A stretch of DNA of 64,000 nt from an uncultured Planktomarina sp. (GCA_951542345.1 CATOCM010000004.1:3111-67110); one strand, 5' to 3'; shown: positions 1 through 64,000, numbered from the stretch's first letter. A program made the numbers and translations. The notes: generated from the sequence alone by a model not told the origin.

Positions 1-1
1 C

Positions 2-1045
2 GGCGGCCTTGGGCGCACGCCGATGATTGGCAAAACACTACGTGAATTTTTGCCAGCGGCAGATTTACTACCTTATGTGGAGGCGATTGTAAGCGTCTAC
101 AACTTGCTAGGGCGGCGTGACAATAAATATAAAGCTCGGATTAAAATTACTGTTCATGAAAATGGTATTGAGGAGATTAGAGCCCGGGTAGAGGCACGCT
201 ATGCTAGGTTAAAAACCTTGTTCAAAGGTGCAGATCAGCAGCTTTTACAACAGATTGAGGCCCATTTCAAAGCGCCAGAATTTATATGTGAAAAAGCGCC
301 CGAATTTGATGCTTTTAAAGAAGAGAGCCCCGGATTTTGTTCTTGGGTCGACACAAACATCACTGCACACAAGGCTGAAGGCTATGCCATAGTCTCCATC
401 AGCTTGAAAAAGCATGGCGATACGCCCGGAGATGCGACAGCAGCGCAAATGCGGGTTATGTCAGAGCTGGCAAAGAAATTTAGCCATGATGAGCTACGCA
501 TTTCCCATGAGCAGAATGTGATCTTACCCCACGTTCACCGCTCTGATCTTCCCACTGTCTATCGCGCCCTGAGAACAGCAAATTTGGCCACAGCCAATAT
601 CGGGTTGATCTCTGATATAATCGCCTGCCCGGGTATGGATTATTGTGCATTAGCCACAGCCCGCTCCATTCCCATAGCACAGCAAATTGCGACCCGCTTT
701 GCTAAGCTGGAATTGGAACATGATGTAGGTCTACTGAAATTAAAAATATCTGGCTGTATCAATGCCTGCGGCCATCACCATGTAGGCCATATAGGCATAC
801 TGGGTCTGGAACGGGCTGGAGTTGAAAGCTACCAAATCACACTCGGTGGCGATGCGGGTGCTGAGGCGCAATTAGGCACACGGGCAGGACCAGGATTTGG
901 TGCCAAAGATATTGTACCCGCAATTGAGCGTTTGGTACTTGGCTACATTGAGCTACGCGCTGATGCAGATGAGACATTTTTGCAATCGTACCAGCGCTTG
1001 GGTGCTGCCCCCTTCAAAGCATTACTTTATCCGAAAGAAAAATAG
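2..1045 (+). CDS. cysI: Sulfite/nitrite reductase hemoprotein, C-terminal ~340 aa; the 5' end runs off the window
   Basis: The frame is open from nt 2 (GGLGRTP precedes the first Met). Siroheme-[4Fe-4S] cysteine motifs CPGMDYCALA and SGCINACGHHH are present. A DUF934 gene follows, as in alphaproteobacterial cysI loci. Confidence 0.85.
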   Translation, partial: GGLGRTPMIGKTLREFLPAADLLPYVEAIVSVYNLLGRRDNKYKARIKITVHENGIEEIRARVEARYARLKTLFKGADQQLLQQIEAHFKAPEFICEKAPEFDAFKEESPGFCSWVDTNITAHKAEGYAIVSISLKKHGDTPGDATAAQMRVMSELAKKFSHDELRISHEQNVILPHVHRSDLPTVYRALRTANLATANIGLISDIIACPGMDYCALATARSIPIAQQIATRFAKLELEHDVGLLKLKISGCINACGHHHVGHIGILGLERAGVESYQITLGGDAGAEAQLGTRAGPGFGAKDIVPAIERLVLGYIELRADADETFLQSYQRLGAAPFKALLYPKEK

Positions 1046-1142
1046 GTCAATTGATTGTCAGCATGCATGACACCGCTGGTAATTAGGCTAGCCGATCTGA
1101 ACAGAATACTAGATCCATTTCCACCCTAAAGACAGGAATACT

Positions 1143-1547
1143 ATGAGTATCATCATTACTGACAGCGGTTTTTTCTCCAACTACCAAGATGCAAAAGTCA
1201 GCCCAAATCATCCGGGACCTTCGGTAGATCTGAAATCAGACTTTGATCCAAAAGACATCACTCAGGAGTTATTACAAGCACGTTGCATTCGCATTGAACT
1301 GCCAAGTTTTGCTGACGGACGTGCCTTCACTCTTGCAATCTTGCTGCGCAGCCACGGTTATACCGGGCATCTTCGGGCCGTTGGTTATATTCTCGCAGAC
1401 CAATATACCATGGTCCGGAGATCAGGGTTTGACGATGTGGAAATAAGCGAAGAACTAGCTATACGACAGCCCAAAAAACAATGGCAAGACCGTGCAGATT
1501 GGAGAAGGCATGACTATCAAGGCCGTCTACGCGAGCAAACGTTATAA
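1143..1547 (+). CDS. DUF934-family protein (cysI-associated)
   Basis: 134 aa. The motif FADGRAFTLAILLRSHGYTGHLRAVGYILADQY is typical of DUF934, and the gene sits directly downstream of cysI. Confidence 0.8.
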   Translation: MSIIITDSGFFSNYQDAKVSPNHPGPSVDLKSDFDPKDITQELLQARCIRIELPSFADGRAFTLAILLRSHGYTGHLRAVGYILADQYTMVRRSGFDDVEISEELAIRQPKKQWQDRADWRRHDYQGRLREQTL

Positions 1548-1609
1548 AGGCTAAATCGCAAGCAATTGAACTTTTGGCAGCCGGGGCGTAAACCCTTTGA
1601 GGAAACAAC

Positions 1610-2443
1610 ATGACCGAGTACAGCACAGTGACCCTGGATACAGTAATACCCTTAATTTTGCCTGATGCCCAAACGGTGACAGAGGTTGAGCATTATACCG
1701 ATAGCCTATTTCGATTTCGCGTAACTCGGCCTGCATCCATGCGGTTTCGCTCAGGTGAATTTGTAATGATTGGCCTTTTGGGCGATCCACATCCCGAAAC
1801 CGGTAAGCAAAAACCTTTGCTACGCGCTTATTCCATTGCCTCACCAGCTTGGGATGAAACCTTACAATTCTATTCTATTAAAGTTGACAATGGCCCGCTC
1901 ACGAGCAAATTACAGCACATCAAGGTAGGCGATCAGGTGATCTTGAAACAGAAATCCGTAGGTACATTGGTTCATGACGCTTTGACACGCGCCAGCCGTA
2001 TGTGGTTTTTCTCAACTGGCACGGGCATCGCACCATTTGCCTCCCTGTTGCGTGAGCCAGAAACTTATGAGCGTTTTAATCAGGTGGTTTTGACCCATAC
2101 CTGCCGAACTCTGGCAGATCTCAAATTTGGCGAAGAGCTGATAGCAGAGACCAAAAATGATATTTTAGTGGGCGAAGAAGCACAGTATAAATTACTTTAC
2201 TACCCGACCACTACCCGCGAAACTTCGGCTAAAATGGGCCGTATCACCACAGCGCTAGAAGATGGCAGTCTATTTGAAAACCTAAATATCACCGACTTTA
2301 ACGCCACCAACGACCGCGCAATGGTTTGTGGATCTATGGGGTTGAACACTGACATGAAACGTATTCTCGAAAATTATGGGCTACGCGAAGGTGCTAATTC
2401 TGATCCAGGTGACTATGTGATTGAGAAGGCCTTTGTGGATTGA
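1610..2443 (+). CDS. fpr: Ferredoxin--NADP(+) reductase, bacterial Fpr type
   Basis: 277 aa, with the RAYSIAS (RxYS FAD-binding) and STGTGIAPF (NADP-binding) motifs. Confidence 0.88.
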   Translation: MTEYSTVTLDTVIPLILPDAQTVTEVEHYTDSLFRFRVTRPASMRFRSGEFVMIGLLGDPHPETGKQKPLLRAYSIASPAWDETLQFYSIKVDNGPLTSKLQHIKVGDQVILKQKSVGTLVHDALTRASRMWFFSTGTGIAPFASLLREPETYERFNQVVLTHTCRTLADLKFGEELIAETKNDILVGEEAQYKLLYYPTTTRETSAKMGRITTALEDGSLFENLNITDFNATNDRAMVCGSMGLNTDMKRILENYGLREGANSDPGDYVIEKAFVD

Positions 2444-2656
2444 CCTAGCCTAGCTTAGGCTAAAGTATCTGTTTTTCTTTAATTTAACCAATCTCATTAG
2501 TCAAAACTACAAAATATTAAAGCAGTGGTTAAAGTTTTTTGCAAAACAAGTAGGAAAAACGGCCTTCATTGCGCCACAAGTGAATATTCACCTTGAAAAT
2601 GTGTGAGCGCGGGGCTAGGTAATCACTGTAAATTTATCTACAAAAGGACGATAGCT

Positions 2657-3202
2657 ATAGCCCGCAGACCTCACAACGCGCCTCCGCAGCGCGAAACCGG
2701 ACCCCGCATCAACGAACGCATTCGTGGATCTGATCTTCGTTTAATCGACGAAGATGGTGAAAACATCGGAGTGGTGACACCAGAACGCGCGATGATAATG
2801 GCAGAGGATGCCGGTTTAGATTTGGTGGAAATCTCCCCTAATGCTAATCCACCCGTATGCAAAATCATGGACTTTGGGAAATTCAAATATGAAACCCAGA
2901 AGAAGGAAGCGGAAGCCCGTAAAAAACAAAAGATCATTGAGATCAAAGAGGTTAAATTCCGCCCGAACACAGATAAGCATGACTATGAAGTCAAAATGCG
3001 GAACGTGTTCAAGTTTTTAGAAAATGGCGACAAAGCAAAAATAACTTTGCGATTTAAGGGGCGCGAAATGGCGCACCAGGAATTGGGCCGTCATCTTTTA
3101 TTGCGTGTTGCAGAAGATACCAAGGAAATTGGGAAAGTTGAGAACATGCCTAAAATGGAAGGCCGTCAAATGATTATGTTGATTGGCCCAATGCCTAAAT
3201 AA
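2657..3202 (+). CDS. infC: Translation initiation factor IF-3, probable ATA (non-AUG) start
   Basis: [40 protein letters not shown] ... [13 protein letters not shown] ... [10 protein letters not shown] is canonical IF-3. The conserved N-terminus begins at the ATA codon at 2657, 9 nt after AAGGA (2643-2647). That start gives 181 aa, whereas the ORF-track GTG at 2603 adds 18 non-conserved residues. Confidence 0.9.
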
Positions 3203-3224
3203 AAAAAATTAAAAGATTTTTGAA

Positions 3225-3253
3225 AGCCCAGAGAGAAATCTCCGGGCTTTTTT
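3225..3253 (+). terminator. Rho-independent terminator after infC
   Basis: AGCCCAGAGA-GAAA-TCTCCGGGCT forms a 10-bp stem with one mismatch, followed by TTTTTTATTT. Confidence 0.75.
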
Positions 3254-3354
3254 ATTTATTGTTCCTATTTGTCACAGGAATTCCTTTTATCAGGGGTTGT
3301 GCTTTAGGCCGAGTTAGATCAAATTTTTTAAAAATATAGATAGGACTAATCACA

Positions 3355-4554
3355 ATGGCAGAACTCAAACCACAGCTTGCAGATTTCAATTGGCAGGACC
3401 CGTTTCTACTGGAAAATCAATTGAGCGAAGATGATCGCATGTTGAGAGACGCAGCTGCGCAATTTGCTCAAAACGAGCTCCAGCCTTTGGTAATCGATGC
3501 CTATCGTGAGGCCACCGTTAGTCCTGAACTGTTCCCCAAAATGGGTGAAGCCGGGCTCTTGGGTGCAACTATCCCAGAAGAATACGGTGGATTTGGCGCC
3601 AGCTATACTGCGTACGGCTTAATTGCTCGAGAGATTGAGCGTGTTGACAGCGGCTATCGTTCGATGATGTCAGTGCAATCATCTTTGGTGATCTACCCAA
3701 TCCACGCGTATGGCAGCGAAGAACAACGTAAGAAATTCTTACCAGGCCTATGCTCTGGCGCTTTGATTGGCTGTTTTGGCCTGACAGAACCTGATGCGGG
3801 ATCTGATCCTGCAGGCATGAAAACCCGCGCTGTGAAAACTGCTACCGGATACAAGATCACTGGATCTAAAATGTGGATTTCAAACGCTCCAATCGCGGAT
3901 GTGTTTATTGTTTGGGCAAAATCGGAAGATCATGGTGGCAAAATTCGTGGGTTCATACTCGAAAAGGGTATGAAAGGCCTGACCGCTCCAAAAATTGGTG
4001 GAAAACTGTCGCTTCGGGCTTCGGTTACCGGCGAGATTGTCATGGATGATGTTGAGGTGGGTGACGACTCGTTGCTGCCAAACGTACAGGGGCTTAAGGG
4101 CCCATTTGGCTGCCTCAATAGAGCTCGCTATGGTATTTCTTGGGGCGTTTTAGGCGCTGCTGAATTTTGCTGGCACTCTGCTTTGCAGTACGGCCAAGAC
4201 CGCAAGCAATTTGGCAAACCTTTAGCGCAGACACAATTATTTCAGAAAAAGCTGGCAGACATGCAAACCGAAATATCTCTTGGATTGCAAGCTGCATTCC
4301 AAATGGGGCAAATGATGGACAACGGCACCGCCAGCCCTGAGCTGATTAGCATGATGAAGCGTAACAATTGTGGCAAAGCGCTGGATATAGCCCGAGTCAG
4401 CCGTGACATGCATGGCGGGAATGGCATCTCAGAGGGATTTCAGATCATGCGACATGCTGCCAACCTGGAAACAGTAAACACCTATGAAGGCACCCACGAT
4501 GTACATGCCTTAATTTTAGGGCGCGCGCAAACTGGGCTACAGGCATTTTTCTAA
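3355..4554 (+). CDS. gcdH: Glutaryl-CoA dehydrogenase (acyl-CoA dehydrogenase family)
   Basis: 399 aa. The N-terminus [24 protein letters not shown] and the C-terminus [22 protein letters not shown] are typical of GcdH. Confidence 0.85.
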
Positions 4555-4615
4555 AAGGCTATATTAATGCTAACTACGCTAGAATATTCTCAATTTTACT
4601 CTTATATGATTGTTT

Positions 4616-4646
4616 TGTGATCACATAAAATTTTAATGTGATCACA
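4616..4646. promoter_or_regulatory. Two copies of the perfect palindrome TGTGATCACA, centres 21 bp apart; candidate operator upstream of sucC
   Basis: TGTGATCACA lies at 4616-4625 and 4637-4646, inside the near-palindrome TTGTGATCACATAAAATTTTAATGTGATCACAA, 95-125 nt upstream of the sucC ATG. The same 10-mer occurs at 13793-13802, next to the GntR gene start. Confidence 0.55.
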
Positions 4647-4740
4647 AATGTACGATAAATAGATTATCAGAACAAATTCACTATATTAGAAGAGTTAATA
4701 TGCATTAGATGCCGCAAAGAAAAAATGCGGGATTAACTCT

Positions 4741-5940
4741 ATGAACATTCACGAATATCAAGCAAAAACACTACTTCACAGATATGGTGTACCCGTCAGC
4801 GAAGGTAGAATTGTGCTTAGTGCAGATGAGGCCAAAAGGGCCGCGAGCGAGGTGGAGGGACCTCTTTGGGTTATAAAAGCACAGATTCACGCAGGTGGTC
4901 GCGGTAAGGGTAGCTTTATAGAGGCTGACGCTGGTTCAGGTGGCGGTGTTCGTTTGGCACGTTCGGTAGAAGAAGCTGAAAAAGAAGCCAAGGCCATGTT
5001 GGGAAGGACCTTGGTCACAAAGCAGACCGGTCCAGTTGGCAAAATGGTGAATCGTATCTATATCGAAGATGGATCCGGCATCGAAAAAGAGTTCTATTTG
5101 GCTATCCTTGTCGATCGTCAATCCAGCCGTATTTCTTTTGTAGCCTCCACTGAAGGCGGTATGGATATCGAAGAAGTAGCTGAATCTACTCCAGAAAAAA
5201 TTCTGTCGTTTTCTGTAGATCCCGCAACTGGCTATCAAGGCTATCATGGCCGACGCATTGCATTTAATCTGGGTCTGGATAGTAAACAAACCAAACAATG
5301 TGTAGCCCTGATGGCTAATCTATATCGCCTATTTGTCGACAAAGACATGGAAATGCTAGAAATCAATCCACTAATTATTTCTGATAGTGGCGATTTGAAG
5401 TGTCTGGATGCTAAAATGAGCTTTGACGGCAACGCAATGTATCGACACCGCGACATAGCCGAGTTGCGCGATACTACCGAAGAAGATCCAAAAGAGCTCG
5501 AGGCTAGCAAATATGACTTAAACTATATTGCTTTGGACGGCCAAATTGGCTGTATGGTCAATGGCGCAGGTCTAGCGATGGCAACAATGGATATCATCAA
5601 ACTTTTTGGCTCAGAGCCTGCCAACTTTTTAGACGTAGGTGGCGGTGCCACTAAAGAAAAGGTCACTGAAGCATTTAAAATTATCACTTCTGACCCACAA
5701 GTCAAAGGCATCTTAGTTAATATTTTCGGCGGCATCATGCGATGTGATGTGATTGCCGAGGGTGTGGTATCTGCGGTCAAAGAAGTGGGCCTTCAAGTTC
5801 CCTTGGTTGTACGTTTAGAAGGCACAAATGTTGAGGAAGGAAAAGCCATAATCACTGACAGTGGATTAAATGTAATTGCAGCCAACAACCTAAAAGATGG
5901 TGCCGAAAAAATTGTCGCAGCCGTGAAGGCTTTGCAATAA
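4741..5940 (+). CDS. sucC: Succinate--CoA ligase (ADP-forming) beta subunit
   Basis: [13 protein letters not shown]-terminus; 399 aa; followed by sucD. Confidence 0.95.
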
Positions 5941-6031
5941 TTAAACGCTGAATTCTAAATTTTGGTGACTGGTTCCAAAAATTACTAATTTTTGTGTAAT
6001 CGTTACCAAACACACTGACTAGGAGCGCCTC

Positions 6032-6913
6032 ATGGCCGTACTTATTGACGAAAACACCAAAGTAATCTGCCAAGGTTTTACTGGCAGCCAAGGCACATTC
6101 CACTCGGAACAGGCAATTGCATATGGCACCAAAATGGTTGGTGGCGTGACGCCAGGCAAAGGTGGAAAATCTCACTTGAATTTGCCCGTATTCAACTCAG
6201 TTCATGAAGCTAAAGCCATCACAGAAGCAAATGCCACGGTAATCTATGTACCCCCTCCTTTTGCCGCCGATTCAATTCTCGAGGCTATCGACGCGGAAAT
6301 GGAGGTAATAGTTTGTATAACCGAAGGCATCCCAGTTTTGGACATGATGAAAGTTAAGCGTGCGCTAGAAGGCTCGTCCAGCCGCTTGATTGGTCCCAAC
6401 TGCCCAGGCGTAATAACACCAAACGCCTGTAAAATTGGTATTATGCCGGGCCATATCCATTGTCGTGGTTCTGTGGGCGTGGTTTCACGCTCTGGCACCC
6501 TCACCTATGAAGCCGTCAAGCAAACGACCGATGTAGGCCTTGGTCAATCCACCTGTGTGGGCATCGGCGGCGATCCAATCAAAGGAACAGAGCACATTGA
6601 CGTACTGGAATGGTTCTTGGCGGATGACGAAACTCACAGCATGATCATGATTGGTGAGATTGGCGGCTCAGCCGAAGAAGAAGCGGCCCAATTCTTAGCC
6701 GATGAGAAGAAAAAAGGGCGTTGGAAACCAACAGCAGGCTTCATCGCAGGCCGCACAGCCCCTCCAGGCCGCCGCATGGGCCACGCGGGCGCAATCGTTG
6801 CGGGTGGCAAGGGCGGCGCAGAAGAAAAAATAGAAGCTATGAAAATAGCTGGCATTATTGTGGCAGAGAGCCCAGCCGGTTTGGGCGAAGCAGTATTGGA
6901 AGCTATTGGTTGA
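6032..6913 (+). CDS. sucD: Succinate--CoA ligase alpha subunit
   Basis: [35 protein letters not shown] and the phosphohistidine region GHAGAIV; 293 aa. Confidence 0.95.
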
Positions 6914-7141
6914 TATGATGAGGGCGATGATGGCTTTTAAAAACGATGAGATGGGGGGTGTGACGGTCACACCGCCTGCCACTTACTCTAACCGTGAGGC
7001 GCATTTAACTTCTCCCGCAGTATTAGAAACTAATGACACCGTAATGCCTTCAACTAGCAGAGGCACTTCGGCCGTTAACCCACAGAAAAAGTTTACTCAA
7101 AACCCCTACACCCATTCGTCTTTTCACCAAGGTGCCAATCG

Positions 7142-10099
7142 ATGACCAACCATCCAGCAAACGATCAATTACATGCCTCCAGTTTTATGCAGGGCCATAA
7201 CGCAGACTATCTTGAGCAAATGTATGCTCGCTACGCCAAAGACCCAGTTTCAGTAGACGCCCAATGGGCAACATTTTTTGCTGAGATGGGTGACTCAGAT
7301 AATGATGTAGTGGCTCAAGCCGCTGGCCCCTCATGGGCGCGCAGCGATTGGCCACCCACTCCATTGGATGATCTGACATCGGCGTTCACCGGAGAATATC
7401 CAACCGCTGCTGAGGCGCACGATTCGGGCCAAAAGATTGCAGCCAAAGCTTCTGAAATTGGGGCACCCGTGACTGAAGAACAAATTAAGCGGGCGGTGCT
7501 TGATGGCCTACGGGCACTTATGTTGATCCGGGCCTACCGGATCCGAGGACATTTAGCTGCTGATCTAGACCCTTTAGGAATGCGCCAAGAAGATGATAGG
7601 CCCGAATTAGATCCCTCACGCTATGGGTTTACGGCGTCAGATATGGACCGCCCTATTTTTCTTGATAATGTATTGGGACTACAATTTGCTTCCATGCGTG
7701 AAATCCAAGAAATCGTGCGTCGGACCTATTGCGGCACCTTTGCCCTGCAATACATGCACATATCCGATCCCGAGCAATCCGCTTGGCTAAAAGAGCGTAT
7801 TGAAGGCTACGGTAAAGAGATTATCTTCACCCGAAAGGGCCGCAAAGCTATTCTTAACAAATTGGTTGAGGCAGAGGGTTTTGAAAAGTTCCTACATGTA
7901 AAATACATGGGAACCAAACGCTTTGGCCTAGACGGCGGCGAAAGCCTGATACCTGCTATGGAGCAAATCATAAAGCGTGGTGGCGCTTTGGGTGTTAAAG
8001 ACATAATCATTGGAATGCCGCACCGGGGCCGCTTGTCTGTTCTGGCTAATGTAATGGCCAAACCATACCGTGCGATTTTCAACGAATTCCAAGGTGGATC
8101 GTCCAAGCCTGAAGATGTTGATGGCTCTGGCGACGTAAAATACCACCTAGGCGCGTCATCTGATCGTGAATTTAATGGTAACTCTGTGCACCTATCGCTC
8201 ACTGCCAATCCAAGCCACCTTGAGGCTGTGAATCCTGTGGTTTTGGGGAAAGCTCGCGCTAAACAAGATCAAAAAAATGACGCGGAGCGGACAACTGTTA
8301 TGCCGATCCTCCTGCATGGTGACGCAGCGTTTGCCGGTCAGGGAGTTGTGGCCGAGGGCTTTGGCCTGTCGGGCCTCAAAGGTCATAAAACCGGGGGCAC
8401 CATGCATATTGTGGTGAACAATCAAATTGGCTTCACTACAGCCCCACATTTCAGCCGCTCGTCTCCCTACCCCACCGACATAGCCCTTATGGTCGAGGCG
8501 CCAATCTTTCACGTTAATGGCGACGATCCCGAAGCTGTGGTCCACGCAGCCCGCGTAGCCACTGAGTATCGCCAAAAATTTAAAAAAGACGTTGTCCTCG
8601 ATATTATCTGCTACCGCCGTTTTGGTCATAACGAAGGCGATGAGCCGATGTTCACTAATCCGGTAATGTACAATAAGATCAAGACACAGAAAACTACCCT
8701 AACGCTTTATACCGAACGTTTAGTGCGAGATGGGCTGATCCCTGAGGGCGAAATTGAAGATATGAAGGCAACCTTTCAGTCTTATCTCAATACTGAATTT
8801 GAGGCAGGGAAAAACTACAAGCCGAACAAAGCCGATTGGTTAGATGGCCGCTGGTCTAAAATCAATCGCCACGGTAAGGAATATCAGCGCGGCGCCACGG
8901 CGATGACTGAGGAAACATACGACAACGTCGCTACAGCACTGTGTCGGATCCCAGAAGGTTTCCCTGTTCACAAAACTGTTCAACGTATATTGGATGCAAA
9001 ATCAAAATCACTGACCATTGGTAAGAATATTGACTGGGCTACAGGCGAAGCTTTGGCCTTTGGTTCCTTGTTAACTGAAGATCACTCAGTCCGTCTATCA
9101 GGACAAGACAGCAGCCGTGGCACCTTCAGCCACCGCCATTCAGCATTAGTGCATCAAAATACCGAAGAACGCTACTATCCACTCAACAACATTCGCGAGG
9201 GCCAAGGCCAATATGAGGTCATCGACTCGATGCTCTCTGAATATGCTGTTTTAGGCTTTGAATATGGCTACAGCCTTGCTGAGCCAAATGCTTTGGTAAT
9301 GTGGGAAGCGCAATTTGGTGATTTTGCTAATGGAGCGCAGATTATGTTTGACCAGTTTATTTCTAGCGGCGAAAGTAAATGGCTACGGATGTCTGGCCTT
9401 ACTATGTTGCTTCCGCATGGCTTTGAGGGGCAAGGTCCCGAACACAGCTCTGCACGCCTAGAGCGGTTTTTGCAGATGTGTGGCCAAGACAACTGGATCG
9501 TGGCCAATTGTACTACCCCAGCCAATTACTTCCACATCCTGCGGAGGCAAATTCACCGCACCTTCCGCAAACCTTTGGTTTTAATGACACCAAAATCGCT
9601 ACTACGGCATAAAATGGCAGTATCAAAACGCGAAGAGTTCACCACCGGCTCCAGCTTTCACCGTGTGCTCTGGGATGATGCGCAATATGGTAACTCTGCA
9701 ACCAAGTTGGTGTCTGATAAAAAAATCAAACGCGTAGTGATCTGCTCAGGTAAGGTTTACTTTGATCTTCTAGAAGAGCGCGATGCTCGTAGGATCAATG
9801 ACGTATATCTTCTCCGTATTGAGCAATTTTATCCATTTCCAGCAATTTCAATGGTCAGTGAATTGGAACGCTTTAAACAAGCTGAAATTTTCTGGTGTCA
9901 AGAAGAGCCCAAGAACCAAGGCGCTTGGAGCTTTATTGAGCCCAATATCGAATGGGTCCTGACCCGTATTAACGCCAAACACGCCCGCCCTAGATACGCT
10001 GGCCGCGCCACATCTGCTTCACCCGCGACGGGCCTTGCCTCAATACATAAATCACAACAAGCCGCGCTCATCGATGAAGCGCTTTCGTTGAAAGGATAA
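7142..10099 (+). CDS. sucA: 2-oxoglutarate dehydrogenase E1 component
   Basis: 985 aa. The N-terminus [22 protein letters not shown] and the ThDP-binding region are typical of SucA, and the gene lies in a suc operon context. Confidence 0.95.
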
Positions 10100-10103
10100 A
10101 ACC

Positions 10104-11561
10104 ATGTCCACCGAAGTTCGTGTCCCAACTTTAGGCGAATCTGTAACAGAAGCCACCGTTGCTACATGGTTTAAAAAAATTGGTGACCAAGTGGCAGTTG
10201 ATGAAATGCTCTGCGAACTGGAAACAGATAAAGTTACTGTTGAAGTGCCTAGCCCGATTGCAGGTACCATTTCTGAAATCGTAGCCCCAGAAGGCACCAC
10301 AGTTAGCGTCGAAGCACTGCTAGCTCAAATTAGTGAAGGCGCCACGGCCCCAGCTCCCACCGAAAAAAAATCTGCGCCATTGGAAACCATTAGTGTTATG
10401 GTGCCAACATTAGGAGAAAGCGTTAGTGAAGCGACAGTTGCCACTTGGTACAAACAGCCAGGGGATACAGTAGTACAGGATGAGATGCTCTGCGAATTGG
10501 AAACTGACAAAGTAAGCGTTGAAGTTCCAGCACCTGCCAATGGTGTCTTAGGGAAAATTATAGCCCCTGAGGGAAGTACAGTGCAAGCAGGGGGCCAACT
10601 GGCTGTAATCGGCGGTGAGGTTTCTTTAGCCCCTGCGTCCATAGCTGCGAACAACGCATCAGAGCTTAGCAAAGACATTGAAGATGCTCCCTCGGCCAAG
10701 AAATTGATGGACGAAACAGGTCTCGACCGTGCAAAAGTCACAGCAACAGGTAAAGGTGGACGCGTAATGAAGGAAGATGTACAAAACACACTTGCCGCGG
10801 TACTCACAACCACAATGGCCACTGCGGAAGCCCCCCGCACTGCAGTACCTGTTAATGATGCGGCCCGTGAAGAGCGTGTGAAGATGACTCGTCTGCGTCA
10901 AACCATCGCGCGCCGTCTTAAAGATAGCCAAAATACTGCCGCTATGCTGACTACATATAATGAGGTCGATATGACTGAAGTCATGGCACTTCGAAACGAA
11001 TACAAAGAGTTGTTCTTTAAAAAGCATGGTGCGAAACTTGGTTTTATGTCTTTTTTTACCGTTGCTTGCTGCCATGCGCTACGCGAAGTACCGGAGGTTA
11101 ACTCCGAAATTGATGGAACAGATATAGTCTACAAAAAATTTGTTCACATGGGTGTCGCCGCAGGAACACCTACAGGACTGGTAGTGCCGATAATCCGAGA
11201 TGCGGATACGATGTCATTTGCAGAAATTGAAAAAGCCATTGCAGAAAAAGGTGCTCGCGCTCGCAATGGGAAATTGTCCATGGCAGAAATGCAGGGTGGT
11301 ACCTTCACGATTTCCAACGGTGGCGTGTATGGTTCCTTGATGTCTTCGCCAATCATTAACCCACCACAATCAGGCATCTTAGGCATGCATAAGATACAAG
11401 ATCGCCCAGTTGCGATCAATGGCCAAGTGGTTATTCGCCCAATGATGTATCTGGCGCTGAGCTATGACCATCGCGTGGTGGACGGCAAAGGTGCAGTCAC
11501 ATTTTTGGTGCGGGTCAAAGAGGCGCTGGAAGATCCACGCCGCCTGTTGATGGACTTATAG
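10104..11561 (+). CDS. sucB: Dihydrolipoyllysine-residue succinyltransferase (OGDH E2) with two N-terminal lipoyl domains
   Basis: There are two ELETDK lipoyl-lysine motifs (K43 at 10230-10232, K136 at 10509-10511). A peripheral subunit-binding region is present ([13 protein letters not shown]). The catalytic domain ends in SYDHRVVDG. Confidence 0.93.
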
Positions 11562-11723
11562 GGACCCCGAGATGGCGTGAAAATATTCATTCAGATGATT
11601 TATAATAGTTTAGCTTCTGCAGCCGTCCTCTGCACTTAAGTGTTATGCGGTTTGGAGCACTAACCAATTTATTGATAACAACTGGGCAAAGGCCCACATT
11701 GCCTAAGACAAAGGACCTCCTCC

Positions 11724-13112
11724 ATGGATTCTTATGATGTGATTGTGATTGGCTCCGGCCCAGGCGGCTATGTCAGCGCTATTCGTTGCGCGCAATTAGG
11801 CCTTAAAACCGCCTGTGTAGAAGGGCGCGATACGCTTGGCGGCACCTGCCTAAATGTGGGCTGCATTCCGTCCAAAGCGCTACTATACGCCAGCCACCAA
11901 CTGCACGAAGCTCAGCATAACTTTGCAAAAATGGGTCTTATTACTGATAACCCCGTTGTGGATTGGACAAAAATGCAAAGTTACAAAACCGAGGTAATTA
12001 ACGGCAATACCAAAGGCATTGAGTTTTTGTTTAAGAAAAATAAAATTGACTGGATTAAAGGCTGGGCCAGTATAGCCGCTGCAGGCCAAGTCAAAGTCAA
12101 CGATAAGATCTATAATGCTAAACATATCATCATTGCTACCGGCTCTGAACCCTCCACACTCTCGGGCATAGAGATCGACGAGACAACTGTCGTAACATCC
12201 ACCGGCGCGCTAGCCTTGGATAGGATTCCAGAAAAGATGATTGTCATCGGCGCTGGAGTGATCGGCCTTGAGCTTGGGTCAGTCTACGCCCGATTGGGTA
12301 GTGAAGTAGAGATTATTGAATTCTTGGATGACATCACCCCCGGCATGGATGCAGAAGTGCAAAAAACCTTTCAGCGGATTCTGAAGAAACAAGGTCTTAA
12401 ATTCACCATGGGCGCAGCCGTACAATCAGTATCTGTCAAAAAAGGAAAAGCCAGCGTTAGCTATGTAAAACGCAAAAAAGATACTCAGCATCAGGTGGAG
12501 GCCGATGTGGTTCTTGTGGCCACTGGCCGTAGGCCCTTCGTCGATGGATTGGGCCTAAAGGCGCTAGGCGTAAACCTGACCGATCGTGGCCAAATTCAAA
12601 CTGACAGCCATTACGCTACCACAGTTTCAGGAATTTATGCTATTGGTGACGCTATAGCAGGGCCAATGCTTGCCCATAAAGCGGAAGATGAAGGTATGGC
12701 AGTGGCAGAAATTCTAGCCGGCCAAGCGGGACATGTTAACTACAACGTAATTCCTGGGGTGATCTACACCCACCCTGAAGTCGCAAGCGTTGGTCAAACT
12801 GAAGAACAATTGAAAGCAGCAGGACGTGATTACAAGATAGGTAAGTTTTCCTTCACGGGCAATGGTCGTGCTAAGGCGAATTTTGCAGCCGATGGTTTTG
12901 TAAAAATCTTAGCCGATACTGCAACAGACAGGATATTGGGTGCGCACATTATCGGTCCAATGGCTGGTGATTTGATACATGAGGTCTGTGTTGCAATGGA
13001 ATTTGGGGCAGCCGCTGAGGATTTGGCGCGTACCTGTCATGCACACCCCACCTATTCGGAGGCAGTACGAGAAGCTGCCTTAGCTTGTGGTAATGGTGCA
13101 ATACATAGTTAA
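11724..13112 (+). CDS. lpdA: Dihydrolipoyl dehydrogenase (E3)
   Basis: GSGPGGY FAD-binding motif, [13 protein letters not shown] redox-active disulfide and a C-terminal HAHPTYSE motif. Confidence 0.95.
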
Positions 13113-13140
13113 ATCAATAACTTATAAATATAAATTAATC

Positions 13141-13785
13141 TTATTTCGCTAGCATTCGCAGACCCTGAGTTACATCTGCCCTCAACGCCACCCGCAGACC
13201 TGGCTCGTCGCCAGCTTTTAGAGCTACCAAGATGAGCCGGTGATTAACTGGCGGATCCTTGCGTTGCAACCGGCCATAAAGCGCCCGCATTGTTGGGCCC
13301 ATTTGTAGCCAAACGGTTTCGACCGTTGCCAACATGGCCGGCGCTTGTGCACGCAGATATAGGGTTCTATGAAATTCAAGATTAGTACGGATGTAGGTCA
13401 CCGCATCGGCCTTGGCCACAGCAACGGATATAGCGTTGTTGATAGTCTGCAATCGCTCCACCAGCGCCATGTGCGCACGTGGCAAGGCCCGCGTGGCAAG
13501 CTCAACTTCTATCAAAGCCCGCAGCGATGCAAGCTCTTCAATCCGATCATTCGACAGTTTAGGGGTCTGAAAACGCCCAGTAACCGAAATGCTCAAAGCC
13601 CCCTCGGCTGCCAAACGCTTTAACGCCTCTCGTACTGGGGTAACTGATAACCCAAATTCCGCTGCTACCCCTCGCAGAGTAATTGCTTGGCCCGGGCTCA
13701 TTTCGCCATACATAATCCGCATACGAAGGGTCCGGTACAGCTGATCATGCGCAGCGAGGTAACTATCTTGTAATTTGTTTACCAT
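13141..13785 (-). CDS. GntR-family transcriptional regulator (FadR/FCD subfamily)
   Basis: 214 aa. It has an N-terminal winged helix (ITLRGVAAEFGLSVTPVREALKRLAAEGAL) and a helical C-terminal FCD-like domain. Confidence 0.85.
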   Translation of the reverse strand: MVNKLQDSYLAAHDQLYRTLRMRIMYGEMSPGQAITLRGVAAEFGLSVTPVREALKRLAAEGALSISVTGRFQTPKLSNDRIEELASLRALIEVELATRALPRAHMALVERLQTINNAISVAVAKADAVTYIRTNLEFHRTLYLRAQAPAMLATVETVWLQMGPTMRALYGRLQRKDPPVNHRLILVALKAGDEPGLRVALRADVTQGLRMLAK

Positions 13786-13792
13786 ATGTGTT

Positions 13793-13802
13793 TGTGATCA
13801 CA
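13793..13802. promoter_or_regulatory. Third copy of the TGTGATCACA palindrome, immediately upstream of the GntR gene start
   Basis: A perfect 10-bp palindrome 8-17 nt upstream of the ATG at 13785 (minus strand). Confidence 0.5.
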
Positions 13803-13924
13803 TTTATACAGGCTGTCAAATAAGAAAAGTTTAAAGCACAGATCGCTAGCCTAAGCTTTTAAAGTCTTTGACGCAGTTAGCACTTGATACAAACATTTAT
13901 AAGTAAATTGAATTATAGAATTTT

Positions 13925-14644
13925 TTAGAACACATATCGATGCAAATCTTCGCCATGTTTACGAAGCCAAACACGTTGCTCTGAGTGGTCAGGATAGAGC
14001 CGTTCCACAACAGCCCAGAATCGGGCAGAATGATTCATCTCCGCCAAATGCGCCACCTCATGGGCCACCACATAATTCAGTACATCCGGGGGAACCATAA
14101 TAAGCCGCCAAGAGTAGTTGATGTTGCCCTGGCTGGAACAGGAACCCCAACGGGACGTAGTATCGCGTAGCGTGATCTTGCCATAAGGTTTCCCTAAAGC
14201 CGCAGCGTAACGGTCTGTTGCCTGATGCAGATGTAGCCTTGCTTGAATTTTAAAAAAGGCTTTCACTCGCGAGGATACCATACTGTCAGGCCCTGGTACC
14301 AAAAGCTCAGAACCAATTTGGTGGACTTGCCGACCCTGGCCAAGGCAAAGGTCTAGAATTTGACCTTGGTACAAGACCGTGGATCCGAATGTCAGCTCGG
14401 TACTTTGCGGCAAATCTTTCAAATGTGTCCGAATCCAAGTTTCTTTTTCTAAAATAAATTTTTCTGCCTGCACAACAGGGCAAGATAGTGGTAAACTCAA
14501 CGTAACATGGCCTTTCAACCTCGAAATACGCAGTGACATACGCCGAGCCTGCCGAGATCGCCGCAAAACTACGGTAATTTGGGGGCTGCCAGCCAGCATT
14601 ATTTGCTGAGTCGGGGTAATTGATGCCGAATTCATCCAAGACAT
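13925..14644 (-). CDS. YgjP-like zinc metallohydrolase (DUF45 / M48-like)
   Basis: HEVAHLAEMNHSARFW contains an HExxH motif. The N-terminal ITVVLRRSRQARRMSLRI is typical of the family. The start was moved to an internal Met (14644); the ORF-track start is 14710. Confidence 0.75.
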   Translation of the reverse strand: MSWMNSASITPTQQIMLAGSPQITVVLRRSRQARRMSLRISRLKGHVTLSLPLSCPVVQAEKFILEKETWIRTHLKDLPQSTELTFGSTVLYQGQILDLCLGQGRQVHQIGSELLVPGPDSMVSSRVKAFFKIQARLHLHQATDRYAAALGKPYGKITLRDTTSRWGSCSSQGNINYSWRLIMVPPDVLNYVVAHEVAHLAEMNHSARFWAVVERLYPDHSEQRVWLRKHGEDLHRYVF

Positions 14645-14732
14645 CCACAAATTAATAGATTTCACCTTTGACACTGCCCCTTCTCTATGGCACTCGGCAT
14701 GGACTGTCACCTATTGCGAGAGGGGAAAACCC

Positions 14733-15056
14733 ATGCCGAAAGAAGAATGGGGTACTAAACGTGTTTGCCCCACCACAGGCAAGCGTTTTTACGACCTGAA
14801 TAAAGATCCGATAATTAGCCCATACACGGGTGAAACTGTTGCACTTGATGGAAACAAAGGCCGCACGATGGTGGCTGATGCCGAAGATGCTCAGACAAAA
14901 AAGCAAAACGAAGCTGATGCCGAATCTGAAGAGGTAGTATTGGAAGACGATGATGTTGACGTAGATTTAGGCGATGATGTGCTTGATGATGACGACGACG
15001 ACACCGTTTCACTTGAAGAAATTGCCGATGTAGCTTCAGAAGACGACGATAGCTAA
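14733..15056 (+). CDS. FYDLN_acid (TIGR02300-type) zinc-ribbon protein with an acidic tail
   Basis: MPKEEWGTKRVCPTTGKRFYDLNKDPIISPYTGE followed by a poly-D/E C-terminus. Confidence 0.8.
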   Translation: MPKEEWGTKRVCPTTGKRFYDLNKDPIISPYTGETVALDGNKGRTMVADAEDAQTKKQNEADAESEEVVLEDDDVDVDLGDDVLDDDDDDTVSLEEIADVASEDDDS

Positions 15057-15126
15057 ATTTCTTCGCTTGGCGCGATGATTTACTCTTGATCCCGTGCCAA
15101 GCCTTGCCTAACTACGAAGTATGAGA

Positions 15127-15202
15127 GGGCCCTTAGCTCAGCTGGGAGAGCGCCTGCATGGCATGCAGGAGGTCAGCGGTTCGATCCCGCTAGGGTCCAC
15201 CA
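15127..15202 (+). tRNA. tRNA-Ala, anticodon GGC
   Basis: A manual cloverleaf fits: acceptor GGGCCCT/AGGGTCC with the G3:U70 Ala identity pair, D arm GCTC-AGCTGGGA-GAGC, anticodon arm CCTGC-ATGGCAT-GCAGG, T arm AGCGG-TTCGATC-CCGCT and an encoded CCA. Confidence 0.95.
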
Positions 15203-15633
15203 TTCAACTAAAAATTTTATGGAATAAACATAATATTGCCTGAAGCGGGAAGTTGCCTTTAAATCATCCCGATTAGTTATGAACAAGGTGTGCTACAAAG
15301 CCATCTCCAAGTAACTACCAAAAACCGGTATGCATCTACAGGCACTCAAGCCTAAAGGAAACGATCTGGAAGTATTACTGTATCCAGATACACCTGAGGC
15401 AGCAGAGCGTCGGTCTGATGCCTACTTATTTATAGCCGCTATGAACTATCTGAAGATGGAATGTGAGCTTTAGTAACTTTAGGCTGGAGAATTGCCCTAC
15501 AGTTGTTTGTTAGGGATAGTTTAGTCAATAAAAAATAATCTAAAGGCTGGCCATTAATGGATCGCTAGGTGTCACTAATACTATAATATATTGAACAGAG
15601 TTCAGTAGCATAATGGTTAAAATATAAATGCCC

Positions 15634-17106
15634 TTACCCCAATGTACGTCGTACGGCGTCTTGCCAGCCTTCATAGAGTTCGTCGCGGACATTACGCGTC
15701 ATTTGGGGCTCAAATCTTTGTTCTAAGGCCCATGTTTTGGCGATGCTACCTTGATCTGGATAAACACCTGCCATCAACCCAGCCAGCCATGCGGCGCCAA
15801 GTGCTGTAGTCTCCAGCACTTGTGGACGGTCCACAGATGCACCAAGGATGTCGGCCAAAAACTGCATAGTCCAATCGCTTGCAGTCATGCCCCCATCCAC
15901 CCGAAGCACTGCCCCGCCATCTATTCCCATATCATCCTGCATAGCAGTCAAAAGATCGCGGGTTTGATAGCCCACGCTCTGAAGGGCCGCTCTGGCAAGT
16001 TCTTTTGGGCCTGAGTTGCGAGTTAACCCAAATATAGCCCCTCTGCACTCCGCATCCCAATAGGGTGCTCCAAGCCCGGTGAATGCAGGCACTAGATACA
16101 ATGATTGTGTGGGGTCGGCAGAAGCAGCCATATCTGCTGTTTGGTGGGCATCCTGAATAATACCCAAGCCATCGCGTAGCCATTGCACTACTGCGCCAGC
16201 TATAAAAATAGATCCCTCGAGGGCATAGGTTGGTTTACCATCGAATTGGTAGGCAATTGTACCCAGAAGACCATTTTTTGATTTAACTAAGCTGTCGCCC
16301 GTGTTCATAAGTGCAAAGCAGCCAGTTCCATAAGTAGATTTCAACATACCCGATGTAAAACAAGCCTGACCGATGGTAGCGGCCTGTTGGTCTCCAGCAA
16401 CCCCTAGGATAGCAATATTACCCCCAAAAAGGCAGGTGGAGCCAAATTCAGAAGCACAGTCACGCACCTCCGGCAGCATGGCTTGTGGCACATCCAAAAT
16501 ACCACAAATCTCATGATCCCAACAACCTTGTACGATATCATAAAGCATGGTGCGCGCGGCATTGGTCGCATCCGTCATATGCGCAGAACCGCCAGTCAGC
16601 TTCCAAATCAAATAAGTGTCCATAGTTCCAAAGAGTAGCTCACCGTTTTGCGCTCGCACTCGCGCTCCAGGCACATTATCCAAAAGCCAATTCACCTTTG
16701 TGGCAGAGAAATAAGGATCAATCAAAAGTCCAGTTTTTGCGGTGATAGCAGGTCCGTGCCCTGCATCACGCAAAGCGTCACAGAAGGGGGCCGTGCGGCG
16801 ATCTTGCCAGACGATCGCATTGTGTATCGGCACACCAGTGGCCCGGTCCCAAATTAAGGTAGTTTCACGCTGATTAGTGATTCCAATGGCTGCTATATCC
16901 GAATGTTCACAGGCTCCTTTTTGCATCACATCATGCACTACCGCTAAGACTGAGGACCAAATTTCTTCGCCATTATGCTCAACCCAGCCAGACTGTGGAA
17001 AATACTGAGGAAATTCTTTTTGGCTGGTGAATGCTGGGCGCATTTGGGCATCAAACAAGATGGCGCGGCTGGAAGTGGTGCCTTGGTCAATTGCCAGAAT
17101 ATACAT
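15634..17106 (-). CDS. glpK: Glycerol kinase
   Basis: [18 protein letters not shown] is the canonical N-terminus, so the start was moved to 17106. The ORF-track start at 17229 adds 41 non-conserved residues. Confidence 0.93.
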
Positions 17107-17265
17107 CGTAAGGCCTCTCATCAGATTAGCACAACCAAAATAGGTTGGGATTTGGTTGTGAACGTGCGGTTGGCGATATTGATTGTAAAGTGGCAATGCA
17201 CCACAGTCAGAGCTACCACACAATGACAAAGCAGCCCAACAGAAAATACTTACTCAACTAAAATT

Positions 17266-17976
17266 TTAGCCCCGAAATCCGGTAGCCACAACAAATTTTT
17301 CCGATGAATTAGAGCGCGAAGATGGTGGCTTGATATTAGATACTTTGTTAAATTTTTTCTTCAGCAAGGCTTGCATATCACCTTCAGCACCACCTGCCAA
17401 AACTTTGGCAATAAAGGTCCCACCGGGTGCCAAGACCTCAAAGGCAAAATAGGCCGCAGCCTCACAGAGTGCAATGATACGCAGGTGATCGGTCTGTTTG
17501 TGGCCAGAAGAGGCTGCAGCCATGTCCGACATAACCACATCAGCGGCACCATCCAGCCATGCCTTAACCTTATCATCAGCACCCTCGTCCATGAAATCTA
17601 AAACGTGAATCTCAGCACCAGGAATAGGTTCTACCTCTTGCAGATCAACCCCCAGAATAGTGCCAACCTTTTTGCCCGGCCTATCGCCCAAGGCGTTTAT
17701 GCGTGGCACCGCCACTTGACACCAACCACCTGGCGCACACCCTAAATCTACAATCCGAGCACCGGGCACCAAAAAGCGGTATTTATCATCGAGTTCCAAA
17801 ATTTTAAACGCGGCACGCCCACGATAACCCTCGAGGGTGGCGCGCTTAACATAAGGATCATTGAGTTGGCGTTCCAGCCAAAGCGTGGACGACAGCTTTC
17901 TACCACGCGCCGTTTTCACCTTAACTCGAAGTTCGCGCTGGCCACGGCCACTATTTTTGGTAGGGATCTTTGCCAT
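17266..17976 (-). CDS. rlmE: 23S rRNA (uridine2552-2'-O)-methyltransferase
   Basis: [33 protein letters not shown] and the SAM motif [10 protein letters not shown]. Confidence 0.9.
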
Positions 17977-17981
17977 TTAAT

Positions 17982-19097
17982 TCAGCTCTTTTGTTCGCGG
18001 AAAACACCGTCTGCGCTCATTTGTGCATATAGTAAACCCTCACGCAAACCTCTATCCGCCACAGACAGCCTATGGGTAGGCCAACTTCGCAGTAATGCTT
18101 GCAAAATTGCGGCCCCAGACATGATCAGATCTTGCCGATCTTTGCCGATACGGGGATCATTTTTTCGTCCTACAGGGCCCATTTTGATATATTCGTGTAT
18201 AACCTTGTCAATCTCCAAAGAAGACATCGATAGCCCATCGACTTTATTACGGTCATAGCGCCGCAAATCCAAATGGCTGGCTGCAACCGTCGTCACAGTA
18301 CCACTGGTCCCAATGATCTGAAAATGTGCCATGTTATAGGCGCGCTCATAGGGAATAAATTTTTCTAGCTTTTCCTCAAACATCAAACTCATGAGAGCAA
18401 AGCGCCCGGCATCATCATCCACATCGTTGAATAAATCGCGCAAAGTTGCCACACCTAATGGCACAGAAATCCAGTCAACAACCTTTGCACCATATTTATT
18501 AGGCCGCTCACCGGAGCGGAACCCCTTATGCATATGCATAATCGCTCGACTACGCTGCTTTGGCACCACATCAACCAAATCAATCCACACCAACTCCGTC
18601 GAGCCGCCACCAATATCCACTACCAACAATTGATCGGTGTCATTGGACACCAAAGGTGCACAAGACAAAACTGCCAACTGCGCCTCTTCCTCCGCTCGGA
18701 TAACCTCTAGTTTAAGCCCCGTCTCCTTTCTAATTTGCCGCATTAGAGATGCCCCGTTGTCAGCACGACGGCAGGCCTCTGTCGCGACCAATCGCATCTT
18801 TTTAACTTGGTATTGTTTGAGTTTTTGACTACAAATTCGCAGGGCCTGCAAGGTACGGTTCATGGATGCACGGCTTAGCCTCCCAGTTTCTTCCAAACCC
18901 AATCCAAGCTGAACTGATTTGGAAAAACTATCCACAACTTTAAATTGCGCACCGTCAGGCTGCGCAATAAGCATACGGCACGAATTTGTGCCTAAGTCCA
19001 AAGCAGCATAAAGCGTTTGGGCTTGAGCCTTATGGCCTGCGGTGGATTCAACCGCTGTAGGAACCGCGCCCACAGACCGGGGACGCTGTGGCGTCAT
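17982..19097 (-). CDS. ppx: Ppx/GppA-family exopolyphosphatase
   Basis: ALDLGTNSCRMLIA and VVDIGGGSTEL are ASKHA phosphate-binding motifs. The start was moved to Met41 (19097), which has AAAGG upstream. Confidence 0.85.
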   Translation of the reverse strand: MTPQRPRSVGAVPTAVESTAGHKAQAQTLYAALDLGTNSCRMLIAQPDGAQFKVVDSFSKSVQLGLGLEETGRLSRASMNRTLQALRICSQKLKQYQVKKMRLVATEACRRADNGASLMRQIRKETGLKLEVIRAEEEAQLAVLSCAPLVSNDTDQLLVVDIGGGSTELVWIDLVDVVPKQRSRAIMHMHKGFRSGERPNKYGAKVVDWISVPLGVATLRDLFNDVDDDAGRFALMSLMFEEKLEKFIPYERAYNMAHFQIIGTSGTVTTVAASHLDLRRYDRNKVDGLSMSSLEIDKVIHEYIKMGPVGRKNDPRIGKDRQDLIMSGAAILQALLRSWPTHRLSVADRGLREGLLYAQMSADGVFREQKS

Positions 19098-19323
19098 AAT
19101 TATACGCCTTTCGGATTTCGAGTTACCGTAACCTAAGCACATCCAAGTGGTCATGCAATCATTCATAAAGTTATTATAAAATAATCCAGTATCTAACACT
19201 ATTATTTCTCTTACCAATTTGTCATCACTCCGAAGTCGCTACCACCTGTTCAATTGTCGAAATTTGACCCTGTTTTACGCACAGTTGCTTATAGTAATCC
19301 ATGACAGGAAGTTGAGGAATTAA

Positions 19324-19623
19324 ATGGTAGATGTGTTTATTGTGTATTGGCGAGATATTCCAGCTCAAGTGATTGTTGGCAAAGGTCGTAAGTCCGCTAA
19401 AGTTCAACTGCCCGAACGGTTCGAGCAGGCTATTGATCGTACAGCCATGAAAACTGGCGCAGAAGATACCGACTCCTATCTAGCTGAATGGCGTAAAGCT
19501 GCTGCGTATCAGATTGAAGGTGATCAAGAAGAAGTGGCGCAATCGGAAGCTAATCGTATCGATACTAAATATGATCAAGCGAAAATAAAACAGCTTATTG
19601 CAAATAATGGCTGGTCCACCTGA
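19324..19623 (+). CDS. Small conserved protein; resembles proteins annotated as 'virulence factor' next to metF in Rhodobacterales
   Basis: 99 aa (VYWRDIPAQVIVGKGRKSAKVQLPERFEQAIDRTAMK). It lies upstream of, and on the same strand as, the metF-like gene. The family assignment is from memory only. Confidence 0.6.
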   Translation: MVDVFIVYWRDIPAQVIVGKGRKSAKVQLPERFEQAIDRTAMKTGAEDTDSYLAEWRKAAAYQIEGDQEEVAQSEANRIDTKYDQAKIKQLIANNGWST

Positions 19624-19653
19624 CCCTTAAACACTTACACAAAGGAGAGGCCC

Positions 19654-20580
19654 ATGGCCCTGCTTAATTTTGGATCCAAAGACGCGTCAATGGTAAAAGT
19701 TAATCCACAGATCGAAGCTTTTTTAAATGATTTTTCTATCGAGGTGATGCCCCGTACTGCTGAAAAGATTGAAGACTTTCGCGACCTATTGCCCAAAACG
19801 ACGCGGGTGTATGTTGCACATATCGAAGGCATGCCAATCGAGGATATGGTAATAACAGCCAAGCGATTGGCATCTGAGGGCTATGACGTAATGCCGCATT
19901 TCCCAGCACGCATAATCAAGGATGAAGCCACATTGCGCAATTGGATTGCCATGTATCAAGGTGAAGCAGGGGTCGATCAAGCTTTGCTGCTCGCGGGCGG
20001 TTTGACCACTCCACATGGAGATTATCACAGCGCCATGCAGTTGTTAGAATCTGGTGCTTTTGGAGATTCGGGGTTTAAACGCCTGCATGTGGCTGGCCAC
20101 CCAGAGGGTAACAAAGACATTGACCCAGACGGTGCAATGACTAATGTAGACTCCGCCCTGCATTGGAAACGAGCCTTTTCAGAAACATCAGACGCCGAGA
20201 TGGCCATCACAACACAATTTTGTTTTGAGGCCCAACCTGTGATTGCTTGGGCAAATAGATTGGCAGCCAATGGTATCACCTTACCAATACATATTGGCGT
20301 GGCGGGTCCTGCCAAGTTGCAGACCTTGATCAAGTTTTCCATCGCTTGCGGTGTTGGCGCATCACTACGCGTACTGCAGCGCCGCGCCAAAGATTTGACC
20401 AAATTGCTCCTGCCGTTCACGCCAGATATTTTCCTCACCGAGTTGGCAGCCCATAAGGCTGAGAACCCACAGTTTACTGTCTCGCACGTGCATTTTTTCC
20501 CACTTGGCGGGATTAAGGCGAATGCAAAATGGGCCATCGAAAACGGTGGATCTTCTGCCATTCCTGTCTCTCAATCCTAA
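19654..20580 (+). CDS. metF: Methylenetetrahydrofolate reductase family protein
   Basis: 308 aa. FSIEVMPRT ... HVAGHPEGN and the length fit the MTHFR fold. The stop is 12 nt before the next gene. Confidence 0.75.
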   Translation: MALLNFGSKDASMVKVNPQIEAFLNDFSIEVMPRTAEKIEDFRDLLPKTTRVYVAHIEGMPIEDMVITAKRLASEGYDVMPHFPARIIKDEATLRNWIAMYQGEAGVDQALLLAGGLTTPHGDYHSAMQLLESGAFGDSGFKRLHVAGHPEGNKDIDPDGAMTNVDSALHWKRAFSETSDAEMAITTQFCFEAQPVIAWANRLAANGITLPIHIGVAGPAKLQTLIKFSIACGVGASLRVLQRRAKDLTKLLLPFTPDIFLTELAAHKAENPQFTVSHVHFFPLGGIKANAKWAIENGGSSAIPVSQS

Positions 20581-20592
20581 GGATTTCTAAGA

Positions 20593-21657
20593 ATGACACG
20601 CACAGTTGTTGAGTCCAAAACCAAAACTGCAATTATCGGTTTTGACGAGCCCTTTTGCGTTATCGGGGAGCGCATCAATCCAACCGGCCGCAAAATTCTT
20701 AACGCCGAGCTTGAGGCTGGAGATTTTTCTCGAGTTGAAGCAGATGCCATTGCACAAGCGGCAGCTGGCGCATCTATATTAGACATCAACTCCGGTGCCG
20801 TCTTTTCCAACAAAATGGCTGAAGATCCTCGATATGCAGATAATAATTTTGTCGAGCCGACCTTGATGCGAGAGTTAGTGCTGCGGGTACAAGCCGTAGT
20901 GGATACACCTTTGTGTATTGACAGCTCCGTCCCTGGTGCTTTGGAAAATGGTCTGGCCGCAGCAGAAGGTCGACCCTTACTTAATTCTGTGACTGGCGAG
21001 GAAGATCGGCTTGAGCTAGTTTTGCCTTTGGTGAAAAAATATAACGTACCTGTGGTCGCAATATCCAATGACGATACGGGAATTTCTGAAGATCCTGATG
21101 TGCGCTTTGCTGTAGCCAAAAAGATTGTCGAACGGGCTGCTGATTTTGGAATTCCTGCTCATGACATCGTGGTAGATCCCCTGGTTATGCCCGTGGGTGC
21201 AATGGGCACAGCTGGCTTGCAGGTTTACACCTTAGTGCGGCGCTTACGTGATGAGCTTGGTGTGAACACGACCTGCGGTGCTTCTAATATCTCATTTGGC
21301 CTGCCAAATCGGCATGGGATAAATAACGCCTTCCTCCCCATGGCCATAGCAGCCGGCATGACATCTGCAATCATGAACCCGGTGATGTTGCCTGTGAGTC
21401 AAAAGAAAATTGCCGCAAAGAAAGAGGTTATCTGTGCCGCGGGCATCATTTTACCTGAGGGCATGGACGATGAATCCTTCGTCACCCTATTTGGTATGGG
21501 CTCAACACTGTCAAAAGCTGGTAAAGAAATGGAAGCCATTCGCGCAGCCAACTTTTTGATGGCAAATGATCCAAGCGGTGGTGCCTGGATCAAATTCAAC
21601 AAAGTGCCAGGTGATGATGTAGGTGGGCGTGGTGGACGAAAACGCCGCCGAGGCTAA
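20593..21657 (+). CDS. Pterin-binding methyltetrahydrofolate:corrinoid methyltransferase domain protein (MetH pterin-module-like / MtrH-like)
   Basis: 354 aa. VIGERINPTGRK, LDINSG, CIDSS and GASNISFGLPNR are hallmarks of the pterin-binding (DHPS-like) barrel. No B12-binding or Hcy-binding domain is present. The C-terminus is an Arg-rich tail, GGRGGRKRRRG. Confidence 0.75.
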   Translation: MTRTVVESKTKTAIIGFDEPFCVIGERINPTGRKILNAELEAGDFSRVEADAIAQAAAGASILDINSGAVFSNKMAEDPRYADNNFVEPTLMRELVLRVQAVVDTPLCIDSSVPGALENGLAAAEGRPLLNSVTGEEDRLELVLPLVKKYNVPVVAISNDDTGISEDPDVRFAVAKKIVERAADFGIPAHDIVVDPLVMPVGAMGTAGLQVYTLVRRLRDELGVNTTCGASNISFGLPNRHGINNAFLPMAIAAGMTSAIMNPVMLPVSQKKIAAKKEVICAAGIILPEGMDDESFVTLFGMGSTLSKAGKEMEAIRAANFLMANDPSGGAWIKFNKVPGDDVGGRGGRKRRRG

Positions 21658-21666
21658 TAGAATAGA

Positions 21667-21701
21667 GTTAAAAAGCGCAGTTTATTACCGTGCCTTTTAA
21701 C
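21667..21701. terminator. Hairpin between convergent genes (possible bidirectional terminator)
   Basis: GTTAAAAAGC ... GCCTTTTAAC are imperfect inverted repeats between the stops at 21657 (+) and 21703 (-). Confidence 0.4.
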
Positions 21702-21702
21702 T

Positions 21703-22473
21703 TTATGAGTTGCGCGCGTTAGCAACTGTGGCTTTCAAAGCCGATTGCAGCATGATTACATCCGCCGCTACCCCTAAAAACTTTCCACCCTGCGCGATAA
21801 AGCGCTTTTGCTCATCATCCGCCAAACAAATCGTACCGGCGCAAAGGCCTGCCGCAGCAATATCTTTCATGCCTTGCGCAATCACTTCTAAAACCTCAGG
21901 ATGATTCAAATCGCCCAAGTGCCCCATATCGGCACTTAGATCTGCGGGGCCTATGAAAATGCAATCTACCCCTGGAACTTTAGAAATTTCCGGAATGTTA
22001 TGTATTGCAGCCAGTGTTTCTACCTGCACAATCACGCAAATTTGATCATTGGCAGTTTGTGCATAATCTGTAATCGCATTGTAACTACTCGCACGGGCCA
22101 ACGCGTACCCCACCCCTCGATTACCGTCCGGCGCATATTTGCAAGCCGCAACCACTTTAGCAGCTTGTTCTGCCGTCTCAACCATGGGTACCAAAATACT
22201 TTGCGCGCCAATATCTAAGACTTGTTTTAGAAGCCAATCCTCGCCTTGCGGCACGCGCACAATGGCACTGGCATTTACCGCTTGCAAAGCTCGCACCTGC
22301 GCCTCAATCAGCGGTAAATCATTGGGACCATGCTCACCATCAATCAAACACCAGTCAAAGCCTGCACCCCCAGCCATCTCAGCAATAGCGGGACTGGTGA
22401 GCGCCAACCAAATACCGATTTGCATTTCACCCGCCCAAACTGCAGATTTCAATTTGTTTACAGGTGCGGGCAT
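21703..22473 (-). CDS. HpcH/HpaI-family 2-keto-3-deoxy-acid aldolase
   Basis: 256 aa. WCLIDGEHGPND and VPMVETAEQA are typical of the HpcH/HpaI/YfaU class II aldolases. Confidence 0.82.
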   Translation of the reverse strand: MPAPVNKLKSAVWAGEMQIGIWLALTSPAIAEMAGGAGFDWCLIDGEHGPNDLPLIEAQVRALQAVNASAIVRVPQGEDWLLKQVLDIGAQSILVPMVETAEQAAKVVAACKYAPDGNRGVGYALARASSYNAITDYAQTANDQICVIVQVETLAAIHNIPEISKVPGVDCIFIGPADLSADMGHLGDLNHPEVLEVIAQGMKDIAAAGLCAGTICLADDEQKRFIAQGGKFLGVAADVIMLQSALKATVANARNS

Positions 22474-22629
22474 GACACAGTCCTCTTTAAATTAGCCATA
22501 AATCAGTCATAGAATAGACACAATTACAAGCCTTTTCAGAACTATCCTCCTCTACGCCCTTGCAAGAATTACCTAACATCAAGTATGAAACTAAATGAAA
22601 TACTATTAAGTTGGACTAAGGAAATGGGC

Positions 22630-23583
22630 ATGCAATATTTGATCGCGGACGTGGGTGGCACTAACACCCGCGTGGCGCTAGCCCATGAAGGGGTATTGCA
22701 GATTGACAGCATACAACGCTACCGCAATGCTGATCAATTTGGTGTTGCAGAAATTTTAATAGACTACCTACACACTCATGCCGCCGGAACGCACCCCTCA
22801 GCTGTTTGTATTGATGTAGCGGGACCTGTGGGCGAAGCTCAGGGCCAGCTAACCAATCTGGATTGGACTGTAACCACAGATCAACTATGTAAAGTGTCAG
22901 GAGCACAGCGTGGCGCCATTATCAACGACATGCAGGCCCAAGGTTTGGCCCTGTCGCATTTGCCCGCTGAGGCATTCCGTAGTGTGATCAAAGGTACGGC
23001 CCAGAGTGGTAACCGCATCGTGGTCAATGTGGGTACTGGGTTCAATTCTGCCGTAGTTTTGGGTGATGGGCCAAAACTCACCGTTCCAGGCAGTGAGACG
23101 GGGCATGTAAACCTCCCCGTGCCCAGCCCTGAGATATTTGAATTGCACCAATACCTTGCAGGCCGTTTTGGGTTTGCTTCTGCGGAGGAAGTACTGTCTG
23201 GTCGTGGATTGAGCCATGTGTATGCCTTTCTGGCAAAGCATAGCGCCTCAGAGGCTCTGCCCAGCTCACAACATATCATAGAAAATTTGGACAATGATCC
23301 GCTTGCGGTCAAATCTATAGCTATATTATTAGAGGTATTTGGCTGCGTATGCGGCAATCTTGCCCTCACACACCTACCCTTTGGCGGTATTTATTTAGTT
23401 GGTGGCGTGGCACAGGCACTGGCAGATCACTATCCAGACAGCCCATTCCACAGCGCATTTGCCGCAAAAGGACGATTTTCAGAATTTATGAGCCAGTTCT
23501 CAGTACATTTAGTGCAAGATGACCATGCGGCCCTTGCGGGATGTATCGCTCATCTGCAACTCTATGAGAGTGACACTTACTAA
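22630..23583 (+). CDS. glk: Glucokinase
   Basis: MQYLIADVGGTNTRVAL N-terminus; AAGGA lies 8 nt upstream of the ATG at 22630 (the ORF-track start is 22585). Confidence 0.85.
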   Translation: MQYLIADVGGTNTRVALAHEGVLQIDSIQRYRNADQFGVAEILIDYLHTHAAGTHPSAVCIDVAGPVGEAQGQLTNLDWTVTTDQLCKVSGAQRGAIINDMQAQGLALSHLPAEAFRSVIKGTAQSGNRIVVNVGTGFNSAVVLGDGPKLTVPGSETGHVNLPVPSPEIFELHQYLAGRFGFASAEEVLSGRGLSHVYAFLAKHSASEALPSSQHIIENLDNDPLAVKSIAILLEVFGCVCGNLALTHLPFGGIYLVGGVAQALADHYPDSPFHSAFAAKGRFSEFMSQFSVHLVQDDHAALAGCIAHLQLYESDTY

Positions 23584-23589
23584 TTTTTA

Positions 23590-24758
23590 AAATAAGCTAT
23601 CTCGGCAACATTCTCTAGATCACCAACGCCTGCGCAAACCACCGGTAAGTACAACTCTAGAAAAAGTACTAGGCCATCTTAACTTTGTGCAAGTCGATAG
23701 TATCAACACCATGGCGCAGGCCCATGACCTAGTTCTAAGGTCACGCCAACAATCCTACCAGCCCTTTGATTTGCGCAAAATGGTTGATCACGAACGCAGC
23801 GCTTTTGAAGGCTGGACCCATGACGCCTTAATCCTGCCCATAGAGGCCTTCCCCCATTGGCTTAATAAATTCACACGCGACGCTGTACTACTTCAACAGC
23901 ATTGGAAAACTTGGCATCGGGGAGATTTTCTAGCACAAACGCAGACTATTTGGACCAAACTGCCAGCCAAGGGCCCTTGGGCTCACGCGATGTTGGCACG
24001 CAAAAAAACGCAGCAACGGCGGTTGGTGGGATTGGCATCTCTCCAAAGCCGCACTTGAATATCTTTGGCGCACTGGCCACATTGCCGTGACCCGTAGGGA
24101 TGGGTTTAGCAAAGTTTATGATTTGATCCAAAACGTGATCCCTGCCACGTATTTCCAATATCGCCCATCCGCTGCTGACAGCACCGATTGGGCTTGCCAC
24201 TTAGCTTTACGGACTCTGGACTTCGCCACTCCAAAATAAATCGAAGAATTTTATGATTTTGTTAACCTTGCAGAAGTGGGCCAGTAGCTGGAACTAAAGC
24301 AGGCTCAGGGTGAAATCCACTGGATAAATATCGAGGGCGCAGATGATACACAACGACCACAGTTAATCTTTGCTGAAAACTGGAGAAAACTAAAAACTCC
24401 GTTGCAATTCACCCAGCAGGGGCGCACTCTAAGTCCCTTTGATCCAGCCCTCGGGAACCGGCAGCGCGCACAAGATTTGTTTGGCTTCTCATACAGAATT
24501 AAAATATTTATTCCTGCCAGTAAGCGTGTCTACGGCTGCTATGTGTTTCCAATGTTGGAAGACGATAAACTAATTCGCCGAATTGAAGTCAAGGCAAATA
24601 GAACAAAGAAAAATTTAGATTTACTGGTTATCTGGCCCGAAGTCAGAACCCACCTCACCCCGGCAGGAAAAGCTCGCATTCCGGGAGAATTATTCCGAGT
24701 ATGCGGCTTGGCAGTCTGTGAAAGATTAAGTGGTCTTGAGGTTTTGACAAACGCGTAA
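23590..24758 (+). pseudogene. ycaQ: Decayed ycaQ-family gene (winged-helix DNA glycosylase, DUF1006)
   Basis: YcaQ-like segments lie in three frames. LEKVLGHLNFVQVDSINTMAQAHDLVLRSR is in frame 2 and GPLGSRD in frame 1. GGWWDWHLSKAALEYLWRTGHIAVTRRDGFSKVYDL and RVYGCYVFPMLEDDKLIRRIEVKANR are in frame 0. In-frame stops occur at TAA 24237 and TAG 24285, and no start codon remains for the N-terminus. Confidence 0.8.
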
Positions 24759-24762
24759 TCGG

Positions 24763-27700
24763 CTAGATATCCAGTTTTAACACAGTATTTTTGTGAAAGG
24801 CTCGGCTCTGGCACAGGATCATAGTAGTTTCGCGTTGCGCGGCAGATAAAACAAAATCTCGGTGCTCTACCACACCAGAAATTAATGTGCATTTACACAC
24901 ACCACAGAGACCATCAGAACATTTCACGTCCACAGAGATACCCGCCGCAATGAGCGCGTCACTAGCCGACTGATCTACGCTCACAGAAACTTTTTGGCCA
25001 TCGTTTAGCTCAATCTCAAATGGAAAGTTTACCCAATCAGGCATATCCGGAACCGCAAAAAACTCCGCATGCAGCGCTATATCAGGATAACCCATGAAAC
25101 GGGCTTGATCTAGAATAGATGTCATATAGGCATTCGGTCCACAAACATAGATATGAATACCAGCCTCATAAGGCGGAACAACTGAAGTAATATCGAGACG
25201 GCTGCCTTGATCTGAGTAATGTTTGCTGCATTTTTTGGCCCAAGGCTGCCCCTCAAAATCACTGTCAAAAGCAGCTGATGCTTGCGTGCTGGCGGAATAC
25301 ATCAGCTTAAAATGACGTCCCGCGCTATCCAGTTCATGGGCAAAAGCAATCATCGGCGTGACACCAATTCCCCCACCAAACAACAAGGATAGACTTGCAG
25401 AGGCCTCCAGTGCAAAATGGTTGATTGGTTTGGAAACAAACACCCGCCGGCCCTCCTCAAAGATCCGTTGCATCAGCTTTGAGCCACCACGGCCCTCAGG
25501 CTCCAAGAGTACGGCAATTTCATAGCAGCTGCGATCTGAAGGATTCCCACACATAGAATATTGACGCAGGAATTCTGGGGCCACAACGATGTCCAAATGT
25601 GCCCCTGCTGTCCAAAGTGGCAAATCCGCACCATCTACGGCTACCAATCTATATTTCATAACAGCTCCAACACTTTGAGTGACTTGGTCCACAATCATCT
25701 GAATGACCGGCGCCTCCTGATCGTTTTGGTACAGATGTAAGTGATCGCGGGCGCCACTGGCAGATTTAACTTGGTAGGCCTCTGCGGTAATCATCGCTTG
25801 ATAGGCCTCAATTCCCGCCTCACGATCCATGAGTGCCGGATAGGGATAAGGATGTGGTGCCAAGGGAGCTGGATAGACTGCCAAGGTTTGGTCGGCATAT
25901 TTAAGGTCCAGGTCCTTCTGAAGTGCACGCGCATTTACCATATGTGGGCTTGGGGCATAGGATCCCTGCTCAGTTAGCTCCAGATCCCACCACCATTTTT
26001 TTACAGTGTTCAACTCACCGTGACCGGCCATATCATCCAGCTTGGCCAAAACTGGAGCCATCTGCGGTACATTCATCGCGGCCCAACGAAAAGGCGCTTC
26101 AGAAAATAACCCTTCTAGGTTCCACGGGCAGGTCTTCATGCAACGGCCACACATGGCCCCACCAAGAGTATTGATCCGATAAGTAGCACATTTTTGACTA
26201 TCAGACTTCCAAATTTCATAGCCATTAAACATAAGTTTTGGCCCAGCTGTTATAGCACCAGACGGGCATTCACGCGCACATTTATTGCAGCTGTCACAGA
26301 ATTTTTGCAAACCAAAATCAATCGGATTATCATGCGCCACAGGCAATGATGTGGTAACCGCACCTGACTTCAACCGTGGCCCTAGGAACGGGTTCAAGAT
26401 CACCTCACCAATCCGGCTTACCTCCCCAAGACCCGACAGTAGAAGCAAGGGAGGTTGTAGCACCTCGCCATCCATTACCGTGTGAGCCTTGGCAGAATAG
26501 CCCATATTGCGGATATGCTGGGCCAAAATACCACCCAACAGAGAAAACCGCAGGTAGGCCCGCATGGATTGCGCAACGCTGATCCAATCATCGCCCGAAG
26601 CGCCCTCCATAGTCTCAAAACCCTGATCCACAATCATGCTAATCGCATGGTCGTGGGGCGGGATAATTGGTGTGCCGTAGGCATCATGAGAGTACCAGCT
26701 CCAAGCAGGGCATCGCGACAGGCCCGCGGCATCAATGCCGAGAAAGTAACTCGCACCCTTTATATTTTTGGCTGCAATCTCTGGGGAAATTAATTTGACC
26801 TCTTTGGCGGGTTCACCGTCTTGCAAAAGTACAAACGCTCCCAATAGTCGACGTTGCGCAGTGCTAGGAGCAGCTTTACGCACGTAGTGACCTCCGGTAG
26901 CACCTTTTTGCACCTGCGGGCCCATATCTCCAAACTGTGCACGTGCAAACATATCTGTACGTTTAGGCACCCGCGCAATATTGGGCTCGTCCATATAGGT
27001 GGTTGGTGTTTCCACCCGTTTGAGTGTCTCAAAAGGATGAGCACCACTAACATAATCCCGCTTAAAATAAGGATCATGATTGCTCCGGCAGGCACCACCA
27101 TGCCGCCCCAAGACCCATTCCATACAGTTCAGGGCGGATTTTGGTTGCTTAGCGGCCAAAGGCTTATCAAAAGCCAAAGGCATATCGGTCGTCACAGCAG
27201 CCAAGCCAAAACGGCGGCCCAGCCAAGGATGAACTATCTGATCACCCTCGACCTGTGTTAAGCCCGCCTTTACTGCCAACCGCGAAAGCTCCACATCAGT
27301 AGTAGTGGCACTATGCGCACGCGCGCTAAAGCCTAAGACCCGAAGGTAGTTGGCCAGTACTGTTGCCGTCTCTGCACCCAAGATTGCAGCCCGTTCGGCC
27401 TGCCCGTCTTGCACCCAATCACAGCCAGCCTCATCACGCCTCGGGTCGCGGCGATAGTCTACTAAAAATACTAAAGCCCCAGTGTGATGCGTGATAGACT
27501 CTGGTTTTGCGGCCATACTTTCCTTGAGATCAGCCATGATAAGATCAATGCCCGCCGCTAAGGTTTTAGTCTGCCGGGTACTTAAGGCATATGCCAAACG
27601 TTTAACGTCTGGATTCAGGCGGGGAATTGCGAGGTGGTCATCTGTAGCCAATGCCGTAAGACCCACCATGGCTATGTCATTAAAATAGGCGAATGCCTTA

Positions 27701-27963
27701 AGATGATTGGATCGCTCTTGTAAATCTGTTGGGATGTCTGAGGCAACAGAGTTTGCGTTGCCATCCCGCACCGCATCCATCATGGCCTGAAATTCCGCCA
27801 TAGCGGGTACAATACTGGCACTCCCAGCAGGGCGTTGAAAACTCAACATGGGCCAAGGAGCAATGGCGGACAAATCTGAGCACTTCGAGGCACGTTTCAA
27901 GCGCTCTGTTGGAAAGCGTCCCATATGGATGGGACGGTTGCGATCTGAAAATAGCTTACTCAT
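24763..27963 (-). CDS. rdhA: Self-sufficient (non-respiratory) reductive dehalogenase: RdhA domain fused to a PDR-like FMN/NAD(P)H/[2Fe-2S] reductase
   Basis: 1066 aa from the ATG at 27963, which overlaps the xdhC stop as ATGA. The RdhA part has two 4Fe-4S motifs, CDSCNKCARECP (~26290) and CGRCMKTCPW (~26130), and a duplicated nitroreductase-like repeat as in NpRdhA-type enzymes. There is no twin-arginine signal. The C-terminal part has RQYS, GGGIGVTPM and the plant-type 2Fe-2S motif CSDGLCGVC...C. Confidence 0.8.
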   Translation of the reverse strand: MSKLFSDRNRPIHMGRFPTERLKRASKCSDLSAIAPWPMLSFQRPAGSASIVPAMAEFQAMMDAVRDGNANSVASDIPTDLQERSNHLKAFAYFNDIAMVGLTALATDDHLAIPRLNPDVKRLAYALSTRQTKTLAAGIDLIMADLKESMAAKPESITHHTGALVFLVDYRRDPRRDEAGCDWVQDGQAERAAILGAETATVLANYLRVLGFSARAHSATTTDVELSRLAVKAGLTQVEGDQIVHPWLGRRFGLAAVTTDMPLAFDKPLAAKQPKSALNCMEWVLGRHGGACRSNHDPYFKRDYVSGAHPFETLKRVETPTTYMDEPNIARVPKRTDMFARAQFGDMGPQVQKGATGGHYVRKAAPSTAQRRLLGAFVLLQDGEPAKEVKLISPEIAAKNIKGASYFLGIDAAGLSRCPAWSWYSHDAYGTPIIPPHDHAISMIVDQGFETMEGASGDDWISVAQSMRAYLRFSLLGGILAQHIRNMGYSAKAHTVMDGEVLQPPLLLLSGLGEVSRIGEVILNPFLGPRLKSGAVTTSLPVAHDNPIDFGLQKFCDSCNKCARECPSGAITAGPKLMFNGYEIWKSDSQKCATYRINTLGGAMCGRCMKTCPWNLEGLFSEAPFRWAAMNVPQMAPVLAKLDDMAGHGELNTVKKWWWDLELTEQGSYAPSPHMVNARALQKDLDLKYADQTLAVYPAPLAPHPYPYPALMDREAGIEAYQAMITAEAYQVKSASGARDHLHLYQNDQEAPVIQMIVDQVTQSVGAVMKYRLVAVDGADLPLWTAGAHLDIVVAPEFLRQYSMCGNPSDRSCYEIAVLLEPEGRGGSKLMQRIFEEGRRVFVSKPINHFALEASASLSLLFGGGIGVTPMIAFAHELDSAGRHFKLMYSASTQASAAFDSDFEGQPWAKKCSKHYSDQGSRLDITSVVPPYEAGIHIYVCGPNAYMTSILDQARFMGYPDIALHAEFFAVPDMPDWVNFPFEIELNDGQKVSVSVDQSASDALIAAGISVDVKCSDGLCGVCKCTLISGVVEHRDFVLSAAQRETTMILCQSRAFHKNTVLKLDI

Positions 27964-28931
27964 GTGGCTTTTTGTCTTAGGCACTGGGTAATTTCCGCAA
28001 GAATGGAAACAGCAATTTCCGCCGGAGATTTACTGCCAATGGATAGTCCAACGGGACCTTGAATGCGGTCGAATTGTGCAGGAAGCACTCCCAATTCCAA
28101 CATTGATGTACGACGTTTGGCATGTGTGCGCGTCGAACCCAATGCACCTATATAAAACGCCTCGGTAGCCAAAACAGCTTGCAGGGATGGCGTATCCATT
28201 TTCGGATCATGGGTTAATGTCACGAGAGCTGTACGATTGTCTATGATTAAGTCTGCTAAAGCATCCTCAGGCCAATCAACGATAAGCTCTTGGTTCAAAA
28301 ACCTCTGCGGGCTAGCGAACGACTCACGTGGATCAATAATAGTAACATGATAGCCAGCCATTTGTGCCATGGGAGCCAGAAATTGAGCAATATGAACAGC
28401 GCCAATTAGCACCAATCGCAGTGGTGGGTTTTGAATATGCGTATAAATTTTCCGCTCAACACCACCCGAACCAGAAAATTCGTATGGATGGCTCTGAGGC
28501 GTGAGCACTGCTCGCTCCCAAGTATCTAAATTGACCCGTAGGCCTATAGCTTGACGTGCAGCATCCGCACGCTCCAAATTTTCCAACAAGGAAGGCGCAA
28601 TGCCCTGACCTATACCCACTGGCTCAACCATGATCCTTATGGTACCGCCACAAGCCAATCCAACGGCGAAAGCGTCGGCATCATTCACACCGTACTCCAA
28701 TAGCCTACAAGTACCATTAGCCAAGGTTTCCAAAGCTTCCAAAACCACAGCGCCCTCAACGCAGCCTCCAGAAACTGAGCCATGAAAAGATCCATCCTCA
28801 CAAACAACCAATTGCGCACCCACTGGACGGGGCGACGAGCCCCATGTACCCAACACAGTCGCTAAAGCCACTTTTTGGCCCCCTTTGTGAAATGCAGCAG
28901 CCAAGCCGCCCATATGCTTTGAAACAATCAT
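27960..28931 (-). CDS. xdhC: XdhC/CoxI-family molybdenum-cofactor insertion accessory protein
   Basis: 323 aa. It has an N-terminal XdhC_CoxI-like region (GSVSGGCVEGAV) and a C-terminal Rossmann-like region (LVLIGAVHIAQFLAPMAQMAGYHVTIIDPR). Confidence 0.85.
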   Translation of the reverse strand: MIVSKHMGGLAAAFHKGGQKVALATVLGTWGSSPRPVGAQLVVCEDGSFHGSVSGGCVEGAVVLEALETLANGTCRLLEYGVNDADAFAVGLACGGTIRIMVEPVGIGQGIAPSLLENLERADAARQAIGLRVNLDTWERAVLTPQSHPYEFSGSGGVERKIYTHIQNPPLRLVLIGAVHIAQFLAPMAQMAGYHVTIIDPRESFASPQRFLNQELIVDWPEDALADLIIDNRTALVTLTHDPKMDTPSLQAVLATEAFYIGALGSTRTHAKRRTSMLELGVLPAQFDRIQGPVGLSIGSKSPAEIAVSILAEITQCLRQKAT

Positions 28932-30148
28932 TTTAGCATTCCAATCAATCGTTTCTTGTGATCCGCATGCAAACCATTTTTCAAACTATCAGATAATTCT
29001 TGCAGACTGTCCAGATTATGACAGGCTACGAAGGACGATACATAGGGGAGCATGGCGCGAATGCCGGCCGCTTGTGGGGAAAACTGCCCCCACCGCAGTA
29101 GTGGATTGAGCCATATCAACTCACGAGTTTGTAGTGCCATCCGTGCCATTTCACTCTCCAGTTTTGCGATACCCTCACGCTCCAGCCCATCCGTAATCAG
29201 CAGCACTACTGAAGGGGTCGACAGTACACGTCGCGCCCAGTGCCTGTTGAAGTCTCCAAGACTACTGGCAATCCGAGTACCGCCTTCCCAGTCACGCACG
29301 TGGCTGCCAATGGCCCTTAGCGCTGCGTCTGGGTCTTTGATCGTCAGCAAGGGCGAGATATTGTGCAACCGTGTACCAAAAGTGAAACCATGCACCGTCG
29401 CCCATGATTGTCCCTGAACCTGCGCCACAGAATGCACAAAATGCATCATCATTCTGCTATAACTTGTCATTGAACCTGATATGTCGCAAAGTACCACAAG
29501 GTTAAGCCTTCGGGGTTTGGCGCGGCGTTTGGGAAGATGTATCATTTCACCGCCACTTCGGCGCGCACTTTGCAAAGCCCTACGACGATCAATTTGTACT
29601 GCATTTGCGGCCAAGCCATGCCGCCGTCCCGGTACTTTAGGTAAATTCAGTCCCATGGTTCGAATTGCGATTTCAGCCGCACAGATTTCGGCTGCAGTCA
29701 TGGCATCAAAATCTTTCTCCGACAGTTTTTCCACGTCAGAATGCGAAAACTGCGCATCAATTTCTAATTGTTCTTGTTGTGGTGCACAGCGCGGCTTGCC
29801 CCCCCCAGAAGCCATTGCTTCAGCTGCTCGGGTTTGAGCAGGCTCCATCGAGCTATCCACTGGCGGTGCTGTTATCACGGGCAAAAGATTGGTAATCATA
29901 TTTTCTAAAAATTCAGGGTCACGCCAAAACATGGCAAAAACCTGATCAAATACCAACAAATGATCAGCCCGAGAAACAATCATTGCACGTAGAGTGGTAT
30001 GAAAATCTAGGCGATTAGTAAACCCCACCGCCGCGACCGCCCGCAGAGCTTCAAGGATTTGCGCGGTACCCACCGGCACCCCCGCCCGCCTCAAAGCGCG
30101 AGAAAAATAGACAATGTTATCCGGTAGTGTTCCGGCAGCTGAAGTCAT
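28928..30148 (-). CDS. coxE: VWA-domain protein, CoxE-like
   Basis: 406 aa. The MIDAS motif is in LVVLCDISGSM. The gene has ATGA overlaps with both neighbours. Confidence 0.85.
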   Translation of the reverse strand: MTSAAGTLPDNIVYFSRALRRAGVPVGTAQILEALRAVAAVGFTNRLDFHTTLRAMIVSRADHLLVFDQVFAMFWRDPEFLENMITNLLPVITAPPVDSSMEPAQTRAAEAMASGGGKPRCAPQQEQLEIDAQFSHSDVEKLSEKDFDAMTAAEICAAEIAIRTMGLNLPKVPGRRHGLAANAVQIDRRRALQSARRSGGEMIHLPKRRAKPRRLNLVVLCDISGSMTSYSRMMMHFVHSVAQVQGQSWATVHGFTFGTRLHNISPLLTIKDPDAALRAIGSHVRDWEGGTRIASSLGDFNRHWARRVLSTPSVVLLITDGLEREGIAKLESEMARMALQTRELIWLNPLLRWGQFSPQAAGIRAMLPYVSSFVACHNLDSLQELSDSLKNGLHADHKKRLIGMLK

Positions 30149-31032
30149 TTCAGCGCCTGCATGTCCTGTTTTATCTGATCCAAAATGCGCGCCGCCGCAC
30201 CACCAGTAATTTTGGCGATATCGTCTTGATATTTAAGTACCGCGCCTATCGTGTCGGTAATCACATCCGGCGACAGAGCTACAATATCCAGCGCAATAAG
30301 GCATTTGGCCCAGTCAAGCGTTTCCGCGAGTCCGGGGCGCTTGAACAGATCCTCTTCACGCAGCTTTTGTATAAAGGCAACTACCTCTAGGCTTAACGCC
30401 TGTTTGGCCTCCGGCACACGGGCCGTCAAAATCTCCATCTCACGGTCAAAGTCTGGGTAATCCACCCAATGATACAAACAGCGCCGTTTCAGAGCGTCAT
30501 GTACCTCGCGAGTACGATTTGATGTCAGGATTACGATAGGCGGGTCTTGCGCCTTGATAACACCAAGCTCAGGCACAGTGACTTGAAAATCTGAGAGGGC
30601 TTCCAACAGGAATGCCTCAAAAGGTGCATCTGAACGATCAATCTCATCAATCAACAGCACGGGTGGGCCGGAGGCATGCGGCTCAACCGCTTTCAGCAAG
30701 GCGCGTTTGATTAGATATTTTTCATTATAGATATCTGCCTCGCCTGCCCCATTTCGCATAGCCAGCATTTGAGCCGCAAAATTCCATTCATAAACTGAAG
30801 TCGACGTGTCCAACCCTTCGTAGCATTGCAAACGTATCAGGTCTCTGCCCAATCCTTTAGCTATCACCTTGGCTAACTCAGTTTTACCAACGCCTGCTTC
30901 ACCTTCTAAGAAAATTGGGCGGTTTAGGGTGAGCGATAGATAGGTCAGCGTGGCCAATGACCTATCTGCCACATAGCCCTCAGAAGCTAGAAAATCAGAA
31001 GTTTTATCAATAGATTTAGGTATTTGTCGCAT
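30145..31032 (-). CDS. coxD: MoxR-type AAA+ ATPase, CoxD-like
   Basis: Walker A in EGEAGVGKTELAKV and Walker B in VLLIDEIDR. The start was set at ATG 31032, which has GGGA 9 nt upstream. The ORF-track start at 31200 would overlap coxM. Confidence 0.85.
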   Translation of the reverse strand: MRQIPKSIDKTSDFLASEGYVADRSLATLTYLSLTLNRPIFLEGEAGVGKTELAKVIAKGLGRDLIRLQCYEGLDTSTSVYEWNFAAQMLAMRNGAGEADIYNEKYLIKRALLKAVEPHASGPPVLLIDEIDRSDAPFEAFLLEALSDFQVTVPELGVIKAQDPPIVILTSNRTREVHDALKRRCLYHWVDYPDFDREMEILTARVPEAKQALSLEVVAFIQKLREEDLFKRPGLAETLDWAKCLIALDIVALSPDVITDTIGAVLKYQDDIAKITGGAAARILDQIKQDMQALK

Positions 31033-31056
31033 GTTATTCATTCCCAAACATACAAC

Positions 31057-31083
31057 ACCAGCCCCAAAATTTTGGAGCTGGTG
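31057..31083 (-). terminator. Strong intra-operon hairpin between coxM and coxD (attenuator, partial terminator or processing site)
   Basis: The minus-strand RNA is CACCAGCUCCAAAAUUUUGGGGCUGGUG. That gives arms of about 12 bp around an AAUU centre, including one G.U pair. It starts 20 nt after the coxM stop and is followed by UUGUAUGUUU. Confidence 0.55.
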
Positions 31084-31102
31084 TGAGATGTAAATAGGCA
31101 GG

Positions 31103-31930
31103 CTAGACCAAAGCGCGTTTGGCCATAACCTTAATAAGATTAGCGCGGTAAGCCGCAGTCCCATGTAAGTCGGACATAAGCCCATCCGCCGAGACCTCAA
31201 TCGCTTCGATCGCTGTTGTGGACCAATCTGCAGATAGAGCCGCTTCTAATCCAGCGTGGCGGTAAACACCATTATCGCCCGCCCCAGTCACAGCAACGCA
31301 CACATCACCGTCAACAGATTTGGCAATAAATACGCCCACCATTGCATAGCGGGACGCCGGGTTGGGAAATTTGCCATAACCGCCCACCGCTGGGGCCTGA
31401 AAGCTCACCGCAGTGATAATCTCATTATCAGCTAACGCCGTTGCAAACATACCTTGGAAGTAATCTTCAGCTTTGATTTCACGACTGTTGGTATGGATTG
31501 TAGCTCTCAAAGCCATTAACGCGGCGGGATAATCAGCTGCAGGATCATTATTGGCTACAGAGCCACCGATGGTGCCACGATGGCGTACCGCAGGATCACC
31601 AATGTTAGCTGCCAATCCAGAGATTACAGGACAAACTTTAGCCAACTCTGTATCACCAGCCACTTCTGCATGCGTGGTCATGGCACCAATGGTTATCGTC
31701 TCACCACCATCTGCCTTCATTATACCCATTTTTTTGCGCTTAGTGATAGTAACGCCACGCAACGCCACAGCCTGGCTCAGATCAATCAGATCGGAGGGTG
31801 CAGCCAGTCTTTGCTTCATAGTAGGGATCAAAGTCTGCCCCCCAGCCAATATTTTACCATCGTCTGTTTTGGCTAACAGTGCTGCCGCGTCTTGCGCCGT
31901 GGAAGCTTTATGAAAATTGGTCTCATACAT
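31103..31930 (-). CDS. coxM: Molybdo-hydroxylase medium (FAD-binding) subunit, CoxM-like
   Basis: 275 aa. ILAGGQTLIP and the CO-dehydrogenase-flavoprotein C-terminal region AAYRANLI are present. Confidence 0.88.
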   Translation of the reverse strand: MYETNFHKASTAQDAAALLAKTDDGKILAGGQTLIPTMKQRLAAPSDLIDLSQAVALRGVTITKRKKMGIMKADGGETITIGAMTTHAEVAGDTELAKVCPVISGLAANIGDPAVRHRGTIGGSVANNDPAADYPAALMALRATIHTNSREIKAEDYFQGMFATALADNEIITAVSFQAPAVGGYGKFPNPASRYAMVGVFIAKSVDGDVCVAVTGAGDNGVYRHAGLEAALSADWSTTAIEAIEVSADGLMSDLHGTAAYRANLIKVMAKRALV

Positions 31931-31942
31931 CGTCCAAACTCC

Positions 31943-34309
31943 TTATTCAGCTGCTAATTTGATGCTTGCAGCCTGCAAAGCAGTCCAGACCGCAGCAGGG
32001 GTGGCAGGCATAGAAAGATTATTGTTGCCAATGGCATCTGTAATTGCATTGATTACAGCCGGTGGAGATCCAATGGCACCTGCTTCACCACAACCTTTCA
32101 TGCCAAGGGGATTTCCTGGGCATGTGGTTGACGCGTGATGCACTGAATAATTTGGCAAGTCATCGGCCCGTGGCATTGTATAATCCATGTAGCTGGCCGA
32201 CAATTGTTGGCCAGCGTCATCATAGACCACATTTTCCAGCATCGCTTGGCCAATTCCCTGAGCTATCCCACCATGCACTTGGCCTTCTACAATCATAGGA
32301 TTAATTATGGTACCAAAATCATCAGATGCTACAAATTGGACAACTTCAGTCACACCGGTATCCGGATCCACCTCAACCTCACAGATATAACATCCCGCTG
32401 GGAAGGTGAAGTTAGTTGGATCGTAGAATGCAGTTTCTTTAAGGCCAGGCTCCATCCCATCAGGAATATTATGCGCGGTATAAGCCGCCAGACCTACTTC
32501 ATGCCAAAGCATCTGCTTATCGGTACCAGCAACTTTCACAGCACCACCCTCAATCACTATGTCATCTTCACCAGCTTCCAGGACATGGGCCGCAATCTTT
32601 TTGACCTTAGCTTCGACCTTATCCATAGCTTTCACGATGGCAGACATGCCCACAGCCCCAGAACGGGATCCATAGGTGCCCATTCCAAATTGGACTTTAT
32701 CAGTATCGCCATGCACAATTTTGATATTCTCAGTCGGAAGATCAAAGCGTTCAGCTACAATCTGAGCGAATGTGGTTTCATGACCTTGGCCGTGGCTGTG
32801 AGAACCAGTGAGAATTTCAATAGTGCCCACTGGATTAACGCGCACTTCGGCACTTTCCCATAGACCTACACCGGCGCCCAAGCTACCCACAGCCGCTGAA
32901 GGTGCGATGCCACAAGCTTCAATATAGTTGGAATAGCCGAGGCCACGAAGCTTACCACGGCCCAGCGCCTCAGCTTTGCGGGCTTTAAATCCGGCTACGT
33001 CAGCCGCCTTTTGCGCTTGCTTTTGGTTGGTTGCAAAGTCACCGCTATCATAAGCCATAATCACTGGGGTTTGATGAGGAAAGGAAGTTACGAAATTTTT
33101 AGCACGAAGTTCAGCGGGATCGACTCCCATTTCACGCGCAGCAGTTTCCATAATCCGTTCAATTACATAGCACGCTTCAGGACGACCAGCACCACGGTAT
33201 GCATCAACCGGCACTGTATTAGTATAAACGGCCTGCACATCACAATAGATATTGGCTATGTTATACTGACCCGAGAGTAGTGTCCCGTAGAGATAGGTTG
33301 GTACTGCCGAACTGAACAGCGACATATAGGCGCCGAGGTTAGCCTTAGTGTTGACCTTCAAACCTACAATCATACCATCTCCATCAAAACCTATTTTGGC
33401 AGTTGATACGTGGTCGCGGCCATGGGCATCAGTCAAAAAAGCTTCAGTGCGATCAGAGGTCCATTTAACTGAACGCCCAGATTTCATAGCAGCCCATAGG
33501 CAAGCAATTTCTTCAGGATAAATGTAGATTTTTGATCCGAATCCACCACCTACGTCCGGCGCTATCACCCTCAACTTATGCTCCGGAGCTACGTTATAAA
33601 ACGCAGAGAGCACCAAACGCGCTACATGGGGATTTTGGCTGGTTGTATAGAGTGTATAATGGTCTTCAGCATCGTTAAATGTGGCAATCGCAGATCTAGG
33701 CTCCATCGGGTTGGGCGCCAAGCGATTGTTGGTGATATCCATTTCCGTTACATGAGCCGCAGTGGCTAGTGCTGCATCAGTAGGGGCTAAATCACCTATT
33801 TCCCAATCAAAAATCAAATTACCGGGCGCATTCTCATGCAGTTGCGGCGCACCGCCCGCTAGGGCCTGCAGCGACCCCACTACCACAGGCAGTTCCTCAT
33901 AGGTAACGACGACTGCTTCAGCTGCTAATGTGGCCAGAGATTTAGTATCAGCCACAACAATGGCCACCGCATCCCCAACATAGCGCACTTTTTCAGTGGC
34001 TAGGGCCGACCATGCGCCCATATTCATCGGGCTGCCATCTTTGGATGTAACGCCCCAGCCGCAAATGATATTACCAATGCCATCTGAGACTAATTCTGCG
34101 CCCATAAGCACTGTTTCAACACCCGCCATTGCCATTGCAGCAGAAGTATCGATCGAGACAATGCGCGCATGGGCATGCGGGCTGCGAACAAAGGCTGCAT
34201 AGGCTTGATTAGGCTCTACAATATCGTCGGTATACCGACCTTTTCCAGTAATGAATCTTTTATCTTCCTTGCGTAAGACCCGGGCTCCAATTCCTTCAGA
34301 CATTATCAT
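31943..34309 (-). CDS. coxL: Molybdopterin-binding large subunit, form-II CoxL-like (xanthine dehydrogenase family)
   Basis: 788 aa. The active-site loop reads AYRGAGR (33182-33202), not the form-I AYXCSFR. The gene order S-L-M is also the form-II arrangement. Confidence 0.88.
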   Translation of the reverse strand: MIMSEGIGARVLRKEDKRFITGKGRYTDDIVEPNQAYAAFVRSPHAHARIVSIDTSAAMAMAGVETVLMGAELVSDGIGNIICGWGVTSKDGSPMNMGAWSALATEKVRYVGDAVAIVVADTKSLATLAAEAVVVTYEELPVVVGSLQALAGGAPQLHENAPGNLIFDWEIGDLAPTDAALATAAHVTEMDITNNRLAPNPMEPRSAIATFNDAEDHYTLYTTSQNPHVARLVLSAFYNVAPEHKLRVIAPDVGGGFGSKIYIYPEEIACLWAAMKSGRSVKWTSDRTEAFLTDAHGRDHVSTAKIGFDGDGMIVGLKVNTKANLGAYMSLFSSAVPTYLYGTLLSGQYNIANIYCDVQAVYTNTVPVDAYRGAGRPEACYVIERIMETAAREMGVDPAELRAKNFVTSFPHQTPVIMAYDSGDFATNQKQAQKAADVAGFKARKAEALGRGKLRGLGYSNYIEACGIAPSAAVGSLGAGVGLWESAEVRVNPVGTIEILTGSHSHGQGHETTFAQIVAERFDLPTENIKIVHGDTDKVQFGMGTYGSRSGAVGMSAIVKAMDKVEAKVKKIAAHVLEAGEDDIVIEGGAVKVAGTDKQMLWHEVGLAAYTAHNIPDGMEPGLKETAFYDPTNFTFPAGCYICEVEVDPDTGVTEVVQFVASDDFGTIINPMIVEGQVHGGIAQGIGQAMLENVVYDDAGQQLSASYMDYTMPRADDLPNYSVHHASTTCPGNPLGMKGCGEAGAIGSPPAVINAITDAIGNNNLSMPATPAAVWTALQAASIKLAAE

Positions 34310-34315
34310 TCCCCC

Positions 34316-34798
34316 CTATACATTCGTCATCTTGGACGCACCGTCCACGATAGATTTCACAATATTGTGGTAGCCAGTGCAGCGGCAAATATTACCTTCC
34401 AACTCATGGCGTATGGCGTCCTCAGTGAGTTCTTTGCCCTGCGTATGATATCGTGTCACCATATCTGTGGCGCTCATGATCATACCTGGAGTACAAAACC
34501 CGCATTGTAGGCCGTGGTTTTCTTTGAACGCCACTTGCATCGGATGCAATTCATCTTTTGATTTGGCGAGGCCTTCAACCGTAGTCACTGCTAGACCCTC
34601 TGCGCTAGCAGCCAACATGGTGCAAGATTTCGTCGCTTGACCGTCCACGTGCACCACACATGCACCGCATTGGCTGGTGTCACAGCCCACATGGGTACCA
34701 GTCAGTCTCAGGTGATCTCGAATATATTCAACAAGCAGGGTATTATCTGCCACCTCACGGGATACAGGTTTCCCGTTTACAGTCATCGCAATTTTCAT
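34316..34798 (-). CDS. coxS: [2Fe-2S] small subunit, CoxS-like
   Basis: [21 protein letters not shown] and [11 protein letters not shown] motifs. The start was set at [11 protein letters not shown] (34798), which has GGGAGAG upstream. Confidence 0.9.
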
Positions 34799-34818
34799 TT
34801 TCTCTCTCCCTAGCCATA

Positions 34819-35334
34819 TTATTTTTTGAAAATATGTAAAATTCTTTTCCAAAATCCAATTTTTTGCATTGGTACTTCAGCCACTGTTAAGTTGGCCCCT
34901 TCCACTTCGCTCTGAAACGTCTCAAAAAACTGATTTGCCATTTGACTGACAAAACTGTCGATGATGCGAGAGCCTAGCTGTGCTAACTTTCCACCAATTT
35001 GCGCCTTTACCGCATAACTTAATTTTGTTCCTAATTCATCGGCCTCAAGAGTTACATCCGCACCCCCTCGGGCAAACCCGGCAACGCCGCCTTCACCCTT
35101 ACCACTAATGCGCAGACTATATGGGGCATTGAGCTCACTTAAATGCACGGTTCCCTTGAACTTAGCTTTCACGGGGCCAACCTTTTGAACAACAGTAGCC
35201 TCGAAACCACCCTCGACGTCGCCCGTAAGGCTCTGGCACCCTGGCACGCACTTCCTCAGTATCTCTGGGTCAAGCAGGTTTGCCCAAACTTTTTCAGGTG
35301 ATGCAACTATAATGCGGTCGTCTTCAAAATCCAA
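34819..35334 (-). CDS. coxG: CoxG-family SRPBCC protein
   Basis: 171 aa with [28 protein letters not shown]. It uses a TTG start with GGGAGG 8 nt upstream. Confidence 0.8.
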
Positions 35335-35528
35335 ATATAATGCCTCCCAGGCACGTCAATCACGCATAGGCCAACAGCATTTACTTGAAAACCTTACTTT
35401 AGCTTAGGTTATAATTTTTACTATGCAAGCTATGATTTCTATTCAATCTATAGCAGAAATTCTTTAATTAATTTTTTCGTTTGAAAAAATGCAGCAGCAA
35501 AATCAAATAGAGCTCAGTAATTTACACA

Positions 35529-36416
35529 CTAAACTGAGCCGAGACCGTTAAGATCACACAGCTCCAAATATAATGCTGAGTGATCGAGCTTTGCGCCATT
35601 AAGATCGCTGACTAAGCGCTGAAAGCGATCGCGGGTATTGATCAGAGTTGGTAAGCTTAGCCCAAAGCTTTCAGCCTCTGCCAAAGCATTATTAAGGTCC
35701 TTTAGCTGTAATTCACACAACCCACCAGGAGTGAAGTCTCCAGTCGTCATGCGTGCACCGTGTTGCTGCAAAATTGTACTGTCTGCAAAGCCACCCTTCA
35801 AGGCCACCCTAACCGCGGCCGGGTCGGCCCCACCGTTTTGCAGCATCAACATAGCTTCAGCAACAGCAGCGATTGTAACTGCTACAATGGCTTGATTAGC
35901 CAGCTTTGCTAGTTGGCCAGCACCCAAAGGCCCCACGTGCACAGGCCGCCCCAATGCATTCAATACTATTTTCACAGTTGCAAAATCCTGTGGAGAACCA
36001 CCAGCCATAATGGCGAGGCTTGCCTCTTCAGCACCCTTGGTACCTCCAGACACCGGAGCATCTACATAGCCGACATTCAACTGCGCCAGATTGGCTGCAG
36101 ACGCACGCGCCTCCTCCGGTTTAATCGAGCCCATTTCGACCCAAATAGCGCCAGCTTTCAAAGAGGCGCGCACATCAGGGTCAGACTGCACCATGACTCC
36201 AGTAGGACCATCAGACAACATCGAGATCACGATATCTGCTTGTGCTACGGCACCTGCTGCACTTTGGGCAACTGTTGCTCCAAAGTGGGCCAAATGCTTG
36301 GCCTTATTAGCTGTACGATTCCACACGGTCGTATCCACACCAGCCTGGCAAAGGTTTCGGGCCATCGGCGCTCCCATCAAACCCGTGCCTAATAGGGCAA
36401 TTTTTTTCACTGACAT
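35529..36416 (-). CDS. NAD(P)-dependent oxidoreductase, 3-hydroxyisobutyrate / tartronate-semialdehyde reductase family
   Basis: IALLGTGLMGAPMARNL dinucleotide fold and DAPVSGG motif; start set at ATG 36416. Confidence 0.82.
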   Translation of the reverse strand: MSVKKIALLGTGLMGAPMARNLCQAGVDTTVWNRTANKAKHLAHFGATVAQSAAGAVAQADIVISMLSDGPTGVMVQSDPDVRASLKAGAIWVEMGSIKPEEARASAANLAQLNVGYVDAPVSGGTKGAEEASLAIMAGGSPQDFATVKIVLNALGRPVHVGPLGAGQLAKLANQAIVAVTIAAVAEAMLMLQNGGADPAAVRVALKGGFADSTILQQHGARMTTGDFTPGGLCELQLKDLNNALAEAESFGLSLPTLINTRDRFQRLVSDLNGAKLDHSALYLELCDLNGLGSV

Positions 36417-36666
36417 TGATCTTAAAACCTTTTTTAAACGCAAAGATTACGGTTTACTAAAATATATTTTGGTTGTGAAATAGACAAATTGCAACACATC
36501 AATTCCGCAAAGCAACAGCGATGGTAAATTTAGTCTACTTAAAATTATTTGCTTCACCTGCATAAGTTTGGCTTTTACCCGAGCTAAAAATATAGTTTAA
36601 ATCACGAACATACGGCCTCTCCATGACGATATGGGTCAGCTTTATGATATGATGAAGGATGGAAAG

Positions 36667-37407
36667 ATGGAAAGACTAGCCGGAAAACGCGCCTTGGTCA
36701 CCGCCGCAGGGCAAGGCATTGGCCGCGCCACAGCCTTAGCAATGGCCGCTGAAGGCGCACATGTTTTTGCTACCGACGTCAACCCTGACACGCTGGCTGA
36801 GTTAAAAAGCGCCAGCAGCGGCACGCTTGAGGTAAATGTTTTAGATGTTTTGGACGAGGGCTCTGTAACCGAGGGTGTGGCGCACGCTAATCCAGATATA
36901 TTGTTCAATGGTGTAGGGTTCGTGCATCATGGCAGTATCTTGGAAGCAATCGACGCAGATTGGGAATTTGCCTTAAACCTCAACGTCCGCTCGATGTTGC
37001 GCACAATTCAAGCGGCTCTGCCTGGAATGTTGCAGCGTGGTACTGGTTCGATAATCAATATGTCTTCCGCTTGCTCATCGGTCATTGGCGCGCCAAATAG
37101 GTTCATTTACGGAACCACAAAGGCCGCAGTGATTGGGCTGACAAAATCCGTGGCCATTGATTACATAAGCCAAGGTATTCGCTGCAATGCCATTTGCCCC
37201 GGCACAGTGGAGAGCCCATCCCTTCACGAGCGGTTGCGCGCCACTGGTGATGAAGTGCAAGCCATGAAAGACTTCACCGCCCGCCAACCGATGGGGCGTA
37301 TTGGAACCGCCGAGGAAATTGCTGCTCTTGCGGTTTATTTAGGATCAGACGAAAGTGCATTCACTACTGCCACAACTCAAGTCATAGACGGTGGCTGGTC
37401 GAACTAA
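36667..37407 (+). CDS. SDR-family oxidoreductase (2-keto-3-deoxy-sugar-acid dehydrogenase-like / KduD-like)
   Basis: [13 protein letters not shown] (TGxxxGxG-type) and YGTTKAAV (YxxxK). The start at 36667 has AGGA 7 nt upstream; the ORF-track start is 36631. Confidence 0.82.
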
Positions 37408-37448
37408 TCGATGCGAACAAACCATTAAAACTTTACGAGGACCTTAGC

Positions 37449-39236
37449 TTGTCAGATATAAAAACAAAATTACGCTCTCAACTGTGGTTCAATAATCCAG
37501 ACAATCGAGAAATGACTGCTCTATATATTGAGCGATATCTTAACTATGGTCTAACTAGAAACGAGCTCCAATCTGGTAAGCCAATAATTGGCATAGCACA
37601 AACGGGTAGTGACCTTAGCCCGTGCAATCGCCACCACATTGAACTTACGAAACGGGTGAGGGATGGTGTGATTGCGGCTGGTGGAACAGTGATTGAGATC
37701 CCCGTGCACCCTATTCAGGAGACTGGTAAGCGTCCAACTGCGATGCTAGACCGAAATCTAGCATATTTATCATTGGTGGAGACCCTATTTGGCTACCCAA
37801 TTGACGGAGTTGTGCTAAACATTGGCTGTGACAAAACCACACCTGCGCTACTGATGGCTGCGGCCACGGTTAACATCCCCGCGATAGCTCTATCGGTGGG
37901 ACCGATGCTAAACGGCTGGTTCCGTGGCAAACGCTCCGGATCAGGCAGCATCGTTTGGAAAGCCCGCGAAATGCTTGCTGCCGGTGAGATTGACGACGAC
38001 GGATTTATGGAGATGGTGACCTCCTCGGCACCTTCGGTTGGGTATTGCAACACCATGGGCACAGCAACCACTATGAACTCTTTAGCTGAAGGGTTGGGCA
38101 TGCAGTTACCAGGTGCGGCTGCAATTCCTGCACCTTACCGTGAACGAGGGCAAATCAGTTATGAAACCGGCTTGCGCATTGTGGATATGGTGCATGAAGA
38201 TCTACGCCCAGACGCCATTATGACGCGCGAAGCTTTTGAAAATGCTATTGTGATCAACTCCGCTATTGGTGGCTCAACCAATGCGCCAATTCACCTGAAC
38301 GGGATCGCCAAACATTTAGGCGTAGCTTTAAATAATGACGACTGGCAGGGCCTTGGCCATAACGTACCTTTACTAGTTAATTTGCAGCCAGCTGGCGAAT
38401 ATCTCGGCGAAGATTACCATCGGGCGGGCGGCGTGCCTGCAGTGATAGGGGAATTACTGGCAGCTGATTTGCTGCCTCACCCAAATGCGCAGACAGTCAA
38501 TGGAAAGACAATCTTAGAGAACTGTGGTCATCTAAGAAGTGAAAACAGTGATGTGATCAAACAAGTGAACGCGCCACTGGTACAATCGGCTGGGTTTATA
38601 AACCTTAAGGGCAATTTATTTGATAGTGCAATCATGAAAACATCGGTGATTTCACCAGAATTTCGTTCGCGCTATTTGTCCAACCCCGATAGCCCTAACG
38701 CCTTTGAAGGGCGCGCTGTTGTATTTGATGGTCCAGAGGATTTTCACCATACTATTGACGACCAAAGCCTGATGATTGATGCTAATTGCGTATTGATTAT
38801 GCGAGGTGCAGGGCCAATTGGCTATCCTGGCGGGGCCGAAGTGGTGAACATGCGTCCACCCTCCTATCTAATCACCCAAGGCATCACTTCCCTACCCTGT
38901 TTAGGTGATGGACGACAGTCAGGTACGTCTGGCTCTCCTTCCATTCTCAACGCCTCCCCAGAGGCTGCAGACGGTGGTGGCTTAGGCTTAGTCCAGACAG
39001 GCGACACAATTAGGATTGATTTGAACGCTTGCACTGCAGACATGTTGGTGGATCCAGCTGAATTGGAACGTAGGAAGGCGGTCCTCGGCCCTCGCCCATT
39101 TACCCCCGACAGCCAAACACCTTGGCAAGAACTGTTTCGTGAAAAAGTTCAACCCTTTTCCGAAGGTATGACCCTCGAAGGTGCCCATAAATATCAGGAT
39201 ATCGCCCGTAAACATACGCCACGTGACAATCACTAG
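37449..39236 (+). CDS. IlvD/Edd-family sugar-acid dehydratase (pentonate/hexonate dehydratase type)
   Basis: 595 aa with [12 protein letters not shown] and [10 protein letters not shown] motifs. The length and N-terminus ([11 protein letters not shown]) fit the xylonate/arabinonate dehydratase branch rather than biosynthetic IlvD. It uses a TTG start with GAGGA 7 nt upstream. Confidence 0.82.
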
Positions 39237-39245
39237 GAGCATGAC

Positions 39246-40094
39246 ATGAAATTGGTTCGCTACGGCAATGAGGGCGCAGAACGCCCTGGTTTGATAGATA
39301 CGGATGGCGCCTTGCGTGATCTTTCTGCGCATATTGAAGATATTGACGGGCGCATGCTCGATGATGCGTCGCTGGATAGTCTACGCGCTATAGACACATC
39401 GTCCATGCCAAGGGTCGAAGGTACGCCGCGCTTCGCACCTATTGTGGGCAATATTGGAAAGTATCTTTGCATAGGTCTAAATTATTCAGATCATGCTGCA
39501 GAAACTGGAGCTGCGATCCCAGAGCATCCAATCCTATTCTTCAAAGCCAATTCTGCAATCGTAGGTGCCAATGATGATGTGATCATGCCGCGTGGATCCA
39601 CTCATACAGATTGGGAGGTCGAGTTGGGCGTAGTAATTGGCAGTACAGCCAAATATGTGTCTGAACAGGAAGCCCTGTCGCATGTGGCGGGCTACTGCAT
39701 CGTAAATGACGTTTCTGAGCGGCATTTTCAAACTCAATTAACCGGCCAGTGGACCAAAGGCAAAAGCTGCGACACCTTTGGGCCAACCGGACCTTTTTTG
39801 GTAACCCGCGACGAGGTTCCAGATCCACAGGCCCTTGATATGTCACTGGATGTCAACGGTAAGCGCATGCAAACTGGTAATACGTCCACAATGATCTTCA
39901 CCGTGGCCCAAATCATTAGCCATCTGTCACAACTGATGACATTGCACCCCGGTGATATTATCACCACAGGGACCCCACCAGGCGTCGGTATGGGAATTAA
40001 GCCTGACCCTATTTATCTACAGAACGGTGACGTGATGGAGTTGCGAATTACCGGCCTAGGCAAACAACGCCAACGTGTGGGGCAAGACACTTAA
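39246..40094 (+). CDS. Fumarylacetoacetate-hydrolase-family protein (2,4-diketo-3-deoxy-acid hydrolase-like)
   Basis: 282 aa. MKLVRYG ... PGLID at the N-terminus and GDIITTGTPPGVG are typical FAH-family features. Confidence 0.82.
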   Translation: MKLVRYGNEGAERPGLIDTDGALRDLSAHIEDIDGRMLDDASLDSLRAIDTSSMPRVEGTPRFAPIVGNIGKYLCIGLNYSDHAAETGAAIPEHPILFFKANSAIVGANDDVIMPRGSTHTDWEVELGVVIGSTAKYVSEQEALSHVAGYCIVNDVSERHFQTQLTGQWTKGKSCDTFGPTGPFLVTRDEVPDPQALDMSLDVNGKRMQTGNTSTMIFTVAQIISHLSQLMTLHPGDIITTGTPPGVGMGIKPDPIYLQNGDVMELRITGLGKQRQRVGQDT

Positions 40095-40164
40095 ATCATA
40101 ATATCTGATTTTTGGCACAGGAAATCCCAATTTCCAACGAAACCTACAATTTGAAAGTCCCAGC

Positions 40165-40989
40165 ATGGCTAACCTTCTACGCAAACCCATAGCCCTCACC
40201 GGAAAGTGTCATGATATCAATGTCGATAGCGCAAATTGGGGTTACGTGGGATTCGGTCTGTATAAGTTGCAGCCTGGCGACAGCGTACAAGAGGCCACGG
40301 GCGACCGAGAGGTCATCTTGGTGCTGGTAGAAGGCAAAGCCCAAATAACAGCCGACGGTCAAGACTTTGGAGAAATGGGCGAACGCATGTCAGTGTTCGA
40401 TCGCTTACCCCCCCATTGTCTCTACGTGCCCAATGATAAAAGCTGGCAAGCCATAGCCACCACTGTTTGTACTTTGGCGGTCTGCACCGCACCGGGCAAA
40501 AGCGGCCACAGAGTGCAACGTTTAGGGCCGGAAGGAATTACCCTAACCCCACGTGGAAAGGGACAAAATACGCGTTTTATCAACAATATTGCCATGGAAG
40601 ACCGTGACGTGGCCGACAGCCTATTGGTCACTGAAGTCTTCACTCCTGCAGGTAATTGGTCCAGTTATCCCAGCCACCGACATGACGAAGATATTTACCC
40701 TGATATGACCTACCTCGAGGAAACCTATTACCACCGCCTCAACCCTGCACAAGGCTTTGCAGTCCAGCGGGTCTATACCGAGGATGGGTCTCTAGATAAA
40801 ACCATGTCTGCGGCTGATGGTGATGTGATCTTGGTGCCCAAGGGCCACCACCCGTGCGCGGCCCCTTATGGTTATGAACTCTATTACCTAAACGTTATGG
40901 CCGGGCCCCTGCGTAAGTGGCGTTTCAAAAACGACCCGGCCCATGATTGGATTGCCAAGCGTGACGCAGATACTCTACCACCAGCCTAA
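40165..40989 (+). CDS. iolB: KduI/IolB-family isomerase (5-deoxy-glucuronate isomerase-like)
   Basis: 274 aa with NWSSYPSHRHDE and EETYYHR motifs. No other iol genes are in the window. Confidence 0.75.
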   Translation: MANLLRKPIALTGKCHDINVDSANWGYVGFGLYKLQPGDSVQEATGDREVILVLVEGKAQITADGQDFGEMGERMSVFDRLPPHCLYVPNDKSWQAIATTVCTLAVCTAPGKSGHRVQRLGPEGITLTPRGKGQNTRFINNIAMEDRDVADSLLVTEVFTPAGNWSSYPSHRHDEDIYPDMTYLEETYYHRLNPAQGFAVQRVYTEDGSLDKTMSAADGDVILVPKGHHPCAAPYGYELYYLNVMAGPLRKWRFKNDPAHDWIAKRDADTLPPA

Positions 40990-41400
40990 GCCATGTACTA
41001 TCGTGCAATAATCTGAATTTTTTTACCGAATAAGCAAGTAAGAGAGAAGGCTACAGCCTCACGTTCTAATAATCCCATCTTGTCAGACTTGGCCAAATAA
41101 TAATAGATATATCCTACACCCAAAATTTTGACCCTACTTTTGACACTAAATTTGGAGCTGCATGTATTGCCACCGTAGATGCTTTGGGCAATGTAGGCCT
41201 AGATAAAAATTACCCGTTGCTTTTGTCAGCTGGAACACACTCTCATTTTATAAACTGTTATCTACTACACATGTCGCCGAAAATGATTATGCAGGCTTCG
41301 TTCGGTCCACTTTGCCGTACCGGTAGAAGGCTGTGCCAAAATATATGGTCACAAAATTAAAAATCTATTAAGTAAAATTAGTTCCACCAAAGACTTTATT

Positions 41401-41435
41401 ATAAAAAAAGACCGCACTCACAGTTGAATGCAGCC
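41401..41435 (-). terminator. Probable terminator downstream of ndk
   Basis: The minus-strand RNA GGCUGCA-loop-UGCGGUC forms a 7-bp stem with two G.U pairs, followed by UUUUUUUAU. Confidence 0.4.
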
Positions 41436-41455
41436 TTTTTAAAAAAATTATATGG

Positions 41456-41878
41456 TTAACCCACAAGCTCAAGACCAGAAAAGAAATATGCTATTTCCAA
41501 GGCAGCAGTTTCTGGAGCGTCAGATCCGTGCACAGAGTTTTCACCCATCGATTCTGCAAAGTCAGCCCGGATAGTGCCAGCAGCCGCGTCTGCAGGGTTA
41601 GTGGCACCCATTACTTCACGATTTTTAGCAATAGCGCCTTCACCTTCAAGGACCTGTGCAAGGATTGGAGCAGAGGCCATGAATTCGCATAATTCTCCAT
41701 AAAATGGACGTTCTTTATGCACGGCATAGAATTCACCAGCTTGTTCCGTAGTCAAGTGGATCCGCTTTTGAGCAACAATACGCAGGCCAGCGTCTTCAAA
41801 TTTAGCATTAATCTTGCCTGTCAAGTTGCGGCGCGTTGCATCTGGTTTAATGATTGAGAATGTGCGTTCCAAAGCCAT
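41456..41878 (-). CDS. ndk: Nucleoside-diphosphate kinase
   Basis: [14 protein letters not shown] ... NSVHGSD; 140 aa. Confidence 0.95.
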
Positions 41879-41998
41879 TGGGGTCGTCCTTTTTATATTT
41901 TGTTATCATGTCTAATTGTCTGGACGCGCGTTAGCATGGCACAGGATCGATGAAAAGGTACGATTGACGCCCAGCCAAAGCTAGGCCATGGGTGCGGC

Positions 41999-43840
41999 AT
42001 GTTAAAAATCCAAGATATCACCTATGCCATCGACGGTCGGCGTTTATTTGAAAACGCCAGCGCCACCATTCCAACCGGACATAAAGTTGGCTTTGTGGGT
42101 CCCAACGGGACCGGCAAAACTACGCTTTTTCGTATCATTCGCGGCGAACTTGCCTTGGAGGGTGGAGAAATTGAGTTGCCGCGTCGTGCAAAGATTGGCG
42201 GCGTCGCGCAAGAAGCGCCCGCGAATGATCTCTCCCTGCTAGAAACTGTATTGGCCGCTGACATCGAGCGGGCCACACTTTTGGCCGATACCAGTCAAGA
42301 ACCCAACCGAATCGCCGAAGTGCAAACGCGCCTTGCGGATATCGACGCTTGGTCTGCCGAAGGCCGTGCCTCGGCAATATTAAAAGGTCTCGGCTTTGAT
42401 GAAGCCGCGCAAAAGCGCCCCTGCGCTGATTTCTCTGGTGGTTGGCGGATGCGAGTAGCGTTGGCGGCAGTCTTATTCTCAGCCCCTGATATTCTGCTGC
42501 TCGATGAACCCACCAACTATCTCGATTTGGAAGGTACCATCTGGTTAGAATCCTTCCTTGCGCGCTACCCCCATACGGTTGTGGTAATTAGCCATGACCG
42601 CGACCTGCTCAACCGGGCCGTCGGTGGCATCTTGCACCTCGAGAATAAGCAGTTGACCTTTTACCAGGGCAACTACGACACCTTCGCCAAAACTCGCGCT
42701 GCGAAACGCGCAGTGCAGGCTGCGGCTGCAAAAAAGCAAACAGCTCAGCGCGATCACTTGCAAAGCTTCGTAGATCGCTTCAAAGCTAAAGCCTCCAAGG
42801 CCAAACAGGCGCAATCGCGGGTAAAAGCACTTGAACGTATGGAGCTGATAACACCACCGGAAGAAATGGCAAAGCGCGTCTTCACTTTCCCACAGCCCGA
42901 AGAACTGTCACCACCTATCGTGGCAATAGAAAACGGCGCTGTGGGCTATGGTGGACCAGATATTCTTTCGCAGCTTGAACTGCGCATCGACCAAGATGAC
43001 CGCATAGCACTTTTGGGTAAAAATGGAGAGGGGAAGTCAACCCTTGCAAAATTAATTTCAGATCGGTTGAAAACCTCCTCAGGCCGTCTTGTTACCCATA
43101 ATAAGTTACGCATCGGTTATTTTGCGCAGCATCAGGTCGATGAGCTGCAATTAGACGAAACTCCATTGCAACACCTGCAGTCAGAGCGCCCAGACCATAG
43201 TCCTGCCCGCCTGCGTGCCATGCTTGCAGGTTTTGGCTTGGGTCCAGATCAAGTGGACACTGTGGTGGGCCGCCTTTCTGGTGGCCAAAAAGCTCGCCTA
43301 TCGCTTTTGTTGGCCACATTGCCCGCACCGCATTTGTTGATCTTGGACGAGCCAACCAACCACCTCGACATTGAAAGCCGCGAAGCGCTGGTCCAAGCGT
43401 TGACTACCTATTCTGGCGCAGTTATTCTGGTGAGCCATGACATGCACCTACTATCATTAGTCGCTGATCGGCTTTGGTTGGTCTCAGATGGTCGTGTTAC
43501 CCCGTTCGAACAGGATTTGAGCGCCTATCGTGATTTCTTACTGGGCGGACCTGCCCAGAAAAAATCATCCGAAAAGCCAAAGGCCAAAAAATTTGGTCGT
43601 GAGCACCTGATCGCTGCACGTAACGATGTGCGACGAAGTGAAGAGCGGATCGATAAGATCACCCTGATGCACAGTAAACTTCAAGAAAAACTTGCAGATC
43701 CTAAGCTTTATGAAGATCATAATGCGGTAGATCTCGCCGTTTGGCAGAAAAAATTCCATGAGATTGAAACGGCACTCCTCCGAGCTGAAAAGCTTTGGCT
43801 TACTGCCAGCAACACAGTAGAGAAGCTCGAGAAGGTATAA
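41999..43840 (+). CDS. ABC-F family ATPase (two ABC domains, no membrane domain)
   Basis: It has two Walker A motifs (GPNGTGKTT, GKNGEGKST) and two signature motifs (FSGGWRMR, LSGGQKAR). A basic coiled-coil C-terminus is present; 613 aa. Confidence 0.9.
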   Translation: MLKIQDITYAIDGRRLFENASATIPTGHKVGFVGPNGTGKTTLFRIIRGELALEGGEIELPRRAKIGGVAQEAPANDLSLLETVLAADIERATLLADTSQEPNRIAEVQTRLADIDAWSAEGRASAILKGLGFDEAAQKRPCADFSGGWRMRVALAAVLFSAPDILLLDEPTNYLDLEGTIWLESFLARYPHTVVVISHDRDLLNRAVGGILHLENKQLTFYQGNYDTFAKTRAAKRAVQAAAAKKQTAQRDHLQSFVDRFKAKASKAKQAQSRVKALERMELITPPEEMAKRVFTFPQPEELSPPIVAIENGAVGYGGPDILSQLELRIDQDDRIALLGKNGEGKSTLAKLISDRLKTSSGRLVTHNKLRIGYFAQHQVDELQLDETPLQHLQSERPDHSPARLRAMLAGFGLGPDQVDTVVGRLSGGQKARLSLLLATLPAPHLLILDEPTNHLDIESREALVQALTTYSGAVILVSHDMHLLSLVADRLWLVSDGRVTPFEQDLSAYRDFLLGGPAQKKSSEKPKAKKFGREHLIAARNDVRRSEERIDKITLMHSKLQEKLADPKLYEDHNAVDLAVWQKKFHEIETALLRAEKLWLTASNTVEKLEKV

Positions 43841-43844
43841 TTTT

Positions 43845-44474
43845 ATGGATTTTGCAATCCTATTTACCGCCTCTGCAACATTATTTGTGGTGATTGATCC
43901 GATTGGCTTAGCACCTGTATTCGTAGCATTAACCCAAGGTATGGCACCCAAAAAGCGCAAAGCCATCGCCCTGCGGGCTTGCGTCATCGCCTTTGTTATT
44001 CTCTCGTTGTTTGGATTGATGGGTGAGTCTGTTTTAAGCTTTGCGGGCATCTCCATGCCTGCCTTCCAAATTGCGGGCGGGATTTTACTATTTATTACGG
44101 CTTTTGAAATGTTATTTGAACTGCGTGGCAAACGCCGCAGTGACAAGGGGGAAGAGAGCGAAGAGGATGATCGTGATCCATCAGTTTTCCCTCTAAGTAT
44201 CCCGTTAATTGCTGGTCCAGGCGCGATTACCTCAATGATTCTGCTGACTAATGACGTGCAAAACAATATCTGGCAATTAACCGGCGTATTCTGTGCGATG
44301 TTTATTGTTGTTTTTACGGTTATGGTGCTGTTCATGATGGCTGCATTAATAGAGAAAATTCTAGGAAAAACTGGTATTTTAGTAGTTAGCCGTGTTTTGG
44401 GAATGCTTTTGGCCGCCCTTGCAGTACAATTTATTTTGAATGGGCTCACAGGCTTTGGGATTGCAATTGGCTGA
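43845..44474 (+). CDS. marC: MarC-family (UPF0056) integral membrane protein
   Basis: 209 aa and multi-pass hydrophobic, with the typical N-terminus FVVIDPIGLAPVF. Confidence 0.8.
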   Translation: MDFAILFTASATLFVVIDPIGLAPVFVALTQGMAPKKRKAIALRACVIAFVILSLFGLMGESVLSFAGISMPAFQIAGGILLFITAFEMLFELRGKRRSDKGEESEEDDRDPSVFPLSIPLIAGPGAITSMILLTNDVQNNIWQLTGVFCAMFIVVFTVMVLFMMAALIEKILGKTGILVVSRVLGMLLAALAVQFILNGLTGFGIAIG

Positions 44475-44509
44475 TCTAACAACAACCTAGGCTTTTGGGG
44501 AGACCTGCT

Positions 44510-45082
44510 ATGGCTGACACACTTGCAAGCGTTGGATATTTGACCATTTTACTGATTGCAATAGGTGGCTGGTTTATGGCCAGTAATCGTCCCTCTATTG
44601 GAAAGTCGCTTCAAATAGCTTTAGTTTGGGGCATGATTTTTATGGCAGCTATGGCAATCTACGGCATGTGGAGCGACATTACACGTAGCTATGTTGCCCA
44701 AGTTACGAGCGAAGACGAAGCAATTACCCTGCCGCGTGCTCGCGATGGCCACTACTATGCGACAGTCAAAATTAATGGGGTCAATATCAACTTTTTGGTC
44801 GACACAGGCGCTACTGATCTGGTGCTTAGCAGAGCGGATGCAGACAAAATAGGGCTTGATGTGGCGGAACTTCCTTTTCTGGGCAGCGCTTATACTGCTA
44901 ATGGCACCGTCCCCATAGCATACACCCTCCTTAGAGAAGTGCGCCTCGGGCCACATCTCGACCGCAGCGTCTCGGCTTCAATCAACGGTGGAGAAATGGA
45001 TAAAAGTCTTCTGGGTATGAGCTATTTAGGGAAATATGACCGTATTGAAATATTGAATGATAGGTTGGTGTTGCATAGGTAG
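44510..45082 (+). CDS. Membrane-anchored retropepsin-like aspartic protease (TIGR02281-type, clan AA)
   Basis: Two N-terminal hydrophobic helices are followed by FLVDTGATDLVLS (D-T-G active site). The ATG at 44510 has GGGGAG 7 nt upstream; the ORF-track TTG start is 44495. Confidence 0.75.
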   Translation: MADTLASVGYLTILLIAIGGWFMASNRPSIGKSLQIALVWGMIFMAAMAIYGMWSDITRSYVAQVTSEDEAITLPRARDGHYYATVKINGVNINFLVDTGATDLVLSRADADKIGLDVAELPFLGSAYTANGTVPIAYTLLREVRLGPHLDRSVSASINGGEMDKSLLGMSYLGKYDRIEILNDRLVLHR

Positions 45083-45101
45083 TGCCATTTTGTACTCTAT
45101 C

Positions 45102-45566
45102 CTATAATGCAGATTTTTGAGCCTGAAGCTCCCAAATACCCTGAGCTTGGCTCCAGTATTTGGCGGCAAGTCCAGCTCGAGTTAGAGATTTCCATTGGTT
45201 GCGTGCAGTTTGCATATCACTTCTATTTTCGTCTTGAAACACAACGCAAACACGTTTGGCTTTCTCTGCTTCTTGGGCAGAAACATCAGCCCCATCGATA
45301 CAGATCAGGCAGTCATGCGGATACGATTGCCCCGCAATGGTCAGCAGGATCGGTTGATCTGCCTCTCCAGCGTCGCCTGCCAGCCCGTGTGGTACAAAGG
45401 TGTCGGAGGGTCCTTGCCAAAGCTTATCATTAAGCGACGCCATCGCTTGGGTATCGTGGCCCCGGATCACCACCCGCCAGCTGTTTGACAGGCATTTAGC
45501 AAGCAAAGGAAGCAACGCTTGGTCAACAGTTTGGCGGGTCAAGTGGTAGAAATAGGCTTCACCCAC
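45102..45566 (-). CDS. holC: DNA polymerase III chi subunit
   Basis: 154 aa with an AYFYHL N-terminus, overlapping and downstream of pepA as is common in proteobacteria. Confidence 0.8.
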   Translation of the reverse strand: MGEAYFYHLTRQTVDQALLPLLAKCLSNSWRVVIRGHDTQAMASLNDKLWQGPSDTFVPHGLAGDAGEADQPILLTIAGQSYPHDCLICIDGADVSAQEAEKAKRVCVVFQDENRSDMQTARNQWKSLTRAGLAAKYWSQAQGIWELQAQKSAL

Positions 45567-47046
45567 TAGCTGCTTCCTCTTTTATCTCATAATGATCCGC
45601 GATCATTCGGTTCAAAGCGCGCACGCCCCAGCCCGTGGCCCCTTTTGGCGAGAACGCGCTTTCCGAAGCAATAGACGCCACGCCAGCAATGTCGAGATGA
45701 GCCCAAGGCATATCTTCTTTGACAAAGCGTTGCAAAAACTGACCCGCTGTAATGGAACCCGCAGCCCGAGAGCCGACGTTCTTCACATCTGCGATCCGTG
45801 ACTTTAGCAATTTATCGTAGGCAGGTGCCAAAGGCATGCGCCATGCGCCTTCACCCTCTGCGGTAGCCGCATCAATAAACTGTTTGCACAGCCTATCATT
45901 GTTGGAAAATACACCCGCCATTTCATGACCCAAGCCTACGATAATGGCTCCTGTTAAGGTTGCGAGATTTATCATGCCGGTGGGAGCAAAACGTTCTTGA
46001 GTATACCAAAGAATATCAGCCAAAACGAGACGTCCTTCGGCGTCTGTATTTATCACCTCCACCGTATCACCCTTCATGGATTTAATAACATCACCGGGAC
46101 GGACCGCATTACCTGACGGCATGTTCTCCACCAAACCCACTACACCTACAACATTAGCTTTCGCCTTGCGCAAAGCCAAAGCTTTCATAGCACCAGCCAC
46201 GACACCAGCACCGCCCATATCCATGGTCATATCTTCCATACCACCAGCGGGTTTCAGCGATATTCCACCAGTGTCAAACACCACGCCCTTACCCACAAGC
46301 GCAAAGGGCGCTTCATCTCCACCACCGTTCCATTGCATAACTACCACTTTAGAGGGGCTGTCAGAGCCTTGACCCACGCAAAGCAGCGTGCGCATTCCCA
46401 GCTTTTCCAGTGCGCTCTCGTCAAAGACCTCGACTGTAATACCTAGCTCAGCTAATGCCGATAACTCTGAAGCGAAGACCGTTGTGGTCAACACATTGGC
46501 AGGTGCATTAATTAGATCACGGGTGAAAAATACACCATCGACCATAGCCATTTTAGTATCAATCTCTGCTGCTTGGCTGGCAATATTATCTACCATTACC
46601 CTTACATCCAATGGCTTTGGGTCAGTGTTAGTTTTTTGATCGAGGTATTCATAGTTGCGCATGGCCATACCTTCGACAAGGTCTACGATACGCCCAAATT
46701 TACCACCCACCAGTAAGATTTTTTCGCAGGTTAATGCTTTTGTAATTTTTACGCCACAACTGCGCGCTTGTGCTACGGTGGCATTACTATTTATTTTAGC
46801 TATCATCACAGATTTTGCATATAAATCAGTTGGGTAAGACAAAGACAAAGTATTACCTAGCAACAGGTTTTTAAATTCCTCAGAACATAAAAACCGTTCC
46901 AGAGCGCCTTTTGTAACTTTATTGATCCAGCTCGAAACCGCATCTAATTTCTGATCGTCCGACACCAAAATTACAATTTGCCCAGTACACTCTAGTAGTG
47001 CGTCAAAATCCGTTTTTATAACAGAAAATTTTGGTAACGGTGTCAT
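45559..47046 (-). CDS. pepA: Leucyl aminopeptidase (M17)
   Basis: NTDAEGRLVLAD signature, VGKGVVFDTGG; 495 aa. Confidence 0.93.
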   Translation of the reverse strand: MTPLPKFSVIKTDFDALLECTGQIVILVSDDQKLDAVSSWINKVTKGALERFLCSEEFKNLLLGNTLSLSYPTDLYAKSVMIAKINSNATVAQARSCGVKITKALTCEKILLVGGKFGRIVDLVEGMAMRNYEYLDQKTNTDPKPLDVRVMVDNIASQAAEIDTKMAMVDGVFFTRDLINAPANVLTTTVFASELSALAELGITVEVFDESALEKLGMRTLLCVGQGSDSPSKVVVMQWNGGGDEAPFALVGKGVVFDTGGISLKPAGGMEDMTMDMGGAGVVAGAMKALALRKAKANVVGVVGLVENMPSGNAVRPGDVIKSMKGDTVEVINTDAEGRLVLADILWYTQERFAPTGMINLATLTGAIIVGLGHEMAGVFSNNDRLCKQFIDAATAEGEGAWRMPLAPAYDKLLKSRIADVKNVGSRAAGSITAGQFLQRFVKEDMPWAHLDIAGVASIASESAFSPKGATGWGVRALNRMIADHYEIKEEAASG

Positions 47047-47169
47047 ATAAATTCCTTTTCAAAAGTTGTTAGTAAGAGCCTAGCCTTTGTATCCCATATT
47101 GACCAGATTCATGTTTCTGTTTTGCTAAAATTACTTTAGCAGGGTCATAGGGGTCATCAAGGGGGGGGA

Positions 47170-48288
47170 ATGGTGCGTATCAACACATATATCCTTAAGC
47201 AACTACTAACGCTGTTTGGCTTTTTTGCTTTGGTCCTAGTGTTGATCTATTGGATCAACCGCGCAGTGCGTCTATTCGACCGCTTAATCGCAGATGGTCA
47301 ATCGGCCATAGTATTCTTGGAATTTACCTCTCTTACCCTGCCGTGGATGATATCAGTAATCGCCCCAATCGCCGGCTTTGCCGCTGTAGTTTATGTAGTC
47401 CATAGGCTGGCGTCGGACAGCGAATTGGTAGTGTTGCAAACCACGGGCCTATCAGCACGCGACGTTGCCAAACCGGTGTGGATTTTTGCAGTCAGTTTGG
47501 CAACCTTGATTATGATTTTAAGCAATGTTTTAGTGCCCATAAGCCAATCAAAGTTGCACCAGCGGCAATTGGAAGTAGCAGAAAACATGACCAGTCGGTT
47601 ACTCACAGAGGGCACTTTTTTAAGCCCAAGCAATAACATAACATTTTATTTGCGCCAAATCACTGCAGAGGGTGAACTAGAGGGGGTGTTTCTCAATGAC
47701 ACATCTAATCCCACTAAAAACTTAACCTATTCAGCGGCCAAAGCGTTTTTAGTACGCTCCGATGACGGCCCACGGTTGGTATTAATAGATGGGCTAATTC
47801 AAAACCTTGATCTGGCTACCGACCGGCTAACCGTTACTAAGTTCAATGACTTTGTCATTAATATTGGGCAGATTATCAGTCCACCCTCTGCAACAGTTAA
47901 GAATATCGATCATTTTACCAGTTTCGAAATCCTTAATCAAATAATGCGAGGTGCCACTCCAGGCAGCACCACACAACTCGAAGCCATATTCACTTTGCAT
48001 CAACGCGTCGCAGGCCCTTTAATGAGTATTTTTGCTGTGTTGATTGGCTATGCGGTCTTAGTCACTTCCAGCTTCAGTAGATTTGGCCTCTGGCGTTCAG
48101 TTCTGACCGCCGTGGTATTCTTGATAATATTGAGGTTTATGGAGGGGCTCTGCCTAGATTACGCCCGTCGTTCGACAGGTGTAATTTGGGTTATGTACTT
48201 ACCATTAATTTTTGGTTTTTTGTCCACTTATATTTTAATTCTACGTTCTGACCGACCGTGGGCTAAATCAGTGGAAACAGCGCCATGA
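47170..48288 (+). CDS. lptF: LPS export ABC permease LptF
   Basis: 372 aa LptF/LptG-family permease, divergent from pepA, followed by lptG with a 4-nt overlap. Confidence 0.85.
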   Translation: MVRINTYILKQLLTLFGFFALVLVLIYWINRAVRLFDRLIADGQSAIVFLEFTSLTLPWMISVIAPIAGFAAVVYVVHRLASDSELVVLQTTGLSARDVAKPVWIFAVSLATLIMILSNVLVPISQSKLHQRQLEVAENMTSRLLTEGTFLSPSNNITFYLRQITAEGELEGVFLNDTSNPTKNLTYSAAKAFLVRSDDGPRLVLIDGLIQNLDLATDRLTVTKFNDFVINIGQIISPPSATVKNIDHFTSFEILNQIMRGATPGSTTQLEAIFTLHQRVAGPLMSIFAVLIGYAVLVTSSFSRFGLWRSVLTAVVFLIILRFMEGLCLDYARRSTGVIWVMYLPLIFGFLSTYILILRSDRPWAKSVETAP

Positions 48289-49382
48289 TTCTCCACCTCT
48301 ATTTTGCCCGCCGGTTCGTAATAGCTTTTTTGTCAGTAACAGGAGCTTTTTCAGTTTTAGTTATTTTCCTTGATTTCATCGAACAACTTAGACGATTTCG
48401 GGGAAAAGATGTAGCTTTGAGCGAAATAATGCATTTAGTAGCACTCAATATCCCAGCAACTCTGTACCAAATGTTGCCTTTGATCATGGTGTTATGCAGC
48501 GTTATGTTATTTTTGAACCTCGCAGGGAGCAGCGAGTTGATAGTGGTTCGCGCAGCTGGGCGCTCTGCGCTGCGCTCACTCATCGGACCCCTACTGGCTG
48601 CGCTGGCCATTGGCCTCTTTGCGGTTTCGATTCTAAATCCCGTGATTGCATCAACCCAAAAGAAATATGAAACAATGTTTTCCAGCTTTTATGCTAAAAA
48701 GGTCAGCGCTGTGGCACTATCAGCCAATGGCCTTTGGTTGCGACAAGGCAATGATCAGGTGCAAACCGTGATCCACGCCCAACGTGCCAATCTTGACGGT
48801 ACCAAGCTTTACAACGTAGCACTTTATGAGTTTGATCTGTCCGGTAAGGCCACAAGACGGGTAGCTGCATATATGGCTACTCTGGAAGAGGGGCATTGGA
48901 ATTTGTTGAACGTTAAAGAATGGCCATTGCAACTCGGCGGAAATGCAGAGGCCGATGCAGATCAAATGCGCCAATATAAAATTCCAACAGAGTTAACCAA
49001 GGAACATATCCATAATAGCTTTGGTAGCCCGGCTTCAATTCCAATTTGGAAACTACCTGCCTTTATAAAACGGTTGGAAAAAGCGGGCTTTTCAGCCCGG
49101 CGTCATACCGTTTGGTTTCATATGGAATTGGCATTGCCTCTATTTTTGGCATCTATTGTCATGATCGGTGCAGGCTTTACCATGCGACAAGGGCAGAGAA
49201 ACCGTGCTGGCCTCCGAGTTTTGTTAGCGATAATGTTTGGATTTAGTTTGTATTTTCTACGGAATTTTGCACAAATCCTTGGTGAGAACGGTCAATTGCC
49301 AGAAATCTGGGCCGCCTGGATTCCGCCAATCGCAGCCATTGGCTTATCGCTTTCATTTCTTTTACACACAGAGGACGGTTGA
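48285..49382 (+). CDS. lptG: LPS export ABC permease LptG
   Basis: 365 aa. It is the second LptF/G paralog, with the N-terminus LHLYFARRF. Confidence 0.85.
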   Translation: MILHLYFARRFVIAFLSVTGAFSVLVIFLDFIEQLRRFRGKDVALSEIMHLVALNIPATLYQMLPLIMVLCSVMLFLNLAGSSELIVVRAAGRSALRSLIGPLLAALAIGLFAVSILNPVIASTQKKYETMFSSFYAKKVSAVALSANGLWLRQGNDQVQTVIHAQRANLDGTKLYNVALYEFDLSGKATRRVAAYMATLEEGHWNLLNVKEWPLQLGGNAEADADQMRQYKIPTELTKEHIHNSFGSPASIPIWKLPAFIKRLEKAGFSARRHTVWFHMELALPLFLASIVMIGAGFTMRQGQRNRAGLRVLLAIMFGFSLYFLRNFAQILGENGQLPEIWAAWIPPIAAIGLSLSFLLHTEDG

Positions 49383-51515
49383 ATGCGCTTGTTCCTAAGT
49401 GTCATATTCCTAGCATTAAGTAGTGTCACAATATCCGCGCAACAGTTGACCAATTTGATCGCAGATCAGATAGAAATCAACTCGGATGGCGTTTTAGTGG
49501 CCAGTGGATCAGTCACAGTATGGCAGGGCGACACTAAGATCACAGCCAATAAAATCTCCTACGAGGGCACGATAAATTCTTTGGAAATAACAGGGCCAAT
49601 ACGTCTAACCGATGGCACCGGAACAGTGATTTTGGCAGATCAAGCCGCTCTGTCACAGGATTTGAGCCAAGGTTTAATCAAAAGTGCGCGTATTATTCTC
49701 AACAAACAAGTCCAAATTGCCGCTGCCCAAATATCACGCGTAAACAGTAGATATACTCAGGCCTACAAAGTGGCTGCAACCTCGTGCTATGTGTGCGCAG
49801 GCAAAACCCCACTGTGGCAAATCAGAGCCCAGCGTATCGTACACGATAAATTGGAGAAGCAACTACATTTTGACAACGCACAACTGCGTATTATGGATTT
49901 ACCAGTACTCTTTTTTCCCTATTTGCGCCTACCCGACCCCTCATTAAAGAGGGCTTCAGGTTTCTTAGTACCGCAACTCACGACATCCACCACCTTAGGC
50001 ACAGCCATAAGAACTCCTTATTTTTTCAAACTAGGAGATTATAAAGATTTCACCCTGACACCGATTTTATCGTCTAGGACAAACACACTAGGATTCAGAT
50101 ATCGCGAAGCCTTTCAAACTGGAAAACTGAGCCTAGAAGGTGCTGTCTCACGCGACAATCTTTCGACGGATCAAAACCGCGGTTATTTATTTGGAACAGC
50201 TAATTACGAGCTCGATCAGGACTATAAACTGGACGTACAAGTTCAGACCGTAAGCGACCCTTCGTATTTTTATGAATATGATGTAGCCAAAATTGATAGG
50301 CTAGAAACCAAAATTAGCTTCAACCGCACAAAAAGATACGAAAACTCAGAGTTGCGATTTTCAAATTACCATTCCCTACGTGATAGCGACAGTAATGCCA
50401 CACAGCCCACTCTGGTTGCCGAGGGAATTTACCAGCAACGCATAGTCCCTAGTTCTATCGGTGGAGTTCTGGACCTTGAAAGCAGCTTTCTTGCAAGTTA
50501 CCGTTATTCAGACATCGACAGCGACGGCGATGCCGATGGGTATGTTGACGGCTATGATACCGCGCGCCTCTCACTCGTAGCTAATTGGAAACGCAATTAT
50601 AGCTTTCAAAATGGCTCTATCGTAGACGTAGAAAGCCAGGTGGAAACATCTCAATATGTGGTGCGTCAGCATAAAAATGTTGACCCAAATATAACTCGGA
50701 TAAGCACCGCTGCCGCTGTTGGCTTGCGCTGGCCACTGTCGCGCCGCCTCAAAGATGGTGGAATGCAACGCATTGAGCCACACGTCCAATTAGTAGGCAT
50801 GAATAGTCATTCAGAAAAAATTCCTAACCAAGATAGCACTCGGGTAGAATTCGACGAAGGTAATCTCTATCGTTTAAACCGCGGTCCCGGCTTTGACCAA
50901 ATAGAAACGGGTGCCCGAATTAATATTGGCGTTAGTGGCTATAACCAGTATAAAACAAAAACAAAAATTGGTTGGGAAGTTGGACGAGTATATCGCGGAA
51001 ATGGTTTTGAAAAATTTTCAAAAGCATCTGGACTATCAGGCTCTGTCTCAGATTGGTTAGTAGCGGGGGCAATTGAGACGCCATCAGGCATTGAGCTGGT
51101 GGCACGCGCATTATTGAAAGATTTAGGTTATATCAAAAAAGCAGAAGCACGTATGGCGTGGAAAAATCCAACACACAAAATAGCTGCAACCTATGTCGGC
51201 CTGAGCGCAGATACACTAGAGGGTCGCGCCACCCCCCTCAGCTCACTAGCGCTAAACTGGCAATACCGCTTTGCACCCGACTGGCAGTCGGCATCCGACT
51301 TTCAGTTCAACGCCACCAATGGCAAGCTGTCAAAACTTAATTTTGGCTTGAAGTATGCAAATGAATGCGTAGATGTTAATTTCTCAGCCTCGCGCCATTT
51401 CTCTACTTCCACTACTTTCTCCAACAAAACCGAATTTGGTTTGAGTGTAGAACTATCAGGTTTTTCCTCAGGCGTTCGCAAAGCACCAAAAAGTCGCCAG
51501 TGCGGCGCATTATGA
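49383..51515 (+). CDS. lptD: LPS-assembly outer-membrane protein LptD
   Basis: 710 aa with a signal peptide and an OstA-like N-domain (ADQIEINSDGVLVASGSVTVWQG), in lptD-surA-pdxA-rsmA synteny. Confidence 0.88.
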   Translation: MRLFLSVIFLALSSVTISAQQLTNLIADQIEINSDGVLVASGSVTVWQGDTKITANKISYEGTINSLEITGPIRLTDGTGTVILADQAALSQDLSQGLIKSARIILNKQVQIAAAQISRVNSRYTQAYKVAATSCYVCAGKTPLWQIRAQRIVHDKLEKQLHFDNAQLRIMDLPVLFFPYLRLPDPSLKRASGFLVPQLTTSTTLGTAIRTPYFFKLGDYKDFTLTPILSSRTNTLGFRYREAFQTGKLSLEGAVSRDNLSTDQNRGYLFGTANYELDQDYKLDVQVQTVSDPSYFYEYDVAKIDRLETKISFNRTKRYENSELRFSNYHSLRDSDSNATQPTLVAEGIYQQRIVPSSIGGVLDLESSFLASYRYSDIDSDGDADGYVDGYDTARLSLVANWKRNYSFQNGSIVDVESQVETSQYVVRQHKNVDPNITRISTAAAVGLRWPLSRRLKDGGMQRIEPHVQLVGMNSHSEKIPNQDSTRVEFDEGNLYRLNRGPGFDQIETGARINIGVSGYNQYKTKTKIGWEVGRVYRGNGFEKFSKASGLSGSVSDWLVAGAIETPSGIELVARALLKDLGYIKKAEARMAWKNPTHKIAATYVGLSADTLEGRATPLSSLALNWQYRFAPDWQSASDFQFNATNGKLSKLNFGLKYANECVDVNFSASRHFSTSTTFSNKTEFGLSVELSGFSSGVRKAPKSRQCGAL

Positions 51516-51528
51516 CCGGAGGTTCCAA

Positions 51529-52725
51529 ATGTTGAAACTAAACCTGCACAAATTCGTAGCAACCATTGCAATAATAATTGGAGGAACTGGACCGGTATTG
51601 GCTCAAAGCTTGTTTGATCAAGTCATCTCAGTCGACCGTGCAGCCATCACTAAGTATGAAATTAACCAGAGAATCCTTTTTATGGAAATTTTCAAAAGTT
51701 TAGAAAGTGACAAACAGAACGCTAAGGAAAGCCTGATCGAGGATCGCCTGAAAATGGCTGCCGCACGTCGCGCCTCTATAATGTTAAGCGAACAGGATCT
51801 AATTGAATCAATGTCTAACTTTGCGGCAAATTTTAATCGAAGTTTAAATAAAATGTTAGAGGATTTGACTGTTAAGGGCGTTGATGAGCAAGCATTTCGG
51901 GACTATGTTGAGACCCGTACCAATTGGCGCAAAGTTGTGACCCGTCGCTTTGCATCCCGTAGCAATCCAACCGAATCCGAGATTGATCGCGCGATGGCTT
52001 CTACTGGCACTCGGGGTGGCATTAGAGTTTTGCTTACAGAAATTGTTCTGCCCGCCTCTCCAGATCAACTCATCAACGCCCAACAAACTGCCAAACGATT
52101 AACTCGCATAAAATCTCCTAAGCAATTTTCGGAGCAGGCGCGACTTTTGTCAGCTTCACAATCAAGAGAAAATGGTGGAAAATTAGAGTGGATAAACCTC
52201 AATGACCTACCCAAAGGCCTACGGCCAATTATTTCTGGCCTGCGACCCGGACAAATTACTAAACCACTGAAAGTCGAAAACGCGATTGTTTTATTCCAAC
52301 TACGCAATGTTGCTGAAACCGCATCCATTGCCCCAGCGGTTTCAGCTATAGAATATGCCCAATTGTTGGGCCCAGTTTCTGCCCTAGTAACTGCGAACAG
52401 CAAGGTTGATACCTGTGACGATCTCTATAGTCTGGCAAAAACAGACCCACTGTTGGAGCTCTCTGTTCAATCGCAGCTGCCTGATCAAATCAATCCCAAG
52501 ATAGCTTTACGATTGATCAGCTTAGACAAAAATGAGACCAATATCCTTATTACGCCAGAAACAGATCAGGCTGATATGTTAATGCTTTGCGCACGAGTCT
52601 ACACAGCACTAGAAGATGTGTCACGCAGTCAGGTCGCAAACAACCTGCGCTCTGCACGGCTAACAAGCTTTGCAGATAACTACCTTGCTGAATTGCGTTC
52701 TAACGCCAAGATTACCTATCACTGA
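51529..52725 (+). CDS. surA: SurA-like periplasmic chaperone
   Basis: 398 aa with a signal peptide, positioned between lptD and pdxA. Confidence 0.75.
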   Translation: MLKLNLHKFVATIAIIIGGTGPVLAQSLFDQVISVDRAAITKYEINQRILFMEIFKSLESDKQNAKESLIEDRLKMAAARRASIMLSEQDLIESMSNFAANFNRSLNKMLEDLTVKGVDEQAFRDYVETRTNWRKVVTRRFASRSNPTESEIDRAMASTGTRGGIRVLLTEIVLPASPDQLINAQQTAKRLTRIKSPKQFSEQARLLSASQSRENGGKLEWINLNDLPKGLRPIISGLRPGQITKPLKVENAIVLFQLRNVAETASIAPAVSAIEYAQLLGPVSALVTANSKVDTCDDLYSLAKTDPLLELSVQSQLPDQINPKIALRLISLDKNETNILITPETDQADMLMLCARVYTALEDVSRSQVANNLRSARLTSFADNYLAELRSNAKITYH

Positions 52726-53699
52726 TGGTAAAGCTTCCCTTAGCTATCACTTGCGGCGATCCTGCTGGCATTGGAATTGAAGTTTTCCTTGCGGCTCATA
52801 AAGAGATTGGTCGTGAGATTCCAATGGTTTTATTTGCCGATCAAAAACACTTACCAAATAATTTAGATTACACACTTTGGACTCCTGATATCCCCACAAA
52901 TTTTGATACAGGGATAGCTTTATATCAAATTAATTTTGATAATATAGCAGTTCCTGGTCAAGCTGATCCACAAAATACTGCCGGTGTCATTCGTGCCATT
53001 GAACAGGCCTGCCATTTGGCCCAAAAGGGTCAGATGGCAGGCCTTTGCACTGCACCTATTCACAAGGCTAACCTCCAAGATGGTACCAATTTTAAATTTG
53101 GAGGTCATACTGAGTTTTTGGCACACCTCTGCGGCGTAAATAAGGTTGTGATGATGCTCACCTGTCCCACGCTAAGCGTTGTGCCACTTACCATTCATAT
53201 CCCCATTAGCGATGTGCCTCAGGCAATCACACGCAAGCTATTTCGAACAACTATCCAGATAATCCATGACGGATTACAAAATGATTTTGGTATTAAAAAT
53301 CCTAGAATCTGCGTGGCGGGGCTTAATCCGCATGCTAGCGAAGGTGGAAAAATTGGCGGTGAAGATATTGACCGTATAGCTCCTTGGGTCACCGAGTTTC
53401 AGGCCCAAGGCCTGTCTATAACTGGTCCACATTCTGCCGACACGATGTTTCATACAACAGCTCGTGCTAAATATGACGTGGCACTGTGCATGTATCATGA
53501 CCAAGCTCTGATCCCGATTAAAACATTAGATTTTTTTGGTGGGGTTAACGTTACTCTTGGTTTGCCCATCGTACGCACCTCACCCGACCACGGCACAGCT
53601 TTTGATATCGCCGGTCAAGGCATTGCAGATGCCACCTCAATGATACAAGCGATACGCACCGCCGATCATATGATAAAGGCCCGCAAGAATGCAAATTGA
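52725..53699 (+). CDS. pdxA: 4-hydroxythreonine-4-phosphate dehydrogenase
   Basis: [18 protein letters not shown] and [12 protein letters not shown] motifs. Confidence 0.92.
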
Positions 53700-54525
53700 T
53701 CAGTTACCACCGCTGCATGACGTTATTAGCACCCATTCCTTGAACGCCAAAAAATCACTAGGACAAAATTTTTTACTCGATCTCAATTTGACAGCAAAAA
53801 TAGCTCGATTAGCCGGTGATCTTGAGGGTTACGATGTTTTGGAAGTAGGGCCTGGACCCGGTGGCTTAACGAGGGGTCTTTTGGCTTCAGGGGCGCGCCG
53901 GGTTATCGCCCTTGAAAAAGACCCGCGTTGCATTCCTGCTTTGAATGAGATTGCAGAAGTCTACCCCGGTCAGTTAGATATATTCAATACCGATGCACTT
54001 GATTTTGATGTCCGCAGCCATTTGACAGTCCCTATCCGCATTGTGGCTAACCTGCCCTATAATGTGGGTACAGAGCTATTAATCCGATGGCTCACACCAA
54101 AAGACTGGCCACCATTTTGGAGTACATTAACCCTAATGTTTCAAAAAGAAGTGGCAGAACGGATCATTGCAACACCAGGCTCTAAATCTTATGGCCGTCT
54201 TGCCATTTTAGCACAATGGAAATCTAATCCAAAAATCATGATGGAGCTCCCCCCAGAGGCCTTTACACCACCACCTAAAGTCCATTCGGCCGTAGTACAT
54301 TTTGACGCTTTGCCAGAGCCGCGGTTTCCAGCCCCTGCCGGTCTACTAACATCAACTGTGGCTATGGCATTCAATCAAAGACGCAAAATGCTACGGTCAA
54401 GCTTGAAATCAGCTTCGCCTAATATTGAAAATGTTCTACGAGATGCAGGTATAGAGCCCACTGCAAGGGCTGAAGAAATATCTCTTGAAGGGTTTTGTGC
54501 TTTAGCCCGAGGTTTGGCGAGCTAA
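53689..54525 (+). CDS. rsmA: 16S rRNA (adenine1518/1519-N6)-dimethyltransferase
   Basis: [21 protein letters not shown] and NLPYNV motifs. Confidence 0.93.
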
Positions 54526-55143
54526 TTAATCTTCGCTCGCCGGTTCCGGCTGTACTGGCAGAGCCTCAACTGACACAACGGGTTTAGGCGGCCGGCGTCT
54601 AACACGTTGCTTAGGCCGTTCCCCTGTGTCCGCTTTAGCTACCTCTGTTATCTGCACCAGTTCAGTTGGGACTAAAGGTGGTAAATCTGGTTGAGGTGTT
54701 TCGGCTAAATCTGATACATCCAATGTAGATGGAGCAGATTTTTTTTCGTGTTCAACGGGTTCAGATTGTGGCTCGGAACGATCGTGGCGGACGCTACGCT
54801 CCGGACGTTCATTGCGTTCTTGATCCCTTTGAGCTTGTTTTTCCCGATTTTCAAGATCTTGCTGCTCACGGCGAGCATCAATTTCACGTTGTGCGTCAGC
54901 CTGCAATCGCATGTAATGCTCAGCATGCTGCTGAAAATTTTCAGCCGCCACACGGTCACCCGACAATTGGGAATCACGAGTGAGTTGTTGATATTTTTCG
55001 ATAACCTGCTGCGGTGTACCGCGCACTTTCCCCTCAGGACCGGAGCTATCAAACACACGGTTCATAACATTGGCCACTGACCGATTATTATTGTTGTTGT
55101 GACGATTATTCTTCGAGCGTGGACGCGGTTTTGAGGATCTCAT
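54526..55143 (-). CDS. DUF4167-domain protein
   Basis: The basic N-terminus is MRSSKPRPRSKNNRHNNNNNRS, followed by FDSSGPEGKVRGTPQQVIEKYQQLTRD and AENFQQHAEHY. The start was set at ATG 55143. Confidence 0.75.
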   Translation of the reverse strand: MRSSKPRPRSKNNRHNNNNNRSVANVMNRVFDSSGPEGKVRGTPQQVIEKYQQLTRDSQLSGDRVAAENFQQHAEHYMRLQADAQREIDARREQQDLENREKQAQRDQERNERPERSVRHDRSEPQSEPVEHEKKSAPSTLDVSDLAETPQPDLPPLVPTELVQITEVAKADTGERPKQRVRRRPPKPVVSVEALPVQPEPASED

Positions 55144-55311
55144 GTGATGAAAAAGCCTATTTGGCGACGGACCTATCAAGCAAAAAATGCAATGGGCCAT
55201 ATATAAGGTTTATTGTCTTGCACACTTGCGCGCGCTCTCGACTAGGCATTAAGACCACGCCCTACACAAATCAGCAAGAGAAAAATGCAGGTTTAGCTAC
55301 ATTATTTACCA

Positions 55312-56154
55312 TTATTGATGGCTAGATCGACAGGCCACGACCCTAGGGCAGTTGTCCAAATCCGGTAATACAGTAATATCTCTAAACTGATGGTCAAATA
55401 AAATAGCAGACACAGCAGGGCCTTGATCAAATCCAATTTCAAACAATAGCCGCCCGTTGGGTGCTAAAAAATTATGAGCAGACTTGGCAATTTGGCGGTA
55501 ATGGCTCAAACCGTCGCTGTAGTCGGTGAGAGCAAACTCAGGCTCGTGTAGGACTTCTAACGATAAGTCAGCCATAGCGTTAGGATGGATATAAGGCGGG
55601 TTTGAGACGATCAAATCAAACTTAGTAATAGGGACCGATGAAAACCAATCTGACACAAAAAAATCAACCTGTTTACTGAGATGTAGCTTCGCGGCATTGC
55701 GCTGTGCAATCGAAATAGCCTTGGGTGATTGATCAACCCCTACGCCACGCGAAAGACGCCTATTTGCCAATAGAGACAGTAAGATACATCCCGAACCTGT
55801 ACCTAAATCTAGCACTGTCATAAAGTCCTCTTCAAAAGCTAACGACACTAAAATTTCAGTTTCAGGTCGTGGATCTAGTACGTCAGGCGTTACTATAAAA
55901 CGATGTTCATAGAAGTCGCGGTAGCCCAGAATATGCGACATTGGCATTCGGGCTGCACGCTTCGCACACACTTGGTCAAATATAGCTTGTTGGGATGGAT
56001 CCAAAACATTGTTGAGTAGAAGAGATATTTGATACGGCTGAACTCCAAGCGTAAAAGCCATCAACAAACGTAAATCACGCGTGGCACACTGAACTCCAGC
56101 TGCAACTAGGACTTGATTTTCCTGTTTTAGAGCGTCCTGCACACTTTTGGTCAT
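55312..56154 (-). CDS. prmC: Release-factor glutamine N5-methyltransferase
   Basis: VSNPPYI (NPPY) and [12 protein letters not shown] motifs, with a 4-nt overlap with prfA. Confidence 0.9.
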
Positions 56155-57200
56155 CCGTTCATGTCGGCCAGCAAAGCCGCTTGCGCTTCAGCAGTAAGCG
56201 CATCGATAATTTCATTTAAGTCACCTTGAAGGATTTGGTCTAGACGATACAGTGTCAATGCAATCCGATGGTCTGTCATCCGACCTTGGGGAAAATTATA
56301 AGTGCGAATCCGTTCTGAGCGATCGCCAGACCCTACTTGGGACTTACGATTGGCAGAGCGTTCGCCATCCACACGCGCGCGTTCTAAATCATAAAGCCTG
56401 GTTTTAAGCACCTGCATTGCAATCTCACGGTTGCGGTGCTGGGATTTTTCAGCGCTGACTACAATCAAACCTGTAGGCAAATGTGTAATACGTACCGCAG
56501 AATCGGTCGTGTTCACATGCTGACCCCCAGCCCCACTAGCGCGCATGGTATCGATACGGATATCGCCAGGGTCAACGTGAATATCCACATCTTCCGCTTC
56601 AGGTAATACAGCGACTGTGGCAGCCGATGTATGAATGCGTCCACCGCTCTCGGTACTGGGCACGCGCTGCACTCGGTGAACACCAGATTCGTATTTCAGC
56701 TTCGCAAAAACTCCATCACCTTTGACATGTGCGACAAACTCTTTCACGCCACCTAACTCGGTGGTTTGGTTTTCTATGATATCAAATATCCAACCTTGAG
56801 TTTCAACATAACGTTGATACATCCTCATTAGATCCGCTGCAAATAATGCGGCCTCATCGCCACCTGTGCCCGGCCGAATTTCCAAAATTGCGGACCGAGC
56901 ATCCGCAGAGTCTTTTGGCAAAAGTGTAAGTTGCAAATCATGCTCAGCTTTTGGCAGCGCTGCACGTAAAATCGGCAATTCTTCGGCAGCCAACTCACGC
57001 ATGTCTGGATCATCCATCATAGCTTCAGCATCTGATATATCACGCACCAAAATCTGATAAGCACGCACCTCATCTACCACCGGCTTAAGGTTAGAGTATT
57101 CTTTCGCCAACTTGGCAATATCGTTGGAACCCTCAGACATTTGAGCTTCAAGAAACTCAAACCTTTGGGTAATTTGGATTAATGTGTCTTCTGCTATCAT
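56151..57200 (-). CDS. prfA: Peptide chain release factor 1
   Basis: SGAGGQHVN (GGQ) and the RF1-specific PST tripeptide in RVPSTES; 349 aa. Confidence 0.95.
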
Positions 57201-57261
57201 ATACTCAAGTCACCTATGTGGACTGCTTGGTCAAGGGACGCTTTCGTCTGACAAAATATTT

Positions 57262-57645
57262 TTAAGGATTAAGCCATTTTATTATACGTTTTTTATTACT
57301 ACCCAAATCCCAACCACCCAAAACTGAATGGCCTCTAATATGCAGTGTCCCTTCATCCTCCCATAATTCAATCATATCTGGAAAGCCCCAAAACCAAGAG
57401 CGGTACACCGCCAGCAACGGCGGACCCTCCTTTATGACACGTAGCCCTGACGTAGATTTGAGAGCGGCTGTGACCTGGCCAAAATGAGCATCATTGCTTT
57501 GAAGGTAATATCCGCCCAGGACGACCACATCACGAGCGTCAGCCGCCATATAAATATCGTGCCACAGACTACTTGGTAAAGGCCAGAAACGAACTATGGT
57601 TTGTATACCCGCGACGACTACGAGTAAGATTAGTACTGTCTTCAC
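57262..57645 (-). CDS. DUF1499-family protein
   Basis: 127 aa with an N-terminal hydrophobic helix, plus FWGFPDMIELW and HIRGHSVLGGWDLGSNKKRI, typical of DUF1499. Confidence 0.7.
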   Translation of the reverse strand: MKTVLILLVVVAGIQTIVRFWPLPSSLWHDIYMAADARDVVVLGGYYLQSNDAHFGQVTAALKSTSGLRVIKEGPPLLAVYRSWFWGFPDMIELWEDEGTLHIRGHSVLGGWDLGSNKKRIIKWLNP

Positions 57646-57663
57646 CTAATACCCTTTTCGGAG

Positions 57664-58605
57664 TCAGCGGAATTGAACACCCGGTAAAATACTTAGAATT
57701 TCAAACATCAGATTAGCAGCTGTTAGGGCGGTATTACCAGAGGTGTCATACATAGGACTTACTTCCACCATATCAAACCCAATAATATTTAGTCCCCGCA
57801 AAGCGCGTATAAACTCCATGGCCTGCGGCGTCGTTAGTCCACCAATTTCGGGGGTGCCAGTGCCCGGTGCATAGGCAGGATCAAGGCTATCGATATCATA
57901 GGTCAAATAGCATGGATGATCACCAATGGCTTGGCGGATAGCTTGGCCCAAAGGTGTAAGAGATTTATGCCAGATCTCCGGCGCTGTAGTTATGTTAAAG
58001 CCCCAACCAGTGGCTTCAGTGAAATCCTCAGCGGTATAGCCCGTGCCTCGTAGGCCCACTTGGAAAACCAACTCTGGTACCAAAAGACCTTCCTCATAGG
58101 CACGACGAAACACAGTGCCATGGGTTTCACGCTCGCCAAACATCTCATCATTCACATCCGCATGGGCGTCTACATGCACAAGCGCCACAGGCCCATGCTT
58201 TTTAGCAATGGAGCGCAGGATTGGTAGCGTTAGCGAATGATCACCCCCCATTGTGGCTGGCAACACAGGATAAGCATGCAGCTTGTCATAGGCCGCCTCA
58301 ATGATATGCAAACTGTCTGCGAGCGAAAACGTATTGATGGCTACATCTCCCAAATCTGCCATTTGTAGACTATCGAATGGTGCAGCCCCAGTTTGTAAAT
58401 TATAGGGCCGGATCATCGCACTTTCTTGGCGGATTTGCTTAGGGCCGAAACGGGTGCCACTACGCCAGCTAGTACCAATATCCATAGGAATACCCATAAA
58501 GCACACATCTAATCCCTCAGGACTGGTAGCCTCAGGAAGACGCATAAAGGTTTGAGGTCCAGCAAATCGAGCCAAATCATTTCCAGAAATCGGTTGGTTA
58601 GGCAT
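57664..58605 (-). CDS. Ureohydrolase (agmatinase / guanidino-acid hydrolase family), paralog 1
   Basis: The Mn-ligand motifs GGDHSLTLPIL, VDAHADVN and DIDSLDPAYAPGTGTPE are intact; 313 aa. Confidence 0.88.
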   Translation of the reverse strand: MPNQPISGNDLARFAGPQTFMRLPEATSPEGLDVCFMGIPMDIGTSWRSGTRFGPKQIRQESAMIRPYNLQTGAAPFDSLQMADLGDVAINTFSLADSLHIIEAAYDKLHAYPVLPATMGGDHSLTLPILRSIAKKHGPVALVHVDAHADVNDEMFGERETHGTVFRRAYEEGLLVPELVFQVGLRGTGYTAEDFTEATGWGFNITTAPEIWHKSLTPLGQAIRQAIGDHPCYLTYDIDSLDPAYAPGTGTPEIGGLTTPQAMEFIRALRGLNIIGFDMVEVSPMYDTSGNTALTAANLMFEILSILPGVQFR

Positions 58606-58629
58606 GGAGATTTTCCTTTTATCAATATC

Positions 58630-59604
58630 TTAAGACACTTTTTGAGCACGCAAGTTCCAGCAATATAGACACATCAGCTCCATCGCAGCATGGGCACCGG
58701 CCACAGCCGTCGCCCCTGAGACATCATACTGTGGAGAGACCTCCACAACATCGCCCCCGACCATATTGATACCACGAATGTCCCGCAGAATAGCTGCGGC
58801 CTGCGCTGAACTGAGCCCACCCCAAACTGGCGTACCTGTCCCAGGAGCAAAGGCTGGATCCAAGCAATCAATATCAAATGTCAGATATACCGGATGATTA
58901 CCCACAATCTCTTTAACTTGCGCGGCAGTCGCGGATGGTGTTTGCCCATGCACCCTTGGCGCGTCAATCACATGCACGCCAGCGTCATAGTCATTTTGAG
59001 TCCGAATACCAATTTGTACAGATTTCTCCGGCAAAATAAGTCCCTCTTTTACAGCTTTATAAAACATAGTGCCATGGTCAATCCGGGTCATGTCATCATC
59101 GGGCCAAGTATCCGAATGAGCATCAAAGTGCACTAAAGCCATTGGACCATACTTTTCGGCATAGGCACGCAGGATCGGAAAGGTAATATAGTGGTCACCA
59201 CCAAAGGACAAAGTGCCCACACCCTCCCTCAAAATAACACGGATATGGTCGGTTAGACGCTCTGGGAAGGCCGCCACATTGGCATAATCAAATGCTAGAT
59301 CTCCATAATCCACCACATCAAAATCAGCCAGTGGATTGATGTCCCAACCAAAAGGCGGATCACAGGGTTGCAAAGTGCTTGCCTCACGAATTGCACGCGG
59401 GCCAAAACGCGAGCCAGGCCGATTGGTAACTGCTTGATCAAACGGAATACCGGTGATCGCGAGATCAACTCCAGAAAGGTCCTTGGTATAAGTGCGCCGC
59501 ATGAAGGACAAAATACCACCAAACGCATTTTCAAAGGACATGCCTCGGTGCCCTTCTCGGGTGATAGCATTATCAACATTAAAAGCAGAATCTTTCAAAG
59601 CCAT
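58630..59604 (-). CDS. Ureohydrolase (agmatinase / guanidino-acid hydrolase family), paralog 2
   Basis: GGDHYITFPIL, FDAHSDTW and DIDCLDPAFAPGTGTPVWGG are intact; 324 aa. The start codon directly abuts the stop of the upstream M20 gene (TAGATG). Confidence 0.88.
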   Translation of the reverse strand: MALKDSAFNVDNAITREGHRGMSFENAFGGILSFMRRTYTKDLSGVDLAITGIPFDQAVTNRPGSRFGPRAIREASTLQPCDPPFGWDINPLADFDVVDYGDLAFDYANVAAFPERLTDHIRVILREGVGTLSFGGDHYITFPILRAYAEKYGPMALVHFDAHSDTWPDDDMTRIDHGTMFYKAVKEGLILPEKSVQIGIRTQNDYDAGVHVIDAPRVHGQTPSATAAQVKEIVGNHPVYLTFDIDCLDPAFAPGTGTPVWGGLSSAQAAAILRDIRGINMVGGDVVEVSPQYDVSGATAVAGAHAAMELMCLYCWNLRAQKVS

Positions 59605-60771
59605 CTAAGCCTCCATTGGATGAGCGCGTTCAACCAAGCGCGCAAAGAATGAGGCACCAACTGGAGCAACATCGTCGTTAAAATCAAAAGCTGCATTATG
59701 CCAAGCGGCACCATCACCCTGCCCCAGAAATAAATAGCAACCCGGGCATTTTTCTAAAAGATATGAGAAATCTTCTGCGCCCATTTCACGAGTGCGCCGG
59801 GTCTCAGTCAAATTATCTCCACAGATCTCATGCGCAACTTTACTTGCAAAAGCAGTTTGCTCTTCAGAATTAATTGTGGCTGGGTAGCCACGTGTGTATA
59901 CGCAACGCACATCCACCCCAAAGGCAGCAGCATGGCCCGCGCAAATCTCTGACATGCGCCGCTCGACCATGTCCTGCACATGACCCAAAAATGTGCGCAC
60001 CGTACCACCAACAAACGCATCATCATTGATCACATTGTCAATAGCTCCTGCATGAATTTGCGTCACACTAACTACGAGATCCTCAACCGAGTTATGATTG
60101 CGGCTCACTATAGTTTGAAAGGCTTGTGTGATTGATACTGCCGCAGGTATGGCATCCACCGCCAGATGCGGCATTGCCCCATGTCCACCTTGGCCTGTTA
60201 TATAGACCTCAAATGTATCTACTGCAGCCATAATCGGGCCTGGCGTGGTGCTCAGCTGGCCTACCGGTGAGCCGGGTTCTGTGTGTAAAGCATAGACTGT
60301 TTTGATATTGAAACGTTCTAAAATACCTTCCTGCACCATTACCTCACCGCCGCCACCATTCTCTTCAGCTGGTTGAAAAATAAGGGCCACAGTACCCACA
60401 AAATTGCGTGTCTCAGCCAGATATTTTGCCGCACCCAAAAGCATCGAGGTGTGGCCATCATGCCCACATGCATGCATTCTTCCATCTATAAGGCTGGCAT
60501 ACTCAGCACCCGTAGCCTCTTGGATTGGCAGAGCATCCATATCTGCGCGTAGGCCAATCACTGGGCCCGGAGCCTGGCCATGGATCAAGGCAACCACGCC
60601 CGATTGAGCAATTCCATCATAAATTTCATTGATACCAAACTCCCGCAGCCGAGCCATTACGAATGCTGCAGTTTTGTGGCAGTCAAATCCCAACTCAGGG
60701 TTCTGATGCAAATGACGGCGCCAGGTTTTCATATCTTCAGAAAATTCAGCGATCCGGTTGACGATTGGCAT
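59605..60771 (-). CDS. M20-family amidohydrolase (hippurate hydrolase / N-acyl-amino-acid amidohydrolase type)
   Basis: WRRHLHQNPELGF, LRADMDALP and ACGHDGH motifs. The start was set at MPIVNRI (60771); the ORF-track start at 60960 adds 63 non-conserved residues. Confidence 0.85.
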   Translation of the reverse strand: MPIVNRIAEFSEDMKTWRRHLHQNPELGFDCHKTAAFVMARLREFGINEIYDGIAQSGVVALIHGQAPGPVIGLRADMDALPIQEATGAEYASLIDGRMHACGHDGHTSMLLGAAKYLAETRNFVGTVALIFQPAEENGGGGEVMVQEGILERFNIKTVYALHTEPGSPVGQLSTTPGPIMAAVDTFEVYITGQGGHGAMPHLAVDAIPAAVSITQAFQTIVSRNHNSVEDLVVSVTQIHAGAIDNVINDDAFVGGTVRTFLGHVQDMVERRMSEICAGHAAAFGVDVRCVYTRGYPATINSEEQTAFASKVAHEICGDNLTETRRTREMGAEDFSYLLEKCPGCYLFLGQGDGAAWHNAAFDFNDDVAPVGASFFARLVERAHPMEA

Positions 60772-60820
60772 GGTCTTGCTCCTTATAGTATGAGAAAATC
60801 TGAAACAGAGGGGCAGCGCA

Positions 60821-61624
60821 ATGGAAAACGATGATCTGGTGCATGCAAAAGATGGTGGAATTGAGCGGCTCTTGCATATTATGCGTAGATTGCGTGATCC
60901 GCTCACTGGGTGCCCTTGGGACATAAAACAAACCTTCGCCTCCATTGCGCCATACACCATCGAAGAAGCCTATGAAGTCGCCGACGCCATAGAGCGCGGC
61001 GACATGGCCGAACTCAAGGGCGAACTAGGAGATTTATTGCTGCAAACGGTTTACCACACCGCCATCGGCGAAGAGGATGGGCTATTCACTTTTCACTCTG
61101 TGGCAGATGCGATCAGCGATAAGATGGTAGCACGTCATCCACATGTCTTTGGAGATCAATCCCGTAATAAATCCCCTGAGCAACAAACTATTGATTGGGA
61201 AACCATTAAAGCGGCAGAACGAGCTGTCTCCAATCAAACACGAGCACTGGATGGGGTGGCGCTTGGATTACCAGCGCTAACACGAGCGGTTAAACTCCAA
61301 AAACGCGCTGCAAGAGTGGGTTTTGACTGGCCTAAAATAGACCAGGTTTTGGACAAGGTACGTGAAGAAATACTTGAATTGACAGAGGCCAAAAACCCCA
61401 AACATCAATATGAAGAATTTGGTGATTTAATGTTTGTTATGGCTAATCTTGCGCGGCATATGAATATTGATCCAGAGCAGTCCCTACAGGATGCTAACAA
61501 AAAATTTACACGTCGGTTCAATGGCGTGGAGCAAAAACTTAAAGAGAAAAATACTACGCCATCATATTCAAATCTATTAGAAATGGATGCATTGTGGGAT
61601 GAGGTCAAAAAGGAAGAGAAATAA
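60821..61624 (+). CDS. mazG: Nucleoside triphosphate pyrophosphohydrolase MazG
   Basis: LRDPLTGCPWDIKQTFASIAPYTIEEAYEVADAI and tandem MazG domains (EEFGDLMFVMANLARH); 267 aa. Confidence 0.9.
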   Translation: MENDDLVHAKDGGIERLLHIMRRLRDPLTGCPWDIKQTFASIAPYTIEEAYEVADAIERGDMAELKGELGDLLLQTVYHTAIGEEDGLFTFHSVADAISDKMVARHPHVFGDQSRNKSPEQQTIDWETIKAAERAVSNQTRALDGVALGLPALTRAVKLQKRAARVGFDWPKIDQVLDKVREEILELTEAKNPKHQYEEFGDLMFVMANLARHMNIDPEQSLQDANKKFTRRFNGVEQKLKEKNTTPSYSNLLEMDALWDEVKKEEK

Positions 61625-61626
61625 TC

Positions 61627-61652
61627 TGATTATTTTAGTCAGGTATTGACTA
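61627..61652. promoter_or_regulatory. Candidate iron-responsive operator upstream of the Fe(3+) binding-protein gene
   Basis: TGA-N9-TCA (61627-61641) overlaps the inverted repeat TAGTCA-N5-TGACTA (61636-61652), 50-75 nt upstream of the ATG. The shape recalls RirA/IRO-type boxes of alphaproteobacteria. Confidence 0.3.
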
Positions 61653-61702
61653 TCACTATTTAAATCAATTAATAACTCTTAAAATTTTTTCTGGAGACTA
61701 AC

Positions 61703-62713
61703 ATGAAACCTCATGCTTGCGCCGCCGCTCTGCTTTCATTTTGCATGCTTTCAACACCGACAACCGCTGAGGAGGTTAATGTCTATTCGTATAGGCAACC
61801 ACATTTGATAGCACCACTAACCGACGCATTTACTGAAGCTACTGGCATTATTGTAAACGTTGCCTTTTTAAAAAAAGGTCTAATTGAACGCCTGCGCGCA
61901 GAAGGTAGTAGGTCACCAGCAGACTTGGTCTTCACTGTAGATATTTCTCGGCTATATGCAGTCGTCGAGGCTGGATTAACCCAACCACTGCAGAACAATT
62001 CTATTAACAATAACATTCCATCAGATTTTAGGGATCCCAACGGCCATTGGTTTGGGCTCACAACTCGTGCGCGCATCATTTATGCCTCCAAAGACCGCGT
62101 AGCGCCTGGAGAGATCACTACATATGAAGATTTGGCAAACCCCAAATGGAAAGGACGTATTTGTACGCGATCGGGTACACATCCTTATACTTTGGCGCTA
62201 GCTGCAGCCCATTTATACCATCATAATGAAGCCGATACACTGACTTGGTTAAAAGGTATTAAAAACAATCTAGCGCGAAAGCCTCAGGGGAACGACCGCG
62301 CACAGATCAAAGCTATTTGGTCTGGGGAATGCGATATCTCACTGGGGAATACCTACTATATGGGTAAAATGCTTGCCGATCCGGAACAATCTGCTTGGGC
62401 AAAATCTGCCTCTATTGAATTTCCAATATTTGAAGACGGCGGCACACATGTTAACGTCTCAGGTGTCACACTCACGAAAGCAGCACCAAATAAAGAATTA
62501 GCGATCCAATTAATGGAATTTCTGTCATCCCCCAAAGCTCAAAAAATCTATGCTACAGAGAACTTCGAATATCCAGTTGCCCCAGGTACAAAAGCCGCGC
62601 CGTTGGTACAAAGCTGGGGTGACTTTGAAGCTGATCCAGTCAACCTGACAGAGATTGCTAAACTTCGCGCCACTGCGCTGAAACTAGTAGAAATCTCTAA
62701 TTTTGATGGCTGA
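61703..62713 (+). CDS. Fe(3+) ABC transporter periplasmic binding protein (FbpA/AfuA-like)
   Basis: 336 aa with a signal peptide and VNVYSYRQPHLI. No permease or ATPase gene follows in the window. Confidence 0.82.
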   Translation: MKPHACAAALLSFCMLSTPTTAEEVNVYSYRQPHLIAPLTDAFTEATGIIVNVAFLKKGLIERLRAEGSRSPADLVFTVDISRLYAVVEAGLTQPLQNNSINNNIPSDFRDPNGHWFGLTTRARIIYASKDRVAPGEITTYEDLANPKWKGRICTRSGTHPYTLALAAAHLYHHNEADTLTWLKGIKNNLARKPQGNDRAQIKAIWSGECDISLGNTYYMGKMLADPEQSAWAKSASIEFPIFEDGGTHVNVSGVTLTKAAPNKELAIQLMEFLSSPKAQKIYATENFEYPVAPGTKAAPLVQSWGDFEADPVNLTEIAKLRATALKLVEISNFDG

Positions 62714-62744
62714 TTGAGCAGTTAGTGATCTCAGTCTAAGCGAA

Positions 62745-62778
62745 AAAGAGCGTGAGAAGTATTTCTTCACGCTCTTTT
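62745..62778. terminator. Bidirectional rho-independent terminator between convergent genes
   Basis: AAAGAGCGTGA-loop-TCACGCTCTTT forms an 11-bp stem, flanked by an A-run and a T-run. Confidence 0.7.
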
Positions 62779-62797
62779 CCAAAGTATACACTGGCTT

Positions 62798-63355
62798 TTA
62801 ATCAGTAATAAAAACAGTCTGCATTACGTCAGGTTGGCCATCAATGGCTCCCGAGCTTGGATCGCCAAACTTAAGTACGTCAACGATATCCATGCCCTCG
62901 GTCACGCGTCCAATCACTGTATATTGATTATTAAGAAAATAACCGGGAGCAAACATGATAAAAAATTGACTGTTGGCACTGTCAGGGCTTTGTGAACGCG
63001 CCATACCAACGACCCCGCGGTCAAAGGGGACGTCAGAGAACTCAGCAGGGATATTCGCAAAGTCTGATCCACCCATGCCAGCACGCGACATGTCGCTCTG
63101 ATCCTTACCAAATTGCACGTCTCCCGTTTGTGCCATAAAGCCTTTGATTACGCGGTGAAACACCACACCATCATATGCACCTTTAGCCGCAAGCGCGGTA
63201 ATCTGTGCAGCATGCAAAGGCGCCACATCTTCCAATAGGTCGATCTTGATCGTGCCGTTCACATTCTCGCCTGTCACCTTGATTTCAAGGCCCGCAGAAA
63301 ATGCCGGCCCTGCCATCAATGCCAGAAGGAAAGCGAGCCTACGCATCGGTTGCAA
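62798..63355 (-). CDS. ppiA: Periplasmic cyclophilin-type peptidyl-prolyl isomerase
   Basis: Signal peptide MRRLAFLLALMAGPAFSA, FHRVIKGFMAQTGD and SQFFIMF. Confidence 0.9.
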   Translation of the reverse strand: MQPMRRLAFLLALMAGPAFSAGLEIKVTGENVNGTIKIDLLEDVAPLHAAQITALAAKGAYDGVVFHRVIKGFMAQTGDVQFGKDQSDMSRAGMGGSDFANIPAEFSDVPFDRGVVGMARSQSPDSANSQFFIMFAPGYFLNNQYTVIGRVTEGMDIVDVLKFGDPSSGAIDGQPDVMQTVFITD

Positions 63356-63845
63356 CTTTCATGCTGATCATGCGGTCGGGGTTGGGCGCAGGTTCACCGC
63401 GGGTAATCGCGTCCACATGTTCCATACCAGAGATAACTCGGCCATAGACAGTATACTGGCCATTCAAGAAGTTATTATCAGAGAAGTTGATAAAAAATTG
63501 GCTATTGGCAGAATCAGGGCTTTGCGAACGTGCAGCGCCAATACTGCCACGGTCGTGGGGGAGTTTGGAGAATTCCGCACGTACATTCGGCAGGCTTGAT
63601 GCCCCCGTACCCGCAGAACGCAGATTGAAATTATCTTCCATGTTGCCATGCTGAACATCACCTGTTTGGGCCATGAAGCCGTCAATAACGCGGTGAAACG
63701 CCACATTGTCATATTGTCCAGTACGCACGAGATCCTTCATTCGCTCGCAATGCAGCGGCGCCACGTCGGGCAAAAGTTCGATGGTAACGATACCATCTTT
63801 GAGTTCCATCAATATTGTATTTTCGGGATCTTTAATTTCGGCCAT
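63339..63845 (-). CDS. ppiB: Cytoplasmic cyclophilin-type peptidyl-prolyl isomerase
   Basis: FHRVIDGFMAQTGD and SQFFINF with no signal peptide; 168 aa. Confidence 0.9.
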   Translation of the reverse strand: MAEIKDPENTILMELKDGIVTIELLPDVAPLHCERMKDLVRTGQYDNVAFHRVIDGFMAQTGDVQHGNMEDNFNLRSAGTGASSLPNVRAEFSKLPHDRGSIGAARSQSPDSANSQFFINFSDNNFLNGQYTVYGRVISGMEHVDAITRGEPAPNPDRMISMKVATDA

Positions 63846-64000
63846 TGGGTCGCTCCTTTTGATTTGCAGATCAACTTAATGAGGTTTGCACCAAAGGAAA
63901 AGGCCCAACCGGTTGACCATGACCGCGATATCGGATGTTAACGAGGCAATAAATGCAGGAGCAAGACGATGGAATGGAAAACACTGGACGAGATGGATCT

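Follow-up and report, generated by a model that had tools for sequence, protein, structure and literature searches.

An rdhA gene for a self-sufficient reductive dehalogenase forms the end of an eight-gene form II cox cluster in the 64,000-nucleotide stretch of DNA analysed here (the window). Our preferred explanation, to which we give a probability of about 0.55, is that rdhA took over the terminal slot of a canonical form II operon and is a co-expressed neighbour, not a pathway partner, of the molybdenum enzyme. The initial annotation had guessed a Rhodobacterales origin for the window, correctly, and the host lineage is an abundant marine roseobacter group. A literature search found no description of a linkage between form II cox genes and rdhA; the initial annotation likewise knew of no described pathway that co-transcribes a cobalamin dehalogenase with a Mo-hydroxylase.

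Organization of the gene cluster

The cluster spans positions 24763-35334 on the minus strand in the order coxG-coxS-coxL-coxM-coxD-coxE-xdhC-rdhA, with the AYRGAGR motif in coxL. Gene boundaries were taken from the ORF listing and from gene calls made independently on identical metagenome contigs, which agree on the eight same-strand genes with short gaps or 4-nt overlaps first reported, and the annotation given to every gene was borne out by Pfam and NCBIfam profile matches. The first gene, coxG (34819..35334; 171 aa, SRPBCC/CoxG family, PF06240 COXG E=6.7e-32), was also called on L001-L006, and is followed by coxS for the small [2Fe-2S] subunit (34316..34798; 160 aa, as in the independent gene call; PF01799 Fer2_2 3.6e-30 plus PF00111 Fer2), coxL for the form II CODH-like molybdopterin large subunit (31943..34309, alternative start 34303; Ald_Xan_dh_C and MoCoBD_1/2) and coxM for the FAD-binding medium subunit (31103..31930; 275 aa, PF00941 FAD_binding_5 2e-39). 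Downstream lie coxD for an AAA+ maturation ATPase (30145..31032; 295 aa, PF00004/PF07728, NF047784 MadB-family AAA ATPase at 250 bits), coxE for a VWA-domain maturation protein (28928..30148; 406 aa, PF05762 VWA_CoxE 7.6e-53), a gene for an xdhC/coxF-type Moco chaperone (27960..28931; 323 aa, PF02625 XdhC_CoxI and PF13478 XdhC_C) and rdhA (24763-27963; 1066 aa). From coxG to coxD the gaps are, in order, 20, 6-12, 12 and 70 nt, and the three remaining junctions (coxD/coxE, coxE/xdhC and xdhC/rdhA) are all 4-nt ATGA overlaps. The surroundings contain sucABCD, lpt, pdxA and sugar-acid genes; regulators, transporters and genes for aromatic catabolism are all missing from the operon's vicinity. The rdhA gene is flanked by xdhC and an alkZ-like pseudogene, and no small membrane-protein gene of the RdhB type was present among its flanking genes.

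The large subunit belongs to form II

Form II is defined by the active-site motif AYRGAGR, not AYXCSFR, and its physiological role was still termed unclear in 2026 (PMC13203968). The assignment of CoxL to this form stands: AYRGAGR is found at residues 370-376 (window 33182-33202; VDAYRGAGRPE at residues 368-378), and the coxS-coxL-coxM gene order is as in form II (BMS). The Mo-cofactor domains and the catalytic Glu are intact, with MoCoBD_1 and MoCoBD_2 matched over their full length and Glu742 sitting inside GCGEAG. The protein is 80-95% identical to orthologues in Rhodobacterales, Nitratireductor and Paracoccus, and its best PDB matches are CoxL 8UEM, CutL 1FFU and quinoline oxidoreductase 1T3Q. 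The form I enzyme of Oligotropha carboxidovorans (CoxMSL, PDB 1N5W) is of the same family and shares the accessory CoxD/E/F/G, and form I large subunits matched the window CoxL at 512-597 bits; by contrast, form I has AYRCSFR with a Cu-binding Cys and the order M-S-L. Identity as a form I Mo-Cu CO dehydrogenase was considered and rejected, given the Gly at the Cu-ligating Cys position and a TIGR02416 score of 638.6 bits, under the equivalog cut-off of 991.15. Because of this Gly, the S-L-M order and the sub-cut-off score, CO oxidation is not predicted.

RdhA is a dehalogenase fused to its own reductase

The terminal gene had been described as a 1066-aa self-sufficient fusion, and both of its parts were recognized. 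The catalytic part (about aa 1-745; 25729..27963), of the corrinoid/2x[4Fe-4S] catabolic type, scored 189.7 bits against TIGR02486 (cut-off 160.35) and matched NpRdhA 4RAS over residues 10-750 (E=6.2e-152) and PceA 4UQU (E=1.8e-29), so the N-terminal 700 aa match both RdhA profiles and the NpRdhA structure. The phthalate-dioxygenase-reductase (PDR)-like module (about aa 761-1066; 24763..25683) matched PDR 2PIA at E=1.3e-43 (aa 775-1069 of the 1073-aa ORF) as well as the P450-PDR fusions 6KBH/6LAA, and carries RQYS for FMN, GGGIGVTP for NAD(P)H and CSDGLCGVCKC...C for a plant-type [2Fe-2S] cluster (PF00111). Ser466, Tyr470, Lys532 and Arg596 align to S422, Y426, K488 and R552 of NpRdhA, in which type of enzyme the Tyr-Lys/Arg residues serve as proton donor and in phenolate binding (PMC7565698). 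The motifs SMRAY, GPRLKS, TYRIN, CDSCNKCARECP and CGRCMKTCP are invariant in an alignment including JtRdhA, as are the cysteines of the two [4Fe-4S] motifs, CDSCNKCARECP (aa 556-567) and C592...CGRCMKTCP (aa 605-613), and PF13484 and PF12838 were above their cut-offs. The N-terminus MSKLFSDRNRPIHMGRFPTERLKR aligns with that of cytoplasmic NpRdhA and, on alignment and inspection, holds no Tat signal (RRxFLK plus a hydrophobic stretch).

NpRdhA (Nitratireductor pacificus; PDB 4RAS, 6ZXU) has the same polar active-site residues; however, it naturally lacks the reductase module, and its hydrophobic pocket differs from that of the window RdhA (F290->M, A419->V, F310->Y, P311->V), changes likewise found in all fusion-type enzymes. 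With JtRdhA (Jhaorihella thermophila) and BhbA (Comamonas sp. 7D-2), the window RdhA shares a vestigial N-terminal domain, the corrinoid domain, 2x[4Fe-4S], the PDR-like FMN/NAD(P)H/[2Fe-2S] module, the catalytic Ser/Tyr/Lys/Arg and the cluster cysteines, together with the lack of a Tat signal and of rdhB. Over 100% of its length it shares 63% identity with the characterised JtRdhA, and none of its pocket residues differs from those of JtRdhA and pobA-linked relatives. Judged by its sequence, it is a bona fide catabolic, self-sufficient, non-respiratory reductive dehalogenase of the BhbA/JtRdhA type. From the 63% identity and the identical pocket we infer its substrate class, and it is predicted to contain cobalamin and to remove halogen from ortho-halophenolics in an NAD(P)H-dependent manner. 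JtRdhA itself works aerobically with NADPH and needs no partner (PMC10463259). The settings of these relatives differ from that of the window rdhA, the translationally coupled end of a form II cox operon on the core chromosome, in that BhbA belongs to a plasmid-borne bromoxynil pathway (PMC10463259) and several others adjoin pobA/AraC or TRAP transporters.

The terminal slot inside and outside the clade

No rdhA was present in orthologous form II operons outside the Planktomarina-like clade (0/6; CoxL 80-87% identical). Three of these six (L091, L174 and L177; CoxL 86-87%) read coxGSLMDE-xdhC followed by a gene for a 532-539 aa NTP_transf_3/MoCF_biosynth protein, a MoeA/MocA-like cofactor gene that occupies the position of rdhA with the same 4-nt overlap after xdhC; the others consist of coxSLM only, or of coxDE-coxGSLM. 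The window operon shares with the form II (BMS-clade) operon coxG-S-L-M-D-E-xdhC(coxF)-mocA-like the AYRGAGR motif, the S-L-M order, the accessory genes and an inter-cistronic hairpin, whereas the canonical operon ends in the MoeA/MocA-like gene and the window operon has rdhA there instead. A terminal MoeA/MocA-like cofactor-synthesis gene was not found anywhere in the 64-kb window. Unlike the window operon, which has no adjacent regulator, L091, L174 and L177 carry two-component or sigma-54-type regulators upstream.

The cox-rdhA linkage is not unique to one genome: inside the clade of Planktomarina-like roseobacters, at least five species-level lineages carry it, with RdhA proteins that are 70-100% identical. 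In these lineages the xdhC-rdhA junction is a 4-nt overlap or a 2-nt gap, even where RdhA identity falls to 70%. No junction in the clade is tighter or better conserved, and retention of the fused arrangement suggests selection for co-expression. In the RdhA tree, linkage to cox is the ancestral condition of the clade; coxGSLMDE was lost once, in sister species that kept xdhC-rdhA at the same syntenic locus, and rdhA was relocated alone twice, in two relatives, one copy lying beside integrase and transposase genes. The linkage is labile and lineage-specific, and was not seen beyond this one clade from either partner's side. These patterns suggest that RdhA and the form II Mo enzyme are co-expressed neighbours rather than obligatory partners.

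The sequence of events that we favour would start from the canonical, very conserved alphaproteobacterial operon (coxG-S-L-M, hairpin, coxD-E-xdhC), carried by a Planktomarina-like (RCA-group) roseobacter as part of its core chromosome. In the clade ancestor, a stand-alone BhbA/JtRdhA-type rdhA would have taken the slot after xdhC, which in the closest outside orthologues holds a putative MoeA/MocA-like gene for molybdopterin-cytosine-dinucleotide synthesis. The rdhA start would be translationally coupled to the xdhC stop via ATGA, and RdhA output would therefore be low, like that of the maturation genes reached by read-through. Electrons would pass from NAD(P)H through FMN, [2Fe-2S] and two [4Fe-4S] clusters to cobalamin, which would strip a bromine or iodine positioned ortho to a phenolic hydroxyl. 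Tyr470, Lys532 and Arg596 would supply the proton and bind the phenolate, and the reaction would proceed with O2 present. The gene would ride on operon expression, being probably co-transcribed with cox, and would share no pathway with the Mo enzyme, to which it is presumably not metabolically coupled.

Possible coupling of dehalogenation and hydroxylation

A possible but clearly less probable explanation is real coupling, in which the Mo-hydroxylase and RdhA share one halogenated (hetero)aromatic as their target. The hydroxylase could add OH beside the halogen, generating the ortho-halo-hydroxy motif required by this RdhA class, or it could act on the dehalogenated product. Hydroxylation with water would yield two electrons, either directly or in the form of NAD(P)H, while dehalogenation would use two, giving a net O2-independent swap of halogen chemistry for hydroxyl chemistry.

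Neighbourhoods were compared for 65 RdhA lineages, and form II cox lay beside rdhA in only this clade. About 60 other lineages adjoin unrelated genes (TRAP DctM, pobA with AraC, choline sulfatase/betA (bet), LamB/YcsF), often with gaps of 8-20 nt. Two other RdhA lineages independently adjoin non-orthologous Mo-hydroxylases, an observation favouring the two-enzyme idea. One is a Ruegeria clade with the arrangement LysR<->rdhA-xdhB'-xdhC'-xdhA', in which the adjacency is found at 21/24 loci and the Mo-hydroxylase (motif AAYRAPGAP) has 4-hydroxybenzoyl-CoA reductase as its best PDB match. The other is L166/L167, where an XDH/AOX-like enzyme (GAFRGFGVPQ) is divergent from amidohydrolase-rdhA-TetR in what looks like an N-heterocycle cluster. 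As in the window, an orthologous RdhA-PDR (60-63%) is directly beside an XDH-family Mo-hydroxylase in both; however, at 27-31% identity these Mo enzymes are no orthologues of form II Cox, and they sit downstream or divergent. With their own LysR or TetR regulators, which the window locus lacks, both clusters look like dedicated catabolic modules.

Coupling would fit the translationally coupled fusion kept in at least five lineages, and the three independent adjacencies, involving three different enzyme subfamilies, amount to 3/65 lineages, as many as for pobA, which would be expected as a partner on biochemical grounds. Flanks lying 5-10 kb away, 1.06 Mb in all, contained no XDH-family large subunit, and the adjacency of RdhA to Mo-hydroxylases may be above chance. 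However, XDH-family genes are multi-copy in roseobacters, so some adjacency is expected by chance, and three origins in about 65 lineages barely exceed the 0.5-1 that would roughly be expected. The window CoxL is moreover an ordinary orthologue whose operon does without rdhA in the six cases outside the clade, and the RdhA pocket, unchanged from JtRdhA and pobA-linked relatives, indicates no new substrate. We know of no XDH-family enzyme that hydroxylates halophenolics. The two-enzyme pathway proposed in the initial annotation, and with it a function for form II cox genes in general, thus gained no support from the wider comparison, in which 0/6 outside operons have rdhA, 1 of 65 RdhA lineages has form II cox, and within the clade coxGSLMDE was deleted with rdhA staying and rdhA moved away twice.

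A broader form of the idea, which we consider doubtful, would have catabolic NAD(P)H-driven RdhA enzymes and XDH-family molybdo-hydroxylases of marine Alphaproteobacteria act on halogenated (hetero)aromatics as a recurrent redox-complementary module, one that would have arisen on three or more separate occasions (with form II Cox in the Planktomarina-like clade, with a 4-HBCR-like enzyme in Ruegeria, and with an XDH/AOX-like enzyme plus an amidohydrolase in L166/L167). If so, the Planktomarina case would point for the first time to a class of physiological substrates for form II 'CO dehydrogenase', an orphan enzyme, and the retained XdhC might serve both cofactor systems.

Transcription units and the role of XdhC

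A single operon had been proposed for the eight genes. The common strand and the short or overlapping junctions agree with this proposal, while its single transcript is qualified by a conserved hairpin in the 70-nt coxM-coxD gap. Here a terminator scan found a strong stem-loop (31055..31084, minus strand; 13-bp stem followed by a U-rich tail), terminator-, attenuator- or stabiliser-like in character, with an RNA fold of -28.2 kcal/mol (z=-4.4); it recurs, with compensatory stem changes, in 6/7 orthologous operons. It may divide coxGSLM from coxD-E-xdhC-rdhA, making the eight genes two expression units and not one operon. Such a hairpin could even mean adjacency without co-transcription, if it stops most transcripts after coxM or if rdhA has its own promoter inside xdhC, and the deletion lineage would have to express xdhC-rdhA without the cox promoter region. 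We regard this as improbable, since the ATGA overlap leaves zero intergenic space between xdhC and rdhA and such stop/start overlaps are typical of co-translated genes, promoter-like matches (14) were no commoner than in shuffled sequence (16.3 expected), and the hairpin lies upstream of coxD, so that coxD-E-xdhC-rdhA would still be one unit.

Least probable, by a little, is that XdhC and RdhA are the functional pair, with XdhC having gained, or also having, a part in maturing the cobalamin/Fe-S dehalogenase (it might hold or insert the corrinoid, for instance) and the cox structural genes incidental: where coxGSLMDE was lost (4 to 8 genomes/contigs), xdhC does stay directly upstream of rdhA with an 8-nt overlap and under purifying selection (dN/dS 0.13-0.16), and their junction is the tightest of the clade, but XdhC may there serve other Mo-hydroxylases encoded elsewhere, no xdhC lies near rdhA in some 60 other RdhA lineages or beside the two relocated clade copies, JtRdhA matures in E. 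coli with no XdhC present (PMC10463259), and the window XdhC is the positional orthologue of XdhC in the canonical operons L091, L174 and L177 and diverges as fast as they do.

The form II cox operon and its terminal gene

The eight same-strand genes described in the initial annotation are present in the window in the order claimed. On the minus strand, coxG (35334-34819), coxS (34798-34316), coxL (34309-31943), coxM (31930-31103), coxD (31032-30145), coxE (30148-28928), xdhC (28931-27960) and the 1066-aa rdhA fusion (27963-24763) follow one another in the ORF listing, with Pfam and NCBIfam in agreement for every gene, and the gene calls are identical on six metagenome contigs encoding exactly the same protein. 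The spacers measure 20, 6-12, 12 and 70 nt in order and are followed by three ATGA stop/start overlaps. In CoxL, AYRGAGR occupies residues 370-376 and GCGEAG contains the catalytic Glu; the CoxL score of 638.6 bits lies below the NCBIfam form I equivalog cut-off of 991. Motif and score together indicate that CoxL is a form II enzyme, as had been proposed; the role of this class was still called unclear in 2026 (PMC13203968). A promoter scan gave matches no more frequent than in shuffled sequence and was not used.

The description of the terminal protein as a fusion of a reductive dehalogenase to a phthalate-dioxygenase-reductase-like module (rdhA-PDR) was borne out. Residues 10 to 750 match the sequence of the NpRdhA crystal structure (Nitratireductor pacificus; E=6e-152), the curated TIGR02486 cut-off is exceeded, and the last 300 residues match phthalate dioxygenase reductase (E=1e-43). 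Ser466, Tyr470, Lys532 and Arg596 are the equivalents of NpRdhA S422, Y426, K488 and R552, and the motifs for the two [4Fe-4S] clusters, for FMN (RQYS) and for NAD(P)H (GGGIGVTP) are all present, as are the [2Fe-2S] cysteines. Along its full length the protein is 63% identical to JtRdhA (P0046, Jhaorihella thermophila), an enzyme with known biochemistry, and catalytic residues and cofactor motifs are invariant in an alignment that includes JtRdhA. Judged from these matches, the product of the terminal gene is a true self-sufficient reductive dehalogenase of the catabolic type. JtRdhA removes bromine and iodine from ortho-halogenated phenolics in an NADPH-dependent, tightly coupled reaction; it tolerates O2 and does not require a partner protein (PMC10463259). 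By homology, the activity of the window RdhA is most likely the same, and it is predicted to share the partner-free mode of debromination and deiodination.

Linkage of rdhA to cox genes within the clade

We gathered 170 rdhA-PDR loci, of which 80 came from species-representative genomes, another 80 from metagenomes and 10 from exact look-ups. The 160 from the first two sources were drawn from larger sets of more than 586 (GTDB representatives) and more than 408 loci (metagenomes); L numbers denote these and other compared loci or contigs. The linkage is not unique to one genome, since the full coxG/S-L-M-D-E-xdhC-rdhA arrangement recurs in L098, L100 (RdhA 87%), L088 (76%) and L089 (70%), where xdhC and rdhA either overlap by 4 nt or lie 2 nt apart. 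In the tree of the clade, that is, Planktomarina-like roseobacters with related RdhA, the cox-linked state occupies the base as well as several branches, indicating that it is ancestral there.

Within this clade, coxGSLMDE is precisely gone from a sub-clade of IMCC1909 and Planktomarina MAGs (L007-L010, L094-L096, L099), leaving hibadh-xdhC-rdhA with synteny kept and with xdhC overlapping rdhA by 8 nt (e.g. L008 9034-13201); K_MB221_1 and BS301-5m-G9 are, like IMCC1909, xdhC-only genomes. The remaining xdhC is not a decaying remnant, because every copy has an intact ORF and a dN/dS of 0.13-0.16 indicates purifying selection. We found no convincing similarity, as a deletion scar might leave, between the hibadh-xdhC spacer of this lineage and the hibadh-coxG and coxE-xdhC regions of the window. 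L091, considered as a canonical form II operon that the deletion lineage might carry elsewhere, was rejected because its G+C content of 49.5% does not match that of L007-L010 (56-59%); the names of cluster members and the other contigs looked up pointed to different species.

In two nested copies rdhA stands alone, next to integrase/transposase-type genes in L087 and after a GAF/PAS cyclase gene in L097. One loss of coxGSLMDE and two solitary copies indicate that RdhA persists without the Cox enzyme. The L087 copy (region 1-7752, on a contig of low G+C content, 44.6%) is 84% identical and sister to that of the window, and lies beside phage-type integrase and transposase-like HTH genes, a context which suggests that rdhA is able to move on its own.

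Canonical operons and the coxM-coxD hairpin

Orthologues of the window CoxL are exceptionally conserved, at 80-87% identity across Rhodobacterales, Nitratireductor and Paracoccus. We inspected six orthologous cox operons outside the clade, and rdhA was found in none of them. In L091/L092, L174 and L177 (CoxL 86-87%), coxG-S-L-M-D-E-xdhC is followed by a gene for a 532-539-aa MoeA-like/MocA-like fusion (MoCF_biosynth plus NTP_transf_3; L091 15345-16964, L174 and L177 14290-15888) with a 4-nt overlap with xdhC, while L093 and L175 hold coxSLM only and L176 is arranged coxDE-coxGSLM. By contrast with the operons that end in this gene, the window has rdhA last, and the MoeA/MocA-like gene is absent from the whole 64 kb; among all rdhA loci, the sole matches were partial and unrelated ones in two Rhizobiaceae loci. 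The most parsimonious history has rdhA replacing the terminal gene in the clade ancestor.

The coxM-coxD spacer contains a GC-rich 13-bp hairpin with a U-rich tail (31055-31084, minus strand; -28.2 kcal/mol, z=-4.4). Of 7 operons, 6 have retained it, irrespective of the presence of rdhA, with changes in the stem that compensate one another. It is probably an intra-operon attenuator or stabiliser that balances structural against maturation genes, and expression probably falls into two parts, abundant coxGSLM and a read-through portion comprising coxD-E-xdhC and the terminal gene.

Neighbours of rdhA in other lineages

Clustering at 80% identity grouped RdhA into 65 lineages with heterogeneous neighbours. 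Some loci have TRAP transporter genes directly upstream and others choline sulfatase/betA or LamB/YcsF genes; within 5 kb, DctM occurs in 9 lineages, pobA in 3 and an XDH-family large subunit in 5. A pobA or pobA-like flavin monooxygenase gene lies directly up- or downstream of rdhA, with or without an AraC regulator, in L027, L090, L116, L136, L142 and L159. These pairs fit the expected route, in which halogenated 4-hydroxybenzoate is first debrominated and then hydroxylated to protocatechuate.

The five lineages with an XDH-family large subunit represent three independent origins, the cox-linked clade being one of them. In 21 of 24 loci of a Ruegeria clade (L013 9012-18058 and 20 others), a divergent LysR gene precedes rdhA, and same-strand genes for FAD, FeS and Mo subunits lie ~95-128 nt downstream, followed by a second LysR gene. 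Unlike the window CoxL, to which it is only 27-28% identical, this hydroxylase is a non-cox XDH-family enzyme (motif AAYRAPGAP), and the cluster resembles a dedicated catabolic module of four genes. Its best PDB match is 4-hydroxybenzoyl-CoA reductase, an identity that would suit 4-hydroxybenzoate as RdhA product. We rejected this assignment because all three subunits score far below the equivalog cut-offs (alpha 462 against 994 bits, beta 112 against 404), and a CoA ligase gene is absent nearby. In L166/L167 (RdhA 60%; L167 176-9036), an XDH/AOX-like enzyme with an FAD subunit and an FeS-Mo fusion (motif GAFRGFGVPQ) is encoded divergently from an amidohydrolase-rdhA-TetR unit, and the whole resembles an N-heterocycle catabolic cluster containing a reductive dehalogenase.

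Roseobacter genomes carry many XDH-family paralogues, so that roughly 0.5-1 adjacencies would be expected by chance, a figure that the three independent ones among ~65 lineages exceed only modestly. Chance is a less likely source of the same-strand, operon-like arrangements, and no XDH-family large subunit was found in 1.06 Mb of flanks 5-10 kb from rdhA. Recurrent adjacency of RdhA and Mo-hydroxylase genes beyond chance is suggestive, not established.

Interpretation

We favour, with a probability of about 0.55, the reading that rdhA is a mechanistically autonomous debrominase gene which came to occupy the final position of a canonical form II operon. It would have taken the place of the MoeA/MocA-like gene, its translation would be coupled to that of xdhC and it would thereby be co-expressed with the maturation genes, while no obligatory metabolic tie would bind RdhA to the Mo enzyme.

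The initial annotation had instead proposed a two-enzyme route in which Mo-hydroxylase and RdhA are metabolically linked. The three independent adjacencies, of which the operon-like ones are less probable by chance, speak for such a pathway, but the cox-rdhA fusion is lineage-specific and dispensable and none of the six operons outside the clade has rdhA, and we consider the pathway a tentative, less likely alternative. One possible and chemically attractive version has the hydroxylase create the ortho-hydroxy-halo motif needed by this RdhA class. In another possible version the pair would be redox-neutral, because hydroxylation releases two electrons and dehalogenation takes up two. Independent transcription of rdhA, set beside its overlap with xdhC, is a minor alternative of low probability, and assistance of XdhC in RdhA maturation, even with xdhC kept in the deletion lineage, is a long shot.

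A literature search retrieved no relevant publication on rdhA-cox, rdhA-XdhC or rdhA-molybdopterin linkage or on Planktomarina dehalogenases, in line with the earlier statement that no pathway co-transcribing a cobalamin dehalogenase with a Mo-hydroxylase is known to have been described. RdhA and form II Cox are each already known; none of the papers found describes their fusion or the fact that it is conserved in abundant pelagic roseobacters. Among the 'orphan' molybdoenzyme genes of marine and soil Alphaproteobacteria, form II cox genes rank with the most widespread, and their conserved fusion with a debrominase gene offers a concrete, cheaply testable hypothesis for form II Cox substrates (bromophenolic/hydroxybenzoate-type compounds and bromo-N-heterocycles). 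The comparative evidence predicts that an assay of form II Cox on bromophenolics would more likely be negative. Being lineage-specific and dispensable, the fusion probably informs the slotting of accessory genes into operons more than general form II Cox chemistry, and the hope that it would assign a function to form II cox genes at large finds no support in the broader comparison. The better-defined Ruegeria and L166/L167 clusters are probably better experimental entry points to a real RdhA/Mo-hydroxylase pathway. Planktomarina (RCA-group) is abundant in temperate and polar oceans, and the gene content implies that such abundant pelagic bacteria may debrominate natural bromophenolics aerobically.

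Genomic setting

Planktomarina MAGs and strain IMCC1909 come closest among the genomes, with RdhA 76-80% identical and synteny on both sides of the locus, and the 93%-identity CoxL cluster bears the name Planktomarina in its sources. The remaining window is core chromosome (sucCD, sucAB-lpd, lptFGD, pdxA, prfA and sugar-acid catabolism genes), and no aromatic-catabolic gene, regulator or transporter was found near the operon. At the same syntenic locus, G+C content differs widely between members of the clade: it is 44.6-49% in the window, L087, L088 and L097, 52-54% in L098, L100 and L089, and 56-59% in the xdhC-only lineage. An alkZ-like (PF06224) gene convergent with rdhA (about 23381-24752, plus strand) is broken into short ORFs in two frames and is intact in the relatives L089 and L008 (397-460 aa); the window copy, whose end is separated by only a few nt from the stop codon of rdhA, has probably become a pseudogene. 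At 19654-21657 (plus strand), two genes encode a 308-aa protein without a Pfam match and, after it, a 354-aa Pterin_bind/CdhD-like protein. Both genes are kept beside the locus in all relatives and may constitute a corrinoid-dependent methyltransferase system, a second B12-related function ~3 kb from rdhA.
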